NCBI GenBank assembly: GCA_028281495.1
Contig: JANQJU010000095.1
Location: 25,206-89,205, forward strand
Origin: SAR324 cluster bacterium
GTDB lineage: Bacteria; SAR324; NAC60-12
Direction: 5' to 3'
Length of the DNA: 64,000 bases
Shown: positions 1 through 64,000 of the stretch, piece by piece
Layout of the letters: each line of letters begins with the position of its first letter
Numbering within the stretch: the first letter of the stretch is position 1
Position numbers and translations under genes: made by a program
Notes under the pieces: generated by a model
Database searches by the model: none
Told to the model about the DNA's origin: nothing
Seen by the model: only the letters and a program-made list of their open reading frames with translations

Positions 1-3000
1 CATGTCTCGGAAATAACCACTACGGACGACCCAGAAAAGGAACACAAAAACGTCACGAAACCTGAACCTTCAAAAGTACCCGAAGCTAAGAAGGAGCTCG
101 AAGCTAGGAAGCCCCAGGAAGCCGTCGCCAAAAAGAAACCCAATGCTGTCGAAAAGAAAAAGCCGGAAGGTAAGCAGAGGCCGAACACCAAAAATAAAGC
201 CGCACACAAAAACAAATTAGCCGTCACAGGAAAGAAAAAGCCCGAAGCCGCGGGCAAGAAAACGAAGGAGAACAAAACAGGACCCCCTGATGCAGCCGCT
301 GGCCAACAAACCAAACCTTCCACAAAAAAACATTCATCGGGTGATGCGACTCCTCCCAAGGCGGCGGCTTCCCTAGCGATGAAAGCGAAAGCAACCTCAG
401 GTAACCAACTGGTTGATTTCATGCGTTCCTCACCGACGGTGATGTCACAAAACATCAGCAGTCTGGGCAATGCCATGACTGCCAACATGAATCAGCAAGC
501 GAAGGCCACTTTGGAGGCCCAGCCCAAAATTTCGATGAAAACTTCAGGCAGCCCCGACGGTGGAGCTAGCGTTCCGCCAACTCTCAACAAAGCGGCAGCT
601 CCCCCAAAACCCATCGTGTTGAAAAAAGGACCCGTCCCCAAATACAACAACTCGGTACCTACACAACACTCCAGACAAGACCCCTCTCACATTTCAACTT
701 CCATTGGGGCAAAACCTAAATTGCAAGCCACCGGTTCGGCTGACCCTAAGTTGACCGAACAAGCCAGCAAAGCGGGCAACACAGAGGCCGATGCCGCCCA
801 TGTCGAGTCGTTGGCAACCATTCACAGCAACAATGGGGAAGAACGGGTACAGCCCCAACAGATGGAGTTGCACAAACAAGCCGTTCTTCCGGCTCCCGTT
901 AAGATGGATCAACCTGCGGTGTCGTCGGAGGTCCTGGGTTATGCCACGCAAGATCTGCCAGGCTCAGTTCGCACCCTTTCCGACAAAGCCTTGAAAGCCA
1001 AGATGGAAAGCCAATTGGCTGCCAATGACCAAAAGGTGGAAGCGGCTGTCGCCAAACGCGACCTTGACAACCAACAAGCGATGGAAGCCGCGCAAACCCA
1101 AGCAGCGAAAGAAAGTGCAGCGGCTCAAGCTCAGCAAGATGCGGCTGTGGCCCAAGGAAGAGCGGCTATCTCTTCAAAAAAAGACGAGGCCGCAGCGGAA
1201 ACCGAAGGGGTGATGCACAAATACAAAGGCCAAGTGACTGCCAAGCATAAGGAGACGATGGATAAAGCCAATAAGACCATCGCTGATCACCAAAAGCGTG
1301 CGGATGCAGAAATGGCCAAAGGGGAACAAAAGGCCCAAGCCGAAAAGCGAAAAGCGGAAGCAGAGGCCGCCAGAGAACGCCAGGAAGCCCAGCGTAAAAA
1401 AGACAAAATGCACTGGTGGCAAAAAGTCGGCAGTTTTTTCTCAAGCCTTTGGAGTGCGCTGTCCCGGGCGATCACCGCCATCGTCAGTGTGGTCACTCAT
1501 GTTGTGACAACTGTCCTCAAAGCGGCAAAAAATTTGGCAATTGGCATTCTGAATGCGGCCACCAAAATCTTAACGGTGTTGATTGACCAATTCACCAAAG
1601 CGCTCAAAGCGTTTCTTTCGGTGGCTTTGGCATCCTTTCCAGGGATCCGCGTCAAACTGTTTGCGGCCATTGATGCAGTGGTCAGTGCGGTCAAACAGGT
1701 GATGGACAAAGTCATTTCCTCCCTGAAAAACACCCTGACCAACCTGATCGATACCTTGAGCAAAGCCTATGCTTTTGTTGCCAGTGTCTTCAAAGCGGCA
1801 ATGACCGCAGCCTTGGCCGTTGCCACGGCCATCGTCAAGGGTCGCTTCAGCAGCCTCCCGATGATCCTCTTCCGTGCGGCCTGTGAAGCGGCGGGGATTC
1901 CCCCCGAACCGGTCATCGAGATTTTGAAAAACGCTGCCGATGCCTTCATGGACATCATCAAACATCCGATCAATTTTGTGAAAAACCTGTTCAAAGCCAC
2001 TGCGCTGGGGATCAAACAGTTCGCAAAAGGTTTACCGAAAAAACTGCTGGGCGGTTTGATGTCTTGGCTGTTTGGCAAACTGGCCGAAGCGGGGATCGAA
2101 CTGCCAAAAACATGGGATCTGCCATCGGTCTTCATGTTGATTCTGAAAGTGCTCGGCCTGACCTTGGCCAATGTGAAAGCACGGGCCACCGCCATCCTTG
2201 GCGCAAAAAATATGGCCCGAATCGAGTTTGTGATTGAGCAGGCAAAAACCCTCTTCACCAAGAGTCCGGCAGCGGTGTGGGACCACCTCAAAGCCAAAGC
2301 CCACGAGATGAAAGAGGCGGCCCTCAAAGAAATCAATACTTGGTTGATCACCCGAGTCATCGGAGGACTCATCGAAAAGTTCTCACCTCCGGTGGTTGGG
2401 GCCATCATCGGGGCGATTCAGATGATCATGGCGATGGTCGGCAAAGCCAAACAGATCCTGCAATTGATGGCGGCGGTGTCCAAGAGCATGAAGCTCATTG
2501 CCCTGGGATCGTTGGGGGCAGCGGCCAACAAAATCGACTCGGTGTTGACTCAGAGCATTCCATTGGTGATCAACATGGCGATGGGCTTTTTGGGCATCAC
2601 GGGATTGGCCCAAAAAGTTCAAGATGCCATCCTGAAACTCCAAGAGCCTGCCAACCAGGCCATCGACTTCATCATCAAGAAATTCATTGCCCTGGCCAAA
2701 AGTGCCATGAGTGCGGTGAAGAAGGCTGGCAAAAAAGTGGTCAAAAAAGTGAAAGGCCTGTGGCAGGGCCGCAAAGATTTCACGACCAAAGATGGTGAGG
2801 AGCACGCCGTTTACGTGGATGGCACTGGCAAGGATGCTTCCATCGTGGTGAACCCCGTCCCCAAACAAGAGGTTTCGGCTTATTTGGACAAAGCCGAGAA
2901 AAACCTGCCGGAGAATGACGAATTCAAAGCCAAAGTTCAGGCAGACCTCAGCCAAGCCCGTTCGCTGCTCAGCACCATCGAAGGGGATATGGTGGACGTG

Positions 3001-5121
3001 GACACCAGCAACCAAAAAGCCACCGAGGAGGACTCGAAATCAAAAACTCCAAAACCCGCAACAACCCACGAGACGGGACCTCAAAAACAAGCCCAGAGTG
3101 ATATCGACGAACTGGCCACCATCCTCAAACGGATTATGGATGCCACGGGAGTGGCGATGGAAAGCGACGACACCAATTGGGAAGAGGCGGAACCGGAGGC
3201 TAAAAAGGCCGCCGCCGCCGAGGCAATCGAGACAACCTTCCAAAACAAAACATTCACTCAGAGTGAAATCGATGAAGAGTTGCAACGCGTCAAGAAGAAA
3301 TACGCTCTCAGTGAGGCCTCTTTCGATGTGGACAACAGCCGAATAGCCTTAGCGGCTTCTCCGGCAACATTTTTACCGGTGGAAGCAAACGCAGTTCCAC
3401 CAAGCCTACAAGACGGTGTGGATAGACACGTCAATGATACAGATAACACTGTTGCCGCAACAGGAAACTACCTTAAGGCTACGCATTTCGATGGACCGTT
3501 TCCAAGTCCTGCAGATGAGGTTGACGAAGGTCTACATCGATTTGCTGATATAGGTATTGAGATTCCTCTTGGGGATTCAGGATTAAAAACTCTAGGGAAT
3601 GCACCTCGACGTCCAGGGAGAGTAGAGGCTTTGTTAAGTTCTTATAAAAATGAAGGAAGAGCCGAGGGAGATACTACGTCATATGGTCATTTGGGAGTCG
3701 ATGAAGAAAAGATAATCAAAGGAACGAACAGTGTATCCTACGATGGAGGACATTTGGTGGGAGATCAATTGATGGATAGTCATCATTCATTCAATTTGTT
3801 TGAAGACTGGAACTTGGCACCTCAGGTTGAGAACTTCAACCGAGCAGCTTATTTAAATGTCATTGAAAAACCAGTTGCTAAAGCTATTAAAAACGCAGGT
3901 GCAACAGTCAGTTATACCGTCCAAGTTCAATATCCTGATGATACGTACTCAATTGATCCTTTGAATTTAGCTGCCAATTTGTGGGGGGAGAATAGCCAAA
4001 CCGCAAATCAAATTCGTGATGCAATTATATATAAAAAAGCTCCAAATGAACCTTTAGAACTCAAAAGACGCACACCGGGGTATTGGTGGGCCCGTGCTCA
4101 AATAAAAGAAGGAGGACCGATTCAGTCGGGAAATATTAATCAGTACAAAAATGTTTCTCGGACAATGGAGCCTGATGATGTGAGAGATAATGAAGATTAC
4201 AGCCCTCCTGATGGCGAGCACGCCATATATCTATTGACAGTCGATGGTAATGTTCATGAATCTTCCAGTCGAGCTTTTGAAGCGGCTCCAAGTGCGGAAG
4301 CGGCTCAACGTATTAATTATGTTGCTCAAAACAGCGTAGAAATAACGAGCCGTCAAAAGACTTTTGACCCACCAGCACCAGCACCAGCGGAACAGGCTGC
4401 AGCGTCAGCCGGGCTACCAGCAGCCCCGGCAACAGGGGGAACCAATGGCAGTCCAGACGATCAACAGGCAGCAGCGGCACCACCGGCAGCCCCGGCAACA
4501 GGGTTAAGCTCGCGCAGTCGAGACGATGAATCGGAAGCCCGGCAATGGCCATACGATCAACTGGCCGCCGCGTCACCAGCAGCCCCGCCAACAGAGGGAA
4601 TCGGGCACAGTCCAGACTATCATGATCATATGGCAGCCTGGCTAACGGAAGCCATGCCAGAACGTGAAGGCGCTGAGGAAAATGGTAGCAATCAAGGTAT
4701 GGGTGCAGAATACAAAAAAGTAAAGAAACCTGGTCGTAAACTTAGGAATGATGGTGATGGTAAGGCACCTATAGTGCGTAATGATGCCTCATTAATCACA
4801 AAACCTGCGGAAGAAACATCATCGACAAATCGTTCTCATATGGAAACCGTGACATCGGCAGACCTGTTACCAGAAGACATGCAAAATAATGGAGGCACTA
4901 CAGGGACTGCGAAAATCGAATCAGTGACAAGTCGTCCTTCGAAGAGAAAAGGAGGTGCTGGTGCAGAATTGCCTGATGAAGGTAACTCGTCTGAGGAAAG
5001 TGACTCGCTTCCTGAAGAAGGTGAACCGGATAATATAAAGAGAGAAAAAGAGGATCCTCCTCCTCCGTCTAATGATCCTCAGGCGAAGGAGGGTGGTGCA
5101 GACAGGCCTGATAATTCTTAG
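1..5121 (+). CDS. Giant polymorphic-toxin-like protein, 5'-partial, with internal EssD/YeeF-type (Endonuclease_NS_2-like) nuclease module
   Basis: Frame 1 has no stop from base 1 through the tracked ATG at 379, so the ORF enters from upstream. It has a Lys/Pro/Ala-rich and coiled-coil N-part and a long hydrophobic/amphipathic helical core. Then comes YDGGHLVGDQL..NLAPQVENFNRAAY..VSYTVQVQYPDD (nt ~3730-3960), the GHL..NLxPQ..N pattern I associate with EssD/YeeF beta-beta-alpha-Me nucleases. The tail is disordered, acidic and Pro-rich. Confidence 0.75.
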   Translation, partial: HVSEITTTDDPEKEHKNVTKPEPSKVPEAKKELEARKPQEAVAKKKPNAVEKKKPEGKQRPNTKNKAAHKNKLAVTGKKKPEAAGKKTKENKTGPPDAAAGQQTKPSTKKHSSGDATPPKAAASLAMKAKATSGNQLVDFMRSSPTVMSQNISSLGNAMTANMNQQAKATLEAQPKISMKTSGSPDGGASVPPTLNKAAAPPKPIVLKKGPVPKYNNSVPTQHSRQDPSHISTSIGAKPKLQATGSADPKLTEQASKAGNTEADAAHVESLATIHSNNGEERVQPQQMELHKQAVLPAPVKMDQPAVSSEVLGYATQDLPGSVRTLSDKALKAKMESQLAANDQKVEAAVAKRDLDNQQAMEAAQTQAAKESAAAQAQQDAAVAQGRAAISSKKDEAAAETEGVMHKYKGQVTAKHKETMDKANKTIADHQKRADAEMAKGEQKAQAEKRKAEAEAARERQEAQRKKDKMHWWQKVGSFFSSLWSALSRAITAIVSVVTHVVTTVLKAAKNLAIGILNAATKILTVLIDQFTKALKAFLSVALASFPGIRVKLFAAIDAVVSAVKQVMDKVISSLKNTLTNLIDTLSKAYAFVASVFKAAMTAALAVATAIVKGRFSSLPMILFRAACEAAGIPPEPVIEILKNAADAFMDIIKHPINFVKNLFKATALGIKQFAKGLPKKLLGGLMSWLFGKLAEAGIELPKTWDLPSVFMLILKVLGLTLANVKARATAILGAKNMARIEFVIEQAKTLFTKSPAAVWDHLKAKAHEMKEAALKEINTWLITRVIGGLIEKFSPPVVGAIIGAIQMIMAMVGKAKQILQLMAAVSKSMKLIALGSLGAAANKIDSVLTQSIPLVINMAMGFLGITGLAQKVQDAILKLQEPANQAIDFIIKKFIALAKSAMSAVKKAGKKVVKKVKGLWQGRKDFTTKDGEEHAVYVDGTGKDASIVVNPVPKQEVSAYLDKAEKNLPENDEFKAKVQADLSQARSLLSTIEGDMVDVDTSNQKATEEDSKSKTPKPATTHETGPQKQAQSDIDELATILKRIMDATGVAMESDDTNWEEAEPEAKKAAAAEAIETTFQNKTFTQSEIDEELQRVKKKYALSEASFDVDNSRIALAASPATFLPVEANAVPPSLQDGVDRHVNDTDNTVAATGNYLKATHFDGPFPSPADEVDEGLHRFADIGIEIPLGDSGLKTLGNAPRRPGRVEALLSSYKNEGRAEGDTTSYGHLGVDEEKIIKGTNSVSYDGGHLVGDQLMDSHHSFNLFEDWNLAPQVENFNRAAYLNVIEKPVAKAIKNAGATVSYTVQVQYPDDTYSIDPLNLAANLWGENSQTANQIRDAIIYKKAPNEPLELKRRTPGYWWARAQIKEGGPIQSGNINQYKNVSRTMEPDDVRDNEDYSPPDGEHAIYLLTVDGNVHESSSRAFEAAPSAEAAQRINYVAQNSVEITSRQKTFDPPAPAPAEQAAASAGLPAAPATGGTNGSPDDQQAAAAPPAAPATGLSSRSRDDESEARQWPYDQLAAASPAAPPTEGIGHSPDYHDHMAAWLTEAMPEREGAEENGSNQGMGAEYKKVKKPGRKLRNDGDGKAPIVRNDASLITKPAEETSSTNRSHMETVTSADLLPEDMQNNGGTTGTAKIESVTSRPSKRKGGAGAELPDEGNSSEESDSLPEEGEPDNIKREKEDPPPPSNDPQAKEGGADRPDNS
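4417..4597 (+). repeat. Three copies of a ~21-nt GC-rich unit (CCAGCAGCCCCGGCAACAGGG-like) encoding PAAPATG / PAAPPTEG in the toxin tail
   Basis: Copies read at 4417-4437, 4483-4503 and 4576-4597, all in the coding frame of the large ORF. Confidence 0.8.
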
Positions 5122-5244
5122 GGAAAAAGTAAGGAGTGATTAACGAGAGAAAATGGACATCTGTATAGCTATCCGAGATGCCAAGTTAGATTGATTACAA
5201 TATAACAATCACAGTTTATATTCACATTAATCAGGATGGACTAA

Positions 5245-6846
5245 ATGACTATTGAATCAAATGCATACAAAAAAGAATTTACGGAAACCACAACTCAGGA
5301 AAAGGGAGTTTGGCTGGGAGATTCCATCATTTGGAAACAGGTCGGAGCCTTTTATCAAGACACGGGCATTTCAGCCTGGGAAAGTGCGATCCCCTACCTG
5401 GTGACCAGCAATCCTCGAATTGCTGCTTCTTACGTCGAGATGGCGTTGGCTTTTATGGAAGATTGGATGAGACAAAACGGCAAACTGGCGGCCACTTGCC
5501 AATTCGTTGAGCTGGGAGCCGGACATGGCAGTTTCGCCTTGATGATGCTACGCGCATTGGCAGAGCGAGAAAAGGACTTTCGAGGGTTGGGTGTTCGCGT
5601 TCGTTACCTCTTGACGGATTTAGCTGCTGTTAATGTGGAAGCCTGGAAAAGTGATCCCTGGCTGAAAAACTGGTTGAACTCTGATGAGATTCAAGTGGCT
5701 CAATTTGACTGCATGCAGCAACAACCCGACTTGAAACCAATCAACTCGGAGGAAGGTCCCATCATTTTTATTGCCAACTATTTGTTCGATTCCTTACCTC
5801 ATGAAGCCTTTTTGTTGGAAGGCAAGGAAATACTTCGTGCCGAAACGTTCATCACGGCGAATGCCCAATCGAAGGACCCCAATGATTGGAAAATGAGTCT
5901 GGATTTTAAACCGTGCCCCATCGAGAGCTTGGAAGAAACAACGACAGAATTGCTGGAAGAATACAGGAAGCTGAGAGTTCAAGGGTGTGTTTTAATACCC
6001 GTGGGTGCCGTCCAGTGTATTGAAAATTTAAGGCAGTTGAGCAATGACCGTTTTCTGCTTTTGTGCTCGGATAAGGCACTATCCACTGAAAACAGTATTC
6101 AACACCGGAATCCCGCCGAAATTACGGCGTTCATGCATGCATCCATGCTAGTGAACCTACATGCCCTGATGCTTTATTTTCAGCGCAAAGGCGGGTGTGC
6201 TTGGATGCAGAAAACACAGCAGCAGTCCCTCTCTTCAGCAGCCTTCAGCATGGGAGTGGACTCTACTCAAATGCGCCACACTGACCGGGCCTTTTCACAG
6301 CAGCTTGACCAAAACAGTCCGGGAGACCTTTACAACTTGTCAACACAACTCTTGGAGCAGCGTTTTTCCTTAAATCTGGGCAGCATGCTGTCTCTGTTAA
6401 AGCTCATGGAATGGGATGCTTTGGTTTTTGAAGGCCTATACGATGCGATTCTTGCTTACTTGCCCTCCGCCACGGGGAGTGAGGTGTCGGATTTGCTGGA
6501 TGCTCTGCCATTGATTGCGGAGCGGAGATATCCGCTGCCCAGCTCGGGCGACACCCTGTTTCACATTGCGCACCTGCTGCAAACGCTTCAATGCTGGCGA
6601 TCCGCGATTAAACATTATCAGAACCGGATTGTTGAACGAGGGGATTCGGCGGAAGTGAGTTACAATCTTGGGTTATGCTTTAACGCGATAGAGGACCCCC
6701 ACACGGCAAAGGCGTGTTTTCAGCAGGCTTTGGAACTCAACCCAGACTTTCTTTTGGCTCAGGGTTGGCTTTATCGGCTCAATGCCCCACCAGATTCCAT
6801 TCCCGTTGGAGCCTCTAATACAGAACAAGCAGCTGCAATAATTTAA
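5245..6846 (+). CDS. MidA/NDUFAF7-like class I SAM-dependent methyltransferase with C-terminal TPR
   Basis: IPYLVTSNP..., QFVELGAGHGSFALMMLRAL (SAM-binding G-x-G loop) and IIFIANYLFDSLPHEAF resemble the Methyltransf_28 (MidA) pattern. The C-terminus YNLGLCFNAIEDPHTAKACFQQALELNPDF is TPR-like. Confidence 0.5.
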   Translation: MTIESNAYKKEFTETTTQEKGVWLGDSIIWKQVGAFYQDTGISAWESAIPYLVTSNPRIAASYVEMALAFMEDWMRQNGKLAATCQFVELGAGHGSFALMMLRALAEREKDFRGLGVRVRYLLTDLAAVNVEAWKSDPWLKNWLNSDEIQVAQFDCMQQQPDLKPINSEEGPIIFIANYLFDSLPHEAFLLEGKEILRAETFITANAQSKDPNDWKMSLDFKPCPIESLEETTTELLEEYRKLRVQGCVLIPVGAVQCIENLRQLSNDRFLLLCSDKALSTENSIQHRNPAEITAFMHASMLVNLHALMLYFQRKGGCAWMQKTQQQSLSSAAFSMGVDSTQMRHTDRAFSQQLDQNSPGDLYNLSTQLLEQRFSLNLGSMLSLLKLMEWDALVFEGLYDAILAYLPSATGSEVSDLLDALPLIAERRYPLPSSGDTLFHIAHLLQTLQCWRSAIKHYQNRIVERGDSAEVSYNLGLCFNAIEDPHTAKACFQQALELNPDFLLAQGWLYRLNAPPDSIPVGASNTEQAAAII

Positions 6847-6936
6847 GGCGAGGTGGAGTGGTAGTCCTCCGTTTGCCGATGCTGATTTTGTTGAAAAACT
6901 CTTTACAACCAGTTTGTGATTTTGTGATTTCCTATC

Positions 6937-7212
6937 TTGAAAAGATATATCGATATACCAGAACAAATTGCTTCTGATCTTAATATTCCTCAAGGAAATG
7001 GACAACAAAGACATGTCTTGGAAGCTTATGTAGCGGCAAAGTATAATGAAGGCTTGCTCACCTCATTTCAAGTTGGGCAATTGCTTGGACATGAGACCAG
7101 ATGGGATACAGACAAGTTCTTAAAAGATCATCATTGCCCTTCCGGTTATACTGACGCTGATCTAGAGGCAGACCTAAATATTCCTGATTCTCTATTTAAG
7201 CCATCAAAATAA
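6937..7212 (+). CDS. UPF0175-family antitoxin-like protein (TTG start)
   Basis: 91 aa. LLTSFQVGQLLGHETRWDTDKFLKDHHCPSGYTDADLEADL matches the UPF0175 pattern (helix-turn-helix plus Y-x-x-E/D-DL-E-x-DL tail). A PIN-like ORF follows 1 nt downstream. Confidence 0.6.
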   Translation: MKRYIDIPEQIASDLNIPQGNGQQRHVLEAYVAAKYNEGLLTSFQVGQLLGHETRWDTDKFLKDHHCPSGYTDADLEADLNIPDSLFKPSK

Positions 7213-7213
7213 A

Positions 7214-7468
7214 GTGTCTACTGCTGTCATCGATTCTAGTGTCATTCATTATTTAGTGCTCATAGATGGTGCACATCTCTTACCGATATTATTTGAGAAG
7301 GTATATCTCGCAGAAGAAGTCTATCGTGAATTGACCCACCGACGTACTCCCAAAAAAGTACGGGATTTTATCTCACAAGATTATCCGTGGCTTGAAATCC
7401 ATACATCGCCATTGCAAACCTCAGAAAGACCAATTTTTGGATTTCAGAGAAACATATTGCAAGACTGA
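7214..7468 (+). CDS. PIN-like (DUF3368-type) toxin, apparently 3'-truncated
   Basis: The N-terminus VIDSSVIHYLVLIDGAHLLPILFEKVYLAEEVYRELT fits the PIN-like partner of UPF0175. At 84 aa it lacks the C-terminal half typical of the family (~150 aa). IS debris follows. Confidence 0.45.
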   Translation: MSTAVIDSSVIHYLVLIDGAHLLPILFEKVYLAEEVYRELTHRRTPKKVRDFISQDYPWLEIHTSPLQTSERPIFGFQRNILQD

Positions 7469-7704
7469 AGCAGCAATATGGAAAACCAGAGAATCAAAGC
7501 TAGTGAGTAGAAAAATTATTGAGAAGCTTCCTACTTAACATCCTCCTTATTCAAGCTGAGAAGTTGTTTATACACCTCATCATTCCGTTTCCCAATCAAC
7601 ACGACGAAAAGAGTTTCCTCGATCATACTTTTTTCTTCTTTCCTTCTGGAGGCGAGCATCTATCCTTGCTTGAGCTGTTTGAAATTCTCTTGAATTTTTG
7701 ATGC

Positions 7705-7929
7705 TTGGCTCTCGCATCATGGTCGTTAATGACAATTCAAATCATGTTTTATAGAGTTTCCGCACATCCTCAGGAGTACGATCTTCGTTATGTGGTTTCC
7801 CATCTGCTTCAAATTTCTTCATTTATTCATCAACAAGGGGGGCAATTTCTCGTGCAAGTGAAGGAAAATCAACAGTTGTTATGTAAAGCGGTTGCATGGG
7901 TTGGCGTGAAAGCTTCCCATCGTTGCTGA
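7705..7929 (+). mobile_element. Degenerate ISAs1-family transposase fragment
   Basis: FIHQQGGQFLVQVKENQQLL resembles the conserved I..GGDY(L/V)LAVK(G/E)NQ..L block near the C-terminus of ISAs1/H-repeat transposases. There is no intact ORF and no terminal repeats identified. Confidence 0.35.
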
Positions 7930-8011
7930 ACCGAATTCCAGCGCCAAACACTGTGCACGTTGTCGTCGAATTTGATTTCTAAGTTCCATGGAGTCAGCCG
8001 TTGTGACATAG

Positions 8012-8149
8012 GAATCCCCAGCAAGGAGGACCCAGCCGGAATTGTACCGCTTAGCTTATGCCAAGTTGTATAAAAACGACGGGGCATTGACACCGGGATT
8101 GTCAGGCGAAACGGTGGATGGCATGTCCTTGGAGAAGATTGATTCGTAA
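8012..8149 (+). pseudogene. N-terminal fragment (~45 codons) of a group-II-intron-like / retron-type reverse transcriptase
   Basis: Translation between two stops reads ESPARRTQPELYRLAYAKLYKNDGALTPGLSGETVDGMSLEKIDS. The L.AY..(L/V)..N.GA.TPG....T.DGMS..KI pattern is typical of the region preceding RT motif 0/1. Nothing RT-like follows. Confidence 0.5.
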
Positions 8150-8296
8150 AGCCAATTCAGAAGGCTAAAATTGTCGTGCAGTAAGTGAAATCATACGAAT
8201 GTAAGAATTATTGTTAATAAACTAATAGTTTATAAATTAGGTTTTCACTGTAACTTTGCTACAGAGATCTATAATTGAATTATAGTTTTTCAAAGC

Positions 8297-9934
8297 ATGA
8301 AGAATGGTTCATCTGAGGGAGGGGTTATGTCTTGGAAACAACGATTGCTATCGTGGTGTTTGGTTTTGTTGGCCGTGTTGAACATAGCGGGAACCTGCGA
8401 CACAGAAAAAACGTATTCGTCGACCAAGTTGACGATTGTCAGTGGCTCGGAAAACAAAATGCTGGAAGATCTGATTCAAGAGTTTGCTGAGCGCAAACGA
8501 ACGACGATTCAGGTGGAATACCAAGGCAGTGTGGATATTTCCAACCTGATACGACAAGGCACTGCCAATCCCTATGATGCGGTGTGGCCTGCCAATAGCA
8601 TCTGGATCAACTTGGGAGATACCCAAGGAGTGATTAAGCATACAGAAAGTATCTTGCGTTCTCCGGTAGTGTTTGGAGTCCGACAAAGTAAAGCTCAAGA
8701 GTTGGGATGGAATCAAAACCCAGTGACCGTTGCCGACATCTTGACCGCTGCTGAATCGGGTCAATTGAAATTTGCGATGACCAGCGCAACCCAATCCAAT
8801 TCAGGAGCCAGTGCCTACCTGGGTTTTCTTTCGGCATTTGCCGAAAGTCCCGATGTTTTGTTGGAAACCCACCTTCAGCAGTCGGCGGTTGTTGACCGTG
8901 TAAAACGGCTATTAAAAACCATCGATCGGTCCTCGGGGAGTTCCGGTTGGTTGAAGGATCTGATGTTGGAATCGCGAGAAGGACAGTATGATGCAATGGT
9001 GAATTATGAGGCGATGGTGATTGAATACAATCAACATCTTGGCAATCGTGAACCATTGTGTGCGGTTTATCCGGTGGATGGGTTGGTTGTAGCAGACAGC
9101 CCGTTGGGTTATGTGAATAAAGGGGATGTCGAGAAAGAACAGCTATTTCAAGAATTGAAAGCGTATCTCTTATCAGACGCAGTCCAGAACGAATTGATTA
9201 AGCGAGGGCGTCGTGCCGGCGGGTTATTTGGGTTTGACTCCAGTAAAACCAGTGCGGATGTCTTCAATCCCGGCTGGTGTATTGATGTAGACCGCACACT
9301 CACCTCGGTGCGTGTGCCTTCACAATCGGTGATTGAGGAAGCCTTGTTATTATACCAAGAGCGATTGCGAAAGCCTTCCTTTACTGCGTATGTGTTGGAT
9401 TATTCAGGAAGCATGGCCGATGCTGGCGAAGCCGATATGAAAGCGGCAATGGCGTTATTGCTGGATCAAACCCAAGCGCAAGAACATTTGTTACAACCTA
9501 CGCCACGAGATATTCATCTCGTAATCCCCTTCAACGGAGCACCTATTGGCATTTGGCAGGTGCAAGGTAACGATCCCCAGGAGTTGAAAGCCTTGTTGAC
9601 CAAAATCCAACAGCTTCCGGCAAACGGCGGGACCGATATTTATTCTCCAACGGGCTTAGCCCTCGAACTCATTGCCACGGCCGATGTGAATCTTCAGGAT
9701 TATTTTCCGGCAGTGATTTTAATGACTGATGGAAAATCCGAGATGGAGATGAATGATTTATTTAATCAACATCCATCGTATCAACCCCACCAAGATATTC
9801 CGGTTTTTGGCATTGCATTTGGTAATGCCCATGACAGCCAATTGCGAGAAATTACTAACTTTGCCCGAGGGCGTTTATTTGATGGAAAACGCAACTTGGT
9901 TCATGCCTTCAAACAAGCCAAAGGCTACAATTGA
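8297..9934 (+). CDS. Secreted periplasmic-binding-protein-like domain fused to a von Willebrand factor A (vWA) domain
   Basis: N-terminal signal/TM segment (a start at 8327, MSWKQRLLSWCLVLLAVL, after GAGGGAGG is likelier). The C-terminal half has the MIDAS motif YVLDYSGSM, GGTDIYSPTGLAL and AVILMTDGKSE. Confidence 0.7.
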   Translation: MKNGSSEGGVMSWKQRLLSWCLVLLAVLNIAGTCDTEKTYSSTKLTIVSGSENKMLEDLIQEFAERKRTTIQVEYQGSVDISNLIRQGTANPYDAVWPANSIWINLGDTQGVIKHTESILRSPVVFGVRQSKAQELGWNQNPVTVADILTAAESGQLKFAMTSATQSNSGASAYLGFLSAFAESPDVLLETHLQQSAVVDRVKRLLKTIDRSSGSSGWLKDLMLESREGQYDAMVNYEAMVIEYNQHLGNREPLCAVYPVDGLVVADSPLGYVNKGDVEKEQLFQELKAYLLSDAVQNELIKRGRRAGGLFGFDSSKTSADVFNPGWCIDVDRTLTSVRVPSQSVIEEALLLYQERLRKPSFTAYVLDYSGSMADAGEADMKAAMALLLDQTQAQEHLLQPTPRDIHLVIPFNGAPIGIWQVQGNDPQELKALLTKIQQLPANGGTDIYSPTGLALELIATADVNLQDYFPAVILMTDGKSEMEMNDLFNQHPSYQPHQDIPVFGIAFGNAHDSQLREITNFARGRLFDGKRNLVHAFKQAKGYN

Positions 9935-9971
9935 AGCATCGTATTACACGGAACTATGAAGGAGACGGATC

Positions 9972-10610
9972 GTGTTTGCATTACGCTGGTTGCCACGGGA
10001 GTTGTTATCGGGGGGGCTATCATTAGGTGTCTATCTGGGTATGGAATGGGGGTTAACTTTAGTGTGGTGGGTGGATGTAACGGCCGCTTTATTGACTTAC
10101 GGAGCCTTGCATCTCGTGATTGCTCGAAAAAAGGAAGCTGATGAAATTCAGGCCCGGGGGCTTTCCCTCACCCAAGCTGAACTGCATGCTAAGGTGAACA
10201 ACGGGCTGGACATGGCCCGACAATTTGCAGCATTGGCCAAAACGATTCCGCAGTCGCCTATGGCTCCTGTGCTACAGGACATCAGTCAAGTGGTGGAACA
10301 GATCTTTAACCATTTCTTAGACGATCCAAGCGACTATCGAAAAGTCTTTGCCTTTGTGGATAACGACATCTCTTTAGGTTTAAAACTTGCCGAGTTCTAC
10401 ACGAAATACAGTCAAACTCCGGGATTAGGATCCGAAGAACAGCAGATGTTACAGGATAAAGAGAAAGTGATTCACAAATTTTTAGAAGGATGCCAGCAAT
10501 GCTATCGCAAATGTTTGGAAGATGATTTTCAAGAGTTTGACCTCCATGCCGACTATCTTCATAAATTGTTGGACTCTGAATCATTCACCATCACGACCGG
10601 AAAATATTAA
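9972..10610 (+). CDS. XpaC-like (5-bromo-4-chloroindolyl phosphate hydrolysis protein family) membrane protein
   Basis: GTG start after AAGGAGA. Two N-terminal TM helices plus a helical domain, ~210 aa, encoded in the same operon upstream of a TelA-like gene (one PBP-like gene lies between them), recalling the xpaC-yaaN pairing known in Bacillus subtilis. Confidence 0.45.
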   Translation: MFALRWLPRELLSGGLSLGVYLGMEWGLTLVWWVDVTAALLTYGALHLVIARKKEADEIQARGLSLTQAELHAKVNNGLDMARQFAALAKTIPQSPMAPVLQDISQVVEQIFNHFLDDPSDYRKVFAFVDNDISLGLKLAEFYTKYSQTPGLGSEEQQMLQDKEKVIHKFLEGCQQCYRKCLEDDFQEFDLHADYLHKLLDSESFTITTGKY

Positions 10611-10619
10611 GGAGGCTGT

Positions 10620-11714
10620 GTGAAAAAATACCGTACCCTGGCAGGACTCGTCATTTTGATTGTGGGAATTGGTATCGTTGCTTTGTTGCAGCTACTCGAT
10701 AACGATGTCTTCCAAGAAGTCCGTGCCCCCGATGCGATCACTGTGAAAGGCTATTATGGAGGGGAAAAAAGGGCATTTTTGCACAACGAAGCGGTTCTGG
10801 ATTTACTGAAGCAGCAATATGGCATCACCTTAGACCTCACCCGTCGAGGGAGTGTAGCTATGGTCACAACCGAATCCTTGGCGGGCTTTGATTTTGTGTG
10901 GCCTTCCAATCAGGTCACTGTGCAGTTGTTCGAGCAAACCCATCCGACGGTTACCTTTAAATCTCAAATCGTGTTCAATTCCCCGTTGGTGATTTACACA
11001 TGGGGGGAAATTGCGGAGGCTTTGGAACAACGCGGTGTGGTGGAAAAGCGAGGTGAGCATTATTACATCTTTCGCGCTAAAGAACTGATGGAATTGGTGT
11101 TGCAGAAAACCAAGTGGTCAGAGTTTGGCCTGAACCGTTGGGGAAGTATTGCTTTAGTGACCACCGATCCCCGTAAATCCAACTCAGGCAATATGGGGGC
11201 AGGCCTGATTGCCAATTTGCTGCAGGGCGAAGTGGTGTCCTTAGACACCCTACCTCAAGTGGAATCACAACTGGTGGACTACTATAAATCATTGGGATTG
11301 ATGGAAGCGTCGTCAGGCACATTGTTTGACAAATTTATCAAATCCAATGGATCGGTAGGCATGATTTTGGGATATGAAAACCAAATGATTGAATTTTCCA
11401 TTGAGCACCAAGAGGCCTTAGAATTGATTCAGCAGCGGGTTCGTGTGCTGTATCCCGAACCCACGATCATGACCAGCCATCCGTTAATCTCTCTGAATGA
11501 AAAGGGGCAACGCTTGCAACAAGCACTCGAAGATCCTCAAATCCAAGAACATGCTTGGCGAGATCATGGGTTCCGTACCGGGATCAGCGGTATCCAAAAC
11601 AATCCTAATGACTTGAAAGGGTTGAAGGTTCCTGAATTCATCACCAACGCCATGCCCATGCCCAGTGCACGGGTCATGAGTCGGATTATCGAGACTTTGA
11701 ATCAGAACCTCTAA
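10620..11714 (+). CDS. Membrane-anchored periplasmic-binding-protein-like protein, paralogous to the N-domain of the 8297 gene
   Basis: GTG start after AAGGAGG and an N-terminal TM helix. ITVKGYYGGEKRAF...FDFVWPSNQV parallels LTIVSGSENKML...YDAVWPANSI in the vWA protein. Confidence 0.55.
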   Translation: MKKYRTLAGLVILIVGIGIVALLQLLDNDVFQEVRAPDAITVKGYYGGEKRAFLHNEAVLDLLKQQYGITLDLTRRGSVAMVTTESLAGFDFVWPSNQVTVQLFEQTHPTVTFKSQIVFNSPLVIYTWGEIAEALEQRGVVEKRGEHYYIFRAKELMELVLQKTKWSEFGLNRWGSIALVTTDPRKSNSGNMGAGLIANLLQGEVVSLDTLPQVESQLVDYYKSLGLMEASSGTLFDKFIKSNGSVGMILGYENQMIEFSIEHQEALELIQQRVRVLYPEPTIMTSHPLISLNEKGQRLQQALEDPQIQEHAWRDHGFRTGISGIQNNPNDLKGLKVPEFITNAMPMPSARVMSRIIETLNQNL

Positions 11715-11746
11715 ATTTTCTCCACTTCCTTTGTTAAGAGGTTGTT

Positions 11747-12898
11747 ATGAGCACAGAAACTTCTTCGACCAGCACGGATCTGACCTTTCCCGGATTACAA
11801 AGCAAACAAGAATTGATTGCCACCGACTCGTTCACTCCAGAAACCTGGAAACGGGTGGAACAAGAAGTGGACAACATTCCGTTTGTGGTGGGAGGTCGTT
11901 TGGCGCTCAACACGACGATCCCACTAACCTTTGGGGCCAAACCTCAGGAGGCGTTGGGGCAGTTTTTGGAAACACTGATTGGCGATATGAAAGCCAAGGA
12001 TGCAGGCATTGCGGGTGATTTGGCTATTGAGTTAGCCCGTGGCATCGAAATGATGAACTTGCATCAAGTGAAAGAAGAACTCACGCAACCACAAAGCATG
12101 TTAGGTAAATTGTGGAAGTCGTTGACCTTTGCTTCCTCGGCCATTGAGGGTTTTTGGGCGCAACATCAAGAGGTGCTTAAGTTGATTGATGCGATCAAGC
12201 AAAAGACGGAAACCCGAAAACGAGCCTTATTGTTCGATTTGGAAAAACTCGACAAACTTTTGGCTCAGTATCAGGTGCATGCGGATGAAGTGCGGCTCTA
12301 TATTGCGGTAGGGGATCGTGTGTTGGAAAAAGCGGAATCCGAGTTTCAAAGCTTGTCAACCAAAACACAAAACGATCCCGAACGCGTGGCAGCTTTGAAG
12401 GATTTCCGTGATTGGATCACCAGTTTTGATGTGCGATTGTTGAATCTGAAAGTTGCTTTCACACAGTCAGTGACAACAGCACCAACGAAAGTCCGTTTGA
12501 TTCAAGAGTCTCAAAAGGTGGAAATTCAGAACATCATTGAATCGATCTTGTTCGATTTACCCAAATTGATGGATGCAATCATCCAAATGGGCAGCTTGTC
12601 CAACATCAAAGAGGCGCAAGCAGAAGACGATGCACGAAGGAAAGTGACGGAACAGTTGGATTCCTTGAGTGCGGAAGCCATACAGCAGGCCTACTTACAA
12701 TCCAAATCGAGTCAAGGTCGCGCATTAGAAACGGTGGAACGGTTGAACACTGTGGCCGAGCATCTGGTCCAAACCTTGGAACAAGGCAAAGCGTTAGAAG
12801 CCCAAAATGAGGAAAAACGCCAGCAAGCCGAAGCGGGGTTGATGGAGATTCAACACAAAGTAGCGCAAGCCTTAGAAGACGCCTCGCGTCCGGCATAA
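11747..12898 (+). CDS. TelA/YaaN-like toxic anion resistance family protein
   Basis: 383 aa and all-helical, which fits TelA family size. Operon context with the XpaC-like gene supports the call. I cannot verify a family-specific motif by eye. Confidence 0.5.
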   Translation: MSTETSSTSTDLTFPGLQSKQELIATDSFTPETWKRVEQEVDNIPFVVGGRLALNTTIPLTFGAKPQEALGQFLETLIGDMKAKDAGIAGDLAIELARGIEMMNLHQVKEELTQPQSMLGKLWKSLTFASSAIEGFWAQHQEVLKLIDAIKQKTETRKRALLFDLEKLDKLLAQYQVHADEVRLYIAVGDRVLEKAESEFQSLSTKTQNDPERVAALKDFRDWITSFDVRLLNLKVAFTQSVTTAPTKVRLIQESQKVEIQNIIESILFDLPKLMDAIIQMGSLSNIKEAQAEDDARRKVTEQLDSLSAEAIQQAYLQSKSSQGRALETVERLNTVAEHLVQTLEQGKALEAQNEEKRQQAEAGLMEIQHKVAQALEDASRPA

Positions 12899-13033
12899 CC
12901 CACACGAGTCCAGCCGATCTCAGTTCAAGAGAACTTAACTGAATTTTCGAGGTTTGAAAGAAGTCCACCAATATGGCAAAGGCCAACAATGTTTAGGGGA
13001 CACCCCCCAGCAAGCGCTAATATTTTTATCGAA

Positions 13034-13537
13034 TCATAGTAATTCAACTAAGCTTTTACGAACTGCTGCGATTGTCATGAAGAGTTTATTAGGCGTATCG
13101 TTAAACGGGGTGAATCCAAACTTTTTATAGAAGGCGATGGCTCCTTCTTTGGCATCAACGATAACCAAGGGGAATGCTACGGTTTCACTGGCTAACAATA
13201 ACTTTCTGAGAGCATCAATTAAAAGCCACTCTCCATACCCCTGGTGCTTGTAACGTTGATCGATAGCTAGTCGAGCAATCAGTCCTCCTGAACTAGCACT
13301 TTGATGTTTTTTCCGCAATTTTAAGGGTAAAGCCGTTAGGTCAATAGGTGTCATTGTGAGAGTGTAAAATCCAATAATACGTTCTGGGAATTTTTCGTCT
13401 TCCAGCACAAAAGTACGAGTATTATCTTTTTTTGCTTGTTGACTAGCCATCACTCTCAAATAATTATTTAGAGCATAAACTCCACAGTCGAAGTAGTTTC
13501 GATCATGCTTATTTTTATCCAATAGAACTGTAATCAT
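13034..13537 (-). CDS. GNAT-family acetyltransferase toxin (TacT/KacT-like)
   Basis: 167 aa. The N-terminal KHDRNYFDCGVYALNNYL matches H-D-x-x-x-F-x-C-G..LN.YL of DUF1778-associated GNAT toxins. The acetyl-CoA loop is RYKHQGYGEWLL. It overlaps the upstream antitoxin gene by 4 nt. Confidence 0.85.
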   Translation of the reverse strand: MITVLLDKNKHDRNYFDCGVYALNNYLRVMASQQAKKDNTRTFVLEDEKFPERIIGFYTLTMTPIDLTALPLKLRKKHQSASSGGLIARLAIDQRYKHQGYGEWLLIDALRKLLLASETVAFPLVIVDAKEGAIAFYKKFGFTPFNDTPNKLFMTIAAVRKSLVELL

Positions 13538-13821
13538 GACTGAACTTTCCCTTTATAACGTTGGGCAGCTTGTTGTAACCGATTATTGGGGTGGACTTGG
13601 TCATCTAATGCTTCAACAAGCATTAAAGCATCGCGTTGCGAGAGTTTAAGGGTACGCTCACGCTCTATAATACTTTTCGCTTTTTCTATTGCTGCACTGA
13701 GCACAAACGAATTAATGCTAGATACTCCAGACAGTGCTGCAGCTTGAGATAATAATTCTTGAGTATCAGTATCTACTCTAGCGGTGATACGAGGACTAGT
13801 AGACGTCATAATAATCTCCAA
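13534..13821 (-). CDS. DUF1778 (TacA/KacA-like) ribbon-helix-helix antitoxin
   Basis: RITARVDTDTQELLSQAAALSGVSSINSFVLSAAIEKAKSIIERE is the canonical DUF1778 pattern, translationally coupled to the GNAT toxin. Confidence 0.85.
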   Translation of the reverse strand: MEIIMTSTSPRITARVDTDTQELLSQAAALSGVSSINSFVLSAAIEKAKSIIERERTLKLSQRDALMLVEALDDQVHPNNRLQQAAQRYKGKVQS

Positions 13822-13922
13822 TGTAGGTGTTATTTTGTTACATTACTTAGAGTATAGTAACATTAGGTTTTAATGCCAAGATGTGCCACTTTGACACATT
13901 TATGGCGAATCAGTCAATCCAC

Positions 13923-14192
13923 CTAGCTTGTTTTGAGATTTATTCGTCGGGGCTGTGCGGGAGGTGATTGGTGACTCAAAATCAAAGTTTGTTGCGTATT
14001 GATAGGCAGGACATGAACCCCCTTGAACGAATAGAAAACCCATCGAGCCGTAGGCCGCTTCGTGGGCTTGCTTTTCTGGTCAGGGAAAGTTGCTTGATGG
14101 TGTTCCAACTGCGTTCGAATTCGATTCTCCAAAGCCGCGTAGACCAGTAAACACAGATCATAATCATCATTAAGTTGGAACCTATTATTCAA
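13923..14192 (-). mobile_element. IS4/IS1634-family transposase C-terminal fragment
   Basis: KPTKRPTARWVFYSFKGVHVL resembles the conserved G-K-P-T-x-R-P-T-x-R-W-(I/V)-F block of IS1634-type transposases. The 89-aa remnant has no catalytic region. Confidence 0.45.
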
Positions 14193-14258
14193 AAACTTAC
14201 AATTTGGACTGAGGAAAAGCGGATAACAGATGGATTGGGGGAAAGGAGTGTAATCGAA

Positions 14259-17200
14259 TTATCCATGGTTGGGCGGGATATTGAGATCAGGAATCTTTAA
14301 AGCATTGCCTATGAAGACCACATTAAACGTAGTAATTTCTATTTTATATCGCTCCATCAATTCTTTACTCCTTGGATGCAATCGAATTTTCCAAGTGGCA
14401 TATAGGGGCGGCCAATTGGTATCGGCCCGAAAGCTATCTTTTCCCGATTGTCGCTTTGACCGTGTGATTTCCCCATTGATAACCTTCACTTCAGACAAAT
14501 ACCGCGTCGAATCTGTACTCTGAAAGTATCGTAGCTTGGTTGGAATTTGATCTGAAATTGGGTCAATGGAATTCTCATCATTTGGATTCACGATCACTTT
14601 ATCCGCAACCAAATTTTGGCAATGGGTTTCTATATCAATCTCCAATTTTTTATCTGACAGAGATTTACTATTGCTTAGCTCCAAATCAATATCCACATGC
14701 TCAACTCGAAAGAAATATAACTTTCTGGTCTCTTCAAAAAATGAAGTATCTGACATTAAATCCAACTCAACAGTTTCTTGATTATTCAGTTGGTCTATTA
14801 GAGCTTGTTTTTCAATAGAGTAGATGACTTTTTCGCCCTTTATCATGCTTTTGGTCATTGGATAGTTTCTGTTGATGATTTTACTTGTCGTCAGATCTGA
14901 CAATTGGTTCTTAAGTTCAAAGGCCTTTTTTTGAATATCAATGAGTGCAATATCCAGTTCAGATTTGCGCAAGAATCGATAGAAAGAGGCGTTCTCGTAA
15001 TCAAGAATCAGTTGAGTAAGCTCCCGATACAAATCAATTTTTGATGTTAAAGTCATTAAGCCCAGTGCCTCGACCTGGGCCTGTTCGGCTTTACTTTCGT
15101 CCTCGAATTCCTTGGCAAGCTCCTTTTGCTGGCGGAGATTTTCACATTTCAACAATTCCACTTGGAGTTTGATTTCCAAATCAAAACGCTTCTCCATCAA
15201 ATTAAAGCCACCTTCGGCCTCGAAACTCATCTGTTCATAGGCTCGCAAAAAGTTTCTTGCACTTTCCTCATTGTAGATATTGTGGATACGGTCTCTTATT
15301 TCGGCATGATTTGTTTTCAATCTCACCAACCAAGCTTTTGCTTCACTCAATTGTTTGATGGGGTCCGGTTCCAGTTCAAGGTCATTTCGTAAACCTGAAT
15401 TTGCGAACAGACTGGAATCGGTTTGATCCAAATCTATGGAAATATTGTGTGCTGCGGACTTCAATTCATCCAAAAGGGGCAAGTATTGGTTTTTATAGTT
15501 TGCTAGCGCGATGAATGCGTTGGCCAATTTTTGCCCGTCGATAGTGCCTTGATGAAAGTCTTGCAAATTTCGTTTAAGCCACATTCTAGACCTATTTTTT
15601 TTCCAACCCTTGTAAAATGATTCCTTCAATTTTTTGCCATAAGGATTGTCCTTGAATGATTTTTCAATATCATCTTTAAGTGTTTCAATTTCTTGGGGCC
15701 ATTTATCGTTTATGTTTTCATTCAATAGATTGAGTTGCTTTATTTCCTTATCGAGTCTCTGTCTATCTTGTGCTTGGTTCTCTCCAGAAGCATTGTCCAT
15801 TTCCTCCTTTTTTTGACGAATGGTGTTTTCGATCTCGGGATATTTTTGTTGGTTAGCTGCGATCCAATCTTCCAACTGTTGTTTTCTTTCTGCGTTTTTA
15901 CCTAGGTTATCAGAATACATTTTGTTGAAGCCTTGGCTGTATTCGTCCCCTTTTTTTGAAATGATTGTTGATGAAATTTTTTCAAATGATTCAACGATGC
16001 TTTTTGTATCCTCATCTTGTATTAGAGCTTTAATACCAACTCCAACGCCACCCACAACAGCCCCCAAAAATAGAGGTGCCGTTGCTCCACCCGTCGCAAT
16101 GGTGACCACTAGGCTTCCCAACATACCAGCAACAGACTCAATGGCATTGAATATCAATTCTTGCCTTCGCTTTTTTTCGAGAGCATCCAATTGGATTTCA
16201 AGTACGTGAAGCAAATACGGTGTGGAATCTCCCAAGTCTTGGATAGCTAGAGACACTTTTTTGATTTCTCTGTCAGTTTGACCAATTGTCTTCTTATAAA
16301 GTTCAATAGTTTCTTGAGAACTATTCCTGGTATTCACTTGAATCAGGTGATGATACTCAGCATTTTTTTTGAACGATTTTAAGAGGGTTGTTAAATTATC
16401 GAGGTTTGTTTCTTTTGATTCCAAAATTTGGATATTTTCGGAAACAAAAATTAGCTTTTTGTAATACTCATCTACATAATACTCTGGAATAGGGTATGGA
16501 TTATCTCTATCTCCGGTGGCTAAAAACTTTTTAACAATGCCGTCCAGGAAGTTCTTCACTAGTATTTTTTGAGAGTTCAAATTTTCGTTTTCAAATTTAC
16601 ATGAACTCAACCAATTGACAATAGATTGTGCTTCTAAATAGTATTTTGACAGTAACAATTCATTGATTAAATCCGATTGAGCGATCACAAATCGTTCTAA
16701 ATTTGGATGTTTCCGCCAAAGCTTTTGGTCTGTTCCAAAGTAGTGAGGGTACAAAAAAAGGGGTTTTTTCAGTGAATAATCTCTAGAAGCGAGTCGTTGT
16801 TCTTCACTAAAATTTCTTGCTGCGTTGATTGTTTGCGTTGAATTTTTTTCAACTTTGTGAAGACTACCTTCACCACTGTACCAAACCTTGAATGAGTAGA
16901 TTGGAGCGCTTTTATTGGATTTAGATAATTGAATATAAGAGTGATCCTTGGTTTCTACTTTGCTTAGTTGGGTAAGTTTAGAGTCAGCATCTATTTTGCT
17001 ATTTGAATGATATATATTCTGATAAGTTATTTGTAACCCGCTATATTCATCCAAACAGAATAGTTGATTAGGATCTTCATCATCAGGAATTACAAAAATT
17101 TGTCGCGCAACAATAGTTAAGCTCGTGCTGACTAAGTTCCGTAGCCATGTGTTCTTGGAGCTTTTGTCTATCAATAGAGTGTCACAGATAATAAACACAT

Positions 17201-17495
17201 TGAGTAAACAGGGTATGTCAGTTCGATCAATTGGATCTCTTTGTTGGTCTGTATGAGTATTTTTTTTTAGTTGGTACTGATTGTATAGCTTATTCAGGAT
17301 ATCTTGTTGCTTTGCAAAACTAAAAATCCATTGCTGAGCTACAAATGTTGTTGCCGTACAATACTCTTGATCAATTTGTCTTGTATGATCGTCATTGCCA
17401 GTTACTTCTTCTGGAATAAAACCATGTCTGTCTAACCAGAATTGATAGTCATCTAGAGTATCGAATTGAAGTGGATCAAGAATTTTTGTTTGCAT
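14259..17495 (-). CDS. Orphan 1078-aa protein with central glycine-zipper membrane segment and long coiled coils
   Basis: AT-rich ORF overlapping the upstream 421-aa ORF by 20 nt. AGMLGSLVVTIATGGATAPLFLGAVVGGVGVGIKAL is a Gly/Ala-zipper hydrophobic hairpin flanked by Lys/Glu/Gln-rich heptad-like segments. I recognise no catalytic motif. Confidence 0.6.
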   Translation of the reverse strand: MQTKILDPLQFDTLDDYQFWLDRHGFIPEEVTGNDDHTRQIDQEYCTATTFVAQQWIFSFAKQQDILNKLYNQYQLKKNTHTDQQRDPIDRTDIPCLLNVFIICDTLLIDKSSKNTWLRNLVSTSLTIVARQIFVIPDDEDPNQLFCLDEYSGLQITYQNIYHSNSKIDADSKLTQLSKVETKDHSYIQLSKSNKSAPIYSFKVWYSGEGSLHKVEKNSTQTINAARNFSEEQRLASRDYSLKKPLFLYPHYFGTDQKLWRKHPNLERFVIAQSDLINELLLSKYYLEAQSIVNWLSSCKFENENLNSQKILVKNFLDGIVKKFLATGDRDNPYPIPEYYVDEYYKKLIFVSENIQILESKETNLDNLTTLLKSFKKNAEYHHLIQVNTRNSSQETIELYKKTIGQTDREIKKVSLAIQDLGDSTPYLLHVLEIQLDALEKKRRQELIFNAIESVAGMLGSLVVTIATGGATAPLFLGAVVGGVGVGIKALIQDEDTKSIVESFEKISSTIISKKGDEYSQGFNKMYSDNLGKNAERKQQLEDWIAANQQKYPEIENTIRQKKEEMDNASGENQAQDRQRLDKEIKQLNLLNENINDKWPQEIETLKDDIEKSFKDNPYGKKLKESFYKGWKKNRSRMWLKRNLQDFHQGTIDGQKLANAFIALANYKNQYLPLLDELKSAAHNISIDLDQTDSSLFANSGLRNDLELEPDPIKQLSEAKAWLVRLKTNHAEIRDRIHNIYNEESARNFLRAYEQMSFEAEGGFNLMEKRFDLEIKLQVELLKCENLRQQKELAKEFEDESKAEQAQVEALGLMTLTSKIDLYRELTQLILDYENASFYRFLRKSELDIALIDIQKKAFELKNQLSDLTTSKIINRNYPMTKSMIKGEKVIYSIEKQALIDQLNNQETVELDLMSDTSFFEETRKLYFFRVEHVDIDLELSNSKSLSDKKLEIDIETHCQNLVADKVIVNPNDENSIDPISDQIPTKLRYFQSTDSTRYLSEVKVINGEITRSKRQSGKDSFRADTNWPPLYATWKIRLHPRSKELMERYKIEITTFNVVFIGNALKIPDLNIPPNHG

Positions 17496-18741
17496 CAGAC
17501 TCCTTGTTTGTAACAGCGTTATCTAAATCGTCTAAAAAAACAAAAAGTGTTTCAAGCCGGGCCTCAACGAATCGAATGAGATGGAAATTGTCCCACATAA
17601 AGGCTTCGATCTCTTGTGTACTGAAACTATTCGTGCCTCTTATATGTTGTAAGTGTTCCTCAAGACTGATTCGGGTGCTGACAATCCAATCTTTGCCGCT
17701 CGTTTTGCTGCTCTTTACCTCCTCTTCAACATCATACCACTTATAAAAATTGTTGAGTTTGGTAATTAAATTTTTCAGTGAAGCAATATGGGTCTGATAG
17801 GTTTCCATAAAATCTTGGCAACTTTGATACCAACAAATGGTGAAGCTATTTACAAAGAATTTGTTTTCGGCTTCGTCCAACCCTGCGATCATGTTGTCAC
17901 ACATTCTTTGAAAATAAAAAGGGATGTTCCAATGGCCCGCTTCTTTGCGCTTTCGAATATCGGCCTTTTTTTCTTGGAAATTAAACTTAAGTGAATTGAG
18001 TGAGAAGTCGGATTTTTCCAAAACTATTTCTTTCTTAAACTTTCTCTCATAATCGTCACCATTATCAAAGAAACCTTTAGCTTCATGGTCGCCCAAGAAA
18101 TAATATACTTTGAGACTATCTATATAGGATGTTGGTTGAAGATTATCGTTGATTATTGTCAACATTTTATCGTTTTCACCTTGGAAATCTTGTTCGATTT
18201 TAATCAATGATTTCTGAATTCTGTCTAATTTATCTTTTATAAATTTTATCAATTCGATTAGTTGATCGATTTTGAATACGACTTCTGATTGGCTAAAAGT
18301 CCCTGGGTTTTCAAGCTGTTCTTTAAAATATTTGATTGTTTCATTAATTGTTTCTTTTGGTTGAGGATGCTTCTCACTGTCTCCGAACCTTAGTTCATAA
18401 AAATCGTTTTTTAGGTTTCTTAATCCACCTTCCTCAAGTTTTTCTCTAGATATAGAGTCAAAAGTATTGATGGATTTGATTAAATCCAGATAGTCCATTC
18501 TTTCGGAAACAAAGTGGATTTGATCATAACAATGTTGAAAGATACGATCTTGACTAGAGGGGGCAATTAAATGAGATTTGTTTTCTACCCAAGCTGGCGA
18601 ATTTTTAATCCACTCTTCGATTTGTTTTCTTGTGTATGGTAACGCAAAATTGAATTTAGCTTTTTCAGATTTAGCCGCAGGTAAACCGGCAAGAGTTTTT
18701 AACGAGTCATATTCTTTTTGTGTAATGCCACTAACACACAT
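17476..18741 (-). CDS. Orphan 421-aa protein, first gene of the two-gene island operon
   Basis: Long uninterrupted AT-rich ORF, same strand as the 1078-aa ORF and overlapping it. Predicted soluble and helical, with no recognisable domain. Confidence 0.55.
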   Translation of the reverse strand: MCVSGITQKEYDSLKTLAGLPAAKSEKAKFNFALPYTRKQIEEWIKNSPAWVENKSHLIAPSSQDRIFQHCYDQIHFVSERMDYLDLIKSINTFDSISREKLEEGGLRNLKNDFYELRFGDSEKHPQPKETINETIKYFKEQLENPGTFSQSEVVFKIDQLIELIKFIKDKLDRIQKSLIKIEQDFQGENDKMLTIINDNLQPTSYIDSLKVYYFLGDHEAKGFFDNGDDYERKFKKEIVLEKSDFSLNSLKFNFQEKKADIRKRKEAGHWNIPFYFQRMCDNMIAGLDEAENKFFVNSFTICWYQSCQDFMETYQTHIASLKNLITKLNNFYKWYDVEEEVKSSKTSGKDWIVSTRISLEEHLQHIRGTNSFSTQEIEAFMWDNFHLIRFVEARLETLFVFLDDLDNAVTNKESDANKNS

Positions 18742-18851
18742 AATAGAAGTCCTACGATTTGATGTTGATCCGTCAAAGGGTGAGTCGGGTTATTGACGTT
18801 GGGAACAACCGTTTCTTATCAAGTTGGTGATCCATTTAATGAATGGTGAAT

Positions 18852-19188
18852 TTACCTGAAATCTGGAATCGCAACGGCTGTGGTGAGGCTTTTCGGAAGC
18901 CCATGTTTTGCTAGGGAACCCCCGGTAAAGCTGGGATCATCCGTGACCTCTCGAATCGCATAGTCTGGCATGGGAAAGTTAATCAGTAGAAGGGGCCCTG
19001 CCATCGATGGGCCGTGCCTCTCTCAATCTCAGTTGTGATCCTGTCACGTATAAATCCGTAATCACTTCAGTCGTCACCACCAAATGATGAGGCACTTCAC
19101 GGCATAGCCAGCGGCGCTCACGTTCAACCGCCATATATTTCGTTTTGGGGAAACCCAGTTCTAATGCTGTCTTTGGATTGATATTCAT
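18852..19188 (-). pseudogene. CYTH-domain protein, disrupted
   Basis: The N-part AVERERRWLCREVP...ITDLYVTGSQLRLREA (ExExK-like start) ends in a stop at 18979. A different frame downstream reads PDYAIREVTDDPSFTGGSLAKHG, the typical CYTH C-terminus. The middle of the domain is missing. Confidence 0.5.
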
Positions 19189-19570
19189 TGAGACTCGTCT
19201 TGATGCTCAACTATGATTACTATGATATAATTACTATGAATTGATAACTGCAAGCTCTGGTTCGTCGCACACTCGACGTCGGTTTTTTGAACCGCATCGA
19301 TGAAAGCCTCGAGCTTATCAGGATCGAGACGCCCCCTTGTACGGACACCTGAGCACAAATCCACCCCGAACGGACGCACCGTTTTCATGGCTTCACCGAC
19401 ATTGTCCGGTGACAATCCACCCGCAAGAAATACCGGATGGGAGATACGTCATACAAATTCATCACTCACTGACCAGTCATGGATTCGGCTCGTCCCACCA
19501 TATTCTGGAGTGCTTAACGAAGGCCGTCTAGAATCGAGTAAAATTGAGTTAATGGCATCGCTACTAATAA
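19185..19570 (-). pseudogene. trpF: Phosphoribosylanthranilate isomerase, 5'-truncated and frameshifted
   Basis: One frame reads AINSILLDS...GGTSRIHDWS. A second frame reads PVFLAGGLSPDNVGEAMKTVRPFGVDLCSGVR..GRLDPDKLEAFIDAV. Together these match the C-terminal ~90 aa of TrpF, and no N-terminal half is present. Confidence 0.7.
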
Positions 19571-19580
19571 ACACATTGAT

Positions 19581-19602
19581 AATTACTACATATGTAGTAA
19601 TT
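19581..19602. promoter_or_regulatory. Perfect 22-bp palindrome AATTACTACATATGTAGTAATT, putative BlaI/MecI-type operator
   Basis: Lies 48 nt upstream of the blaI-like start. It contains the TACA/TGTA dyad typical of BlaI/MecI operators, and its core TACTACA-N2-TGTAGTA recurs at 21231-21254. Confidence 0.6.
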
Positions 19603-19649
19603 AAGAGAAAATCCGTATCTTTAAACGATAAATCTGAAGTCATGGAACG

Positions 19650-20054
19650 ATGAAAAAGAAACCATTAACCCTCGGACCGTTAGAAATGGAGTTGTTGGGG
19701 TTATTTGAAGACAATCGAGAATTGTCGGTTCGCGATGTTCAAGCGGAACTGAGAAGCCGAAACAATGAATTAGCGTATACAACGGTTATGACGGTCTTAG
19801 GCAGGCTGTATGATAAGAATCTCTTGAATCGTCGTAAAGCAGGGCGGCAATATATCTATTTTCAAGCACAAGAAACCCCTACTACAGGAAAATCATTTTT
19901 GAATCAGGTCAGTCATGCCTTGTTTCACAATCAACGGTTAAAACCGATTCTTTCCCTATTGGAAGAAGATGAATCTCTTACCGAACAGGAGTTGTTGGAG
20001 TTAAAAAAACAAGTGGAGCTTAAAATTCAGAAAATGAAAAAGAGTGAAAAATGA
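19650..20054 (+). CDS. blaI: BlaI/MecI/CopY-family winged-helix repressor
   Basis: 134 aa. LGPLEMELLGLF...LSVRDVQAEL...LAYTTVMTVLGRLYDKNLLNRRKAGRQYIY is the penicillinase-repressor fold pattern. It overlaps the downstream M56 peptidase gene by 4 nt. Confidence 0.85.
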   Translation: MKKKPLTLGPLEMELLGLFEDNRELSVRDVQAELRSRNNELAYTTVMTVLGRLYDKNLLNRRKAGRQYIYFQAQETPTTGKSFLNQVSHALFHNQRLKPILSLLEEDESLTEQELLELKKQVELKIQKMKKSEK

Positions 20055-21190
20055 TCGACTTCACGCTGATGAGTACGAACCTCATTATCAATTCTATACT
20101 TTCCTTTTGGATGGCTGCTTTGATCATTTCCATTAGCCTGAAAATCGTACCTTTGGGAATCAATCGAGGGAAACTCACCATCCTTCTGTTGCCGCTGGTG
20201 GTCCTAGTTTGGGATTGTTTGCAAGGGATCCCATCGAATTCCATTCTGTCGTTAGGATATGAAAAAGCTCAATGGATTTTTGCACATAAGATGGATCCTG
20301 GAATCAATCTGGGTGGAGCTATCGCAACATGGTTAGGGCCAACATTTGCGGTCAATTTTATCCTTTATCTGGAAACGCCAGCCGGTAATTATTCGATGAG
20401 TTATGTTGATTTTATTTTGCTATTCATGGATCGACGAGAAATTTTCATACTATTGTTGGTCGGGAGTCTTTTCATCATCTGTATTTCTTGTGTTCGAATT
20501 TTGCGACGGGCCTTCCATTATTATAGATTTAGCCAGCAGACTGGCTCCTTGCCAAATCCGACTCACGTTGTGCTGACACAAAAAATAGGCCCACCAAGAA
20601 AAATCCCCATTTTTCAGTCCAATGATCAATCGATGATTCCGTTTGCCGGAGGAATCATAAAACCCTTCATTCATATTCCGAAGTGGCTCGATTCAGTCCT
20701 CACCTCTCAAGAACAAAATGCTGTTCTTCAACATGAATTGGCCCATATTAAGCACCGAGACTTGATCCTCTTTTATGCTCTACAGTTTTTAACGGATCTC
20801 TTTTGGTTCATTCCAGGCATCTCACGTTGGAATAAAAAAATTTTATGCTTCATTGAACAACTAGCCGACCAAACCGCCATTCGTTCTGGAGTTGAACCTA
20901 CAGATTTGGCGTCTGCCATGATCAAATTGAAGCAGCACCACCTGAACTCAAACCAAGTATTTGGGATGTCTGTCAGTCCAAACACCATGTTTCAACAAAG
21001 AATCAATCTCTTATTACAACCCCCTCAGCTTTCCAGTTGGTTTGCTTCTACGTGTTGGGGTAAAATCGGAATCGGTTTCTTTTGGTTTTGGACATGTCTT
21101 GGTCTACAAGCAAACTTCCTGGGGAACCATGATTTAACCCCCCCCTTTCAGATGCCGGTGATGACTCTAATTTATCAATTATTTATTTAA
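20051..21190 (+). CDS. M56-family (BlaR1/MecR1-like) membrane zinc metalloprotease lacking a C-terminal sensor domain
   Basis: Multiple TM helices and the HExxH motif in LQHELAHIKHRDL. At 379 aa it is too short to include the ~250-aa penicillin-binding sensor domain of classical BlaR1. Confidence 0.8.
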   Translation: MIDFTLMSTNLIINSILSFWMAALIISISLKIVPLGINRGKLTILLLPLVVLVWDCLQGIPSNSILSLGYEKAQWIFAHKMDPGINLGGAIATWLGPTFAVNFILYLETPAGNYSMSYVDFILLFMDRREIFILLLVGSLFIICISCVRILRRAFHYYRFSQQTGSLPNPTHVVLTQKIGPPRKIPIFQSNDQSMIPFAGGIIKPFIHIPKWLDSVLTSQEQNAVLQHELAHIKHRDLILFYALQFLTDLFWFIPGISRWNKKILCFIEQLADQTAIRSGVEPTDLASAMIKLKQHHLNSNQVFGMSVSPNTMFQQRINLLLQPPQLSSWFASTCWGKIGIGFFWFWTCLGLQANFLGNHDLTPPFQMPVMTLIYQLFI

Positions 21191-21230
21191 TCACCTACAA
21201 AACAGGAGGGTTAATAAATTTTTGTAACTT

Positions 21231-21254
21231 AAAATACTACACTTGTAGTATTTT
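21231..21254. promoter_or_regulatory. Inverted repeat AAAATACTACA-CT-TGTAGTATTTT, second putative BlaI-type operator
   Basis: 11-bp perfect arms, ~70 nt upstream of the 21322 start. It shares the core TACTACA-N2-TGTAGTA with the palindrome upstream of blaI. Confidence 0.6.
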
Positions 21255-21321
21255 AATAATTAAAACAAGGATTGCAGGGGGCTATTTCTCTTCAATCATT
21301 ACGTTACAAAGGAGAGTAATC

Positions 21322-22584
21322 ATGAATCGACATATGCCAACCGCCATTTCATTGATATTAGGAATGGCTTTAGTTTTCATAGCTTCTTGTTCAACCACTA
21401 GCCCGTATCTTGATGTATCAGACCAGGAAAAACGGATAGAAATTTTAAGCAAGTGGTTAGAGTCGGAGCGAATTAAAAGCCATATCGCAGGAATGTCCAT
21501 TGTGATTGTACAAAATAACCGGGTACTGCTGAAACAAGGTTTTGGGTGGTCAAATGTTGAGGAGAAAATACCTGTAACCCCCAAGACGCTCTTTCCTATG
21601 GGTTGTTTAACAAAAACATTCACAGCAACACTCATTGCCAAGTTGGTTGATGAAGGTAAATTAGATTGGGATGATCCTGTGGCTAAGTATATTCCTGGTT
21701 TTAATCTGACGATAAAGAGTGACCATGAGAATGATACTGTAACCATTCGAGATTTACTCACCCATCGGGTAGGGATCGGTCTAACATCTAACAAAGGCTG
21801 GAATAATATGACGAGCCTAGAAGAAGTGCTGACAGCATTATCTGAAGAAAAACCAGCCGCTAGATTCAGAACAAGTTATCTCGATAATATTGCCCTGGAT
21901 ATGGCTGCAGGAGTTTCAGCAGGTAAGGCATCAAATTTGAGTTGGGCCGATTCCTTAAAGACTTTTTTACTAGGGCCGCTTGAAATGAGAAATTCTCAGG
22001 ATTTGGTCCTGCTAAAAAAGAAAAAACTCCGTCAATTTACGAGTTATGATTGGATAGAAAAAGAAGAAAAGTTTAAGAGCATTCCTTGGAAAAACGCTTT
22101 TGTGGATAACAATCCAGCAGCAGGGTTGGTTTCTAATGCAGAGGATATGGGCAAATGGCTAAAGTTTCTATTGAATCAAGGCAAATTTAATCGCCAACAG
22201 GTTGTGAGTGCAGAACAATTACAAGAAACTTGGACCCCTCAGATTGATTTGCCATGGCAGTGGGCCGTTGACCTCAAATTTTCAAAGGGAATATTGGGTG
22301 GAGATGCCGCAGAATATTACGGAATGGGATGGGTGATTGGAGAGAAAAAGGGACAAAAAGTCATCGCGACGAGAGGGCGTTATTCAAAGTTCCGTTCTCG
22401 AATGGTTTTGCTTCCTGATACAAACGTTGGTTTTGTTGTAATGGGAAACTCCCCCGGACACAATTCGGATTTATATTCAAAGTTGATAGATAATATCTTT
22501 GAAGCTGTGTTAGGCAGCCGAAGCCACGACCCAAATGCGACACACGACCCACAACCACACATACCACTTCACCAAACCCGCTAA
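21322..22584 (+). CDS. Beta-lactamase/PBP-fold (class C / family VIII esterase-like) lipoprotein with Cys replacing the SxxK serine
   Basis: Lipobox LVFIASC. TLFPMGCLTKTFTATLIAKLVDEGKLDWDDPVAKYIPGF aligns to the F.(I/L)(A/G)S.TK.FTA...L...G.L.LDD.V..Y(L/I)P motif, but codon TGT (Cys) occupies the nucleophile position. The KTG/HTG box position reads TRG. Confidence 0.75.
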   Translation: MNRHMPTAISLILGMALVFIASCSTTSPYLDVSDQEKRIEILSKWLESERIKSHIAGMSIVIVQNNRVLLKQGFGWSNVEEKIPVTPKTLFPMGCLTKTFTATLIAKLVDEGKLDWDDPVAKYIPGFNLTIKSDHENDTVTIRDLLTHRVGIGLTSNKGWNNMTSLEEVLTALSEEKPAARFRTSYLDNIALDMAAGVSAGKASNLSWADSLKTFLLGPLEMRNSQDLVLLKKKKLRQFTSYDWIEKEEKFKSIPWKNAFVDNNPAAGLVSNAEDMGKWLKFLLNQGKFNRQQVVSAEQLQETWTPQIDLPWQWAVDLKFSKGILGGDAAEYYGMGWVIGEKKGQKVIATRGRYSKFRSRMVLLPDTNVGFVVMGNSPGHNSDLYSKLIDNIFEAVLGSRSHDPNATHDPQPHIPLHQTR

Positions 22585-22835
22585 TAAGCGAAGATCTTCG
22601 GCCTGAAGTGCTTTCGATCCGACGTACCAGATCGTCTTTCTCATCCAAATTGAAGTCGATTCGTTGATCGGTCACTTCGCTTTCCAAGTCACGTTGCTCC
22701 CGAAGCCGTTTGCCTTTACCCATTGATTCCTTTTAGTCATGAAAAACTTTCCATAACCAAAATTAACACCAATTCGCAAATGATTTGTGGATGGAGTCAT
22801 TTGTGGAGAAATCGTTTGAAAACCACAAAATTTCA

Positions 22836-23819
22836 TCAAAATCTTAATTGAAAAGTAAATCTTGGAGCCAAAGTTCTTGAAGATTCTGGATCATCAAAGT
22901 TACTGGCATCTTCTCCCGGCTTTGCCTTCATATCTTTGGCTCTTTGAAGGCGTCGACCATCCGTGATGGTATTTGCCCCAAAATGGATTGCTATGGCCAA
23001 ATCCAAATCAAAATTAGGATTTGCCCCGTGATACACCCAACCGGTATACATAGAATCTACAAAGAGAATAAGATCAAATTCTCCGTGGAGAAGGGTGAAG
23101 ATCACGCTAGAAACAAAATTGCTGCTCCAGCGAGCCATACTGTGAGAAAGTGAATCTTTAAAAAGATGATAGAACCAGTTCTGGATGATTCCTCGGCTGA
23201 GCAGTTCCTCTCCGATACTGGTTAAGTAGGCGTTAACTAAGGTCCAGTTTTGAAGGTCCTCTTTTGTATAGCCATCTGTGTGGTAAACAAACTTTGGAGT
23301 TTCCTGGGTTTCAGTTTGTAGGGCCACTCCAGGATAAAAGGTCGGTTCCAGAAGATAATCCCAAAACTTCAAAGGAGATAAAAAATAGCCATAAGTTTCA
23401 TTATTATACTCACAGGTTTTATCATACAGATCCTGGCTCGTAATTTGCCAAAAGGCAAAGTAGATTCTCCAATAGTTTGCTGCCATAAAATTTTCATATG
23501 GCATAAAAACATCGACCTGGTCTTCATGCCGATAAGGACCTCCATGCTCATCACTGGTGTCCCGGTAGATTTTTTCATCATCGGGTTCAAAATCTTTATG
23601 ATTACGAAAATAGATCGTGCGTTCCAGAGAAAGCCATCGAGTTATACCGAAGGTCAAGGCTTTATCATATTGTCCCAGCCTAGAGTACCCTACTCCTGGT
23701 AAAAGCGTTTCTATCGCCCAAGTGCCCCAGCATTTTGAGATAGAAGTGGCATTGATCGAAGTCGTTAGTACAAAATAGATGGCCACTGAAAGCGCGATAT
23801 CCAAATTTTTTTTAACCAT
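22836..23819 (-). CDS. CPBP (CAAX protease/bacteriocin-processing) family intramembrane protease
   Basis: Motifs EELLSRG (EExxxR), FTLLHG (FxxxH) and AIHFGAN (HxxxN) occur in order in the C-terminal half. There is an N-terminal signal/TM segment. Confidence 0.6.
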   Translation of the reverse strand: MVKKNLDIALSVAIYFVLTTSINATSISKCWGTWAIETLLPGVGYSRLGQYDKALTFGITRWLSLERTIYFRNHKDFEPDDEKIYRDTSDEHGGPYRHEDQVDVFMPYENFMAANYWRIYFAFWQITSQDLYDKTCEYNNETYGYFLSPLKFWDYLLEPTFYPGVALQTETQETPKFVYHTDGYTKEDLQNWTLVNAYLTSIGEELLSRGIIQNWFYHLFKDSLSHSMARWSSNFVSSVIFTLLHGEFDLILFVDSMYTGWVYHGANPNFDLDLAIAIHFGANTITDGRRLQRAKDMKAKPGEDASNFDDPESSRTLAPRFTFQLRF

Positions 23820-24039
23820 GATCCACTTTCTATTTTAAATATATAAGTTCTACCCAAACCAACTTCCGCCTTGAAGCTTGAAAAAACAATACTTGTTGGA
23901 TCCATGTTTGATATCAAACCCATTGATTTTCAAAGTTTTTTTCATGAACGGTTGGTATTCAGCACTGAACGGTAGAAAAAGTGAATATGGGTTATTCTGC
24001 TAACATTTAGATATCGCGAAAATTCTCAAATTTTATCAT

Positions 24040-25023
24040 ATGCTCAAAAAGATTATAAAAAGGCTTCAACAGCTCGTTCAATTTCCTCTGCCTTATCCAG
24101 ATAGATTTTCAGGCAGAATACAGATTTATAGTTTATACGCCACCTTAGGAGGAGGTTTTGCTTTTGCCATTGATTATTTTTCGTACCCTGAAACAAATTG
24201 GGACGATTTTTCTTTGAGCTTGATTTATCTATTGCGAGCAGGAGTGGCGTATTTTTTTGCTTGTTTGATTATTGATGAATACTTAATGCCTCTGCTGCCT
24301 AAGGGGTGGGGGAAGCATTCAAATCGTACGGTAGGTAAAAATTGGATTGTTCAACTGGGAATAGCGAGTTTGTTTTTTCTCTGTATTGAGGTTTCTGATC
24401 TCTTCCTCATCCCTCTGCTCCAAGGTCTTGGATTTCCGTCAAATGTTGATCACTTTGCCTTTTGGGAAGAGTATTTCAGGATCTTACCTTATCTGGCTGT
24501 GATTATGTTTATAGTCATGACATTTCAAAAAAAAATGAATTATTTTTATCAATTACAAGATGCCAAAAAGATCAATCAACTTTTGATAGGAAAACATGAA
24601 CTTTTCGATCCTCCCAATAATTCGAATGTTTTATCTACAGAATCGAATCAGAGTAAGCCCTCCTTTTCTCCTGAAAAACTGATTCTACATACAGCTCAGG
24701 GGCAAGAGTTGGTCGAATTGAATTCAATCATTTATATAAAGGTCAAAGAACATTCCACTCAACTGTTTATTGACAAACTAGGGGGAATGAAAACCATTTA
24801 TGTTTCAACCTCTTTAAAAGAACTTAAGGAAAAACTGCCTGAATCGTCTTTTATTCAGACACATCGGTCATATATTGGAAATTTAAAATTTGCCAATCGA
24901 GTCGTAAATTATGGTGGAAAATATTTGCTTTATCTCAAAGAAGATCAATACTCTATTCCGATTAGTCGAAGACGGTTCTCTGAAACTTCAAAAAAGATAA
25001 AAGAGTGCTATAAAAACGATTAG
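24040..25023 (+). CDS. Membrane-anchored LytTR-domain DNA-binding protein
   Basis: The N-terminal half has several TM helices. The C-terminus IIYIKVKEHSTQLFIDKLGGMKTIYVSTSLKELKEKLPESSFIQTHRSYIGNLKF is a LytTR domain. Confidence 0.75.
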   Translation: MLKKIIKRLQQLVQFPLPYPDRFSGRIQIYSLYATLGGGFAFAIDYFSYPETNWDDFSLSLIYLLRAGVAYFFACLIIDEYLMPLLPKGWGKHSNRTVGKNWIVQLGIASLFFLCIEVSDLFLIPLLQGLGFPSNVDHFAFWEEYFRILPYLAVIMFIVMTFQKKMNYFYQLQDAKKINQLLIGKHELFDPPNNSNVLSTESNQSKPSFSPEKLILHTAQGQELVELNSIIYIKVKEHSTQLFIDKLGGMKTIYVSTSLKELKEKLPESSFIQTHRSYIGNLKFANRVVNYGGKYLLYLKEDQYSIPISRRRFSETSKKIKECYKND

Positions 25024-25467
25024 AGAAGAGGCTCTACTTTTCTACAATGCCAATCCTCCAAACCATTCCGGTGTAACAAAGATTCCGCCCCTGAAAGAAC
25101 ACTCATCTCGGCCAGGAACACCGAAGTCCCACGATAACGGTTAGTTTCCGACTCATACGATTTTTCATTATCAATCATTTCTATAAACTGAATCTTTTAT
25201 TTCCCTCAGTATCAATGAAAAAGAGCTGTGTTAGCCGTCAATTCACAGCCTGCTCCAACATGACTTGGCTGAAATCCTTCGCTACCGATCTATTTGGGGT
25301 TCCGGCGAGGTACGCAGGCTCGTCGAGCTTATCTGACATCGCTGGAAGCGATCCGTATACCCCATGTTTCGCTCAACCTACGCTTCAATCAGGGAGATAT
25401 CGAAACAATGTTGAAACGTCTGACCGATGACATACTGGCACATTTCATTGAATGAGGGAGAGAGACT

Positions 25468-26129
25468 ATGCAAAAAATCATTCTTGTTACCGGTTCAACT
25501 GACGGCATCGGGCTAGCTACGGCCAAGATGCTGGTCTCGCAGGGCCACCACGTCCTGCTACACGGCCGCAATCCAGCAAAATTGGAGGAGGCAGAAAAAA
25601 CCCTTTCCAGGCTATCAGGGGGAGGAAGTATTGAAAGCTATGTGGCGGATCTATCGGTTATAAACGATGTGATGGCACTCACGAACACCGTGGCGGAACG
25701 GACCCCTAAACTCGATGTGCTGATCAACAACGCGGGTGTCTATCGGACGGCCAATCTCGTCACGCAGGACGGATTGGATGTGCGGTTTGTTGTCAACACG
25801 ATTGCCTTTATCTGCTGACTCAACGGCTTATGCCGCTGCTTGGAGTTTCCGGACGAGTAATCAATCTTTCTTCTGCTGCTCAGTCTCCTGTTGATCCCAA
25901 GGCGATGGTGGGACAGGTCCAGCTATCTGACTTTGAAGCTTATGCGCAAAGTAAATTGGCGCTGACTATATGGTCCCGTAGTATGGCGCTTTCGCTCCAG
26001 GATAACGGCCCGGCAATCATCGCGGTTAACCCTGGATCGATGCTCGGCAGCAAGATGGTGAAAGAAGCCTTTGGAGTCGCTGGCGGCGATATCCGTATAG
26101 GCGCAGAAATTCTCAGCCGCGCAATACTG
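25468..26129 (+). pseudogene. Short-chain dehydrogenase/reductase, frameshifted and 3'-truncated
   Basis: ILVTGSTDGIGLATA (TGxxxGxG) is followed by NNAG. The frame breaks near 25805-25810 (NTIAFIC-stop in one frame, YLLTQRLMPLLG...INLSS..YAQSK in the next). SDR similarity stops at ..IGAEILSRAIL (~26129). Confidence 0.75.
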
Positions 26130-26219
26130 ATCCAGTGCCCACTGCCCACATTGAAAACGAGTGCAGTCATGAGAGGTATTCAACAGGACGGGCCGACCCA
26201 ATTTCTGGTCATTCATCAA
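26127..26219 (-). pseudogene. GNAT toxin (TacT-like) reduced to its first ~31 codons
   Basis: MMNDQKLGRPVLLNTSHDCTRFQCGQWALDQ matches the N-terminal L...HD...F.CG...LD.Y signature of DUF1778-partnered GNAT toxins. Beyond this point the frame is simply the antisense of the SDR remnant. Confidence 0.6.
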
Positions 26220-26499
26220 ACACTCCCGGTTCCGTCATCAAGGTCTGAAGCGCGGGAATGACTTGAGGGGGACGGTCCAGAGCCTTACAGAAGGCTTCCC
26301 ATTGCTCGTCCGAAAGTTTGAACTGATTTTGTTCGGCTAAAATAGCTTTGGCGGCCTCATAGGCGTTTTCAAGAATAAAATCACTGACGGTTTTCTGACG
26401 AAGTTGTGCCGCTCGGGTGATCAATTCTTTTTGAGAATGGCTTGCTCGTATATTGAGCCGTGTACTTTTTTTGACCCTTTCAGGGGATCGCTCTGGCAT
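26209..26499 (-). CDS. DUF1778 (TacA-like) antitoxin, now orphaned
   Basis: TRLNIRASHSQKELITRAAQLRQKTVSDFILENAYEAAKAILAEQ is the canonical DUF1778 pattern. It overlaps the toxin stump start by 11 nt. Confidence 0.8.
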   Translation of the reverse strand: MPERSPERVKKSTRLNIRASHSQKELITRAAQLRQKTVSDFILENAYEAAKAILAEQNQFKLSDEQWEAFCKALDRPPQVIPALQTLMTEPGVFDE

Positions 26500-36200: not shown

Positions 36201-36490
36201 AGAGGCGTTTGGTCTAATTCGGCATAGCACTTTTGAAGCACGGTGAAAGCATTGTCGTAAAATCCAAAAAAGATGTGCAATCCATGCTCTTCAATCCGAT
36301 TGTGCTGTTCTTGATTCCTGCCACTGGCACCTTTGCCTCCTAAGCGCCATCCCATTTGATAGATCGTGATGTCATAGTGCTTGTGCCAGTTGGGTTGCTG
36401 GGTCAATTCGAATGCAGTGACAAGAGAGGAAAGGCCTCCTCCTAAGATAGCCACTTTCTGCTTCTTATGGGTCGTTGTTGAGGGCATCAT
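33269..36490 (-). CDS. FAD/NAD(P)-binding oxidoreductase (amine-oxidase/desaturase-like) fused to a C-terminal acetoacetate-decarboxylase-like domain
   Basis: N-terminal Rossmann dinucleotide motif KVAILGGGLSSLVTAFEL and C-proximal LYLTGDW. The last ~300 aa contain VNSDIASRNGREIFGFNKS, resembling the GRE.(W/F)G.PK block of the ADC family. Confidence 0.55.
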   Translation of the reverse strand: MMPSTTTHKKQKVAILGGGLSSLVTAFELTQQPNWHKHYDITIYQMGWRLGGKGASGRNQEQHNRIEEHGLHIFFGFYDNAFTVLQKCYAELDQTPLNPYLRFDEYFKGHNLISYWDFHEKRFYDITFPPNELKPGESPTVQPKTLEEYTEGLFLFLFKWLHELAEQPPLSQPHLPLEGPLTDALQALLKMLPPTGKGLAEGPLNLLRHLMGVGGMLLEVVKDLLPESWVEIETIAAQDLVRLIAHALSVNLPLLKTITEDSLKVFKQLKSVFQMIDELLPRKEGAKVEFWAYTTYVLTDLFHAVCNGLLQANCIAGYVDWFAPEFDKHSFRKWLVQYGAEEQTIDSFPIFGVLDAFFSRQQDGAAGAVLHGLFEIFNYKGSVMWKMQAGMGDTIFAPLYAALKKRGVKFEFFHRVDSLHLASEKKDGARPIEKITLYRQATLKKSLPYEPLITVPFQREVDGQFQEHDLPCWPSEPLYDQLEEGAILKEQGINLEDWWTEWKEPEKVELHQGADFDLVVLGASIGILPDICQELLNDPENTPFANMLQQVKTVQTQAMQLWFKPDLKGLGWPAAPPVSDGYYEPFDTWADMSHLLPKESWPDNMVHNLAYHCSPLPDDAEGPLPSRTEHGYAQQQQARVKKHALAFLKQSVKGLWPKAIHKESGELNCDLLVDPENREGMDRFEAQYWNAPTNPSDRYVLSVPGSTRARLKANGSGYSNLYLTGDWTWNPISLGCAEAATIAGKYTCQAMVGASATTQVYNDWLQETDQAILSKQVPLIVRDGALYYHQPYEGKQFLSHAFLLPANQDKLNLICEQHLNLGHLKYEPLIPYVLFVATETHRMQQIGDPDYMKEMDFGFWIPVVKTPHNSSIDHFDVADVIQFYQPYLWVNSDIASRNGREIFGFNKSAADLVYPESPASEQLFSCHTYVLDEGQTKVGLAELLSIQKMASAPPLTWLEEGTTLLSRVWQHPQLGMVFLKQFPDIHNGLTACYQAVTEVHTQFSKVAVPQFDEAHFHFLIRRCKSHHIVEALGLHCQPDSPREGFDAVRCIRVSIDEDTNFDVGNGRVVYRSI

Positions 36491-36602
36491 AGAACTCCTT
36501 TGTTATATCCAGCCCCCTTCCTTATAGCTGCGAGTTTAGCATCAAAAAAGAGAGGGCGTTGTTTGAGTGATCAAGTCAGAAACCATCGCCCAATTTGAGA
36601 GG

Positions 36603-39600
36603 TCAACTGGACGAAGTCTCATGAGTGAAAAACGAAAAGGGGCGGCATCCCATCTGTTGGTAAAGATGTTCTGCCTGCACCGCATATTCCCCACATTTCT
36701 GGGACTCAACACAGGAGCTTTGGGCTAATAAGGTCTGTGCTTGCGCCTGGGGATAGGGCATTTGAAAGTGTTGAGACCAATGAAGGCTTTTCTTCAAAAT
36801 TCGTACCGCCTGCTGCTCTTTGTCAGAACACCGTAACACCAAAGCTTGGTAAATCAGGCAAGTGGGTTTGAGGATAGGAAAAAGGAGGGCTAATTTTTTG
36901 ACAAAGCCGAAAGCGTTTTTCGTTTTCGCCTGCCATTGCGGAAGTTCTTGGGAGTGCCCTGTGAGTTTGGCAGTCTGCCAACGATGGAGATAAAATTGTA
37001 GTGGCCCCAAACACCCATCGATGACGGTCAACGCCATGGGTAAGGATTGGTTTTGGAGTTCCAACGTGTGATTGGCGACTTCTTCGGCAGATTCCCATTC
37101 CTCCAGGGTCATGTGCGTTTGTATCAATAATCCCAAACAAATGAGCATGGAGGCATAGTCCTGGACTTCCTCCAAATGAGTTTTCGCCTGAATTAGGTAG
37201 GTTTTGGCCCTCTGGGGATGGCCTTTCAGCAGCGCACTCCGGCCACTCATGAATAATCCCCACGCCAAATGCTGCCGATTGTTCCAGGTTTGCCCCACTT
37301 CAATCATTTCATTAAAAATGGTTTGGGTTTCCTGGAGTTGCCCTTGAAAAAATTTTAAGGCCCCTAAGGTCGATTGGTATTGGGCGTAATTTTTGGGGTC
37401 CAAATCTTTATTGATCAAACGTCCCAAATAATCGATCACCCGTTGAGATTCCTGCCACTGTCCCACTCCGGTTAAGTAGTGCCCGACCGCCACAAAAGTA
37501 AATGTTTGGTCATTATACCCCAACGGCCCCTCAGCAGTGAGCGCATAGGTCTCTGCTTTATCCAAGTAATACTGGGCCAGTTTCCGTAGTGTACAGCTTC
37601 CGAGCACCAAACCTAAAAAAGAATGGGCGGCTCCCGAATCGGTGGCCCGACTACGATCGAGCAAATTCACCGCCAAGATCGCACTGCCAATCATGCCCAA
37701 CATGTTGTTACTGAAATAGTACCGCCTGCTGAGGAAGGAGACCAAGAGACTGGCATCTTTCCAATGCGTGACGGGCGGAGCGGCATTCGAGGTTTGAGAT
37801 GCCTTGGAGGAAAAAAGCCGGAAATTCAACTGTCGCCAGGATTGTTTCAGAATGAGTGTGGCCCATTCGCCACGAGACGAAGGAATCGGTTCGCCATATT
37901 CCGCTAAAGCCCGAATGGCCTGGTGTTCGGATTGCTGCAAGTCACCGAGGTCTTCATAAGATCGGGCAACCCCTGCCAACCACGTGGCCATTTGATTCGG
38001 ATGGCTCAACTTCCGTTTTTGGGCAATGGCGATCGCTTTCTCAAAATAAGTGATCGATTCTTTGGGAACCAACGATTGACGGGCATGAAAGCCCGCTTGA
38101 CCGAAGTATCCCATCGCCGTCTCTGGTTTTCCTCCTTCGAGCCAGTGATGGGCCAATGGGGCTAACAGGGACGGGTCGGAAGACTCCTTGAAATTCGATT
38201 CCATCACTGTTGCGGCGGCTTGATGATAATGTTCATTTTGAGCAGGAGAGATCATGTTGGTACAACATTCGCGGAGCTTATCATGCGTGAAGCTCACCCG
38301 CCCTGGTTGGCTCTCTTCCAAAATACCAGCCTGAAAGAGTTCTTCGAGCACCGGAGGCCAATCTTTCTCGTCCTGGCTTACATCGTCCTGGCTTAAGATG
38401 ACTGAAACCAGATTCACTTCAAATACGCGCCCCAGAATGCTCCCGACGTGTAAAAAAATTTGTCCAGCTTCTGGCAATGCCTGGATCCTACGAACCAGTA
38501 ATTCCTGAATGCTATTGGGGGTTTCCAACTGAAAGTTTGAGGACGCCGATGCCTGTGGAGGGGGCTGAAATTGCCAATGGCCTTCATGAGTACGGGCAAA
38601 CCAATTTTCAGCAACCGCCATTCGTAAATATTCGGCCACATAAAACGGATTCCCTTCACTTTCGTGATACAGGAGTTTGACCAGAGGGGGCGGGAATTGA
38701 GAGAGAGCCAGCATACTCTCCAATTGTTGACTCACTTCGTTCTGGGTCAATCGCTCCAACTGGAATGAAACCACGTCTTTATTTTCATTCAAGGCTTGTA
38801 AAATGGAAGGGACCTCCTCTGTACGATAAAATCCAATGAGCAACACATTCATGGCTTGGAGTTTTTCAGGAAGCAACCACTCCAAAATGCTCAAGGTCAG
38901 TTCGTTGGCCCATTGTAAATCGTCGAGGATCAAAACCAGTTTTGTGGTACGGGCATAGTGGTTCAGCATCTCTGCAAAGGCGTGCTTGACTTCCTGCAAC
39001 AAAACTTCAGTGGGGAGATCGATTCCCCAAATGCTGTCTGGAGCTTCCAATAATTTTCCTAACTCCTTCACTTTAGGCTCGTAGAGAGACAATACGGCAT
39101 ATTGGTCTCCAAGCCACTGTTGGGTTTTTTCTTTTCCATCCAACTTACATTGCTCCACCACCTCTTTTAAAAAGGCTTGAAAGGGTTGCGTGTTGGTTGA
39201 AAACTGAGACTGATGCCCCATCATTTCAGTAGTTGGCACCGTTTCTCCACGAACCACGTGAAAGAAACGTCCTTGAAACAATCGAGCCAATTCATTGGCA
39301 AAAAAGGTTTTGCCCATACCACTTTCTCCACGAATCAATACGGCTCCTCCTTGTGTAGACTCAGGGTCTAGGAACGGTCTCAAGGCACGAATCAAGTCAC
39401 GACGCCCTGTAAAAGTAGGACGGTATAAATAATTGGACGCAGCGGGTGCCATTTCGCGAAACTCTTTTTGGAATTGTCGTGAAGTGTGGGGTAAGAGTTG
39501 TTGAACAACATCAGAGGCATAACCGGGGCGATCGGTCATGGACTTGGCTAGTAGAGATTGCACAAGCTGGTTTATCGGCTGCGGGAGATTTTCCACTTCT

Positions 39601-40337
39601 GGGGCTAAGGGGGGAGGAGGGAGGCTTAAATGATCTCGGAGCTGGGAATGGGAATTGGGGAAAGGGAGTCTTCCTGTTAGGAGTTCGTAGAAGATACAGC
39701 CAAGAGCATAAAGATCCGTTCTGGCATCCAAAGCAATACAGCGAATTTGTTCTGGCGCTGTATAGCCGGGACTGCCTCCTATGCTGAAGTCTGCTTCCAA
39801 AGCCATCTTATTTGGAGTGCTGTAAAATCGGCAAGTTTGTTCAAAATCAATAATGATGGCTTTTCCAGAAGGTGTGATGAGGATATTTTCTGGTTTGAGA
39901 TCCGCATGCACTAAGCCATATTGGTGCAATTGAGATAATGGATAGCATATCTGACAAATTAGAGTGCAGGCTTCTTGAAAGATGGTGGATTCGAGTTGGT
40001 TTGAGGGTTTGAGGGTTTGCCAAATTTGTTGTTGGTGTTCGCGTAGCGTTTTTCCCTCAACCCAAGAACGGGCAACCCATTGAATGCTTTGAAACATCCC
40101 TTTTTCCACAATGAACAGCTCTTCCGAGACCCTCTCTGATTCTAGAATTTGGATTTCTCGTTGCAGCCCAAGAAACTTTTGAGGATGCGCTTCTTGAGCC
40201 GTCTTTACAATCACTCGTTGTTCTGACGATTTGCAATACCCTCGATAAGTGCTTCCACTGGGGGCTTGGATCAAAGGTTCACTGAGCTCAATAGAACCCA
40301 GGTGGAGCGGAAAATCATGATGAGGAGAAACTGACAT
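36603..40337 (-). CDS. Ser/Thr protein kinase fused to a STAND AAA ATPase and TPR-like helical repeats
   Basis: Kinase motifs HADLKPENILI and GSPGYTAPEQ are followed by the P-loop IRGESGMGKTFFANELA. The C-terminal ~600 aa is helical and repeat-rich. Confidence 0.85.
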   Translation of the reverse strand: MSVSPHHDFPLHLGSIELSEPLIQAPSGSTYRGYCKSSEQRVIVKTAQEAHPQKFLGLQREIQILESERVSEELFIVEKGMFQSIQWVARSWVEGKTLREHQQQIWQTLKPSNQLESTIFQEACTLICQICYPLSQLHQYGLVHADLKPENILITPSGKAIIIDFEQTCRFYSTPNKMALEADFSIGGSPGYTAPEQIRCIALDARTDLYALGCIFYELLTGRLPFPNSHSQLRDHLSLPPPPLAPEVENLPQPINQLVQSLLAKSMTDRPGYASDVVQQLLPHTSRQFQKEFREMAPAASNYLYRPTFTGRRDLIRALRPFLDPESTQGGAVLIRGESGMGKTFFANELARLFQGRFFHVVRGETVPTTEMMGHQSQFSTNTQPFQAFLKEVVEQCKLDGKEKTQQWLGDQYAVLSLYEPKVKELGKLLEAPDSIWGIDLPTEVLLQEVKHAFAEMLNHYARTTKLVLILDDLQWANELTLSILEWLLPEKLQAMNVLLIGFYRTEEVPSILQALNENKDVVSFQLERLTQNEVSQQLESMLALSQFPPPLVKLLYHESEGNPFYVAEYLRMAVAENWFARTHEGHWQFQPPPQASASSNFQLETPNSIQELLVRRIQALPEAGQIFLHVGSILGRVFEVNLVSVILSQDDVSQDEKDWPPVLEELFQAGILEESQPGRVSFTHDKLRECCTNMISPAQNEHYHQAAATVMESNFKESSDPSLLAPLAHHWLEGGKPETAMGYFGQAGFHARQSLVPKESITYFEKAIAIAQKRKLSHPNQMATWLAGVARSYEDLGDLQQSEHQAIRALAEYGEPIPSSRGEWATLILKQSWRQLNFRLFSSKASQTSNAAPPVTHWKDASLLVSFLSRRYYFSNNMLGMIGSAILAVNLLDRSRATDSGAAHSFLGLVLGSCTLRKLAQYYLDKAETYALTAEGPLGYNDQTFTFVAVGHYLTGVGQWQESQRVIDYLGRLINKDLDPKNYAQYQSTLGALKFFQGQLQETQTIFNEMIEVGQTWNNRQHLAWGLFMSGRSALLKGHPQRAKTYLIQAKTHLEEVQDYASMLICLGLLIQTHMTLEEWESAEEVANHTLELQNQSLPMALTVIDGCLGPLQFYLHRWQTAKLTGHSQELPQWQAKTKNAFGFVKKLALLFPILKPTCLIYQALVLRCSDKEQQAVRILKKSLHWSQHFQMPYPQAQAQTLLAQSSCVESQKCGEYAVQAEHLYQQMGCRPFSFFTHETSSS

Positions 40338-41358
40338 ACATCGTTTGAGGAAAGAACGGAAAAGTTAAGCTGCTCTTAACAAGTTGTCTCTTTTTAGTAG
40401 ACCACAACAGGAAAACGTAAAGGTTCCTCCATCGGGAAAAACAAAAACTCCCAAGCTACCAATAGAAGTCACAAGTCCCTTTTGGAGTGTCGTACCGAGA
40501 TTGTTAGTGGCTGGTCCAAGGTACTGTGACGCTAGTTCGGTGCCGGGGGGAACCATGGATAAATTGTAGCGCTCATGATGGATTCTCCTAAAAATATGTT
40601 CGCCCGAAAGTTAAACTATAAAATTAAGGTTTAAAGAAAAGATTTTACGGTCTGAATTAAGTCTATCTAGGTATGAAAATTGATCGGACTGCGAAGAAAA
40701 TTCAATTCATGGGCTGTAAAAAATGCCTCTCAATAACTATTTGGCTGAGTAGAGTCAGGAATCTCCATAATATATGTAAAAGGAGAATAGGGTGCAACCT
40801 TAATCCTAACAATTCAATAGCACTCAAAAAAATAACGAAAATCATAAAGACGGGTTGAAGTGATGAAAGGGGCTCAGGTGTACTTTTGTGTTAGGATCAG
40901 CATAATTCAACTGAACAACCCAGGAGAAATAGGATTACCGAAACCATTGCAACCCCATCCTCTTTAGGAGCGGGAAGGTGAGCTTCCAATGTTCACATGT
41001 TGAAATAGAATTGTCAGATTATGTACTTGCAATTTATTTGCATTTAACTGAAACTGCCTTCGAAGTATTTAAATTAACGATTTTATCAGCATCGTCGCTA
41101 TGTTGACACGGCAACAAAATGTGAATAGGTCCGTGGATATCGTTATTTCCTTTTTCCCCGCCCTTGTTAGTTCATCACCGTTGCCTGAATGTCCAAGGCC
41201 TTGGACTATCTGACATGAAACGATCCCCCATGAAAATAAACTAGCTTTGTTACCTAGCCTCGAGATGAGCTTAGGAAACCATTGCATGCTGTGATTGGCT
41301 TTACGGATTGCTGTTTAGTTTTCAAATACGCAAATTTATTGCATTTACTATTGTGAAA

Positions 41359-42738
41359 ATGAAAAAGAAAACAATGAAAAAGTATCTGATTGGGGTGACA
41401 GCACTCCTCTGTTTAGTGGTGATTTCCGTGCCTTTGAACGCCCAAGAAAAAAAGCTTTCTTTCAATCCAGAAATCTCAGTGGTGCTGGACCTTGTCTATG
41501 TGGGACGCACCATTGAGGAAGAGGAAGACAATGTGGATGACACCTACGAAGATATGGAACTCCCTGGATTTCAAGGCAGTAACCAAGGGGTGTTCAATCG
41601 AGAAAATGGTGTTTCACTCAATAACGTCGAGTTGGTCTTGTCCAGTCCCGTCGACCCGTATTTTGATATGTTCATCAATTTCCATCTGTTTGAATTCGAA
41701 TTTGAAGTCGAAGAAGCCTTTGTCACCACACGCCGCATTCCTTACGGGTTCCAATTTAAATTAGGAAAATTCAAAAGCGGCTGGGGCCGTATCAATTCTA
41801 TCCATCAACACGAGTGGCCATTTTCTGACACGCCATTGATCATCGCAGCCCTTTTCGGGGAAGAAGGCTTACAAGAGGTGGGTGCTCAAGTGACTTGGAT
41901 AGCTCCCACCGATGTCTTTTTGCAATTGGGCCTGGAAGCTCTAAGGGGAGAGAATTTGAATAGCTTTGGTACCAATGGCTTTACGGTAGGTGACGAGGAA
42001 GTGAACGATGCCACCCAACCCAATGCCTGGGTCGGATATGCCAAGACGTCCTTTGATGTGGGAGAGACTTCAATTCTACTCGGAAGCAGTGTCATGCAAG
42101 GAACCGCTCGTGGGACCGATGATTCGATTGGAGTGATTGAAGAAGAGGGAGAGCATGAACACGGCGTTGCGGTTGATGAGAACGAGTATGAAGCAGAGGA
42201 AAAGGTCGCCAGATATGAGAGTAGTGTCGCTCAGCATGTGCATGGAGGGGGAGACGAAGAGGAAGAGGACAGTGACGATCCGCGTTATGAGATGGACACA
42301 CAGATCTGGGCGGTGGATGTGACGCTTAAGCATTTTTTCGATTCTTACCGCAGTCTCACATGGGTCTCGGAATACATTCAGCGCACCATGAAAGGCGATT
42401 TGTTTCTCGTCGATGGAGACAAGTTGGATTTTGAAAAGACACAAGGGGGGCTGTATTCCCAAGTGGTGTGGCGCTTTGCTCCAGAATGGAGCAGCGGTTT
42501 GCGATATGACCTCATCACGACCAATGATGTTTCAGTGGATAACGAAGACTTAGATTTGGAAAATAACTTAAAGCGAACGTCATGGATGCTGGATTATAAG
42601 CCAACGGAATTTTCGGTGCTCCGCTTTCAGCTCAATCAGGAACATGCCAGGGAACTGGATGGAGAACAAAAACAAGTCAATGATGTGCTGCTTCAGTTCG
42701 ATATGAGCATTGGTGCTCACGGTGCCCATGATTTTTAA
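41359..42738 (+). CDS. Secreted outer-membrane beta-barrel-like protein with His/Asp/Glu-rich insert
   Basis: I prefer the ATG at 41359 (MKKKTMKKYLIGVTALLCLVVISVPLNAQE signal peptide) over the tracked TTG at 41308. It has alternating beta-strand-like sequence and an aromatic C-terminal residue (..AHGAHDF). The insert is EEEGEHEHGVAVDENEYE...HVHGGGDEEEEDSDD. Confidence 0.55.
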   Translation: MKKKTMKKYLIGVTALLCLVVISVPLNAQEKKLSFNPEISVVLDLVYVGRTIEEEEDNVDDTYEDMELPGFQGSNQGVFNRENGVSLNNVELVLSSPVDPYFDMFINFHLFEFEFEVEEAFVTTRRIPYGFQFKLGKFKSGWGRINSIHQHEWPFSDTPLIIAALFGEEGLQEVGAQVTWIAPTDVFLQLGLEALRGENLNSFGTNGFTVGDEEVNDATQPNAWVGYAKTSFDVGETSILLGSSVMQGTARGTDDSIGVIEEEGEHEHGVAVDENEYEAEEKVARYESSVAQHVHGGGDEEEEDSDDPRYEMDTQIWAVDVTLKHFFDSYRSLTWVSEYIQRTMKGDLFLVDGDKLDFEKTQGGLYSQVVWRFAPEWSSGLRYDLITTNDVSVDNEDLDLENNLKRTSWMLDYKPTEFSVLRFQLNQEHARELDGEQKQVNDVLLQFDMSIGAHGAHDF

Positions 42739-42768
42739 CACCGGACTGTCATCTATTTGGAGAATCGT

Positions 42769-43662
42769 ATGGTGAAATTTGTCATCAGCGCCATTTTGGT
42801 ATGGGGGGCTTTGGCCCAATCCGTTTGGGGCAATTTACAAGTGGTCACGTCCTATCCTTATATTGCTGATTTAGCCCAGCAGATTGGAAAAGATCAGATT
42901 TCAGTAACCGCGTTAGGCTCAGGAAGTTGGGATCCTCACTTTGTTCCTCCCAAGCCGTCATTTATTGCCAAAGTGCGGCGTGCTGATTTGCTGATCATCA
43001 ATGGAGCCGAGAACGAAATTGGTTGGATGCCACCCATTATCAAACGAGCCAATAATCCACAGGTCCAACCAGGCAGTCGTGGGTTTTTAGATTTGTCGGC
43101 TGTTGTGGAATTGATTGATGTCCCCAACAATTTATCAAGAGCGAATGGAGATGTTCACGCGGCGGGGAATCCTCACTTTTATCTCGACCCCCATAATATT
43201 CCAACATTGGTTCAAACGATTACGGAGCGGCTTTGCGAATTGAACCGTTCTGCTTGTCCCATTTACCAGAAAAACCAGCGTGTTTTTCAAGAAACATGGT
43301 CTCAACGATTGGAAGTGTGGGACGCACAAATGAGACCTTTAAAAGGCAGAAAAGTGATCCAATATCACAAAAATTACGATTACTTTTTTAAACGCTACGG
43401 CATTCATTCGATCAATACCTTAGAGCCGCTTCCTGGAATTCCACCGACCACAAAACACTTGGTGAACTTGATTGAACAAGCTCAACAAGAACCAGTGCAT
43501 TCCGTACTTCTGAGTGTGTATCAATCCAAAAAAGCAGCAAATTTTGTTGCTCAAAAATTAGGGACTCCCACCATTGTTTTGCCTCACGACGTGAACTCGT
43601 TAAAAGAGGTCCCCGATATTTTTTCCCTTTTTGACACGCTAGTGCAGAGGATCAGCCAGTGA
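42769..43662 (+). CDS. Metal (Zn/Mn-type) ABC transporter substrate-binding protein, ZnuA/TroA family
   Basis: Signal peptide, then VVTSYPYIADLAQQIG, DPHFVPPKPS, NGAENEIGW and GNPHFYLDPHN, which fit cluster A-I metal-binding SBPs. The ATG at 42769 after GGAG is preferred to the tracked TTG at 42757. Confidence 0.7.
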   Translation: MVKFVISAILVWGALAQSVWGNLQVVTSYPYIADLAQQIGKDQISVTALGSGSWDPHFVPPKPSFIAKVRRADLLIINGAENEIGWMPPIIKRANNPQVQPGSRGFLDLSAVVELIDVPNNLSRANGDVHAAGNPHFYLDPHNIPTLVQTITERLCELNRSACPIYQKNQRVFQETWSQRLEVWDAQMRPLKGRKVIQYHKNYDYFFKRYGIHSINTLEPLPGIPPTTKHLVNLIEQAQQEPVHSVLLSVYQSKKAANFVAQKLGTPTIVLPHDVNSLKEVPDIFSLFDTLVQRISQ

Positions 43663-44417
43663 CGGACATCCTCTTCTCGTCATTTTTATTGTCGGTGGTG
43701 CTAGTCGGAATCCATGCCTATTTTGGGCTGGAAATCATTGAGCGCGGCATCATTTTTACGGATTTGGCGGTTGGACAAATGTCGGCGTTTGGAGCGTCGG
43801 TATCCTTGATGTTTTTTCATGGGCACGGTTTGTACCCTTTTGCATTATCTTTTGCGTTGATTGCCGGCGGTTTGATCGCTTGGGTCTCTCGACGTCCCGC
43901 GATCCATTTGGAAGCCTTCATAGGTTTGCTTTATGCGTTTGGCGTTTCGGGTGTTTTCATGCTGCTGTCTCAATCGGCTCATGGCATGGAGGAATTTCAA
44001 GAACTGATGGCGGCCGACATCCTTTTCACCCCTTTGAACGAAGTCCTTAAGACGGCCGGAATCTACGCAATTTTGGGTATGTTCATTGTTTGGTTCCAAG
44101 CCCGGACCCAAGGATTTCTTAAAGATTTATTTTTTTTCATCACTTTCTCCATCACAGTCACGAGTTCAGTGGAAGTGGTGGGGGTCTTGGTGGTGTTTGC
44201 CCTTCTCATTGCACCGGCATTGCTCGCTAAGCAAATCAGTCGAGGCTACCCGGTGGTCAATGCTTGGCTCATCGGCATTGCCGTGAATCTTTTGGCGGTG
44301 AGCATTTCTTATGCTTGGGATTTTCCTACAGGCTACACCCTCGTTTTTTGCCATGCGTCGATCACGCTCAGCTTGCTTTTGCTAGGCAATTTGCTGCGGC
44401 GATCCAACGCTTTATGA
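43659..44417 (+). CDS. Metal ABC transporter permease (ZnuB-like)
   Basis: 252 aa with ~7 TM helices. The GTG start overlaps the SBP stop. Position and size fit ABC-3 family permeases. Confidence 0.65.
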   Translation: MTDILFSSFLLSVVLVGIHAYFGLEIIERGIIFTDLAVGQMSAFGASVSLMFFHGHGLYPFALSFALIAGGLIAWVSRRPAIHLEAFIGLLYAFGVSGVFMLLSQSAHGMEEFQELMAADILFTPLNEVLKTAGIYAILGMFIVWFQARTQGFLKDLFFFITFSITVTSSVEVVGVLVVFALLIAPALLAKQISRGYPVVNAWLIGIAVNLLAVSISYAWDFPTGYTLVFCHASITLSLLLLGNLLRRSNAL

Positions 44418-44467
44418 ATGGTGTTGTAGTCATCACAATTCAATCATTGTTTCAAAAGGAGAACGCT

Positions 44468-45043
44468 ATGAAAAAAATTGGATGGTTTTTGTTGGTCATC
44501 GGGATGTTTTCCCTTATTGCGATCAGTTGCGCCCCAAGAGGCGGTGATGACGATGACGATGACGATAATAATACAGGCATTGGAGTGACGGCTGAACAGT
44601 TGGCTCCTTTTACCGGCTTTTATCAATTTCGCCTCGATGCTGCTGAAAATGCGGAAGTTCTTGAAGAAGCGGGTGGCGATGCGGCCAGTGTCACAACCAT
44701 TTTTGACTTGGAAACCGATGGTGAAATCTTCTTATTTCAAGTCGGTACCGACCAAACCTGTAGCTTCGTTGAAGAGTCGGCCACTTTTTCCATTTCAGAA
44801 GATAACCAAGTCCTCAATATTACTGTGGGTGAAGCCTCGCTCCAAATGACTCTATCCGAAGATAACGCAACTATGACCTTGACTCCGACGAGTGAAGAAG
44901 GAGGGCATGAACATGAAGATGGGGGAGAAGGGGAGTCCATTTTATTAGACCCGTTTGGATTTGATGAAGCCTCGGTTTGGTCCAGACAAGACGACTTGCC
45001 TGAAGCCTGTGAAGCGGTCCATGACCACGATGAGGGCGAATGA
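44468..45043 (+). CDS. Lipoprotein with poly-Asp tract and His-rich C-terminus (putative metal-binding)
   Basis: ATG at 44468 after AAGGAGAA gives MKKIGWFLLVIGMFSLIAISC (lipobox), then GGDDDDDDDNN, and C-terminal GGHEHEDGGEGE...HDHDEGE. The tracked start at 44264 would overlap the permease. Confidence 0.6.
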   Translation: MKKIGWFLLVIGMFSLIAISCAPRGGDDDDDDDNNTGIGVTAEQLAPFTGFYQFRLDAAENAEVLEEAGGDAASVTTIFDLETDGEIFLFQVGTDQTCSFVEESATFSISEDNQVLNITVGEASLQMTLSEDNATMTLTPTSEEGGHEHEDGGEGESILLDPFGFDEASVWSRQDDLPEACEAVHDHDEGE

Positions 45044-45046
45044 AAT

Positions 45047-47569
45047 ATGCTTGCGTCAATCAACGTTCCGCCGTCTGTTTCCAAAGGGCAGGTAGTCCTC
45101 ATTTCAATTCTATTTTGCGCATCTGGCTTCGTGGGCTTGGTGTACCAAGTGCTGTGGATGAAAGAGTTGGGACTGTTGTTTGGAAACTCTTCTCAAGCGG
45201 CAGCCACGACCTTGGTGGCGTTTTTCTTAGGGTTGGCGGTTGGAGGGTATGTTTGGGGCAAGCGTTCCAAAAACATTCGGCATCCACTTCGAACGTACGC
45301 ACTGTTAGAAGTTGGAGTCGTCTGTAGCGCGCTCCTTTATTATGTTTTGTTGGACACCTATTATCTTCTGTACAGTCCCTTGTTTCAAATCGTTGGCGAT
45401 TATCCAACGGTGTTTGTAACGCTCAAATTTGTACTGGCTGTCGTTATTCTCTTTTTGCCCGCCTTTTTTATGGGGGGGACCTTGCCTCTCATGAGTCAGC
45501 ATTTGGTCCGAAATGCCAACTCTTTGGGAAAAACCACTTCTTTGTTGTATGCCGTCAATACGCTTGGAGGCGCATTGGGGGCATACATGGCAGGATTTCA
45601 TTTGCCTCCGTTGATGGGGTTTGATCGAACCTATGTGGTCGCCTTAATCTTGACCGGGGGCGTTGCACTGCTTGCCTGGGTTTTGAGCTATTTTTCGGCA
45701 CCGCCTGCTATTCATCAATCCCCCTCACCTCCTGAAAAACCACCCACCTTGCCACTGATGTCATGGAACTCGATACGAGCTTTGGCGTTTCTTTCAGGTT
45801 TTGTGGCATTGAGCGTCGAAATTTTGTGGACTCGTATGTTTTCGCAAGTGCTTCAGAATTCGGTGTATACGTTCTCCACGGTACTTGTCATTTTTTTGGT
45901 ATCTCTTGCCTTGGGAGCTTGGCTGGCTAGTTTTTTAGCCCGATATGATTTCAACCCCTTGGCCACGATATCGATCCTCCTCCTTTTATCCGCATTGCTC
46001 ATCGGATTAACTCCCTTTTTATTTTCGTGGACAACCAATGGATTGCAGTATTTGGGAGGTAAAAAAGATTGGATCGACTACATGGTAGAAATCTTCCGAC
46101 ACGGCGGTACCGTCATGTTGGTGCCCGGGATTTGCCTGGGCAGCATTTTTCCGTATTTGCTCAAAATGAGCGAGGCTCACCATCAAGCCGCTGGTGAAAC
46201 GGTAGGCCATTTGATAGCAATCAATACCTTGGGAGCAATTGTCGGTTCGGTCAGTGCAGGATTCGTCTTCATGCCGTTGTGGGGTTTATGGAACAGCATT
46301 CGATTGATGGCTGTCATTTATCTGCTCGTGGTCCTTTTTCTTGTACCCCCTAAACCGAGTCGGACCAAACTGTTCCAATGGGCAGCTGCTTTCGGCTTGT
46401 TGCTTTTGATTACGGTTTTTGAGCCATCTTCCGTACCCCTGATTCGAGTGGATCCTGTCAAAAAGAAAGAAGTTCTTTATGAGTATTGGGAAGGGAGCAA
46501 CGGGACGGTCGCCGTCGTAAAACGGAAAAATTCTCTCAAGATCAAAGTCAATAACTATTACAGCTTAGGAGGAACCGGAGCAAAAAAATGGGAAGCCAAG
46601 CAGTCCCATCTGCCTCTCTTAATTCATCCGAATCCAAAATCCGTGTTCTATCTAGGTATGGGAACTGGAATCACCGCAGGGGCCGCATTGAGTCACCCTG
46701 TCGAACGAGTCGTCGTGAGTGAACTAATCCCTGAAGTGGTTGAGGCCGCCGAGAAATACTTTCAGCCTCATCTCAATGGCTTGTTTACCGATCAACGTGC
46801 TTCCATCGTTACCGAAGACGGCCGGAATTATCTATTGGGCACGTCCGAACAATTTGATGTGATCATCGCGGATTTGTTTATTCCGTGGAGAGCGGGTGTG
46901 GGGAGTTTGTATACACAGGAACACTTTGTCACGATCCACCAACATTTGAAAAAAGGGGGGCTGTTTGCCCAATGGTTGCCCTTGTATCAATTGACAGAAG
47001 CCGACTTTGGAGGAATTGCTCGTACCATGCTCGAAGCATTTCCTCAGGTGACGATGTGGCGGGGGGATTTTCTTTCCAGAAAGCCAATTGTAGTCTTGAT
47101 TGGTCATCAAAATGATCAACCCTTTCAACCTTATGATCTTTCACAACGCATGCAACAAGTGGGGGTGGAATTCAAACAAACCCCTGTGGGTCATTTTCCA
47201 TTTTTTTCGCATTATGCGGGGAACCTTTCTAGTGTCAAACATCTCTTTAATTCTTATCTTATCAATACTGATGATTTGCCATTGATTGAATATCAAGCTC
47301 CTATCAGCCATCGTCAGCAAAAAGCCCGTCAATCCCAATGGTTTGTCCAAGAAAAATGGACTCGCTTTGTCGAAACGGTATTGACCCATCATCCTCCTGC
47401 AAACGATCCTTATTTAAAAAACCTCCCGACACAACAATATCGGTTTCCTCACGCAGGACTCTTCCTTCACCAAGCTAAGGTGGCTCAATATCAAGGAAAT
47501 TCAAAGCAATTCACCACGTTGCTCTACCAGTACCACCAGCAGGTGAAGACGCATGAGACCTTGCCTTAA
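45047..47569 (+). CDS. Polytopic membrane domain fused to a spermidine-synthase-like (polyamine aminopropyltransferase fold) domain
   Basis: The first ~440 aa have many TM helices. The C-terminal domain has VFYLGMGTGITAGAAL (SAM-type G-x-G), VVVSELIPEVVEAAEKYF and FDVIIADLF. Confidence 0.75.
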   Translation: MLASINVPPSVSKGQVVLISILFCASGFVGLVYQVLWMKELGLLFGNSSQAAATTLVAFFLGLAVGGYVWGKRSKNIRHPLRTYALLEVGVVCSALLYYVLLDTYYLLYSPLFQIVGDYPTVFVTLKFVLAVVILFLPAFFMGGTLPLMSQHLVRNANSLGKTTSLLYAVNTLGGALGAYMAGFHLPPLMGFDRTYVVALILTGGVALLAWVLSYFSAPPAIHQSPSPPEKPPTLPLMSWNSIRALAFLSGFVALSVEILWTRMFSQVLQNSVYTFSTVLVIFLVSLALGAWLASFLARYDFNPLATISILLLLSALLIGLTPFLFSWTTNGLQYLGGKKDWIDYMVEIFRHGGTVMLVPGICLGSIFPYLLKMSEAHHQAAGETVGHLIAINTLGAIVGSVSAGFVFMPLWGLWNSIRLMAVIYLLVVLFLVPPKPSRTKLFQWAAAFGLLLLITVFEPSSVPLIRVDPVKKKEVLYEYWEGSNGTVAVVKRKNSLKIKVNNYYSLGGTGAKKWEAKQSHLPLLIHPNPKSVFYLGMGTGITAGAALSHPVERVVVSELIPEVVEAAEKYFQPHLNGLFTDQRASIVTEDGRNYLLGTSEQFDVIIADLFIPWRAGVGSLYTQEHFVTIHQHLKKGGLFAQWLPLYQLTEADFGGIARTMLEAFPQVTMWRGDFLSRKPIVVLIGHQNDQPFQPYDLSQRMQQVGVEFKQTPVGHFPFFSHYAGNLSSVKHLFNSYLINTDDLPLIEYQAPISHRQQKARQSQWFVQEKWTRFVETVLTHHPPANDPYLKNLPTQQYRFPHAGLFLHQAKVAQYQGNSKQFTTLLYQYHQQVKTHETLP

Positions 47570-47712
47570 CAACTCAAGCATTTCTCAAAAGTTTGATCCC
47601 GTTGACGATGACTGTCATCATGGATCCCTTTATACGCGACTATAAAATGAAGATTTTTGTGGTTGCAGTAGGGGGTGTCTAGGAGAGACCAGACTCATGA
47701 TGTTTTAGGGGA

Positions 47713-48615
47713 ATGACGGCGTGGCTTATGCAGATTGACAACATCCATGATGCCATTGTGTTGATCGAAAATCACCTGACAGAACCACTGGTGCTGCAAG
47801 AGGTGGCAAGTCATGCTCGGATGTCGTTTCGGCATTTTCAACGACAATTCAAAGCAATGACGGGGGATTCGGTTAAAGAATATTTACGAGCACGACGGTT
47901 AAGCTCCGCAGCAACGGATCTGGCAACAAGCCAAAAACGTATTTTAGAGATCGCCCTCGATTATCAATTTGAATCCCAAGAAGCCTTCACACGCGCATTT
48001 TCTCAACGATTTTTTCAAACACCGGGAAAATTCCGAAACAGCAGTTTCAGGAATATCCAACTCAATAAAATTCCGTTGACTTATGAAGCGCTCGAACACT
48101 TTCAGCGAGGTCTGACACTATCCCCGACAATCACCACCCTACCTTCGATGAAAGTGGTGGGGTTGAGAGCAACATTACAATCGTTTGGATCACGAACGGA
48201 TCTATCCAATTTACAAAAAGTGGATCGCGTCTATCGAGAATTTGACATCCGAAAGTTTGAAATCCAGAAAGTGATCCTTCCCCAAGGAATGCCCTGGGAT
48301 TATTCGATCAATGCGGTGTGGTATTCCCCAAAGCAACCAAGCGATGAGATGATGTATTTGGTCTGCTTGCAGGTCGAAGACTTTCACAAAATTCCCCAGG
48401 GTATGGAGACCCTCATTCTCCCTCAAGCACGTTATGCTTACTTTCGTCACCACGGACATTTAGATCACAATCTGTACACCACCAATTATGCGATCACGTC
48501 TTGGTTTCCCAAATCGGTCTATCGCCTCGGAAATGCTCCCATCCTAATGTACCACTACCATTTTGCTTCGGGGACAAACGACATCTATTCTGAACATTAT
48601 TATCCTGTTCAGTAA
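47713..48615 (+). CDS. AraC-family regulator with GyrI-like effector-binding domain
   Basis: The N-terminal HTH pair is LQEVASHARMSFRHFQRQFKAMTGDSVKEYLRARRL...ILEIALDYQFESQEAFTRAF. The C-terminal ~170 aa resembles a GyrI/SOUL-like small-molecule-binding domain. Confidence 0.8.
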   Translation: MTAWLMQIDNIHDAIVLIENHLTEPLVLQEVASHARMSFRHFQRQFKAMTGDSVKEYLRARRLSSAATDLATSQKRILEIALDYQFESQEAFTRAFSQRFFQTPGKFRNSSFRNIQLNKIPLTYEALEHFQRGLTLSPTITTLPSMKVVGLRATLQSFGSRTDLSNLQKVDRVYREFDIRKFEIQKVILPQGMPWDYSINAVWYSPKQPSDEMMYLVCLQVEDFHKIPQGMETLILPQARYAYFRHHGHLDHNLYTTNYAITSWFPKSVYRLGNAPILMYHYHFASGTNDIYSEHYYPVQ

Positions 48616-48731
48616 TCTCGAAAACCACTCCCACTCGCCTCGTCTTCATTTTGGCATAAAATATCAAAACATCTGATTCGTTCATTGATAGATTACGGCT
48701 ATCGACGCTCCGACTCGCGTGTTTCAGGGGA

Positions 48732-48769
48732 ATCCTGTGAGGATCATTTTATCCTGTGAGGATCATTTT
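48732..48769. repeat. Perfect tandem duplication of 19-nt ATCCTGTGAGGATCATTTT (each unit a 5-bp hairpin ATCCT-GTG-AGGAT plus T-run)
   Basis: Read directly at 48732-48750 and 48751-48769, between the AraC-family gene and the serine hydrolase gene. Confidence 0.9.
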
Positions 48770-48866
48770 TTGTTGTACGAGGAGGCGGTTATTAAAGACC
48801 TGTGGAATGTGGGGTTCTGTTTGTGTGTTTCGTGAATCTTTTATCTATGGACTCGAAAGGGAGAAA

Positions 48867-50402
48867 ATGATGGCAATCCAATTGATCGATCGGTGCGCGT
48901 GCTGGCGTTTCCTAACCAAAGGGTTGATGTTGGTGAGTTTGTTACTGCCTGGAGTGGGGTGGGCGCAATCCTCGGACGCTTGTGTGGATGTTTCAGGCAT
49001 TTGGAACAGTGTGGAATATATGAAAGGGGAGTGTGAGCACGGAACCCAGTACCGTCGTTTGGAAATCCAACAAACCGGATGTGCCATCCAGTGGGTGGGA
49101 ACCGAGGTCACCGGTGAAGTGAACGGTTCTCAGATTACTTGGAATGACCCTTTGCCAGACCGTCATGGTCGAGGATGGTATACCTTGGAGGAGGGAACAC
49201 TCACCGTGTCCGGGTCACAAGTTGAAGGGACTTTGGTGTGGGAGTGGTCGGATGACATCAAGTACTGTATGGGCGAAACGCAGTTCCAAGCCACCCGTCA
49301 CGTTCCCGAGAGTAGAGCAATCTCGGCCTCGGAAACTGTCACAGGTCCCTGGGAGCGTGACTATTGGCCCACCGCAGGTTGGCGAACCAATACCTTGGAA
49401 GCCCAAGGGGTGGACCCCAAGCCTATTGCTAAAATCGTAGAGCAAATACCCACTCAATTACCGTTTTTGTCGAGTTTGCTGATTGTGCGTCAAGGAGAAT
49501 TAGTTTGGGAACAATATTTTCCAGGCAAGTATCAACCTGCACCTCAACCCGAACAGTTGCAGCATGTGTATTCGGTGACTAAAAGTGTGACCAGTGCGCT
49601 GGTGGGTCTCGCGATGCAGCGTCAACAACTCCACGATGTGGACCAAACCTTAGAAGACCTATTGCCTCAGGTTTACTTGGAGTCTGGACTGGAAGCGGAC
49701 AAACGGAAAATCCGCTTGCAAGACTTGTTGCAAATGACTTCTGGTTTCAAATGGATAGAAAACTTCACCGACCCCACCGGAGTCTCCACAAAATGGGCCT
49801 TTGCTAACGATTGGACCCAAGCAGCGTTAGCTCTACCTTTAGAGAACAACCCAGGGTCCCGCTTCAACTATAACTCGGCCAATTCCCATCTGCTGGGAGT
49901 GATTGTGAGCGAAGCGACGGGAATGCCGTTGGTGGCCTTTGCCAAAGAAGCGCTGTTTGCCCCGTTAGGCATCACAAATTATTATTGGTCACGAGAAGGG
50001 CAAACCTCATTTTTGACAGTTTCCAATAATAAAGGACAGTATGACCATGGCGGCGGTGGCCTGGAACTCACGGCCCGGGATTTGGCAAAGTTCGGTTATT
50101 TGTATCTGAATCAAGGCGTATGGGAGGGACGACAGCTTCTTGCCAAAGACTGGGTAGACGAGTCGTTCCACAACACGGTGAAGACCGGAGACCCCTCGAC
50201 CTATGGCTATCAATGGTGGACCTATGATGGTTGGAAATCTCCCTTTTATTATGGAGTGGGCTTGGGAGGACAATTGTTGTTTGTAGTACCAAAACAAGAT
50301 TTGGTGATCGTGATGACATCCCACCGTCCGGCGACTCCCAGTCCGGTGATAGACCTCACCTATTACTACAATTTTCAAGCGTTGATGGATGCTTTGCCGT
50401 GA
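48867..50402 (+). CDS. Secreted serine hydrolase of the beta-lactamase/PBP fold with extra N-terminal domain
   Basis: Canonical YSVTKSVTSALVG (SxxK), YNSANSHLLG (YxN) and HGGGG. I prefer the ATG at 48867 (after GGGAGAA; hydrophobic signal-like LMLVSLLLPGVGWAQS) to the tracked 48756, which starts inside the tandem repeat. Confidence 0.8.
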   Translation: MMAIQLIDRCACWRFLTKGLMLVSLLLPGVGWAQSSDACVDVSGIWNSVEYMKGECEHGTQYRRLEIQQTGCAIQWVGTEVTGEVNGSQITWNDPLPDRHGRGWYTLEEGTLTVSGSQVEGTLVWEWSDDIKYCMGETQFQATRHVPESRAISASETVTGPWERDYWPTAGWRTNTLEAQGVDPKPIAKIVEQIPTQLPFLSSLLIVRQGELVWEQYFPGKYQPAPQPEQLQHVYSVTKSVTSALVGLAMQRQQLHDVDQTLEDLLPQVYLESGLEADKRKIRLQDLLQMTSGFKWIENFTDPTGVSTKWAFANDWTQAALALPLENNPGSRFNYNSANSHLLGVIVSEATGMPLVAFAKEALFAPLGITNYYWSREGQTSFLTVSNNKGQYDHGGGGLELTARDLAKFGYLYLNQGVWEGRQLLAKDWVDESFHNTVKTGDPSTYGYQWWTYDGWKSPFYYGVGLGGQLLFVVPKQDLVIVMTSHRPATPSPVIDLTYYYNFQALMDALP

Positions 50403-50633
50403 AGGAAGGAGGGTTGAATTGGGAAGAACTTCGACCGTTAATAGATAAACACCATGATAGACTGACACAGAACACGAAGATTCAAACGATTAAACCAAGT
50501 CGATTGCTCTGACGAAACCATCGATTTTCGATGCTTGCACTCAAAAGACTTAGGTTTATGAATATACGTGCTCGATAACTGTGTCAGTCATCAGTGGTTT
50601 GTGGCTAAGGATTTCCCACTAGAAACGGGAAAA

Positions 50634-51560
50634 CTAATTAATTGTACAATGGTTTGGAATCAAATTGCACATGTATTCGACTTCAGACTGACTTAAAACA
50701 CTGTTAAACAGATACACTTCATCGACTTCTCCTGTCAGCCAGTTATCCTCGTAAGCATCTCCGCCAATTTGGATTTGTTTGGCTATTGTCAAATTATCAG
50801 ACAGTACGACTTCTTTGACCAAATTAGCATTGATGTACATGCGGATTGTTTTGCTATTGTGGTCATAACTTCCCACCACATGTTGCCACACATTCTCTGT
50901 CAATTTACCAGAAGAATCAGAACTACAATGCCAGGAATCCGTAGTTCCATCATCGGCTCCTAGAGCGAGATGATAGTTGGTATCGCAGCCTGAGTTTTGG
51001 CTTGAGCTAGACCCTCGGAAGTAGAAATGTGATCGTGCGCTCGTGGAACCAACCCCCACAATTCCTTGCCTTAAGTGTTGATTGAGCGTGTTGTTTCCCG
51101 GCTTCACCCATACAGATACGGTGAGGGAACTATTGCCCCAATTGTTTGAAATGTTGCTACCTTGTAAATTGCTGTTCCCGGAAAACTGAGCTGCATTGCC
51201 TAGAGCTCCTTGTGGGGTGGTCGTTAAAGTCCCGATGTTCAAGTGGTTTCCGTTCGGTGATTGGTCATCCGTTGGGGATGGTCCATCAAAGGAATAGTGG
51301 GCAAACAAGCCTCCAGGCATTGTAGGTTGTGAGAGATCTAAAACTGGCAAATCTCGGCCATCCCAAAATTGGATTTTACCTCCATCCCGAGTTACTAAAT
51401 CCGTTACACCGTCGTTATTTAGATCATCAAACCGAAATCCATTGATGTTGGTACAATACTGATTGGTGAGACAATCCAGTATATCTATAGGTTCCGGTTC
51501 AGGAGTCGTGGCAGAAGCGAATGTGGGTGCCGCTAATAGAATCAATAACCATTTTTTCAT
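50634..51560 (-). CDS. Secreted LamG/concanavalin-A-like lectin domain protein with N-terminal FG-GAP/VCBS-like Ca-binding motif
   Basis: Signal peptide MKKWLLILLAAPTFASA. DLNNDGVTDLV is FG-GAP-like. LTVSVWVKP...WQHVVGSYD...IRMYINANLV...GEVDEVYLFNSVLSQSEV is the Laminin_G_3 pattern. Confidence 0.7.
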   Translation of the reverse strand: MKKWLLILLAAPTFASATTPEPEPIDILDCLTNQYCTNINGFRFDDLNNDGVTDLVTRDGGKIQFWDGRDLPVLDLSQPTMPGGLFAHYSFDGPSPTDDQSPNGNHLNIGTLTTTPQGALGNAAQFSGNSNLQGSNISNNWGNSSLTVSVWVKPGNNTLNQHLRQGIVGVGSTSARSHFYFRGSSSSQNSGCDTNYHLALGADDGTTDSWHCSSDSSGKLTENVWQHVVGSYDHNSKTIRMYINANLVKEVVLSDNLTIAKQIQIGGDAYEDNWLTGEVDEVYLFNSVLSQSEVEYMCNLIPNHCTIN

Positions 51561-51762
51561 AGTTCCTCTATGTGATAGTATTGGAAAATAATTTAATGTT
51601 TAGTGGAATTTTCATTGTCCTTTATTGGACAACTGTAAAGACAACAACTTTTTTTGATAGGTTTAAAAAAAAAAGAGAAGTTATTCAATTTTATGGTTTT
51701 GTTAACGTTAGTATTGATGGATAACTTGTCGGAAGGGAGGGGCATGGATTCTCTAGAAGAGC

Positions 51763-52308
51763 TTACTGACTGCGGGGGCCAGCGCCGTATTCTTTTATTT
51801 TCAGATAAATTTTATACAAGGTGGTGTTAACAGCATAAATCGCAAAGCCCCAGCAAAGCCCTCCTAACACAATGAGAAGAGCAGTCCTCACAAATCCTGA
51901 AAAGGCAATCAGGGTCATTTGCCTATACAAAAAAATTGCCACAAATTGAATCATCTCGGTAGTTGAGTCAAATTCTACACTCCTATTGAGCACATTGTAC
52001 CGAGAGAACTGATCGTAAAGTTCTACGATGAGCCTTATCATCACAACACAGGTACTCGCTAGCATTCCAGTTAGGAGCATTTTTTCCCAAGATGGTTTTC
52101 CTTTCAAGCATCGATTCAATTGAACCGCACCCAGCCAACCGGTGATTAACGCGAATGGTACAATGCTCAGCAAATCATCAAGGTACATCGTGATGTAAGT
52201 CCAATCGAGCAAGAGAATCTCCATTTTGGGAATAAGCACATGAGGCACCCAAATGGATAGGATTATCAAGGCCTCGATCAATCCGACAAGTATTGGGGGT
52301 CTTTTCAT
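51763..52308 (-). CDS. Hypothetical polytopic membrane protein
   Basis: 181 aa with ~5 hydrophobic helices and no recognisable motif. AT-rich. Confidence 0.45.
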   Translation of the reverse strand: MKRPPILVGLIEALIILSIWVPHVLIPKMEILLLDWTYITMYLDDLLSIVPFALITGWLGAVQLNRCLKGKPSWEKMLLTGMLASTCVVMIRLIVELYDQFSRYNVLNRSVEFDSTTEMIQFVAIFLYRQMTLIAFSGFVRTALLIVLGGLCWGFAIYAVNTTLYKIYLKIKEYGAGPRSQ

Positions 52309-52362
52309 AGGGATTCGCTTTCAATTGAATTGGTAAAATTCAACTCTCATTTATGTGACCAA

Positions 52363-52404
52363 AATAGGAAGATTTTCTCGCAGAATAGGAAGATTTTCTC
52401 TCAG
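52363..52404. repeat. Tandem 21-nt duplication AATAGGAAGATTTTCTC(G/T)CAG
   Basis: Copies at 52363-52383 and 52384-52404 differ at one base. Located in an AT-rich intergenic region. Confidence 0.9.
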
Positions 52405-52772
52405 ATTAAGAGAGCCTTAGAAGATTGTAGTGAGCAGAGCCATTACCTAAAGACTGTTATCTAAATCAGGGGTAGGACAACCTGAAGTAGTTTTGCTGGT
52501 ATTGGAAACAATCATTGATAGATTTTTTTCTATTCCTGATAGATTAAATTCTATAAATAATGGATCTTTTAGCGAACACTGAAGCTATTTTGAAAAATAA
52601 CCTGTAGTCTGAATTTTATTTTTTTGTTTTAAAATTAGTTACTTATGCGTGGTTTTAATTACTTTTTAAAGAAAAGTGTTCATGTGGCACAAATCTAGTA
52701 GCTAGAAAGGCAACAAGGCACAAAACTTTGAATGCCTTGTCCGTATGAATCCCCTCAAACTTAGGATCGAAG

Positions 52773-53195
52773 ATGATCAATTTTATCGAAGTTAGCAAAG
52801 CAATATCCCATGCGTTACGCCACGAACCATGGCTTTATGAATTGGAATTGGATCAAGAAGGCTGGGTTCCTATGGAACAGATGTTATCTGCATTACACTC
52901 TGAAAAACCGGATTGGGAGTCCTTACAAGAGAGCGATCTTCATACAATGATGGCGCGATCGGAAAAGCAACGGTATGAGATCCAAGATGGCAAAATTCGG
53001 GCGCTTTATGGTCATTCAGTACCAGGGAAGGTCACCAAAACTTCCACAGCGCCCCCCTTGGATTTCGACTCCAGTATTGGGGGTTCGATGCCTCCCGCCC
53101 CTACCAATCTAAAAGGTTTAAATAGAATATCTAACGATAAATATGCAGCTATGGGAAAAGAATTCAAAAGGTTTGAGAAGCTACAGTCAATGTAA
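52773..53195 (+). pseudogene. kptA: RNA 2'-phosphotransferase (KptA/Tpt1), only the N-terminal ~95 codons; the rest of the ORF is read-through into unrelated sequence
   Basis: ISKAISHALRHEPWLYELELDQEGWVPMEQMLSAL...KQRYEIQDGKIRALYGHSV...APP parallels the E. coli KptA N-lobe as I recall it. The expected ..LYHGT.. and the NAD-binding lobe are absent. Similarity ends at nt 53057. Confidence 0.7.
53058..53106 (+). pseudogene. 3' half of a tRNA-Arg(UCG) with encoded CCA (anticodon arm to 3' end), no 5' half
   Basis: TTGGA-TTTCGAC-TCCAG (anticodon UCG with U33 and A37), variable TATT, T-arm GGGGG-TTCGATG-CCTCC, acceptor strand CGCCCCT, then A and CCA. The upstream sequence is kptA coding, with no D-arm or 5' acceptor strand. 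Confidence 0.7.
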
Positions 53196-53348
53196 AAACT
53201 GATAATTTCTATAACCTTTTTAAAAGAATGAAGTCCATTAAACGAGTCTATGGGATGGATTCGATATGTCCACCCGGCGCATTGTTTCTGAAAATTGAAA
53301 TTCTGTGTATCGACCTGGACTTTAGCCAGTGCCTGTCAAGCGCTGGAT

Positions 53349-53421
53349 TCACGCGGCCGCAGGTTCAATTCCTGCCACCTTTCGAGGTGTAGCTCAGTTG
53401 GTTAGAGCACGTGTCTATTGG
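53349..53421 (+). ncRNA. Circularly permuted tRNA-like element (order 39-72 then 1-38) with acceptor helix closed as CACCT-TTCG-AGGTG
   Basis: Read in order: TCACG, CGGCC, GCAGG-TTCAATT-CCTGC, CACCTTT, CGAGGTG, TA, GCTC-AGTTGGTTA-GAGC, A, CGTGT, CTATTGG. All canonical tertiary positions are present (U8, A14, G15:C48, G18G19, T54T55C56, G53:C61). Whether it is transcribed or functional is unknown. Confidence 0.5.
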
Positions 53422-53500
53422 GATAGCTCTGCGAGAGCAACGGACTGAAAATCCGTGAATGCAGGTGGGCCGCAACAGCGGACCATTCCTGCTCCACAAT
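53417..53500 (+). ncRNA. Aberrant tRNA-Phe(GAA)-like element: short D-loop without GG, and a T-loop carrying an 18-nt hairpin insertion
   Basis: Acceptor ATTGGGA / TCC(A)CAAT with one bulge, then TA and D-arm GCTC-TGCGA-GAGC. The anticodon arm is ACGGA-CTGAAAA-TCCGT. The T stem GCAGG/CCTGC encloses T-GGGCCGC-AACA-GCGGACC-ATT. No CCA is encoded. Confidence 0.45.
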
Positions 53501-53776
53501 GCAAAAAGGGAGAGCTGAATATTCGGTGGAGGTGTTTTGAAATAGAGACGAGTTTTGTTTCGAAACCATCATCCACACAGAGTTGATGCTTTGCTCGTAT
53601 GAGGATACCGCTGACTGAATGCTCGGTTAGAGACTGGGCTGGTTTCGATTTTTCCTAATTCTCGAAAAACGATTCCTGTCTAGTTTGCGATTCGTCCAAT
53701 CGGTAAGCTCAATCATTCGACCGCATTGATTGTGTTAAGAATATTCAGTGATCTTGACAGAAAGGAGGTTAAATTC

Positions 53777-54931
53777 ATGTTCAAAATTTTGTTTATATGG
53801 ATATGTCGACTGTTGATGTTTGAACGGATTCTTGTGCAAGAAAATCAACGTGTACTGGTGTTTCGAGATGGAACGTTCCTTAAAATTCTATCGCCAGGCA
53901 CCTATTGGTTTTTTAAGGCACTTCATGAATTGACCTTTGAAAATCACGATATCACGCAACCTCAATTTTGTAGTGAATGGACCGATGTATTGTTGAAAAA
54001 TCACAAAGATGAAGTAGCGGATTGTTTGACCTGGGTTGATATTCTGGATCATCAGGTCGCGCTCGTTTCATTGAACGGAAAGGCTTATGAACTGCTTCCT
54101 TTAGGAGCACGTCGGGCTTATTGGACTGTGATGCATGAGCTTGATTTTGAGGTGATTGACACGTCGCAGAATCTGCAGGTGCCTCCTGAAAAAGTACCTA
54201 CACTGATGCGACTGAGGTCCAATCATTTCAGCTGGCACATTGTTACTGAAAACAGTGTAGGGTTGCTGTTTGTCAATGGTCAACTGACTCAACAATTGGG
54301 GCCTGGAGGTTATGCGTTTTGGAAAACTGGGTTAGAGCTACGGTTCGAAATTCTAGATTTGCGGGTGCAGCAAGTTGAAGTGGTTGGACAAGAAATTTTG
54401 ACCAAAGATCGTGTCAGCTTACGAGTGAATTTGACCGCGCATTACCAAGTGATGGATCCGGTTAAAGCCAAAACTCAGGTGGTTGGTTATTCCGATATGC
54501 TTTACAAATACTTACAGTTCGGTTTGCGTGAAGCGATTGGTGGCCGAAATTTGGACGAACTCTTGTTGGATAAAAACCAACTCAACGAAGTCGTTTTCTC
54601 CACAGCTAAAAACCAAATTGAAGCGTGTGGCGTGGAGTTAAAAGCGGTAGGTATCAAGGACATCATTTTGCCTGGCGAAATCCGGGACATCATGAACCAA
54701 GTGGTTGAAGCACAAAAGCGTGCCGAAGCCAACTTGATCAAAAGGCGTGAAGAAACCGCTGCTACCCGATCCTTGCTCAACACAGCTAAGTTGATGCAGG
54801 ACAATCCCACGTTGCTGCGCCTCAAGGAGCTAGAAGCGCTAGAAAAGGTAACGGATAAAATCGACAACCTGCATGTCTATAATGGGGTCGAGGGATTGAT
54901 GAATAACTTGGTCCCTTTGGCTAAATCGTAA
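53777..54931 (+). CDS. SPFH/band-7 (stomatin/prohibitin-like) domain protein with an N-terminal SPFH-like duplication
   Basis: ATG at 53777 after AAAGGAGG is preferred to the tracked 53726. The N-terminal TM helix is followed by VQENQRVLVFRDGTF..LSPGTYWFF and again by VTENSVGLLFVNGQL..LGPGGYAFWK. The canonical SPFH core is ILTKDRVSLRVNLTAHYQVMDP...REAIGGRNLDELL, with a coiled-coil tail. Confidence 0.75.
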   Translation: MFKILFIWICRLLMFERILVQENQRVLVFRDGTFLKILSPGTYWFFKALHELTFENHDITQPQFCSEWTDVLLKNHKDEVADCLTWVDILDHQVALVSLNGKAYELLPLGARRAYWTVMHELDFEVIDTSQNLQVPPEKVPTLMRLRSNHFSWHIVTENSVGLLFVNGQLTQQLGPGGYAFWKTGLELRFEILDLRVQQVEVVGQEILTKDRVSLRVNLTAHYQVMDPVKAKTQVVGYSDMLYKYLQFGLREAIGGRNLDELLLDKNQLNEVVFSTAKNQIEACGVELKAVGIKDIILPGEIRDIMNQVVEAQKRAEANLIKRREETAATRSLLNTAKLMQDNPTLLRLKELEALEKVTDKIDNLHVYNGVEGLMNNLVPLAKS

Positions 54932-54945
54932 CTTAACAAGAGCGT

Positions 54946-54973
54946 GGGTTTTCACATCAATTTGTGAAAATCC
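54946..54973. terminator. 11-bp stem hairpin GGGTTTTCACA-TCAATT-TGTGAAAATCC between convergent genes
   Basis: Lies 15 nt after the SPFH stop and ~120 nt after the TIR gene stop on the other strand. One G:T pair, and no strong T-run follows, so terminator function is uncertain. Confidence 0.35.
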
Positions 54974-55094
54974 ATGTTCTTACCCTTGAAATCGACTTTA
55001 CCCTCGAAATGAAATGCGGTCGCCCTGGAAGACGTTATCAATTCACTTGCGGTAGTATGTGAAATTAGAAAGGAGTGGCAATTTTTGTTAAGCA

Positions 55095-56492
55095 TTATTT
55101 ATTCTTTACCCTTAGAGATTTAAGCAAACGCTCCTTTGCATTTTCGTACTGGCTATCATTTCTCCAATTTGAAAAATCTGCGACATGTTGCTGTTTAAAA
55201 AGCATCTTCACCCAGGCTAATTGCGATCTTAGCACCGAATCATCCAATCGAATCGGTAATATATTTGATTTTCCTTGAGCAGCCCAATGGTATTCCTTTG
55301 AGACCCATTCGCTTTTTATAGAATGCCTTGAAAGTATGACAAGAAACACCTTACTACGTTGAATCTCTGCCAGAATCGTTTCTTTTAGATAATCTCCTCC
55401 GTAAAGATCATTGTACCAACAGTTCACACCACCGAGAGTCAGGTCAGCATATAGCCTATTGGTAAACTCTCTATCTTCTGAAGTATGGCTCATAAAACAA
55501 AAATCCCTTTCATGTATCTGAGCTTCATCTAATAGGATTGCATCCCTTAAATTAGCCTCACCAAATTCTGTTCGACGGACTTTTACCTTGCGTAAATCTG
55601 TCTTTGTCAACCTCGCTCCTGAAAGATTCGCTTGTCTTAGATCTGCTCCCTGAAGATTCGCGTGTTCCAAAATTGCGTTCTCGAAATCTGCGTGTAGGAG
55701 ACTTGAATTTCTGAAGTCTCCACCGCTCAAATCGACTTCCTTCAAAACGACTCTGTTCATGGTCGAATTTTGACATCTGGGAGGCTCTTCAAAATCTGCT
55801 TTTAAAAAGTTTGCCTCACTTAGATTGGCTTCTTCGAAATCTGTATTCATCAGGCGAGCACTTTCAAAGTTGGCTTCACCCAGGTACGCATATCTGAAAT
55901 CTGTATTCATCAGGCGAGCACTTTTAAAGTTTGCTTCACTCAGGTCCGCATATCTGAAATCTGTATTCATCAGGCGAGCACTTTCAAAGTTGGCTTTTTG
56001 AAGTTTCGCCTCACGAAAGTCTGCTCTATTGAGATTTGCTTCATAAAACCTAGAATCGTCCAAAATCGCTTTGACAAGGTCGGCTTCTTGAAGCATCGCC
56101 CCACTGAGATTAGTATTATTCAAATCTGTTCTAAAGAGAGTTGCATTACTGAGATCCGTATTACTCAATTCCGCATGACTTAAATTAGCTCCCTCCAGTT
56201 CAACACCCTGCAAGTTAGCATCACTAATATTTGCTTCACTGAGATTAGAGTCTTTCAAATCGGCACCACGAAAGTCAGCCCCTTGAAGATTAGCACCGCT
56301 GAGATTTGCTTCGTTTAATTTCCAATTGCTAAAATCCTTGTTTCTTAAATCTACCTTCTTGAGGTCAGCTATTTCTCCTTCTTCGCCTTCTGACTCAACC
56401 CATTCTTCATGTTTTTCGAGAATGAGTTCCAACTCTTCTGCAGAAATTTTTCGTAAATCAGCCACTGAATCTCTCAACTTGAGTTTTTCCAA
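55095..56492 (-). CDS. Pentapeptide-repeat protein with C-terminal TIR domain
   Basis: ~250 aa of A(D/N)LxG-type pentapeptide repeats (ANLSGANLQGADFRGADLKDSNLSEANISDANLQG...), then FMSHTSEDREFTNRLYADLTLGGVNCWYNDL...VFLVILSRHSIKSEWVSKEYHWA. This fits the TIR pattern, including the conserved Glu after S..W. Confidence 0.8.
   Translation of the reverse strand: MEKLKLRDSVADLRKISAEELELILEKHEEWVESEGEEGEIADLKKVDLRNKDFSNWKLNEANLSGANLQGADFRGADLKDSNLSEANISDANLQGVELEGANLSHAELSNTDLSNATLFRTDLNNTNLSGAMLQEADLVKAILDDSRFYEANLNRADFREAKLQKANFESARLMNTDFRYADLSEANFKSARLMNTDFRYAYLGEANFESARLMNTDFEEANLSEANFLKADFEEPPRCQNSTMNRVVLKEVDLSGGDFRNSSLLHADFENAILEHANLQGADLRQANLSGARLTKTDLRKVKVRRTEFGEANLRDAILLDEAQIHERDFCFMSHTSEDREFTNRLYADLTLGGVNCWYNDLYGGDYLKETILAEIQRSKVFLVILSRHSIKSEWVSKEYHWAAQGKSNILPIRLDDSVLRSQLAWVKMLFKQQHVADFSNWRNDSQYENAKERLLKSLRVKNK
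55838..55996 (-). repeat. Intragenic 60-bp tandem repeat, ~2.6 near-identical copies, encoding ESARLMNTDFRYA(D/Y)L(S/G)EANF(K/E)
   Basis: The sequence lines 55861, 55921 and 55981 are almost identical in register: ...AAATCTGTATTCATCAGGCGAGCACTTT(C/T)AAAGTT(G/T)GCTTCAC... Confidence 0.9.
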
Positions 56493-56586
56493 ACTACTAA
56501 GTAATAACGTAAGAATTGGGGATAACTCAAGCCGATCCGTAAATATTCAGAGTAACTATGAGAATGTCATTACATTAGAGTGAGTT

Positions 56587-59211
56587 ATGAATAAAGTTTA
56601 CGACCAGTATTGGGGGAAAGCAAAGTCTACCAAAACCGTTAGTCACCACCTATTTGCTTACCACAGCCTGGATGTGGTCGCAGTGGGAACCCGTTGGTGG
56701 GAAACGAGTGTTGCTTTGCGTAACGGGATGATTCGAGCGATGGGTGTCGATGAACCTCAAGCCAAGGCCTGGATGCAATTCTTTTTAGGGCTGCATGATT
56801 TAGGAAAGCTCGATTTTCGTTTCCAGCAGAAGGCTCCTCAGGTTGCAAAAAAACTGGGGCACTCGGTCGAGAACTCCAGAAAGCGTTCAAATTATGATCA
56901 CGGAGAATGGGGGTTCACTTGGTACCAACGCGAGCGGGAATCACGCTATGGTTTGCCCGAACGAAAGAGGGCTTATTGGATTCAATGGGGACGAGCCGTT
57001 ACCGGACATCATGGACGCTTTTATCAATGCGTTGACAAGAGCACGGTTGAAGGTCTCATGATCAACGAAGCCTCGCGAGATGTATGGAATAAAGATCAGT
57101 TGGCTCGCACTGAATGGTGTGAGGATTTGTATGAATGGTTTCTCGTTCCAGCAGGCCTCAGCAAAACATCGCTTTCCCCTCCCTGTCCCCACCAATTCGC
57201 TGGGTTTTGCTGCGTCTGTGATTGGCTTGGTTCCAATGAAACACCAGGTTTCTTTGAGTATGATGACCAACCCTATCCTGACTTGATGCAATACTTTCAG
57301 TCACGCTTTCCGATTGCTCAGCACAGTCTTCAAACAAGCGGTTTGTTCGTTCCCGCAGTGAACAAAGGGGGAGTTTCCTTAGTTCTTGAACAAGGCCAAT
57401 CTCCCCGAAAAGTGCAAAGTTTAGTGGAACAACTACCAGTGCAACCTGGATTGACCATCATCGAAGCTTCCACAGGTTCTGGCAAAACAGAGACGGCTCT
57501 GGGCTATGCAAGTATTCTCCTAGCAAACTCGCTTGCAGACAGTGTGATGATTGCCTTACCCACTCAAGCCACCGCCAACACTATGTTGGCACGAATGGAA
57601 AAGATCGCGCCCCGCTTGTTTCCAGTTCAAGTGAATTCTCCCCACTCACTCAGCAATCTGCTATTGGCACATGGAAAATCTAACTTCGAGCCGCGTTTTA
57701 TTGAACTCAAAAAGACGATGTATCGCAATACCGCTCAAGGGAAGGAGGAGGCTCTTACGCAATGTTCTCAATGGTTAGCTGAAAGCCGGAAGCGTGTGTT
57801 TTTAGGTCAAATTGGTGTCGGGACTATCGATCAGGTACTCATGTCGGTTTTACCAATTCGTCATCAATTTGTTCGTGGTTTCGGATTGCACAAAAGTGTG
57901 CTGATTGTGGATGAAGTTCATGCTTATGATTTTTATATGGTGGGGCTGTTGGAAGAAGTCTTAAAAAAGCAACGGGAAGCGGGCGGCAGTGCCATAATGC
58001 TATCGGCAACATTACCAGCGATACAAAAATCGGTTCTCTTAAAAGCTTGGAGCAGTAAGGAAGATGCATCGGCGAATTCGCCATATCCTCTGATTACTCA
58101 CGTCAATCAGGAAGGTAGGTTTCAAACATTTAAAATAGCAGACAAAGCTCAGGAAATAGCAGACAAAGTTCGCCAATCGCCATCGAATGGTATCAAACTG
58201 GAACGGTTGGTAACCTCCGATTGGCGATTGTCCCAACAACAAATGGATCGAGTACTTGAGGCCGCAACTTCCGGTGCTCATGTGGCAATTGTGCTGAATT
58301 TAGTTGATGAAGCTCAAAGACTTTTCAAACAACTGACACAACGAGTGAACGGACGGCCCATTGCTCTGGATTTATTTCATGCACGTTTTCGTTTCAAAGA
58401 TCGCCAAACTCGTGAACAGGCAGTGATCGAACATTACCAACCCCGTTCTATCCTCAAACCGGGGCGTATTCTGGTTGCTACTCAGGTCGTTGAACAAAGC
58501 CTCGATCTCGATTTCGATTGGCTCATCACTCATTTGTGCCCCGTTGATTTACTGTTTCAACGTATCGGGCGTTTGCATCGACACCAAACCACGAAACGTC
58601 CTCAGGGGTTTGAAAATCCGTTGTGTACGGTCATTTTAAATCAGGGAAACAATTATGGCCTCCACCAATTGATTTATGGAAATGCCTCTGTGTTATGGCG
58701 TACCAAGGAATTATTGAAATCGCATGATTGTTTAAAGTTCCCCTACATCTACCGACCTTGGATTGAGCAAGTGTATCAAGAGGATGCTTGGTCCGATGAA
58801 CCTGCTTCCATTCAAAAGCAAAAGGCCGAATTTTTAGTGGAACAGAAAACTCGAAACCAAACAGCAAAGCAACTGAGCCAAGAATGGTTTACGCCTTTGA
58901 AAGATAATGATCAAAACGCGGCATTACTGACACGTGATGGAGAAATGGGTCTCAATCTACTCTTGGGCAGAAACGACAATTCTTCATTTCAATTGTTGGA
59001 TGAGGACTGGGATAAGGCTTTTGTCAACGAGCAAATCAACCGCCATACGGTTGCGGTACCTGCCTCTTGGAAACGATTTTTACACGAACCAAAACAGGGA
59101 TTATATCACGTCTCGATGAAGCCCCACCCTGATATCGAATCGGAGTGGGCCAGCGATGAACTCAAGTTACGCTACAGCTCTGAGCGAGGGCTAGAAAGGG
59201 TCAATGGATGA
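56587..59211 (+). CDS. cas3: Type I-E Cas3 HD nuclease / SF2 helicase
   Basis: N-terminal HD domain (HHLFAYHSLDVVAV, GLHDLGKLDFRFQ), helicase motifs STGSGKTE (I) and VDEVHAYD (II). 874 aa, directly upstream of and overlapping cse1. Confidence 0.9.
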   Translation: MNKVYDQYWGKAKSTKTVSHHLFAYHSLDVVAVGTRWWETSVALRNGMIRAMGVDEPQAKAWMQFFLGLHDLGKLDFRFQQKAPQVAKKLGHSVENSRKRSNYDHGEWGFTWYQRERESRYGLPERKRAYWIQWGRAVTGHHGRFYQCVDKSTVEGLMINEASRDVWNKDQLARTEWCEDLYEWFLVPAGLSKTSLSPPCPHQFAGFCCVCDWLGSNETPGFFEYDDQPYPDLMQYFQSRFPIAQHSLQTSGLFVPAVNKGGVSLVLEQGQSPRKVQSLVEQLPVQPGLTIIEASTGSGKTETALGYASILLANSLADSVMIALPTQATANTMLARMEKIAPRLFPVQVNSPHSLSNLLLAHGKSNFEPRFIELKKTMYRNTAQGKEEALTQCSQWLAESRKRVFLGQIGVGTIDQVLMSVLPIRHQFVRGFGLHKSVLIVDEVHAYDFYMVGLLEEVLKKQREAGGSAIMLSATLPAIQKSVLLKAWSSKEDASANSPYPLITHVNQEGRFQTFKIADKAQEIADKVRQSPSNGIKLERLVTSDWRLSQQQMDRVLEAATSGAHVAIVLNLVDEAQRLFKQLTQRVNGRPIALDLFHARFRFKDRQTREQAVIEHYQPRSILKPGRILVATQVVEQSLDLDFDWLITHLCPVDLLFQRIGRLHRHQTTKRPQGFENPLCTVILNQGNNYGLHQLIYGNASVLWRTKELLKSHDCLKFPYIYRPWIEQVYQEDAWSDEPASIQKQKAEFLVEQKTRNQTAKQLSQEWFTPLKDNDQNAALLTRDGEMGLNLLLGRNDNSSFQLLDEDWDKAFVNEQINRHTVAVPASWKRFLHEPKQGLYHVSMKPHPDIESEWASDELKLRYSSERGLERVNG

Positions 59212-60674
59212 ATTTACTGACAGATGCTTGGATTCCAGTTCATGCACAAGGGCAACACACTCATCTCCATCTGGAAACCATTCTCACTGATGAAACATCG
59301 TGGGAGATCGACTTGCCTAGAGATGATTTGGAGTTGGCAGCCATTCAGCTTCTTAGCAGCCTAGTGCAATGCCTGTTGCCTCCTGAAGATCTGGACGATT
59401 GGGTAGAACGATTGAAAGCTCCGATTCCTACAGAAACCTACCGGCAAGCAATCAAACCTTTTCAGGAATGGTTTGATCTGAGCCATTCCCAATACCCGTT
59501 TATGCAATGCTTGGCCACCACTGCGAAAAACATTACTCCCATTCAAAAGCTCTTTGTCGGATTGCCAGAAGGCAACAATCACATTTTTTTTAACCGACCA
59601 GGTGAAGTCCAACTTGCTTGTTCCTCCTGTGTCGCCATCGCTCTCTTCAACCAAGCCTCCAATGCACCTAGTTTCGGAGGGGGGTTTAAGGATGGATTAA
59701 GAGGAGTGCCGATTTCTACAATGATTCGAGGCTACAACCTTCGTGAAACCTTGTGGTTGAATGTTCTATCTCTTCAGAAATTGCCGCTACCTTATGACCC
59801 AGAACAACCGGATGAACCGGTGTGGGTGAGTCCTATTGAACAAAATTCAAAATTCTCGGCGGCTTCTATTGGGTGGGTTCGAGGGCTGTTTTGGCAGCCG
59901 CATCACCTCCGGTTGAATTCTCCTCAGCAAGGAGCATGTGACGTGTGTCAAACTCAAAATACGGACGTGTTTTCTGGTTTCCTGAAGGAAAGATTCAAAT
60001 TTAGTTTGGAGGGCACCTGGAAGCATCCCTACAGCCCCAGTGAGTGGAAAAAGTCGAACGACAAAGAAACTAACTATCTTTCTTTTCGGAAAAATATCCC
60101 AGCCTGGACTCACTTGGATCGTTTTCTGGTTCCCCATCAGAAAACGAACGAAAAATTCGGATCAACCCCAGCTTTGGTCGTGGATCAATTCAAAGAGGGG
60201 CTTGCAGGTGAACGACATCTAAGCCTGATTGTTGGAGGATATCGGAATAAGCAAGCCTCGATCCTGCAACGTCGTCACACCCTTTTTGATCTCTCTGAAG
60301 GATGGATAGATAAAGGAGAATGGGGCCTCGTGGAGAAATTCATCAGCATCATTTTAGGCATCAAGAAATTGCTCACGAACTACCTTTATGGCGTGGGTAA
60401 AAAAGTGGGTTCCCAAGGTTTATCCGAAACGGCAGAAAGGCAATTTTACTTCCGCACAGAACCCATGATCCACGAGATTCTTCGTTCGTTTCAGAGGGAT
60501 TCATGGAGCGAGACTTCCACCCAATTTTTCCAACAATTGGAAATACTTGTGAATGAACTTTATGACGCCACTGTAAAACCCTTCGAGCGGAATGAAAAAC
60601 ATTTGAAAATTATTGTCGTGACCAAGGCTCGGTTCCAGCTTGCCTTAAAACGACTTCGAAAGGAGGCACTTTGA
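59208..60674 (+). CDS. cas8e: Cascade large subunit Cse1/Cas8e (CasA)
   Basis: MNLLTDAWIPV..., LPRDDLELAA, YPFMQ and CVAIALFNQASNAPSFGGGFKDGLRG closely parallel E. coli CasA as I recall it (MNLLIDNWIPV, LPRDDMELAA, CTAIALFNQANQAPGFGGGFKSGLRG). Confidence 0.9.
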   Translation: MNLLTDAWIPVHAQGQHTHLHLETILTDETSWEIDLPRDDLELAAIQLLSSLVQCLLPPEDLDDWVERLKAPIPTETYRQAIKPFQEWFDLSHSQYPFMQCLATTAKNITPIQKLFVGLPEGNNHIFFNRPGEVQLACSSCVAIALFNQASNAPSFGGGFKDGLRGVPISTMIRGYNLRETLWLNVLSLQKLPLPYDPEQPDEPVWVSPIEQNSKFSAASIGWVRGLFWQPHHLRLNSPQQGACDVCQTQNTDVFSGFLKERFKFSLEGTWKHPYSPSEWKKSNDKETNYLSFRKNIPAWTHLDRFLVPHQKTNEKFGSTPALVVDQFKEGLAGERHLSLIVGGYRNKQASILQRRHTLFDLSEGWIDKGEWGLVEKFISIILGIKKLLTNYLYGVGKKVGSQGLSETAERQFYFRTEPMIHEILRSFQRDSWSETSTQFFQQLEILVNELYDATVKPFERNEKHLKIIVVTKARFQLALKRLRKEAL

Positions 60675-61222
60675 GCACCCTATCTTCAACTACAATGATC
60701 GAACAAAACAAAGCGGCTGAATCCCAATATAATGAACTCTGGCGACGTTTTCATGAGTTCAACCCCAAAGTAAGAGCCGAAATCAGGCGGGTACGCACCT
60801 ACGAAGATTTAGGAAACGTTCCTTCATTTTATCATCTATTTTTTGGACTCAAATTTCCCTATAGCGATCAATGGCATCGTATCGTCTACTTCTTCCCCTA
60901 CCTTGACGAAACGAGTGCCGTTGATGGGCTGTACCGCCCTTTAGGTCGTCAATTTCTGGATCATAAGATCAGCGAATCTCGAATCGTTCAGCTAGTGCGG
61001 GCAGATCATCCCCAAGATATGGATTATCTACGACGTTTGATTCAACACGCGCAACCCGTTGCCAATTGGCGGAACTTTGGTTCGCTCCTTTACTACTGGG
61101 GCAAATCCAATGCACGAAAGATCCTTCAGGACTACTGCTTAGCAGCTGTCGCGCTCGACGATCAGTCCCGTGAATACCAAAACCAGAAATCCCCATCCCA
61201 GCAAGGAGAATCTCATGACTGA
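60671..61222 (+). CDS. cse2: Cascade small subunit Cse2/Cas11e (CasB)
   Basis: 183 aa. IRRVRTYEDLGNVPSFYHL and RIVQLVRADHPQDMDYLRRLIQHAQPVANW parallel E. coli CasB (IRRVSEPDELRDIPAFYRL, RIFQLIRADRTADMVQLRRLLTHAEPVLDW). Confidence 0.85.
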   Translation: MSTLSSTTMIEQNKAAESQYNELWRRFHEFNPKVRAEIRRVRTYEDLGNVPSFYHLFFGLKFPYSDQWHRIVYFFPYLDETSAVDGLYRPLGRQFLDHKISESRIVQLVRADHPQDMDYLRRLIQHAQPVANWRNFGSLLYYWGKSNARKILQDYCLAAVALDDQSREYQNQKSPSQQGESHD

Positions 61223-62330
61223 AAACCAGCCATTAAAGAACTTTGTCAATATCCACATTTTGATTTCTCACAGCCCATCTTGTTTGAACCGAGACGATAT
61301 GAACATGCAAAAAGCTGCTGTGTTTGGTGGCGTTAAGCGCACCAGAATTTCTAGTCAAAGCCTCAAACGCTCCATACGACACAGCGATTATTACCGACAG
61401 CATTTGGGAGATCCATCAATTCGGACACGAGAGTTAGGGGTAATGCGTCAAAAAATTATTGAGGCATTAGGGAACAAATATTCGGAAGACATAGTAACCC
61501 AAACGTTACAAGAGCTGACGGACAAAACGGAGATGGAAGCGACAACTCGTGCTGATGCGGTCGCGCCTTGGGTCATCTCAGAAATTGATCAATTGTGTCG
61601 TATTGTTCAAGCCAGTGAAGGGGATGCAAAACAATTGAAGCAACTGCTCAACACCAATGCCGAAACGCTCAGGGAAAGTCTCAAGTCAGGTGGCATTGAT
61701 GTGGCACTTTCAGGGCGCATGGCAGCGAAAGGCAAACTGAGCAATGTAGACGGTGCAATGGCTGTGGCTCATTCCATCACAACCCATGCATCAGAGCCGG
61801 AAATTGACTGGTTTACGGCAGTGGATGATTTGGCAAGTGAACAAGGAGAAACTGGTTCAGGACATTTGGATACACAAGAATTCAGTGCAGGAGTGTTTTA
61901 CCGATATGCCAGTATCAACCTGAGACAGTTACAGAAAAATTTGGGAAATACAGATCGTTCCTTCGTACTTTCGGTTGCTGCTCACGTGGTCCATCTTATG
62001 GCCACCGTTGTACCCTCGGCGAAACAAAATAGTTTCGGTGCCTACAATTTGGCTGACTTTGTGATGGTGAACTTAGGGCATCAACCCATTTCCTTAGCAA
62101 ATGCGTTTGAATCTCCAATTAATAGCAAAAAAGAGGGATACTTGGGTGCTTCCATCCAAGCTTTGGAATCTTATTGGAATGATGTTTCGAAAGGATATGG
62201 TTTGGAAGATCAAATGGCCTCATTTAGCCTGAATCAGAAATCGAAGTCCTCTCGATTTCAAGCCATCCAAGAATTGGAAAACTGGCTCCGTGCCGATGGA
62301 CAATCTTCTCTCCCTTCTCAAGATCAGTAG
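61215..62330 (+). CDS. cas7: Cascade backbone subunit Cas7e (CasC)
   Basis: ATG at 61215 after AAGGAGAA overlaps the cse2 stop. FVNIHILISHSPSCLNRDDMNMQKAAVFGGVKRTRISSQSLKRSIR is nearly identical to the E. coli CasC N-terminus as I recall it. Confidence 0.9.
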   Translation: MTENQPLKNFVNIHILISHSPSCLNRDDMNMQKAAVFGGVKRTRISSQSLKRSIRHSDYYRQHLGDPSIRTRELGVMRQKIIEALGNKYSEDIVTQTLQELTDKTEMEATTRADAVAPWVISEIDQLCRIVQASEGDAKQLKQLLNTNAETLRESLKSGGIDVALSGRMAAKGKLSNVDGAMAVAHSITTHASEPEIDWFTAVDDLASEQGETGSGHLDTQEFSAGVFYRYASINLRQLQKNLGNTDRSFVLSVAAHVVHLMATVVPSAKQNSFGAYNLADFVMVNLGHQPISLANAFESPINSKKEGYLGASIQALESYWNDVSKGYGLEDQMASFSLNQKSKSSRFQAIQELENWLRADGQSSLPSQDQ

Positions 62331-62338
62331 GAGGTCCA

Positions 62339-63016
62339 ATGAACACCTATCTAATCCTACGTCTCCAAGGACCTATGCAGTCCTGGGGGGATCATACATT
62401 TGAAGATTTTCGTCCCTCTCATCCCTTTCCAACTCGCAGTGGCCTCACCGGCTTATTGGGAGCATGCTTGGGCATCGACCGAGCAGAAACACAAGCTCAT
62501 GCCGAACTTTCTGCCAGTTTCGCTATGGCGGTGCGGAGCAATCAAACCATGACCAAACTTGAAGACTTTCACACTGTTTTTGATGTCGAACGCGTGAGTG
62601 GACCACCAAGGAAACACCCTGTGGTTTCAAGACGGGAATATTTGTGTGATGCATCGTTTTCCGTCGCCATGCGGTTCTATGACAATGCTGTGTTCCGTTT
62701 AGAACAAGTGAAATCCGCTATTCAAGCTCCTTACTACACCCCCACCTTAGGGAGGCGATCATGCCCACTCGCAGTCCCATTATTAGAGCGAGAACACGGG
62801 GGAGAAGTCCAAGCCCCAGATGTATTGCAGGCGTTTGCACTAATTCCGCCTCAGCAGGGTATTGTGTATTTCGAGCCTTCAGAAATTCCGGAAAGTCTGC
62901 AACTAAAACCGCCTCAATTAGCACTTCGCGATGTTCCGTCGCCTCAAGGGATAAGGCAGTTTGCCAAGCGAACAGTATGTATCTATCAATCAGGCGAAGA
63001 TCGTACATCTCATTAA
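62339..63016 (+). CDS. cas5: Cascade subunit Cas5e (CasD)
   Basis: MNTYLILRLQGPMQSWGDHTFEDFRPSHPFPTRSGLTGLLGACLGIDR parallels E. coli CasD (MRSYLILRLAGPMQAWGQPTFEGTRPTGRFPTRSGLLGLLGACLGIQR). Confidence 0.9.
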   Translation: MNTYLILRLQGPMQSWGDHTFEDFRPSHPFPTRSGLTGLLGACLGIDRAETQAHAELSASFAMAVRSNQTMTKLEDFHTVFDVERVSGPPRKHPVVSRREYLCDASFSVAMRFYDNAVFRLEQVKSAIQAPYYTPTLGRRSCPLAVPLLEREHGGEVQAPDVLQAFALIPPQQGIVYFEPSEIPESLQLKPPQLALRDVPSPQGIRQFAKRTVCIYQSGEDRTSH

Positions 63017-63026
63017 AAAAGGAGGA

Positions 63027-63773
63027 ATGATGCCTATTTTATATTTGAGCCAAATTGTACTGTCTGGTCCTCAACGGAGGAAACTCCAGACCGCCAATAG
63101 TTATGAGTTACATCAATTACTGCGGAAAGCTTTCCATACAGGGAATGAGAGGCAGACTCGAAACTTCTTGTATCGGGCAGACCACAAACCACATCACACT
63201 CATATCTTGGTGCATTCCCAAAACGAACCGGATTGGAGCCAAATTTTTAACCCTACTGAATGGGAAGTAAAATGCTACACACCCCAATTTCGAGAAGGGC
63301 AAGCCTTCTCTTTTTATCTCCGAGCCAATGCCGTGATTGCGGAAAGGAAGTTACCGGGCCAACGTTCTAAAAAACGCCCGCTAACTGCTACCGAATACCT
63401 TCACCGAGTTTGGTATTCGTCTAAGGGAGAAATCGAATCCATGGAACACAATCAAGGTTGGATTTTTCGACAAAGTAAGCAACATGGATTTTCACTAATA
63501 GATGTTGATACCTTGGGACAGGCGTTGGCTTCCGGTGTCAAAACATTCAAAAATCTCAAACACCATGCTCTTTCTCAACAATACAATAGTGAAACAAACC
63601 ATTGCCAAGCTTCCCACTCATCATCCGCTCCAAATTTTATCCGACACACTGGACAGAATCTACGAGGCACTTTGCAGATAACTGATGTGGAAAAATTTGG
63701 GTCCATCTATGTGTCAGGTTTGGGACGAGGTAAAGCTTTTGGGTTTGGTATGTTGAGTCTGTTAAGACGATAA
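63027..63773 (+). CDS. cas6e: Cas6e (CasE) crRNA endoribonuclease, longer than the E. coli protein
   Basis: Start at ATGATG (63027/63030) after AAAAGGAGG. ILYLSQIVLS..YELHQLLRKAF parallels MYLSKVIIAR..YQLHQGLWHLF. The C-terminus GLGRGKAFGFGMLSL matches the Cas6e glycine-rich loop. An extra ~45-aa Ser/His/Gln-rich segment precedes the last strand. Confidence 0.85.
   Translation: MMPILYLSQIVLSGPQRRKLQTANSYELHQLLRKAFHTGNERQTRNFLYRADHKPHHTHILVHSQNEPDWSQIFNPTEWEVKCYTPQFREGQAFSFYLRANAVIAERKLPGQRSKKRPLTATEYLHRVWYSSKGEIESMEHNQGWIFRQSKQHGFSLIDVDTLGQALASGVKTFKNLKHHALSQQYNSETNHCQASHSSSAPNFIRHTGQNLRGTLQITDVEKFGSIYVSGLGRGKAFGFGMLSLLRR

Positions 63774-64000: not shown

Follow-up and report, generated by a model that had tools for sequence, protein, structure and literature searches.

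A predicted structured leader RNA of about 530 nucleotides, with two tRNA-like modules, upstream of a slipin gene in a SAR324 cluster bacterium

The window considered here is a stretch of 64,000 nucleotides of DNA from a SAR324 cluster bacterium, to which all coordinates refer. A gene for a slipin, a Band-7 (SPFH) protein of 384 amino acids, occupies positions 53777..54931 of the + strand (Pfam Band_7, E 2.8e-30), and residues 155-366 of the protein match stomatin structures. Its Shine-Dalgarno sequence, AGGAGG (53763-68, +), and its ATG start codon (53777-79) were read directly from the sequence. Upstream, on the same strand, lies a predicted leader RNA of about 530 nt (~53231-53756), which consists of a 5' domain, two tRNA-like modules and a 3' domain. 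A sequence-only reading of this DNA had recognized the two tRNA-like elements, had confined the feature to 53349-53500 and had placed it between an SPFH gene and a truncated RNA 2'-phosphotransferase gene. Both genes are present as described, and alignment with relatives shows the feature to be far larger than was supposed, extending from about 53231 to 53756. The phosphotransferase gene, kptA, is not a recurrent neighbor; none of the related loci has a homologue of the fragment, and a link to KptA was dropped. Adjoining it, about 240 nt upstream of the first tRNA-like module, is a 3' fragment resembling tRNA-Arg(UCG) and carrying CCA (53055-53106), and defence genes typical of genomic islands lie near the locus. 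The window contains no RtcB, RtcA or RtcR gene, nor any intact RNA-repair gene.

Module 1 (53349-53414, +) is a tRNA-shaped four-way junction with its parts in permuted order, as judged from sequence reading, its YrlA match, its fold and covariation. A closing stem, equivalent to an anticodon stem, is formed by TCACG (53349-53) and CGTGT (53410-14), with the CACG/CGUG pairs joining 53350-53 to 53410-13. Within it follow the variable region CGGCC (53354-58), the T arm GCAGG-TTCAATT-CCTGC (53359-75), an acceptor closed by UUCG, CACCT-TTCG-AGGTG (53376-89), the TA corresponding to U8-A9 (53390-91), the D arm GCTC-AGTTGGTTA-GAGC (53392-408) and A26 (53409), all on the + strand. Direct inspection of the sequence bears out the permuted element of the earlier reading base for base, including its closed acceptor without CCA (CACCU-UUCG-AGGUG), which leaves the module with no free ends, and the canonical identity of the elbow and tertiary positions U8, A14, G18, G19, C48, T54-A58 and C56. 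One detail of that reading must be abandoned: the supposed 7-nt loop CTATTGG is really a linker together with the 5' acceptor strand of module 2. Module 1 therefore has no anticodon loop, and its anticodon-equivalent stem opens into the remaining RNA. In relatives this stem reads GCAAG/CUUGC, GCGAG/CUCGC or GCGAU/AUCGC, and in the window and six relatives compensatory variation is seen in five of the six pairs of the closed acceptor. The closed hairpin is kept in these six relatives with a varying loop sequence; in the locus L126 module 1 terminates in ACCA. When module 1 is folded in isolation the minimum-energy structure is the proposed junction, with z = +0.2, so that folding energy by itself is not informative for this module. 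The best Rfam match in the region of the two modules is to YrlA, for 53333-53427, with 37.5 bits against a curated cut-off of 69 (E 1.8e-6 in a 901-nt search).

Module 2 (53418-53499, +) is a cloverleaf and the orthologue of a tRNA-like gene that adjoins Band-7 genes in relatives. Its acceptor is made up of TTGGGA (53418-23) and TCCACAA (53493-99), with TA directly 3' of the 5' strand, and it includes a D arm with a loop of only five nucleotides (GCTC-TGCGA-GAGC, 53426-38), an anticodon-like arm (ACGGA-CTGAAAA-TCCGT, 53440-56) and a T stem (GCAGG, 53461-65, with CCTGC, 53488-92). The T-loop is replaced by the hairpin GGGCCGC-AACA-GCGGACC (53467-84), flanked by T and ATT; all of these lie on the + strand. 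The short D-loop and the hairpin had been described in just this form, and again each base agrees. The acceptor and the tRNA-Phe-type arm that had been ascribed to this element are also present segment for segment, but only three to four acceptor pairs are conserved across relatives (GGA/UCC, plus a U-A pair in the relatives) and the GAA anticodon is not conserved. In the positional orthologues ARAGORN reports Phe (GAA) three times and then Met (CAU), Ser (CGA) and Ile (AAU). Scored with the Rfam tRNA model, these orthologues reach 49-57 bits, and ARAGORN accepts them as tRNAs; the window's module 2 (53418-53500) scores 28.7 bits with a cut-off of 29, and in the alignment neither the window nor its close relatives show a discriminator or CCA on this module. 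Folded in isolation, its minimum-energy structure is the proposed junction (z = -3.9), and all five pairs of the anticodon-like stem covary.

The hairpin in place of the T-loop is absent from all six relatives. A REP-like origin for it was considered and rejected; the 18-mer occurs once in the window. Among the seven aligned loci only the window's copy lacks the elbow, and on this comparison the loss is a peculiarity of the window's lineage. Because both the D-loop and the T-loop of module 2 have been lost, the RNA retains one elbow, in module 1, and one anticodon-like arm, in module 2.

What the sequence-only reading did not recognize, and what comparison with other genomes shows, is that the two elements are modules of a larger RNA, conserved over about 530 nt. 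In the six closest loci two modules are found at the equivalent place, and a MAFFT alignment recovers the same order of 5' domain, module 1, module 2, 3' domain and Shine-Dalgarno sequence. The slipins of these loci are 49-54% identical to that of the window and the flanking genes are unrelated; at this degree of protein divergence the six cannot be assembly duplicates of one sequence. The 5' domain (53231..53323, +), aligned with the six relatives, contains helices 2-4, which covary. It includes a closing helix, AAGUCCA/UGGACUU (53231-37 with 53317-23), which MAFFT misaligns and which was read directly in the window sequence, a hairpin (53251-60/53268-76) and a helix with the conserved GGCGC...GUGUAUCGA (53277-88/53297-53308). 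The 3' domain (53507..53756, +; helices 16-20), defined by the RNAalifold consensus and pair counts, is closed by a long-range helix that joins 53507-22 to 53741-56 and includes GCUGAAUAU/AUAUUCAGU; its inner helices carry the conserved motifs GGAUACCG (~53603-10) and GACCGC.

RNAalifold predicts a consensus of 129 pairs for the window and the six loci, of which 69 show compensatory changes. In the seven-locus alignment 91.5% of the cells are paired, compared with 37-43% when the partners are slid, and the number of pairs with double changes is 70, compared with 15-27; none of 500 shuffles attained the observed values. By these counts the homologous elements of six other loci covary, and the two elements are more than chance. 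The window copy satisfies 100 of the 129 consensus pairs and the relatives 113-124, a shortfall that is due in part to alignment mis-register. The outer helix H1 is missing from the window copy. Since both this helix and the elbow of module 2 are absent, it is conceivable that the window copy may be partially decayed.

A covariance model built on the 5' domain (R1) scores the window, a training member, at 68.5 bits, and finds non-training matches at the equivalent relative position in L123 (38.8 bits), L070, L064, L052, L117 and L119, with weaker ones in L095 and L024. It reached no leader from Bacteroidota or E. coli, and the reach of nhmmer profiles of the 5' and 3' domains, built from sequence alone, was limited to L123-L125. 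For the 3' domain and the leaders of Bacteroidota and E. coli, the only links to the window RNA are the tRNA-like modules and short motifs. As neither method connects these leaders, homology of the flanking domains across phyla is not established. At the Rfam gathering thresholds the window yields no match, Rfam 15 contains no family for the leader RNA, and the related loci yield matches to tRNA alone, save for one YrlA match that lies 2 kb from the element in L018. The three models singled out by the sequence-only reading do respond, all below their cut-offs: YrlA as given above, tRNA narrowly, and tmRNA with 22 bits against 47, through the T arm alone. ARAGORN, which had also been suggested as a check, called no tRNA and no tmRNA in the window, the search for permuted tmRNA included.

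The leader is physically tied to the slipin gene. The closing helix of the 3' domain ends 7 nt ahead of the Shine-Dalgarno sequence, the end of module 2 is 277 nt ahead of the slipin ATG in the same orientation, and aligned GAGG boxes occur in all six relatives. No terminator-like site was found between the RNA and the gene (53000-53850). A consensus scan found no sigma-70-like promoter on the + strand of the window; TATAAC at 53210-15 aligns with the -10 element of the relatives, all six of which have TTGACA, a sequence that is not recognizable in the window.

The generality of this arrangement was examined with a genome-wide DNA pattern consisting of a T-loop, 13-21 nt and a D arm, which gave at least 122 matches (120 stretches and the window's own two). 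Among the 122 matches listed, 78 were classed as ordinary tandem tRNAs, but several of these 78 turned out on further analysis to belong to the family, in unpermuted form and ahead of a slipin gene. In 30 of 30 genome loci that carry a slipin homologue the tRNA-like pattern lies 260-826 nt upstream of it on the same strand, and in none on the opposite strand. The converse search, which started from the protein (L123-L131, L133 and L135-L139), found upstream tRNA-like modules in every case. Slipin homologues follow tRNA-like modules in 44 fetched loci, and those slipin-homologue loci for which upstream sequence is available come from three bacterial phyla, all with the modules upstream on the same strand. 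The RNA was never found without a slipin gene among the loci sampled, and the remaining flanking genes vary from locus to locus. The suggestion of a physical link in cis to the SPFH gene is upheld by these loci, and judged from them the slipin gene is the invariant partner of the leader RNA. An exact-protein look-up found no identical slipin outside its own organism, and a metagenome protein scan gave six loci, each with at most 43% identity. A tblastn search of a phage collection returned no slipin homologue, and no PADLOC model matched the protein.

Other neighbors in the wider family, namely a nucleotidyltransferase, RtcR, RtcB and WYL regulators, are recurrent but not obligate. Of 42 family loci, nine contain RtcB, eight a WYL-type regulator and three a metallophosphoesterase. 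In Citrobacter a divergent rtcR adjoins a slipin-nucleotidyltransferase pair, and a sigma-54-type box precedes the leaders of both E. coli and Citrobacter. Of 5426 complete E. coli genomes, 1629 carry a reduced version of the leader behind such a box; the RefSeq annotation of the E. coli locus lacks the tRNA-like RNA. In P. aeruginosa, PaFlo8 is located within the rtc locus (PMC13086221). Neither RtcB nor RtcR was found near the six closest relatives, so that, with the window also lacking RtcB, the link to RNA repair rests on the more distant members. Module 1 itself takes two forms: it is permuted, with a closed acceptor, in the window and Bacteroidota, and Alphaproteobacteria and Xanthomonadales have an ordinary cloverleaf.

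As a whole, these comparisons suggest that the two elements are probably the central modules of one structured 5' leader of about 530 nt that belongs to the slipin gene, within a mobile unit of tRNA mimic and slipin. The tRNA-mimic RNA and the slipin gene would belong to a widespread, laterally mobile two-part unit, in which the leader, a tRNA mimic, would be transcribed together with slipin and would serve as its partner or regulator. In this model two L-shaped mimics would present tRNA-like surfaces to factors that recognize tRNA, candidates being modification or processing enzymes, RtcB-type repair enzymes and tRNA-cleaving toxins. The RNA might then assemble with ring-forming slipin into a ribonucleoprotein scaffold, in the manner of a Y RNA with Ro60. 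Alternatively, it might report the state of such a factor to the translation of slipin, by way of the closing helix of the 3' domain, the 3' end of which lies so near the ribosome-binding site. A more ambitious proposal, which we hold tentatively as a possibility well short of the first, is that the whole leader represents a new class of large structured RNA built on tRNA mimics. Such an RNA would act as a built-in sensor of enzymes or toxins that target tRNA, or as a decoy for them, and would switch on or join a cage-forming slipin, in a vault-like or Ro-like ribonucleoprotein devoted to the response to RNA damage; its modules may have been duplicated, reduced or circularly permuted between lineages.

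Another possibility, to which we give slightly less weight again, is that the leader acts purely in cis, the folded RNA controlling slipin translation or mRNA stability with no function in trans and no protein partnership. UCCC/UCUU at the 3' end of the closing helix is predicted to be able to pair either with GGGA (53507-11) or with the Shine-Dalgarno sequence, and the modules would serve as processing sites for RNase P or Z, or would be bound by a tRNA-binding repressor, as happens at the thrS operator. The contiguity of the RNA with the gene, uninterrupted by any terminator-like site, speaks for this, as does the constant presence of the gene beside the RNA in the loci sampled. The closing helix ends 7-10 nt ahead of the Shine-Dalgarno sequence in the window and four of six relatives (farther in L129 and L133, and about 50 nt in L136), and this helix (helix 16) is well conserved, with 93% of cells paired and seven double-change pairs; a CCCU/CCUU run just ahead of GAGG is conserved as well. 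However, 530 nt and two complete tRNA mimics far exceed the needs of known translational operators, and the potential for masking the Shine-Dalgarno sequence is weak in the window (UCUU against AGGA). Control in cis is compatible with the ribonucleoprotein model and does not exclude it.

It is very improbable that the RNA is a genuine YrlA-class Y RNA that binds a Ro60 orthologue, Rsr, encoded elsewhere in the genome. The order of T arm, closed acceptor and D arm in module 1 and the regional primacy of the YrlA match would fit such an identity, and true Y RNA arrays in other genomes are picked up by the DNA pattern used here (L018 scores 72.6 bits as YrlA). The match in the window nevertheless falls far under the curated cut-off, the positions of the model's Ro-binding stem are mostly deleted in the alignment, and the motif GNCGAA(N)G is absent from the + strand at 53200-53520, which contains no CGAA. 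There is no TROVE domain among the larger ORFs of the 64-kb window, and the conserved partner is slipin. A tRNA mimic of the YrlA kind had been one of the original suggestions; what stands of it is the resemblance, in arm order and in a sub-threshold match, and not membership of the class.

The original reading had also entertained a recombination scar, with the expectation that the arrangement would then be unique and free of compensatory changes. The tRNA-Arg(UCG)-like fragment beside the truncated kptA, the island-type defence genes and the degeneracy of module 2 relative to its orthologues might be taken to indicate functionless remains of tRNA genes, produced by integrase-mediated recombination or by the decay of tandem tRNAs. 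This can be given hardly any credence, and a scar at 53349-53500 is rejected, for the order of the modules recurs in six loci with differing neighbors and with compensatory changes in every variable helix, and it recurs across phyla, always upstream of slipin. Equally little credit attaches to the idea that either module, or both, works as an aminoacylatable tRNA such as tRNA-Phe. In its favor are the tRNA scores and ARAGORN calls of the module 2 orthologues and the ACCA of L126. Against it, the orthologous anticodons differ, the conserved acceptor has only three to four pairs, a discriminator and CCA are missing from the window and its close relatives, module 1 has no free ends and ARAGORN calls no tRNA in the window.

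The preferred reading, a leader of the slipin gene within a mobile unit, bears on the question of why many bacteria keep RtcB, Band-7 proteins or slipins and Y-RNA-like RNAs. It adds that the tRNA-like piece belongs to a far larger covarying RNA, that YrlA-like and tRNA-like modules coexist in one predicted transcript, and that the RNA and the slipin gene are an obligate pair across phyla in the loci sampled. Through its occurrence in E. coli, the leader brings the question within reach of experiment in a model organism, and the loss of the elbow in the window, together with the permuted and unpermuted forms of module 1, provides natural structure-function variants.

The nearest precedent is a Band-7 protein with a predicted 'b7a-tRNA' adjoining RtcB, which is attributed to Burroughs and Aravind (2016) in a later preprint (bioRxiv 10.1101/312249). 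According to that second-hand account the 2016 work predicted a role for the RNA and protein together in RNA damage or repair, YrlA occasionally adjoins Band-7, and the b7a-tRNA was without experimental validation. Our literature search found no experimental test of a Band-7-associated tRNA-like RNA after the 2018 preprint, and nothing further on multi-module tRNA-like RNAs or slipin leaders. As far as this indirect source allows a comparison, the window's RNA and slipin match the predictions of a 'band-7-associated tRNA' and of YrlA beside Band-7. In both cases a tRNA-like element is directly beside a Band-7 or slipin gene (here upstream on the same strand), RtcB, RtcR and nucleotidyltransferase neighbors occur in part of the slipin family, a YrlA-like element with a closed acceptor lies beside Band-7, and the module 2 orthologues resemble authentic tRNAs, although the window's own module 2 falls just short of the tRNA threshold and is not called by ARAGORN. 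The window differs from the b7a-tRNA, known to us at second hand, in that the tRNA-like and YrlA-like elements are adjacent modules of one ~530-nt leader and not alternatives, and in that this leader has additional conserved 5' and 3' domains. In addition, module 2 of the window lacks the elbow of D-loop and T-loop, and RtcB is absent from the window and its closest relatives; linkage to RtcB and other repair genes, not found in the window, is frequent and not defining on our reading of the source.

Among characterized RNAs, module 1 resembles the YrlA class of bacterial Y RNAs (RF02553; Chen et al. 2014, PMC4201824; Wang et al. 2018, bioRxiv 10.1101/312249). It shares the permuted topology in which the T arm leads to a loop-closed acceptor and then to the D arm (53359-53408), the canonical nucleotides listed above, and the opening through the anticodon-equivalent stem. 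It differs in lacking the Ro-binding stem and the GNCGAA(N)G motif, in its sub-threshold score, in being embedded in an mRNA leader beside a second tRNA-like module, and in having slipin and not Ro60 as its partner gene. Chen et al. (2014) found YrlA on the strand of rsr and no more than 4 kb from it, and no rsr is near module 1. Permuted tRNA genes, which occur in Cyanidioschyzon, other algae and some archaea, were the comparison drawn by the sequence-only reading. That comparison holds for the order of the parts, since there, as in two-piece tmRNA, the 3' half precedes the 5' half. It is otherwise purely formal: permuted tRNA genes give rise, through circular or cleaved intermediates, to a normal acceptor with CCA, whereas the acceptor in the window is a closed UUCG hairpin, and no processing signals are seen, module 1 having no bulge-helix-bulge motif, CCA or tag reading frame. 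In scale the leader is comparable to GOLLD and ROOL, large 'ornate' bacterial RNAs that are often neighbors of tRNAs and likewise extend over hundreds of nucleotides with many covarying helices; the Bacteroidota versions of the leader, too, are frequently close to tRNA arrays. Unlike these RNAs, the leader has no Rfam match at gathering thresholds, holds tRNA mimics within itself instead of adjoining tRNAs, and is fixed upstream of one protein family.

All the segments that the sequence-only reading had assigned to two tRNA-like elements of the + strand are present where it placed them. Module 1 (53349-53414) is a permuted tRNA body that comprises the stem 3' strand TCACG with the variable region CGGCC, a T arm (GCAGG-TTCAATT-CCTGC), an acceptor helix closed by UUCG (CACCT-TTCG-AGGTG), U8-A9, a D arm (GCTC-AGTTGGTTA-GAGC), A26 and the 5' strand of the anticodon-type stem, CGTGT, and it retains the canonical elbow claimed for it. 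Module 2 (53418-53499) is a cloverleaf with a D-loop of 5 nt, an anticodon-type arm (ACGGA-CTGAAAA-TCCGT) and a T stem in which the hairpin GGGCCGC-AACA-GCGGACC replaces the T-loop. Two details must be revised. The sequence CTATTGG, read as an anticodon loop, consists instead of a linker and the strand on the 5' side of the module 2 acceptor. Within that acceptor, first read as a bulged 7-bp helix, only GGA/UCC, with one extra pair in relatives, is conserved. Folded alone, each element yielded the proposed junction. ARAGORN, which had been suggested as a check, called no tRNA and no tmRNA across the whole window, and an Rfam scan at curated thresholds gave no match there. A permissive scan placed tRNA at 53418-53500, with 28.7 bits against a cut-off of 29.

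The nearest homologues of the slipin (Band-7/SPFH protein) encoded downstream are 49-54% identical, from a search of a collection of 5.8 billion proteins, and the contigs of six relatives were fetched (L129, L130, L131, L133, L135 and L136). In each, 380-1020 nt without a called gene lie 5' of the Band_7 gene, and these stretches can be aligned to the window from a TTGACA box to the start codon. The window and the six relatives share one arrangement: a 5' domain, module 1 (permuted, with closed acceptor), a linker of 3-5 nt, module 2, a 3' domain, GAGG and ATG. The RNAalifold consensus contains 129 pairs, of which 69 show compensatory changes. In this structure 91.5% of cells are paired and 70 pairs have changed on both sides, compared with 37-43% and 15-27 when the partners are slid by 1-3 columns; none of 500 shuffles reached the observed pairing values. 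The covariation check proposed earlier, carried out on the seven loci by pair counts and RNAalifold, reveals compensatory changes. For instance, module 1 is closed by CACG/CGUG in the window and by GCAAG/CUUGC, GCGAG/CUCGC or GCGAU/AUCGC in relatives, and covariation is seen in 5 of the 6 pairs of the closed acceptor and in all 5 of the anticodon-type stem of module 2. The window satisfies 100 of the 129 pairs, versus 113-124 in the other loci, and several of its apparent breaks are MAFFT register errors, as exemplified by CACCU/AGGUG, GCAGG/CCUGC and AAGUCCA/UGGACUU (53231-37 with 53317-23), which pair perfectly. The window carries 9-11 nt more than any of the six relatives (CTGGATTCA, 53340-53349) between a conserved GCG and the stem that closes module 1; with the T arm, these extra nucleotides give a spurious tmRNA-like Rfam alignment of 22 bits.

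A DNA pattern, in which a T-loop is followed after 13-21 nt by a D arm, was sought in one genome per species. At least 120 stretches were found, and with the window's own two copies 122 matches were listed, 44 of which have a hairpin-closed acceptor. The closed-acceptor matches listed fall into two groups. One consists of Y RNAs arrayed in tandem (in Hymenobacter and Mucilaginibacter, among others), the other of long non-coding stretches, mainly from Bacteroidota, with chained closed-acceptor tRNA-like modules and a terminal arm with a CUNAAAA loop. The apparent Y-RNA arrays (L013, L017, L029, L030, L033, L041, L046, L065 and L116, from Hymenobacter, Mucilaginibacter and Chitinophagaceae) share common flanks, GGUGCCGUAG...UACUUCG, and a single locus (L018, 2912-3041) reaches the Rfam YrlA cut-off, with 72.6 bits. 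A tblastn comparison of the window's SPFH protein with the matches listed was decisive: about 35 loci, which belong to Bacteroidota, Alphaproteobacteria and Gammaproteobacteria, encode a homologue 31-43% identical directly 3' of tRNA-like elements. Among the matches listed, 30 genome loci have a good slipin match, and in every one of them the pattern lies 260-826 nt upstream on the strand of the gene, never on the opposite strand. No terminator-like site was found between the leader and the slipin gene. In the loci sampled, the slipin gene is obligately paired with the leader RNA, on the same strand.

R1, a covariance model of the 5' domain, matched non-training loci at the equivalent position (L123, L070, L064, L052, L117 and L119; more weakly L095 and L024), gave no match in the Bacteroidota and E. 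coli leaders, and sequence-only profiles reached only L123-L125. Because both stop short, we do not claim homology of the flanking domains across phyla; what holds across phyla is that tRNA-like modules are paired with slipin.

Residues 155-366 of the slipin match stomatin structures, and the helix that closes the 3' domain (53507-22 with 53741-56) stops 7 nt 5' of AGGAGG. The RNA would be produced as the slipin leader and would present two tRNA-shaped surfaces. Whole or processed, it might assemble with the ring-forming slipin into an RNA-repair scaffold, in the manner of Y RNA and Ro60. Alternatively, and compatibly, the fold may report on tRNA-directed enzymes or toxins and gate slipin translation by means of the closing helix and a pyrimidine run next to it. 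Taken together, a slipin-leader RNA with two tRNA-shaped surfaces, serving in either or both of these ways, is the reading that we consider reasonably probable. That the leader acts purely in cis seems to us unlikely.

The six relatives all have normal D- and T-loops in module 2, which ARAGORN calls a tRNA and which scores 49-57 bits with the Rfam tRNA model. Its anticodons differ (GAA in three, CAU, CGA and AAU), and this drift argues that it is not a decoding tRNA, an explanation to which we give hardly any credence. The 5-nt D-loop and the hairpin, which is not a repeated element, occur only in the window among the seven aligned loci; both elbow partners were therefore lost together in its lineage. 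Module 1 also varies. In Alphaproteobacteria and Xanthomonadales (L126, 5480-5626, ending in ACCA; L070, ~5590-5740, - strand; Bradyrhizobium loci; L024, ~1790-1950) an unpermuted, ordinary cloverleaf occupies its position, so that, within this RNA family, a tRNA-like domain occurs in naturally permuted (circularly) and unpermuted forms. Bacteroidota leaders upstream of a slipin homologue (L004, L007, L016, L051, L053, L055, L061, L073, L085, L088, L127 and L128) have two or three permuted closed-acceptor modules in series and then the CUNAAAA-loop arm, often with RtcB and a WYL-type regulator nearby and with tRNA arrays within a few kb. Leaders of E. coli (L139, strain WAT, 4001-4529) and Citrobacter freundii (L138, 5553-6000), upstream of the slipin operon, are reduced to a T arm and a closed hairpin. 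The permissive Rfam scan aligned YrlA to 53333-53427 of the window with 37.5 bits against a cut-off of 69; a true Y RNA is a most improbable identity for the leader.

The neighbours in 42 family loci include RtcB (9), a WYL-type regulator (8) and a metallophosphoesterase (3). In C. freundii a divergent rtcR adjoins slipin and a nucleotidyltransferase, and a sigma-54-type box, TGGCAC-N5-T(C/G)GCA, lies upstream of the Citrobacter and E. coli leaders. Of 5426 complete E. coli genomes, 1629 have the slipin-nucleotidyltransferase operon, between yjbD and lysC; the 530-nt region upstream, with the box TGGCAC-N5-TCGCA, is unannotated in RefSeq. PaFlo8 of P. aeruginosa is embedded in an rtc locus, with no RNA mentioned there (PMC13086221). 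In two relatives, L134 (1222-4278) and L136 (7225-10251), a gene that starts 8-46 nt after the slipin gene encodes a protein of ~1010 aa in which beta-propeller repeats are combined with a protein kinase domain, and may be a lineage-specific operon partner.

Ro60, RtcB and RtcR were not found among the larger ORFs of the 64-kb window. Its only RNA-repair-type gene is a truncated kptA (52773-53195), whose homology spans positions 4-88 of the 177 in the Pfam profile; considered as a recurrent slipin neighbour, kptA was rejected, as it does not recur in family loci. About 15 nt past the end of kptA homology begins a tRNA-Arg(UCG)-like gene of which the 3' two-thirds are present (53055-53106, +), with the anticodon arm UUGGA-UUUCGAC-UCCAG, the T arm GGGGG-UUCGAUG-CCUCC, CGCCCCU, A and CCA. 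This fragment is unique in the window, where no intact tRNA was found, and looks like what remains of the attachment site of an integrative element that targeted a tRNA gene and truncated kptA. Downstream, a TIR domain-pentapeptide repeat fusion (55095-56492, -; PADLOC PDC-S66/ThsB-like) adjoins a complete-looking type I-E CRISPR-Cas set (56587-63773, +; Cas3, Cse1, Cse2, Cas7, Cas5, Cas6e), placing the slipin unit at the edge of a defence island. That the two modules are themselves a recombination scar can be practically discounted, since six relatives with mutually unrelated gene neighbours show the same module order and compensatory changes.

A 2016 abstract by Burroughs and Aravind is said to pair SPFH/Band-7 modules, as scaffold, with 'a novel tRNA-like molecule' as the RNA, by analogy with Ro and Y RNA. 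We found no description, the 2016 original being known to us second-hand, of a covarying leader of ~530 nt with 5' and 3' domains, of YrlA-like and tRNA-like modules sharing one transcript, of permuted and unpermuted forms of module 1 in different lineages, or of an elbow-less module 2 as in the window, and Rfam 15 holds no family for the slipin-leader RNA. A tRNA-like RNA beside Band-7 is already known, as a prediction. A preprint from the Wolin laboratory (bioRxiv 10.1101/312249) summarizes Burroughs and Aravind (2016), with a Band-7 protein and its predicted 'b7a-tRNA' beside RtcB, reports the RNA as not validated and states that YrlA occasionally adjoins the Band-7 protein. The leader-slipin data fit this predicted RNA.

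Follow-up and report, generated by a model that had tools for sequence, protein, structure and literature searches.

Locus organization

The window, a 64,000-nucleotide stretch of a SAR324 cluster bacterium contig (JANQJU010000095.1), encodes a pentapeptide-repeat protein (PRP) fused to a TIR domain. The gene is monocistronic, with an SPFH gene converging on it from one side and the type I-E cas3 diverging on the other, and its reading frame of 465 codons is unbroken in the list of open reading frames (ORFs).

55095-56492, minus strand: PRP-TIR coding sequence, 465 aa from the TTG at 56492 (ORF list)
55095-55097, minus strand: PRP-TIR stop codon
56466-56586, no strand: intergenic spacer separating PRP-TIR from the divergent cas3, 121 nt from the GTG at 56465 or 94 nt from the TTG
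56587-59211, plus strand: cas3 of a type I-E system (NCBIfam PRK09694, E = 1e-286); cse1, cse2, cas7, cas5 and cas6e come next

The GTG at 56465 (456 aa) is the likelier start codon, because the offset of the RKIS motif then matches that in P0031, the closest full-length homolog by alignment, because the Logan gene call terminates at window position 56465, and because a GAGAG lies 5 nt upstream of this GTG. With this start the spacer to cas3 measures 121 nt, not 94 nt. The first-pass annotation had proposed a divergent promoter region of 94 nt shared with cas3. The divergent geometry is all that stands of this proposal: a promoter search of the spacer returned one sigma-70-like match (9/12, minus strand), which was not above shuffled sequences.

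Exact-sequence look-ups returned no database record of the whole protein under either start, 465 or 456 aa. The SPFH neighbour was considered as a partner, since a Band_7 domain is fused to one TIR relative, and was set aside, as that relative and the SPFH protein of the window are not similar in sequence. A truncated KptA gene and tRNA-like debris lie in the DNA nearby; no rRNA or tRNA was found in the window. For a conserved protein, the closest relatives reach 57% identity, and the few matches with a name, lower in the ranking, come mostly from Pseudomonadota or Gammaproteobacteria MAGs, which gives a weak taxonomic assignment. A MACPF protein and a eukaryote-like kinase are encoded elsewhere in the window.

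A capped pentapeptide rod with a recent coil duplication

The Pfam Pentapeptide and TIR_2 models and a full-length AlphaFold2 model (mean pLDDT 87.6) bear out the fusion of a pentapeptide array to a C-terminal TIR domain that had first been read from the letters of the sequence. The order of the parts is N-terminal helical cap, pentapeptide beta-helix and C-terminal TIR domain (residues numbered on the 465-aa frame).

56370-56465, minus strand: N-terminal helical cap, residues 10-41 (model helices 2-15 and 18-35; alignment A1)
55518-56369, minus strand: PRP array, a right-handed quadrilateral beta-helix with ~14 coils (20 aa each) over residues 42-325 (model, 20-aa register, Foldseek)
55743-55802, minus strand: irregular coil, residues 231-250, KADFEEPPRCQNSTMNRVVL (register print-out; drop in coil identity between the halves)
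55836-55996, minus strand: coils duplicated recently, in a 60-bp unit that encodes a single 20-aa coil of the beta-helix (Tandem Repeats Finder: period 60, 2.7 copies, 94% matches)
55921-55980 and 55861-55920, minus strand: full 60-bp units, with a partial unit at 55835-55860

The cap is highly acidic (net charge -9) and is the counterpart of the family motif L..L..G...W..W in alignment A1. The array that follows belongs to the pentapeptide repeat proteins (Pfam PF00805, Rfr fold), with A(D/N)LXX repeats on a four-sided right-handed beta-helix; the Pfam model matches seven stretches (E = 2.4e-64, 212.8 bits against a cutoff of 20.2). The AlphaFold2 model of the PRP is regular, with one strand per 5 residues and pLDDT >90, and its top Foldseek matches are HetL (3du1), Np275/276 (2j8k), MfpA and Qnr (E 1e-12 to 1e-7). 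At ~280 aa (14 coils) the array is somewhat longer than the ~250 aa initially given, and its acidity is only moderate (net charge -14 over 284 aa, pI 4.8). Past the irregular coil, itself still modelled at pLDDT >90, the repeat register moves by +1, dividing the helix into two sub-arrays.

The 60-bp repeat had been taken for a recent expansion, and closer analysis agrees. When the coils were compared one by one, those beginning at residues 171, 191 and 211 shared DNA identities of 93%, 82% and 78%, against at most 60% for every other coil pair, which places the repeat far above background pentapeptide-repeat similarity. The longest exact repeat in the region is 41 nt. Units 1 and 2 differ at four nucleotides, three of them non-synonymous (D/Y, S/G and K/E) and all three on outward-facing repeat positions, and one synonymous. 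Short-read contigs in Logan, drawn from two runs and elsewhere 100% identical with the window, have one end at 55865 and a start at 55967, precisely where the 60-bp repeat forces a k = 31 graph to break; because these assemblies split within the repeat, the complete gene was never called there. Over the flanks, the sequence is identical in independent read sets, of which three cover the cas side and two the SPFH side. The evidence supports the in-frame coil duplication as real and recent. Adjacent near-identical coils were rejected as a special trait of this protein, as they are frequent in PRPs generally, and the duplication therefore need not be adaptive.

A TIR domain with a catalytic-type glutamate

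55098-55502, minus strand: TIR domain, residues 331-465, flavodoxin-like with strands A-E (Pfam TIR_2 and TIR, PDB sequence matches, model)
55293-55307, minus strand: WxxxE motif W396-V-S-K-E400 in helix C (HMMER alignment to AbTir)

Pfam TIR_2 (PF13676) covers residues 333-456 (E = 5.7e-19, 69.2 bits against a cutoff of 28), and a model of the TIR domain alone reached a pLDDT of 85.1 and a pTM of 0.81. Foldseek placed the SPARTA TIR-APAZ closest (TM 0.70-0.74), followed by RPS4, BtpA, SARM1, Cat1 and AbTir; the nearest structural matches (SPARTA, BtpA, SARM1, Cat1 and AbTir) are NAD-cleaving TIRs. By sequence, the domain matched PdTIR (3h16), AbTir (7uwg/8g83), BtpA and Cat1 in the PDB.

The conserved glutamate context noted at the outset, SEWVSKE, is kept on proper alignment. 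It spans residues 394-400, with the codon of W396 at 55305-55307 and that of E400, the putative catalytic glutamate, at 55293-55295. In the HMMER alignment, S335, W396 and E400 pair with S140, W204 and E208 of AbTir, and W396...E400 on AbTir W204...E208 supplies the helix-C WxxxE glutamate that marks enzymatic TIRs. In AbTir, S140, W204 and E208 are required for NADase activity, and the WxxxE tryptophan is necessary for production of 2'cADPR (PMC11374754). The catalytic-type glutamate is nearly invariant across the PRP-TIR family.

The window TIR also departs from that of AbTir. Its BB-loop region is two residues shorter, and the equivalents of AbTir R151 and D167 are displaced by one position (N345/R346 and N361/D362); together with the loss of a linker described below, these differences could alter or abolish the putative TIR activity. 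Among 1.8 billion representatives, no TIR exceeds 44% identity to the domain. With Pfam ThsB_TIR (PF08937) the score is 26.3 bits, where the cutoff is 21.2, and matches to the PADLOC ThsB models are weak and partial (E 7.5e-7 to 2.5e-3).

The PRP-linker-TIR family and its genomic company

By sequence comparison, the window protein is a divergent member of a widespread, uncharacterized PRP-linker-TIR family. The PRP plus TIR_2 layout occurs in ~47 of the 120 best matches (30-39% identity, >85% coverage), with examples such as P0031, P0018 and P0109 annotated merely as 'pentapeptide repeat' or 'TIR domain-containing protein'. The TIR subfamily comprises 1,433 cluster representatives at E <= 1e-10. 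A PRP is present on 68 of the nearest 149 TIR relatives, a count that covers these relatives only, the family being larger; the others bear CHAT, Mrr_cat, WD40, Response_reg and many unknown N-terminal modules. The PRP arrays nearest that of the window, in turn, bear caspase, PLD or Mrr domains where the TIR would be. Conflict systems typically exchange modules in this way (PMC7159879).

The window protein shares with the family the cap, the pentapeptide beta-helix and a C-terminal TIR with the WxxxE motif and the DFSNW...LL..L C-terminal helix (alignments A1, A2 and A6), and it keeps all residues invariant in alignment A1 (16 sequences), E400 included. It differs in the absence of the ~60-aa linker GLE..H.GPS...D....S.G.IP..FLRG.G.P, which makes it atypical: the linker HMM matches 113 of 116 PRP+TIR proteins and leaves the window protein unmatched, extra PRP coils running up to the TIR in its place, as in 3 of the 116 members. 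Its PRP ranks among the longest in the family. The idea that the array is the part that varies in length holds for the family at large, whose PRPs span 79-306 aa, quantized in fives. Quantization in whole coils was rejected as a family rule, as the cap-to-linker distance follows the mod 5 spacing in 43 of 62 proteins but falls into all four mod 20 classes.

Searches for closer orthologs returned little: a scan of genome contigs with Cas3 gave just a 29% relative, metagenome contigs scanned with the TIR region gave one protein (42% identical, TIR only), annotated collections gave one irrelevant N-terminal-TIR protein from a Pseudoalteromonas chromid, and GenBank phages gave none. Literature searches found no paper on a pentapeptide-TIR defence protein and no experiment on any family member.

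Relatives were found in soil Acidobacteriota and Chloroflexota, as well as within prophages and STAND/TIR islands. One locus (L006) carries six tandem PRP-TIR paralogs with a PNP-TIR and an NB-ARC-WD40 protein; these paralogs differ most in the PRP (42% identical, 88-198 aa long, against 61% identity in the TIR). A second (L007) has NACHT, TIR and recombinase neighbours, and two more (L019 and L020) adjoin endolysin, capsid and tape-measure genes, marking them as prophage cargo. The surroundings are ordinary and metabolic at three of the nine family loci examined, and cas genes are present at none of the nine, a small sample.

A candidate stand-alone sensor-effector

We see about an even chance that the PRP-TIR gene encodes a stand-alone, single-polypeptide sensor-effector, with a variable PRP rod and a TIR that cleaves NAD+ upon oligomerization, and that its adjacency to cas3 has no mechanistic meaning. 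The variable module would be the rigid beta-helix rod with its cap, which has ~14 coils and, at the usual ~4.8 Å rise per coil, a length of some 6-7 nm; the constant effector would be the C-terminal TIR domain. The rod may bind a trigger, for which a protein of a phage or other invader is the most plausible choice, or may govern self-assembly. Copies brought together would form composite TIR active sites around E400 and cleave NAD+; NAD+ would be depleted, cyclic ADP-ribose isomers might be made, and the infected cell would stop growing. In-frame duplication of the 60-bp unit added two whole coils, and hence gave a longer rod.

What counts for this reading is the retention of S335, W396 and E400, the NAD-cleaving structural kin, the conflict-type company, the swapping of modules, the variable PRP and a monocistronic gene with no ThsA-like gene in the window. 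Against it weigh the PADLOC models, which match the TIR part alone, the three family loci in metabolic surroundings, the missing linker, the shorter BB-loop region with the displaced R151 and D167 equivalents, and the frequency of near-identical neighbouring coils in PRPs. Given its size, its tandem paralogs of variable rod length and its carriage by prophages, the family can reasonably be put forward as a candidate single-gene defence of a new kind, and the window gene with it. Lacking the linker and freshly expanded by two coils, the window gene could serve as a natural length series and leaves the overall picture unchanged.

Two other readings concern what the TIR itself does, and both appear unlikely. 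The protein may be a decaying or non-enzymatic relic, in which linker loss and TIR drift left a scaffold devoid of NADase function and the repeat was duplicated by neutral slippage. The linker missing here and present in 113 of 116 relatives, the divergence of the TIR (<=44% identity to any representative), the truncated KptA gene and tRNA-like debris in neighbouring DNA, and the commonness of duplications in PRPs are all consistent with decay; against it, the 465-codon frame is intact and confidently modelled, every invariant residue of alignment A1 is kept, the catalytic-type E400 among them, and the flanks are identical in the independent read sets. Slightly less probable still is a ThsB-like signal generator, whose TIR would make a cyclic ADP-ribose-type messenger for a receptor-effector encoded elsewhere in the genome. 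The ThsB_TIR score, the weak PADLOC ThsB matches and the retained WxxxE tryptophan, needed in AbTir for 2'cADPR production (PMC11374754), would fit such a generator; however, no SIR2/SLOG/Macro-type partner is adjacent or among the window proteins scanned, nor is one found beside the family members examined.

The remaining readings give the protein another target or another partner. A secreted effector against eukaryotic cells (grazer or host), like BtpA/TcpB/TcpC and with a PipB2/SopA-type pentapeptide domain, is improbable. Effector-model scores all lie far under their cutoffs (for example 108 against 274), the relatives live in soil Acidobacteriota and Chloroflexota, prophages and STAND/TIR islands, and no secretion-system genes were seen near the PRP-TIR gene, although NCBIfam gives partial matches to PipB, PipB2 and SopA, BtpA/TcpB and PdTIR are among the best sequence-level PDB matches, and the window encodes the MACPF protein and the eukaryote-like kinase. 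The first-pass annotation had also raised an accessory role at the CRISPR locus, potentially the most interesting part, and this link found no support. An accessory or back-up of the adjoining type I-E system, co-regulated from the spacer, for example, or guarding Cas3/Cascade from phage inhibitors by way of a DNA-mimicking rod, is very improbable: the divergence from cas3 across a 94-121 nt spacer, the existence of a CRISPR-associated TIR (Cat1), a Cas6 domain fused in one distant TIR relative and the acidic PRP speak for it, whereas the nine family loci examined are all free of cas genes, an ortholog in conserved synteny was not found in genome or metagenome collections, the CARF domain and type III cA4 that Cat1 needs are both absent here, and the promoter signal of the spacer is not above chance. 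About as improbable is a more elaborate version, in which the acidic rod would be a DNA-mimicking bait for phage DNA-binding or anti-CRISPR proteins, guarding the type I-E system through TIR-driven NAD+ collapse, with coil duplications tuning bait length. The adjacency to cas3 most likely reflects defence-gene clustering or chance, not a shared mechanism.

Comparison with known systems

PADLOC recognized the TIR part (PDC-S66, 2e-12, and weak ThsB matches), and no model matched the full protein; PDC-S66 is matched at profile positions 137-240 of 282 only, in the TIR part. No curated defence model therefore covers the whole protein. Identity with HalA (Hailong) and with retron-TIR was rejected, as each scores ~30 bits against NCBIfam cutoffs of 250 and 600, respectively, a similarity at the domain level only.

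Of the solved structures, AbTir, PdTIR and BtpA (TcpB) match best by sequence (E 5e-8 to 2e-5), but their N-terminal regions are coiled-coil or other, with no pentapeptide rod. The likeness of the window protein to Thoeris ThsB is equivocal, with a TIR just over the ThsB_TIR Pfam cutoff, weak and partial PADLOC ThsB matches, and an infection-sensing role that is presumed. Thoeris genes are usually adjacent; here, by contrast, the neighbours are the SPFH gene and cas3 instead of a thsA (SIR2/SLOG or Macro effector), and the ThsA-like receptor suggested as a check was not found in the window (PADLOC, 15 window proteins scanned). Cat1, a CARF-TIR protein, is likewise a TIR effector encoded with CRISPR genes and is similar to the window TIR by sequence (E 1.9e-5) and by Foldseek. 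It senses cA4 through its CARF domain and works in type III systems, whereas the window protein has no CARF domain by Pfam and adjoins a type I-E system, which is not known to produce a cyclic-oligoadenylate signal. For a CRISPR accessory more generally, recurrent co-occurrence with cas genes would be expected and is not seen at the nine family loci, a small sample.

HetL, Np275/276 and MfpA/Qnr share the right-handed quadrilateral beta-helix of the window PRP. They are stand-alone proteins of ~200 aa with no effector domain, and the window protein falls far under their NCBIfam cutoffs (HetL 182 against 260 bits, Qnr 95.3 against 240, MfpA 63.6 against 360); it thus stands apart from the topoisomerase-protecting Qnr/MfpA proteins, defined by an equivalog cutoff and a ~200-aa dimeric DNA mimic.

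The closest structural match to the window TIR is that of SPARTA TIR-APAZ (short pAgo; TM 0.70-0.74), the paradigm of a TIR kept inactive until sensor-driven oligomerization. Unlike SPARTA, the window protein has no APAZ or Argonaute partner, and its putative sensor module is the PRP in the same chain. TIR domains are an immune effector common to bacteria, plants and animals, and each new coupling of a TIR to a sensor has revealed how NAD+ cleavage is switched on. The pentapeptide-repeat rod is a candidate for such a sensor or scaffold type, one that is new to experiment.

Architecture of the PRP–TIR protein

The PRP–TIR gene encodes a pentapeptide-repeat (PRP) rod followed by a TIR domain, with two candidate starts:

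55095–56492, − strand: PRP–TIR open reading frame, 465 codons from TTG, uninterrupted
56465, − strand: GTG, the likelier start

The GTG is the likelier of the two. The protein begun there (MADLRKISAEEL...) aligns with the same offset as its closest full-length homologue, P0031 (MNKDRKISKAEL...), the gene caller picked this codon on independent Logan contigs, and a GAGAG lies 5 bases upstream. With this start, the gap to the cas3 ATG (56587) is 121 nt instead of the 94 nt of the first-pass annotation. Only one sigma-70-like match, a weak one, falls in the spacer; across 54800–56700, such matches were in no excess over shuffles and no terminator-like site was found.

Pfam assigned pentapeptide repeats in seven stretches (E = 2.4e-64) and a single C-terminal TIR_2 domain (residues 333–456, E = 5.7e-19, 69.2 bits against a cutoff of 28 bits), a segment matched more weakly by Pfam TIR and ThsB_TIR. 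An AlphaFold2 model with 53 family sequences as input was confident (mean pLDDT 87.6) and contained the following parts:

Residues 2–35: two N-terminal helices
Residues ~42–325: solenoid, strictly periodic, one strand per five residues
Residues 231–250: the sole irregular coil, KADFEEPPRCQNSTMNRVVL; beyond it, the register is displaced by one
Residues 321–330: short junction of lower confidence
Residues 331–464: TIR fold of five strands and five helices

In Foldseek, the solenoid matched HetL, Np275/276, MfpA, Qnr and AlbG. The TIR part, modelled separately (pLDDT 85.1, pTM 0.81), was closest to the TIR of SPARTA TIR-APAZ (TM 0.70–0.74), followed by RPS4, BtpA, SARM1, Cat1 and AbTir. Pfam, the model and Foldseek thus bear out the predicted pentapeptide array and C-terminal TIR domain; the array is longer than the ~250 aa first proposed, at about 280 aa, and holds a 20-residue register over ~14 coils. 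Over its 284 aa, the solenoid carries a net charge of −14, a moderate acidity that would leave room for DNA mimicry as a possibility; the N-terminal cap has a net charge of −9 over 32 aa.

Recent expansion of the rod

Tandem Repeats Finder detected one array within the solenoid-coding region:

55836–55996, − strand: tandem repeat, period 60, 2.7 copies, 94% matches

As 60 bases encode 20 residues, that is, four pentapeptides or one helix turn, each unit adds one coil and leaves frame and helical phase unchanged. When all 14 coils were compared with one another, those starting at residues 171, 191 and 211 shared DNA identities of 93%, 82% and 78%; the next best pair reached 60% and the mean of all pairs was 35%. 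These values agree with the recent 60-bp expansion read from the sequence at first pass. Four base differences separate units 1 and 2, of which one is silent and three are replacements (D/Y, S/G and K/E), all at outward-facing i−1 or i+1 positions; with n = 3, this says no more than that the core positions have been preserved.

The longest exact repeat in the array is 41 nt, and the array is therefore resolvable by ordinary-length reads. Logan k=31 contigs stop at 55865 when approached from the SPFH gene (two sequencing runs) and resume at 55967 towards cas3 (two sequencing runs), the exact 30-mers where the 41-nt repeat begins and ends, and are elsewhere identical to the window, which rules out an assembly artefact. 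Pentapeptide proteins at large commonly contain near-identical adjacent repeats; the duplication is genuine yet not exceptional for the fold.

Putative catalytic residues of the TIR domain

HMMER against all PDB sequences aligned residues 332–403 with PdTIR (3h16, 4.6e-8), AbTir (7uwg/8g83, ~1e-7), BtpA/TcpB and Cat1. S335, W396 and E400 fall opposite AbTir S140, W204 and E208, all needed in AbTir, with W204 also needed for 2'cADPR production (PMC11374754). The conserved Glu context noted at first pass is thus kept on alignment, and the Glu at E400 is nearly invariant across family alignments. Judged by these alignments, the TIR domain looks catalytically competent, with two caveats. The residues facing AbTir R151 and D167 are N345 and N361, R346 and D362 being displaced by one, and the BB-loop segment falls two residues short of its length in AbTir and in the family consensus.

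A PRP–TIR family with apparently exchangeable modules

Thousands of pentapeptide proteins came up when the full-length protein was searched. Among the best 120, ~47 share the PRP and TIR_2 layout (360–570 aa, 28–39% identity, mostly >85% query coverage). When the TIR region by itself was run exhaustively with HMMER over 1.84 billion cluster representatives, 10,462 matched at E ≤ 1e-3, of which 1,433 also reached E ≤ 1e-10; no match exceeded 44% identity. A PRP N-terminus occurs in 68 of the 149 nearest TIR relatives; the others carry different N-terminal modules, most of which Pfam does not recognise; Response_reg, CHAT, Mrr_cat, NA-iREase1, WD40, SLFN-AlbA_2, Cas6 and Band_7 each occur once or a few times. 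Conversely, the PRP arrays most similar to that of the window are paired not with TIR but with caspase (PF00656; homologues P0002 and P0117), PLD-like (PF13091; P0082) or Mrr (PF04471; P0115) domains. These long pentapeptide proteins point to effectors being swapped on a common PRP scaffold. Exchange of sensors on an unchanging effector, and of effectors on an unchanging repeat module, is the pattern described for prokaryotic conflict systems, and pentapeptide repeats are counted among their superstructure-forming modules (PMC7159879, PMC8195603). Our literature search found no published test of any PRP–TIR protein.

In family members, a conserved linker of ~60 aa separates the TIR domain from the final repeat (GLE..H.GPS.IGIDTIY.S.G.IPE.FLRGCG.PD.FI). 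A linker HMM matched 113 of the 116 PRP and TIR proteins in the set examined; the three without a match include the window protein, whose solenoid instead continues (251–325) and ends six residues before TIR strand A. Its repeat region (~280 aa) lies in the upper tail of the family, in which cap-to-linker distances range from 79 to 306 aa. The distances fall into steps of five, 43 of 62 belonging to one class, and not into steps of twenty; whole coils are not required in the family.

Genomic surroundings

The PRP–TIR gene stands alone in the window. On one side it diverges from cas3 and what looks like a whole type I-E operon; on the other side, a convergent SPFH/Band_7 gene lies across a 163-nt gap. 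The nearby features are:

30855–32852, − strand: MACPF/perforin-domain protein, 665 aa
36603–40337, − strand: Ser/Thr kinase-AAA_16-TPR (STAND-like) protein, 1244 aa, kinase domain matching PADLOC PD-T4-6 models
52773–53195, + strand: KptA/Tpt1-like open reading frame, 140 aa, N-terminal half only (Pfam PTS_2-RNA positions 4–88 of 177)
53333–53427, + strand: YrlA (Y RNA-like) match, sub-threshold (37.5 bits; gathering 69)
53418–53500, + strand: tRNA-like element (28.7 against the tRNA gathering threshold of 29), anticodon-loop CTGAAAA
53777–54931, + strand: SPFH/Band_7 gene, 384 aa from ATG

One distant TIR-subfamily relative fuses Band_7 to TIR, with no sequence similarity to the window SPFH protein. 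The KptA/Tpt1 frame (RNA 2'-phosphotransferase) misses its NAD+-binding half and is probably a truncated remnant; its tail overlaps a tRNA-3'-end-like string, GGGGGTTCGATGCCTCCCGCCCCTACCA, at about 53060–53107. The YrlA match and the tRNA-like element overlap by about 10 nt, and ARAGORN called no tRNA at 53333–53500. This segment may encode a non-coding RNA of Y-RNA-like/tRNA-like type next to the KptA remnant; alternatively, it may be debris of a degraded tRNA or attachment site. The kinase-AAA_16-TPR and MACPF genes, about 15–25 kb from the PRP–TIR gene, are unusual in being 'eukaryote-like'. Logan assemblies of SRR20820732, SRR20820734 and SRR20820735 contain the source contig as well. For a conserved 840-aa MFS/spermidine-synthase protein of the window, the closest relative apart from itself is just 57% identical, and a close Cas3 was found in no GTDB representative genome; by these comparisons, the lineage appears to be without a genome representative. 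The few matches that bear a name come mostly from Pseudomonadota or Gammaproteobacteria MAGs.

Elsewhere, a metagenome contig (ERZ25039467 contig_75149; locus L006) carries six tandem PRP–TIR paralogues at 4985–16880, together with a PNP_UDP_1-TIR protein, an NB-ARC-WD40 protein and interspersed transposases/IS elements. The paralogues have PRP lengths of 88, 108, 108, 128, 128 and 198 aa and are most divergent in the PRP (42% identity, 30% counting gaps), compared with 53% in the linker and 61% in the TIR domain. The cluster looks like a diversifying sensor array. A second locus (L007) has an additional PRP protein, one further TIR protein, a NACHT protein and a serine recombinase nearby, and L008, L009–L012 and L016 lie in metabolic or unannotated surroundings. 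Four IMG/VR contigs, predicted to be viral, encode family members, two of them annotated:

L019, 2204–3517: PRP–TIR member adjoining an endolysin amidase gene and a tape-measure gene matched weakly, below threshold
L020, 7593–8573: PRP–TIR member with capsid and tape-measure genes near

These two suggest prophage cargo.

Proposed function and comparison with known systems

The parsimonious reading, to which we give an even chance, is that the PRP–TIR protein is a single-chain, NAD+-depleting sensor-effector. The rod would be the variable part, binding a target or controlling assembly, and the TIR domain the constant effector, its active site forming on self-association. NAD+ would be depleted, possibly with production of cADPR isomers, as the motif Trp is kept. 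TIR active sites form through self-association in SARM1, plant TIRs, AbTir filaments, SPARTA and Cat1, and SPARTA, AbTir and Cat1 structures are among the PDB and Foldseek matches of the window TIR. The pentapeptide fold rises about 4.8 Å per coil; two extra coils would lengthen the rod by roughly 1 nm.

A rival is a functional CRISPR accessory, as the first-pass annotation had entertained. Adjacency to cas3 is the sole evidence for it, and we consider it very improbable. Nine family loci, a small sample, contained no cas genes; we know of no cyclic-oligoadenylate signalling in type I-E to which a TIR could respond; and Cat1, the known CRISPR TIR, uses a CARF domain, which the window protein lacks. 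GTDB representatives and JGI metagenomes held no close orthologue for a synteny test. The CRISPR–TIR connection, the most exciting element, is thus without support. A ThsB-like, signal-only role is another rival, also improbable. PADLOC matched the window protein in its TIR part only (PDC-S66, 2e-12, and weak ThsB, TIR-NLR and SAVED-TIR matches), gave no match in four other-side neighbours and, among ten further window proteins, only the kinase-domain matches of the distant STK-AAA-TPR protein. A ThsA-like, Thoeris-type partner, for which the first-pass annotation proposed a search of the genome, was not seen among the window proteins scanned. Two further rivals, both improbable, are an effector aimed at eukaryotes and a decaying or non-enzymatic relic. 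The single-chain sensor-effector and these four rivals together take up nearly all of the probability, the small rest going to unlisted possibilities.

Overall, the first-pass sequence observation holds with small corrections and its interpretation is partly supported, apart from the tie to CRISPR. The PRP–TIR gene is a sensible candidate for experiment, not a surprise to the specialist. The window protein is a linker-less, freshly expanded variant of an uncharacterised but database-visible PRP–TIR family, which in turn varies a familiar theme, that of TIR immune effectors coupled to sensors.
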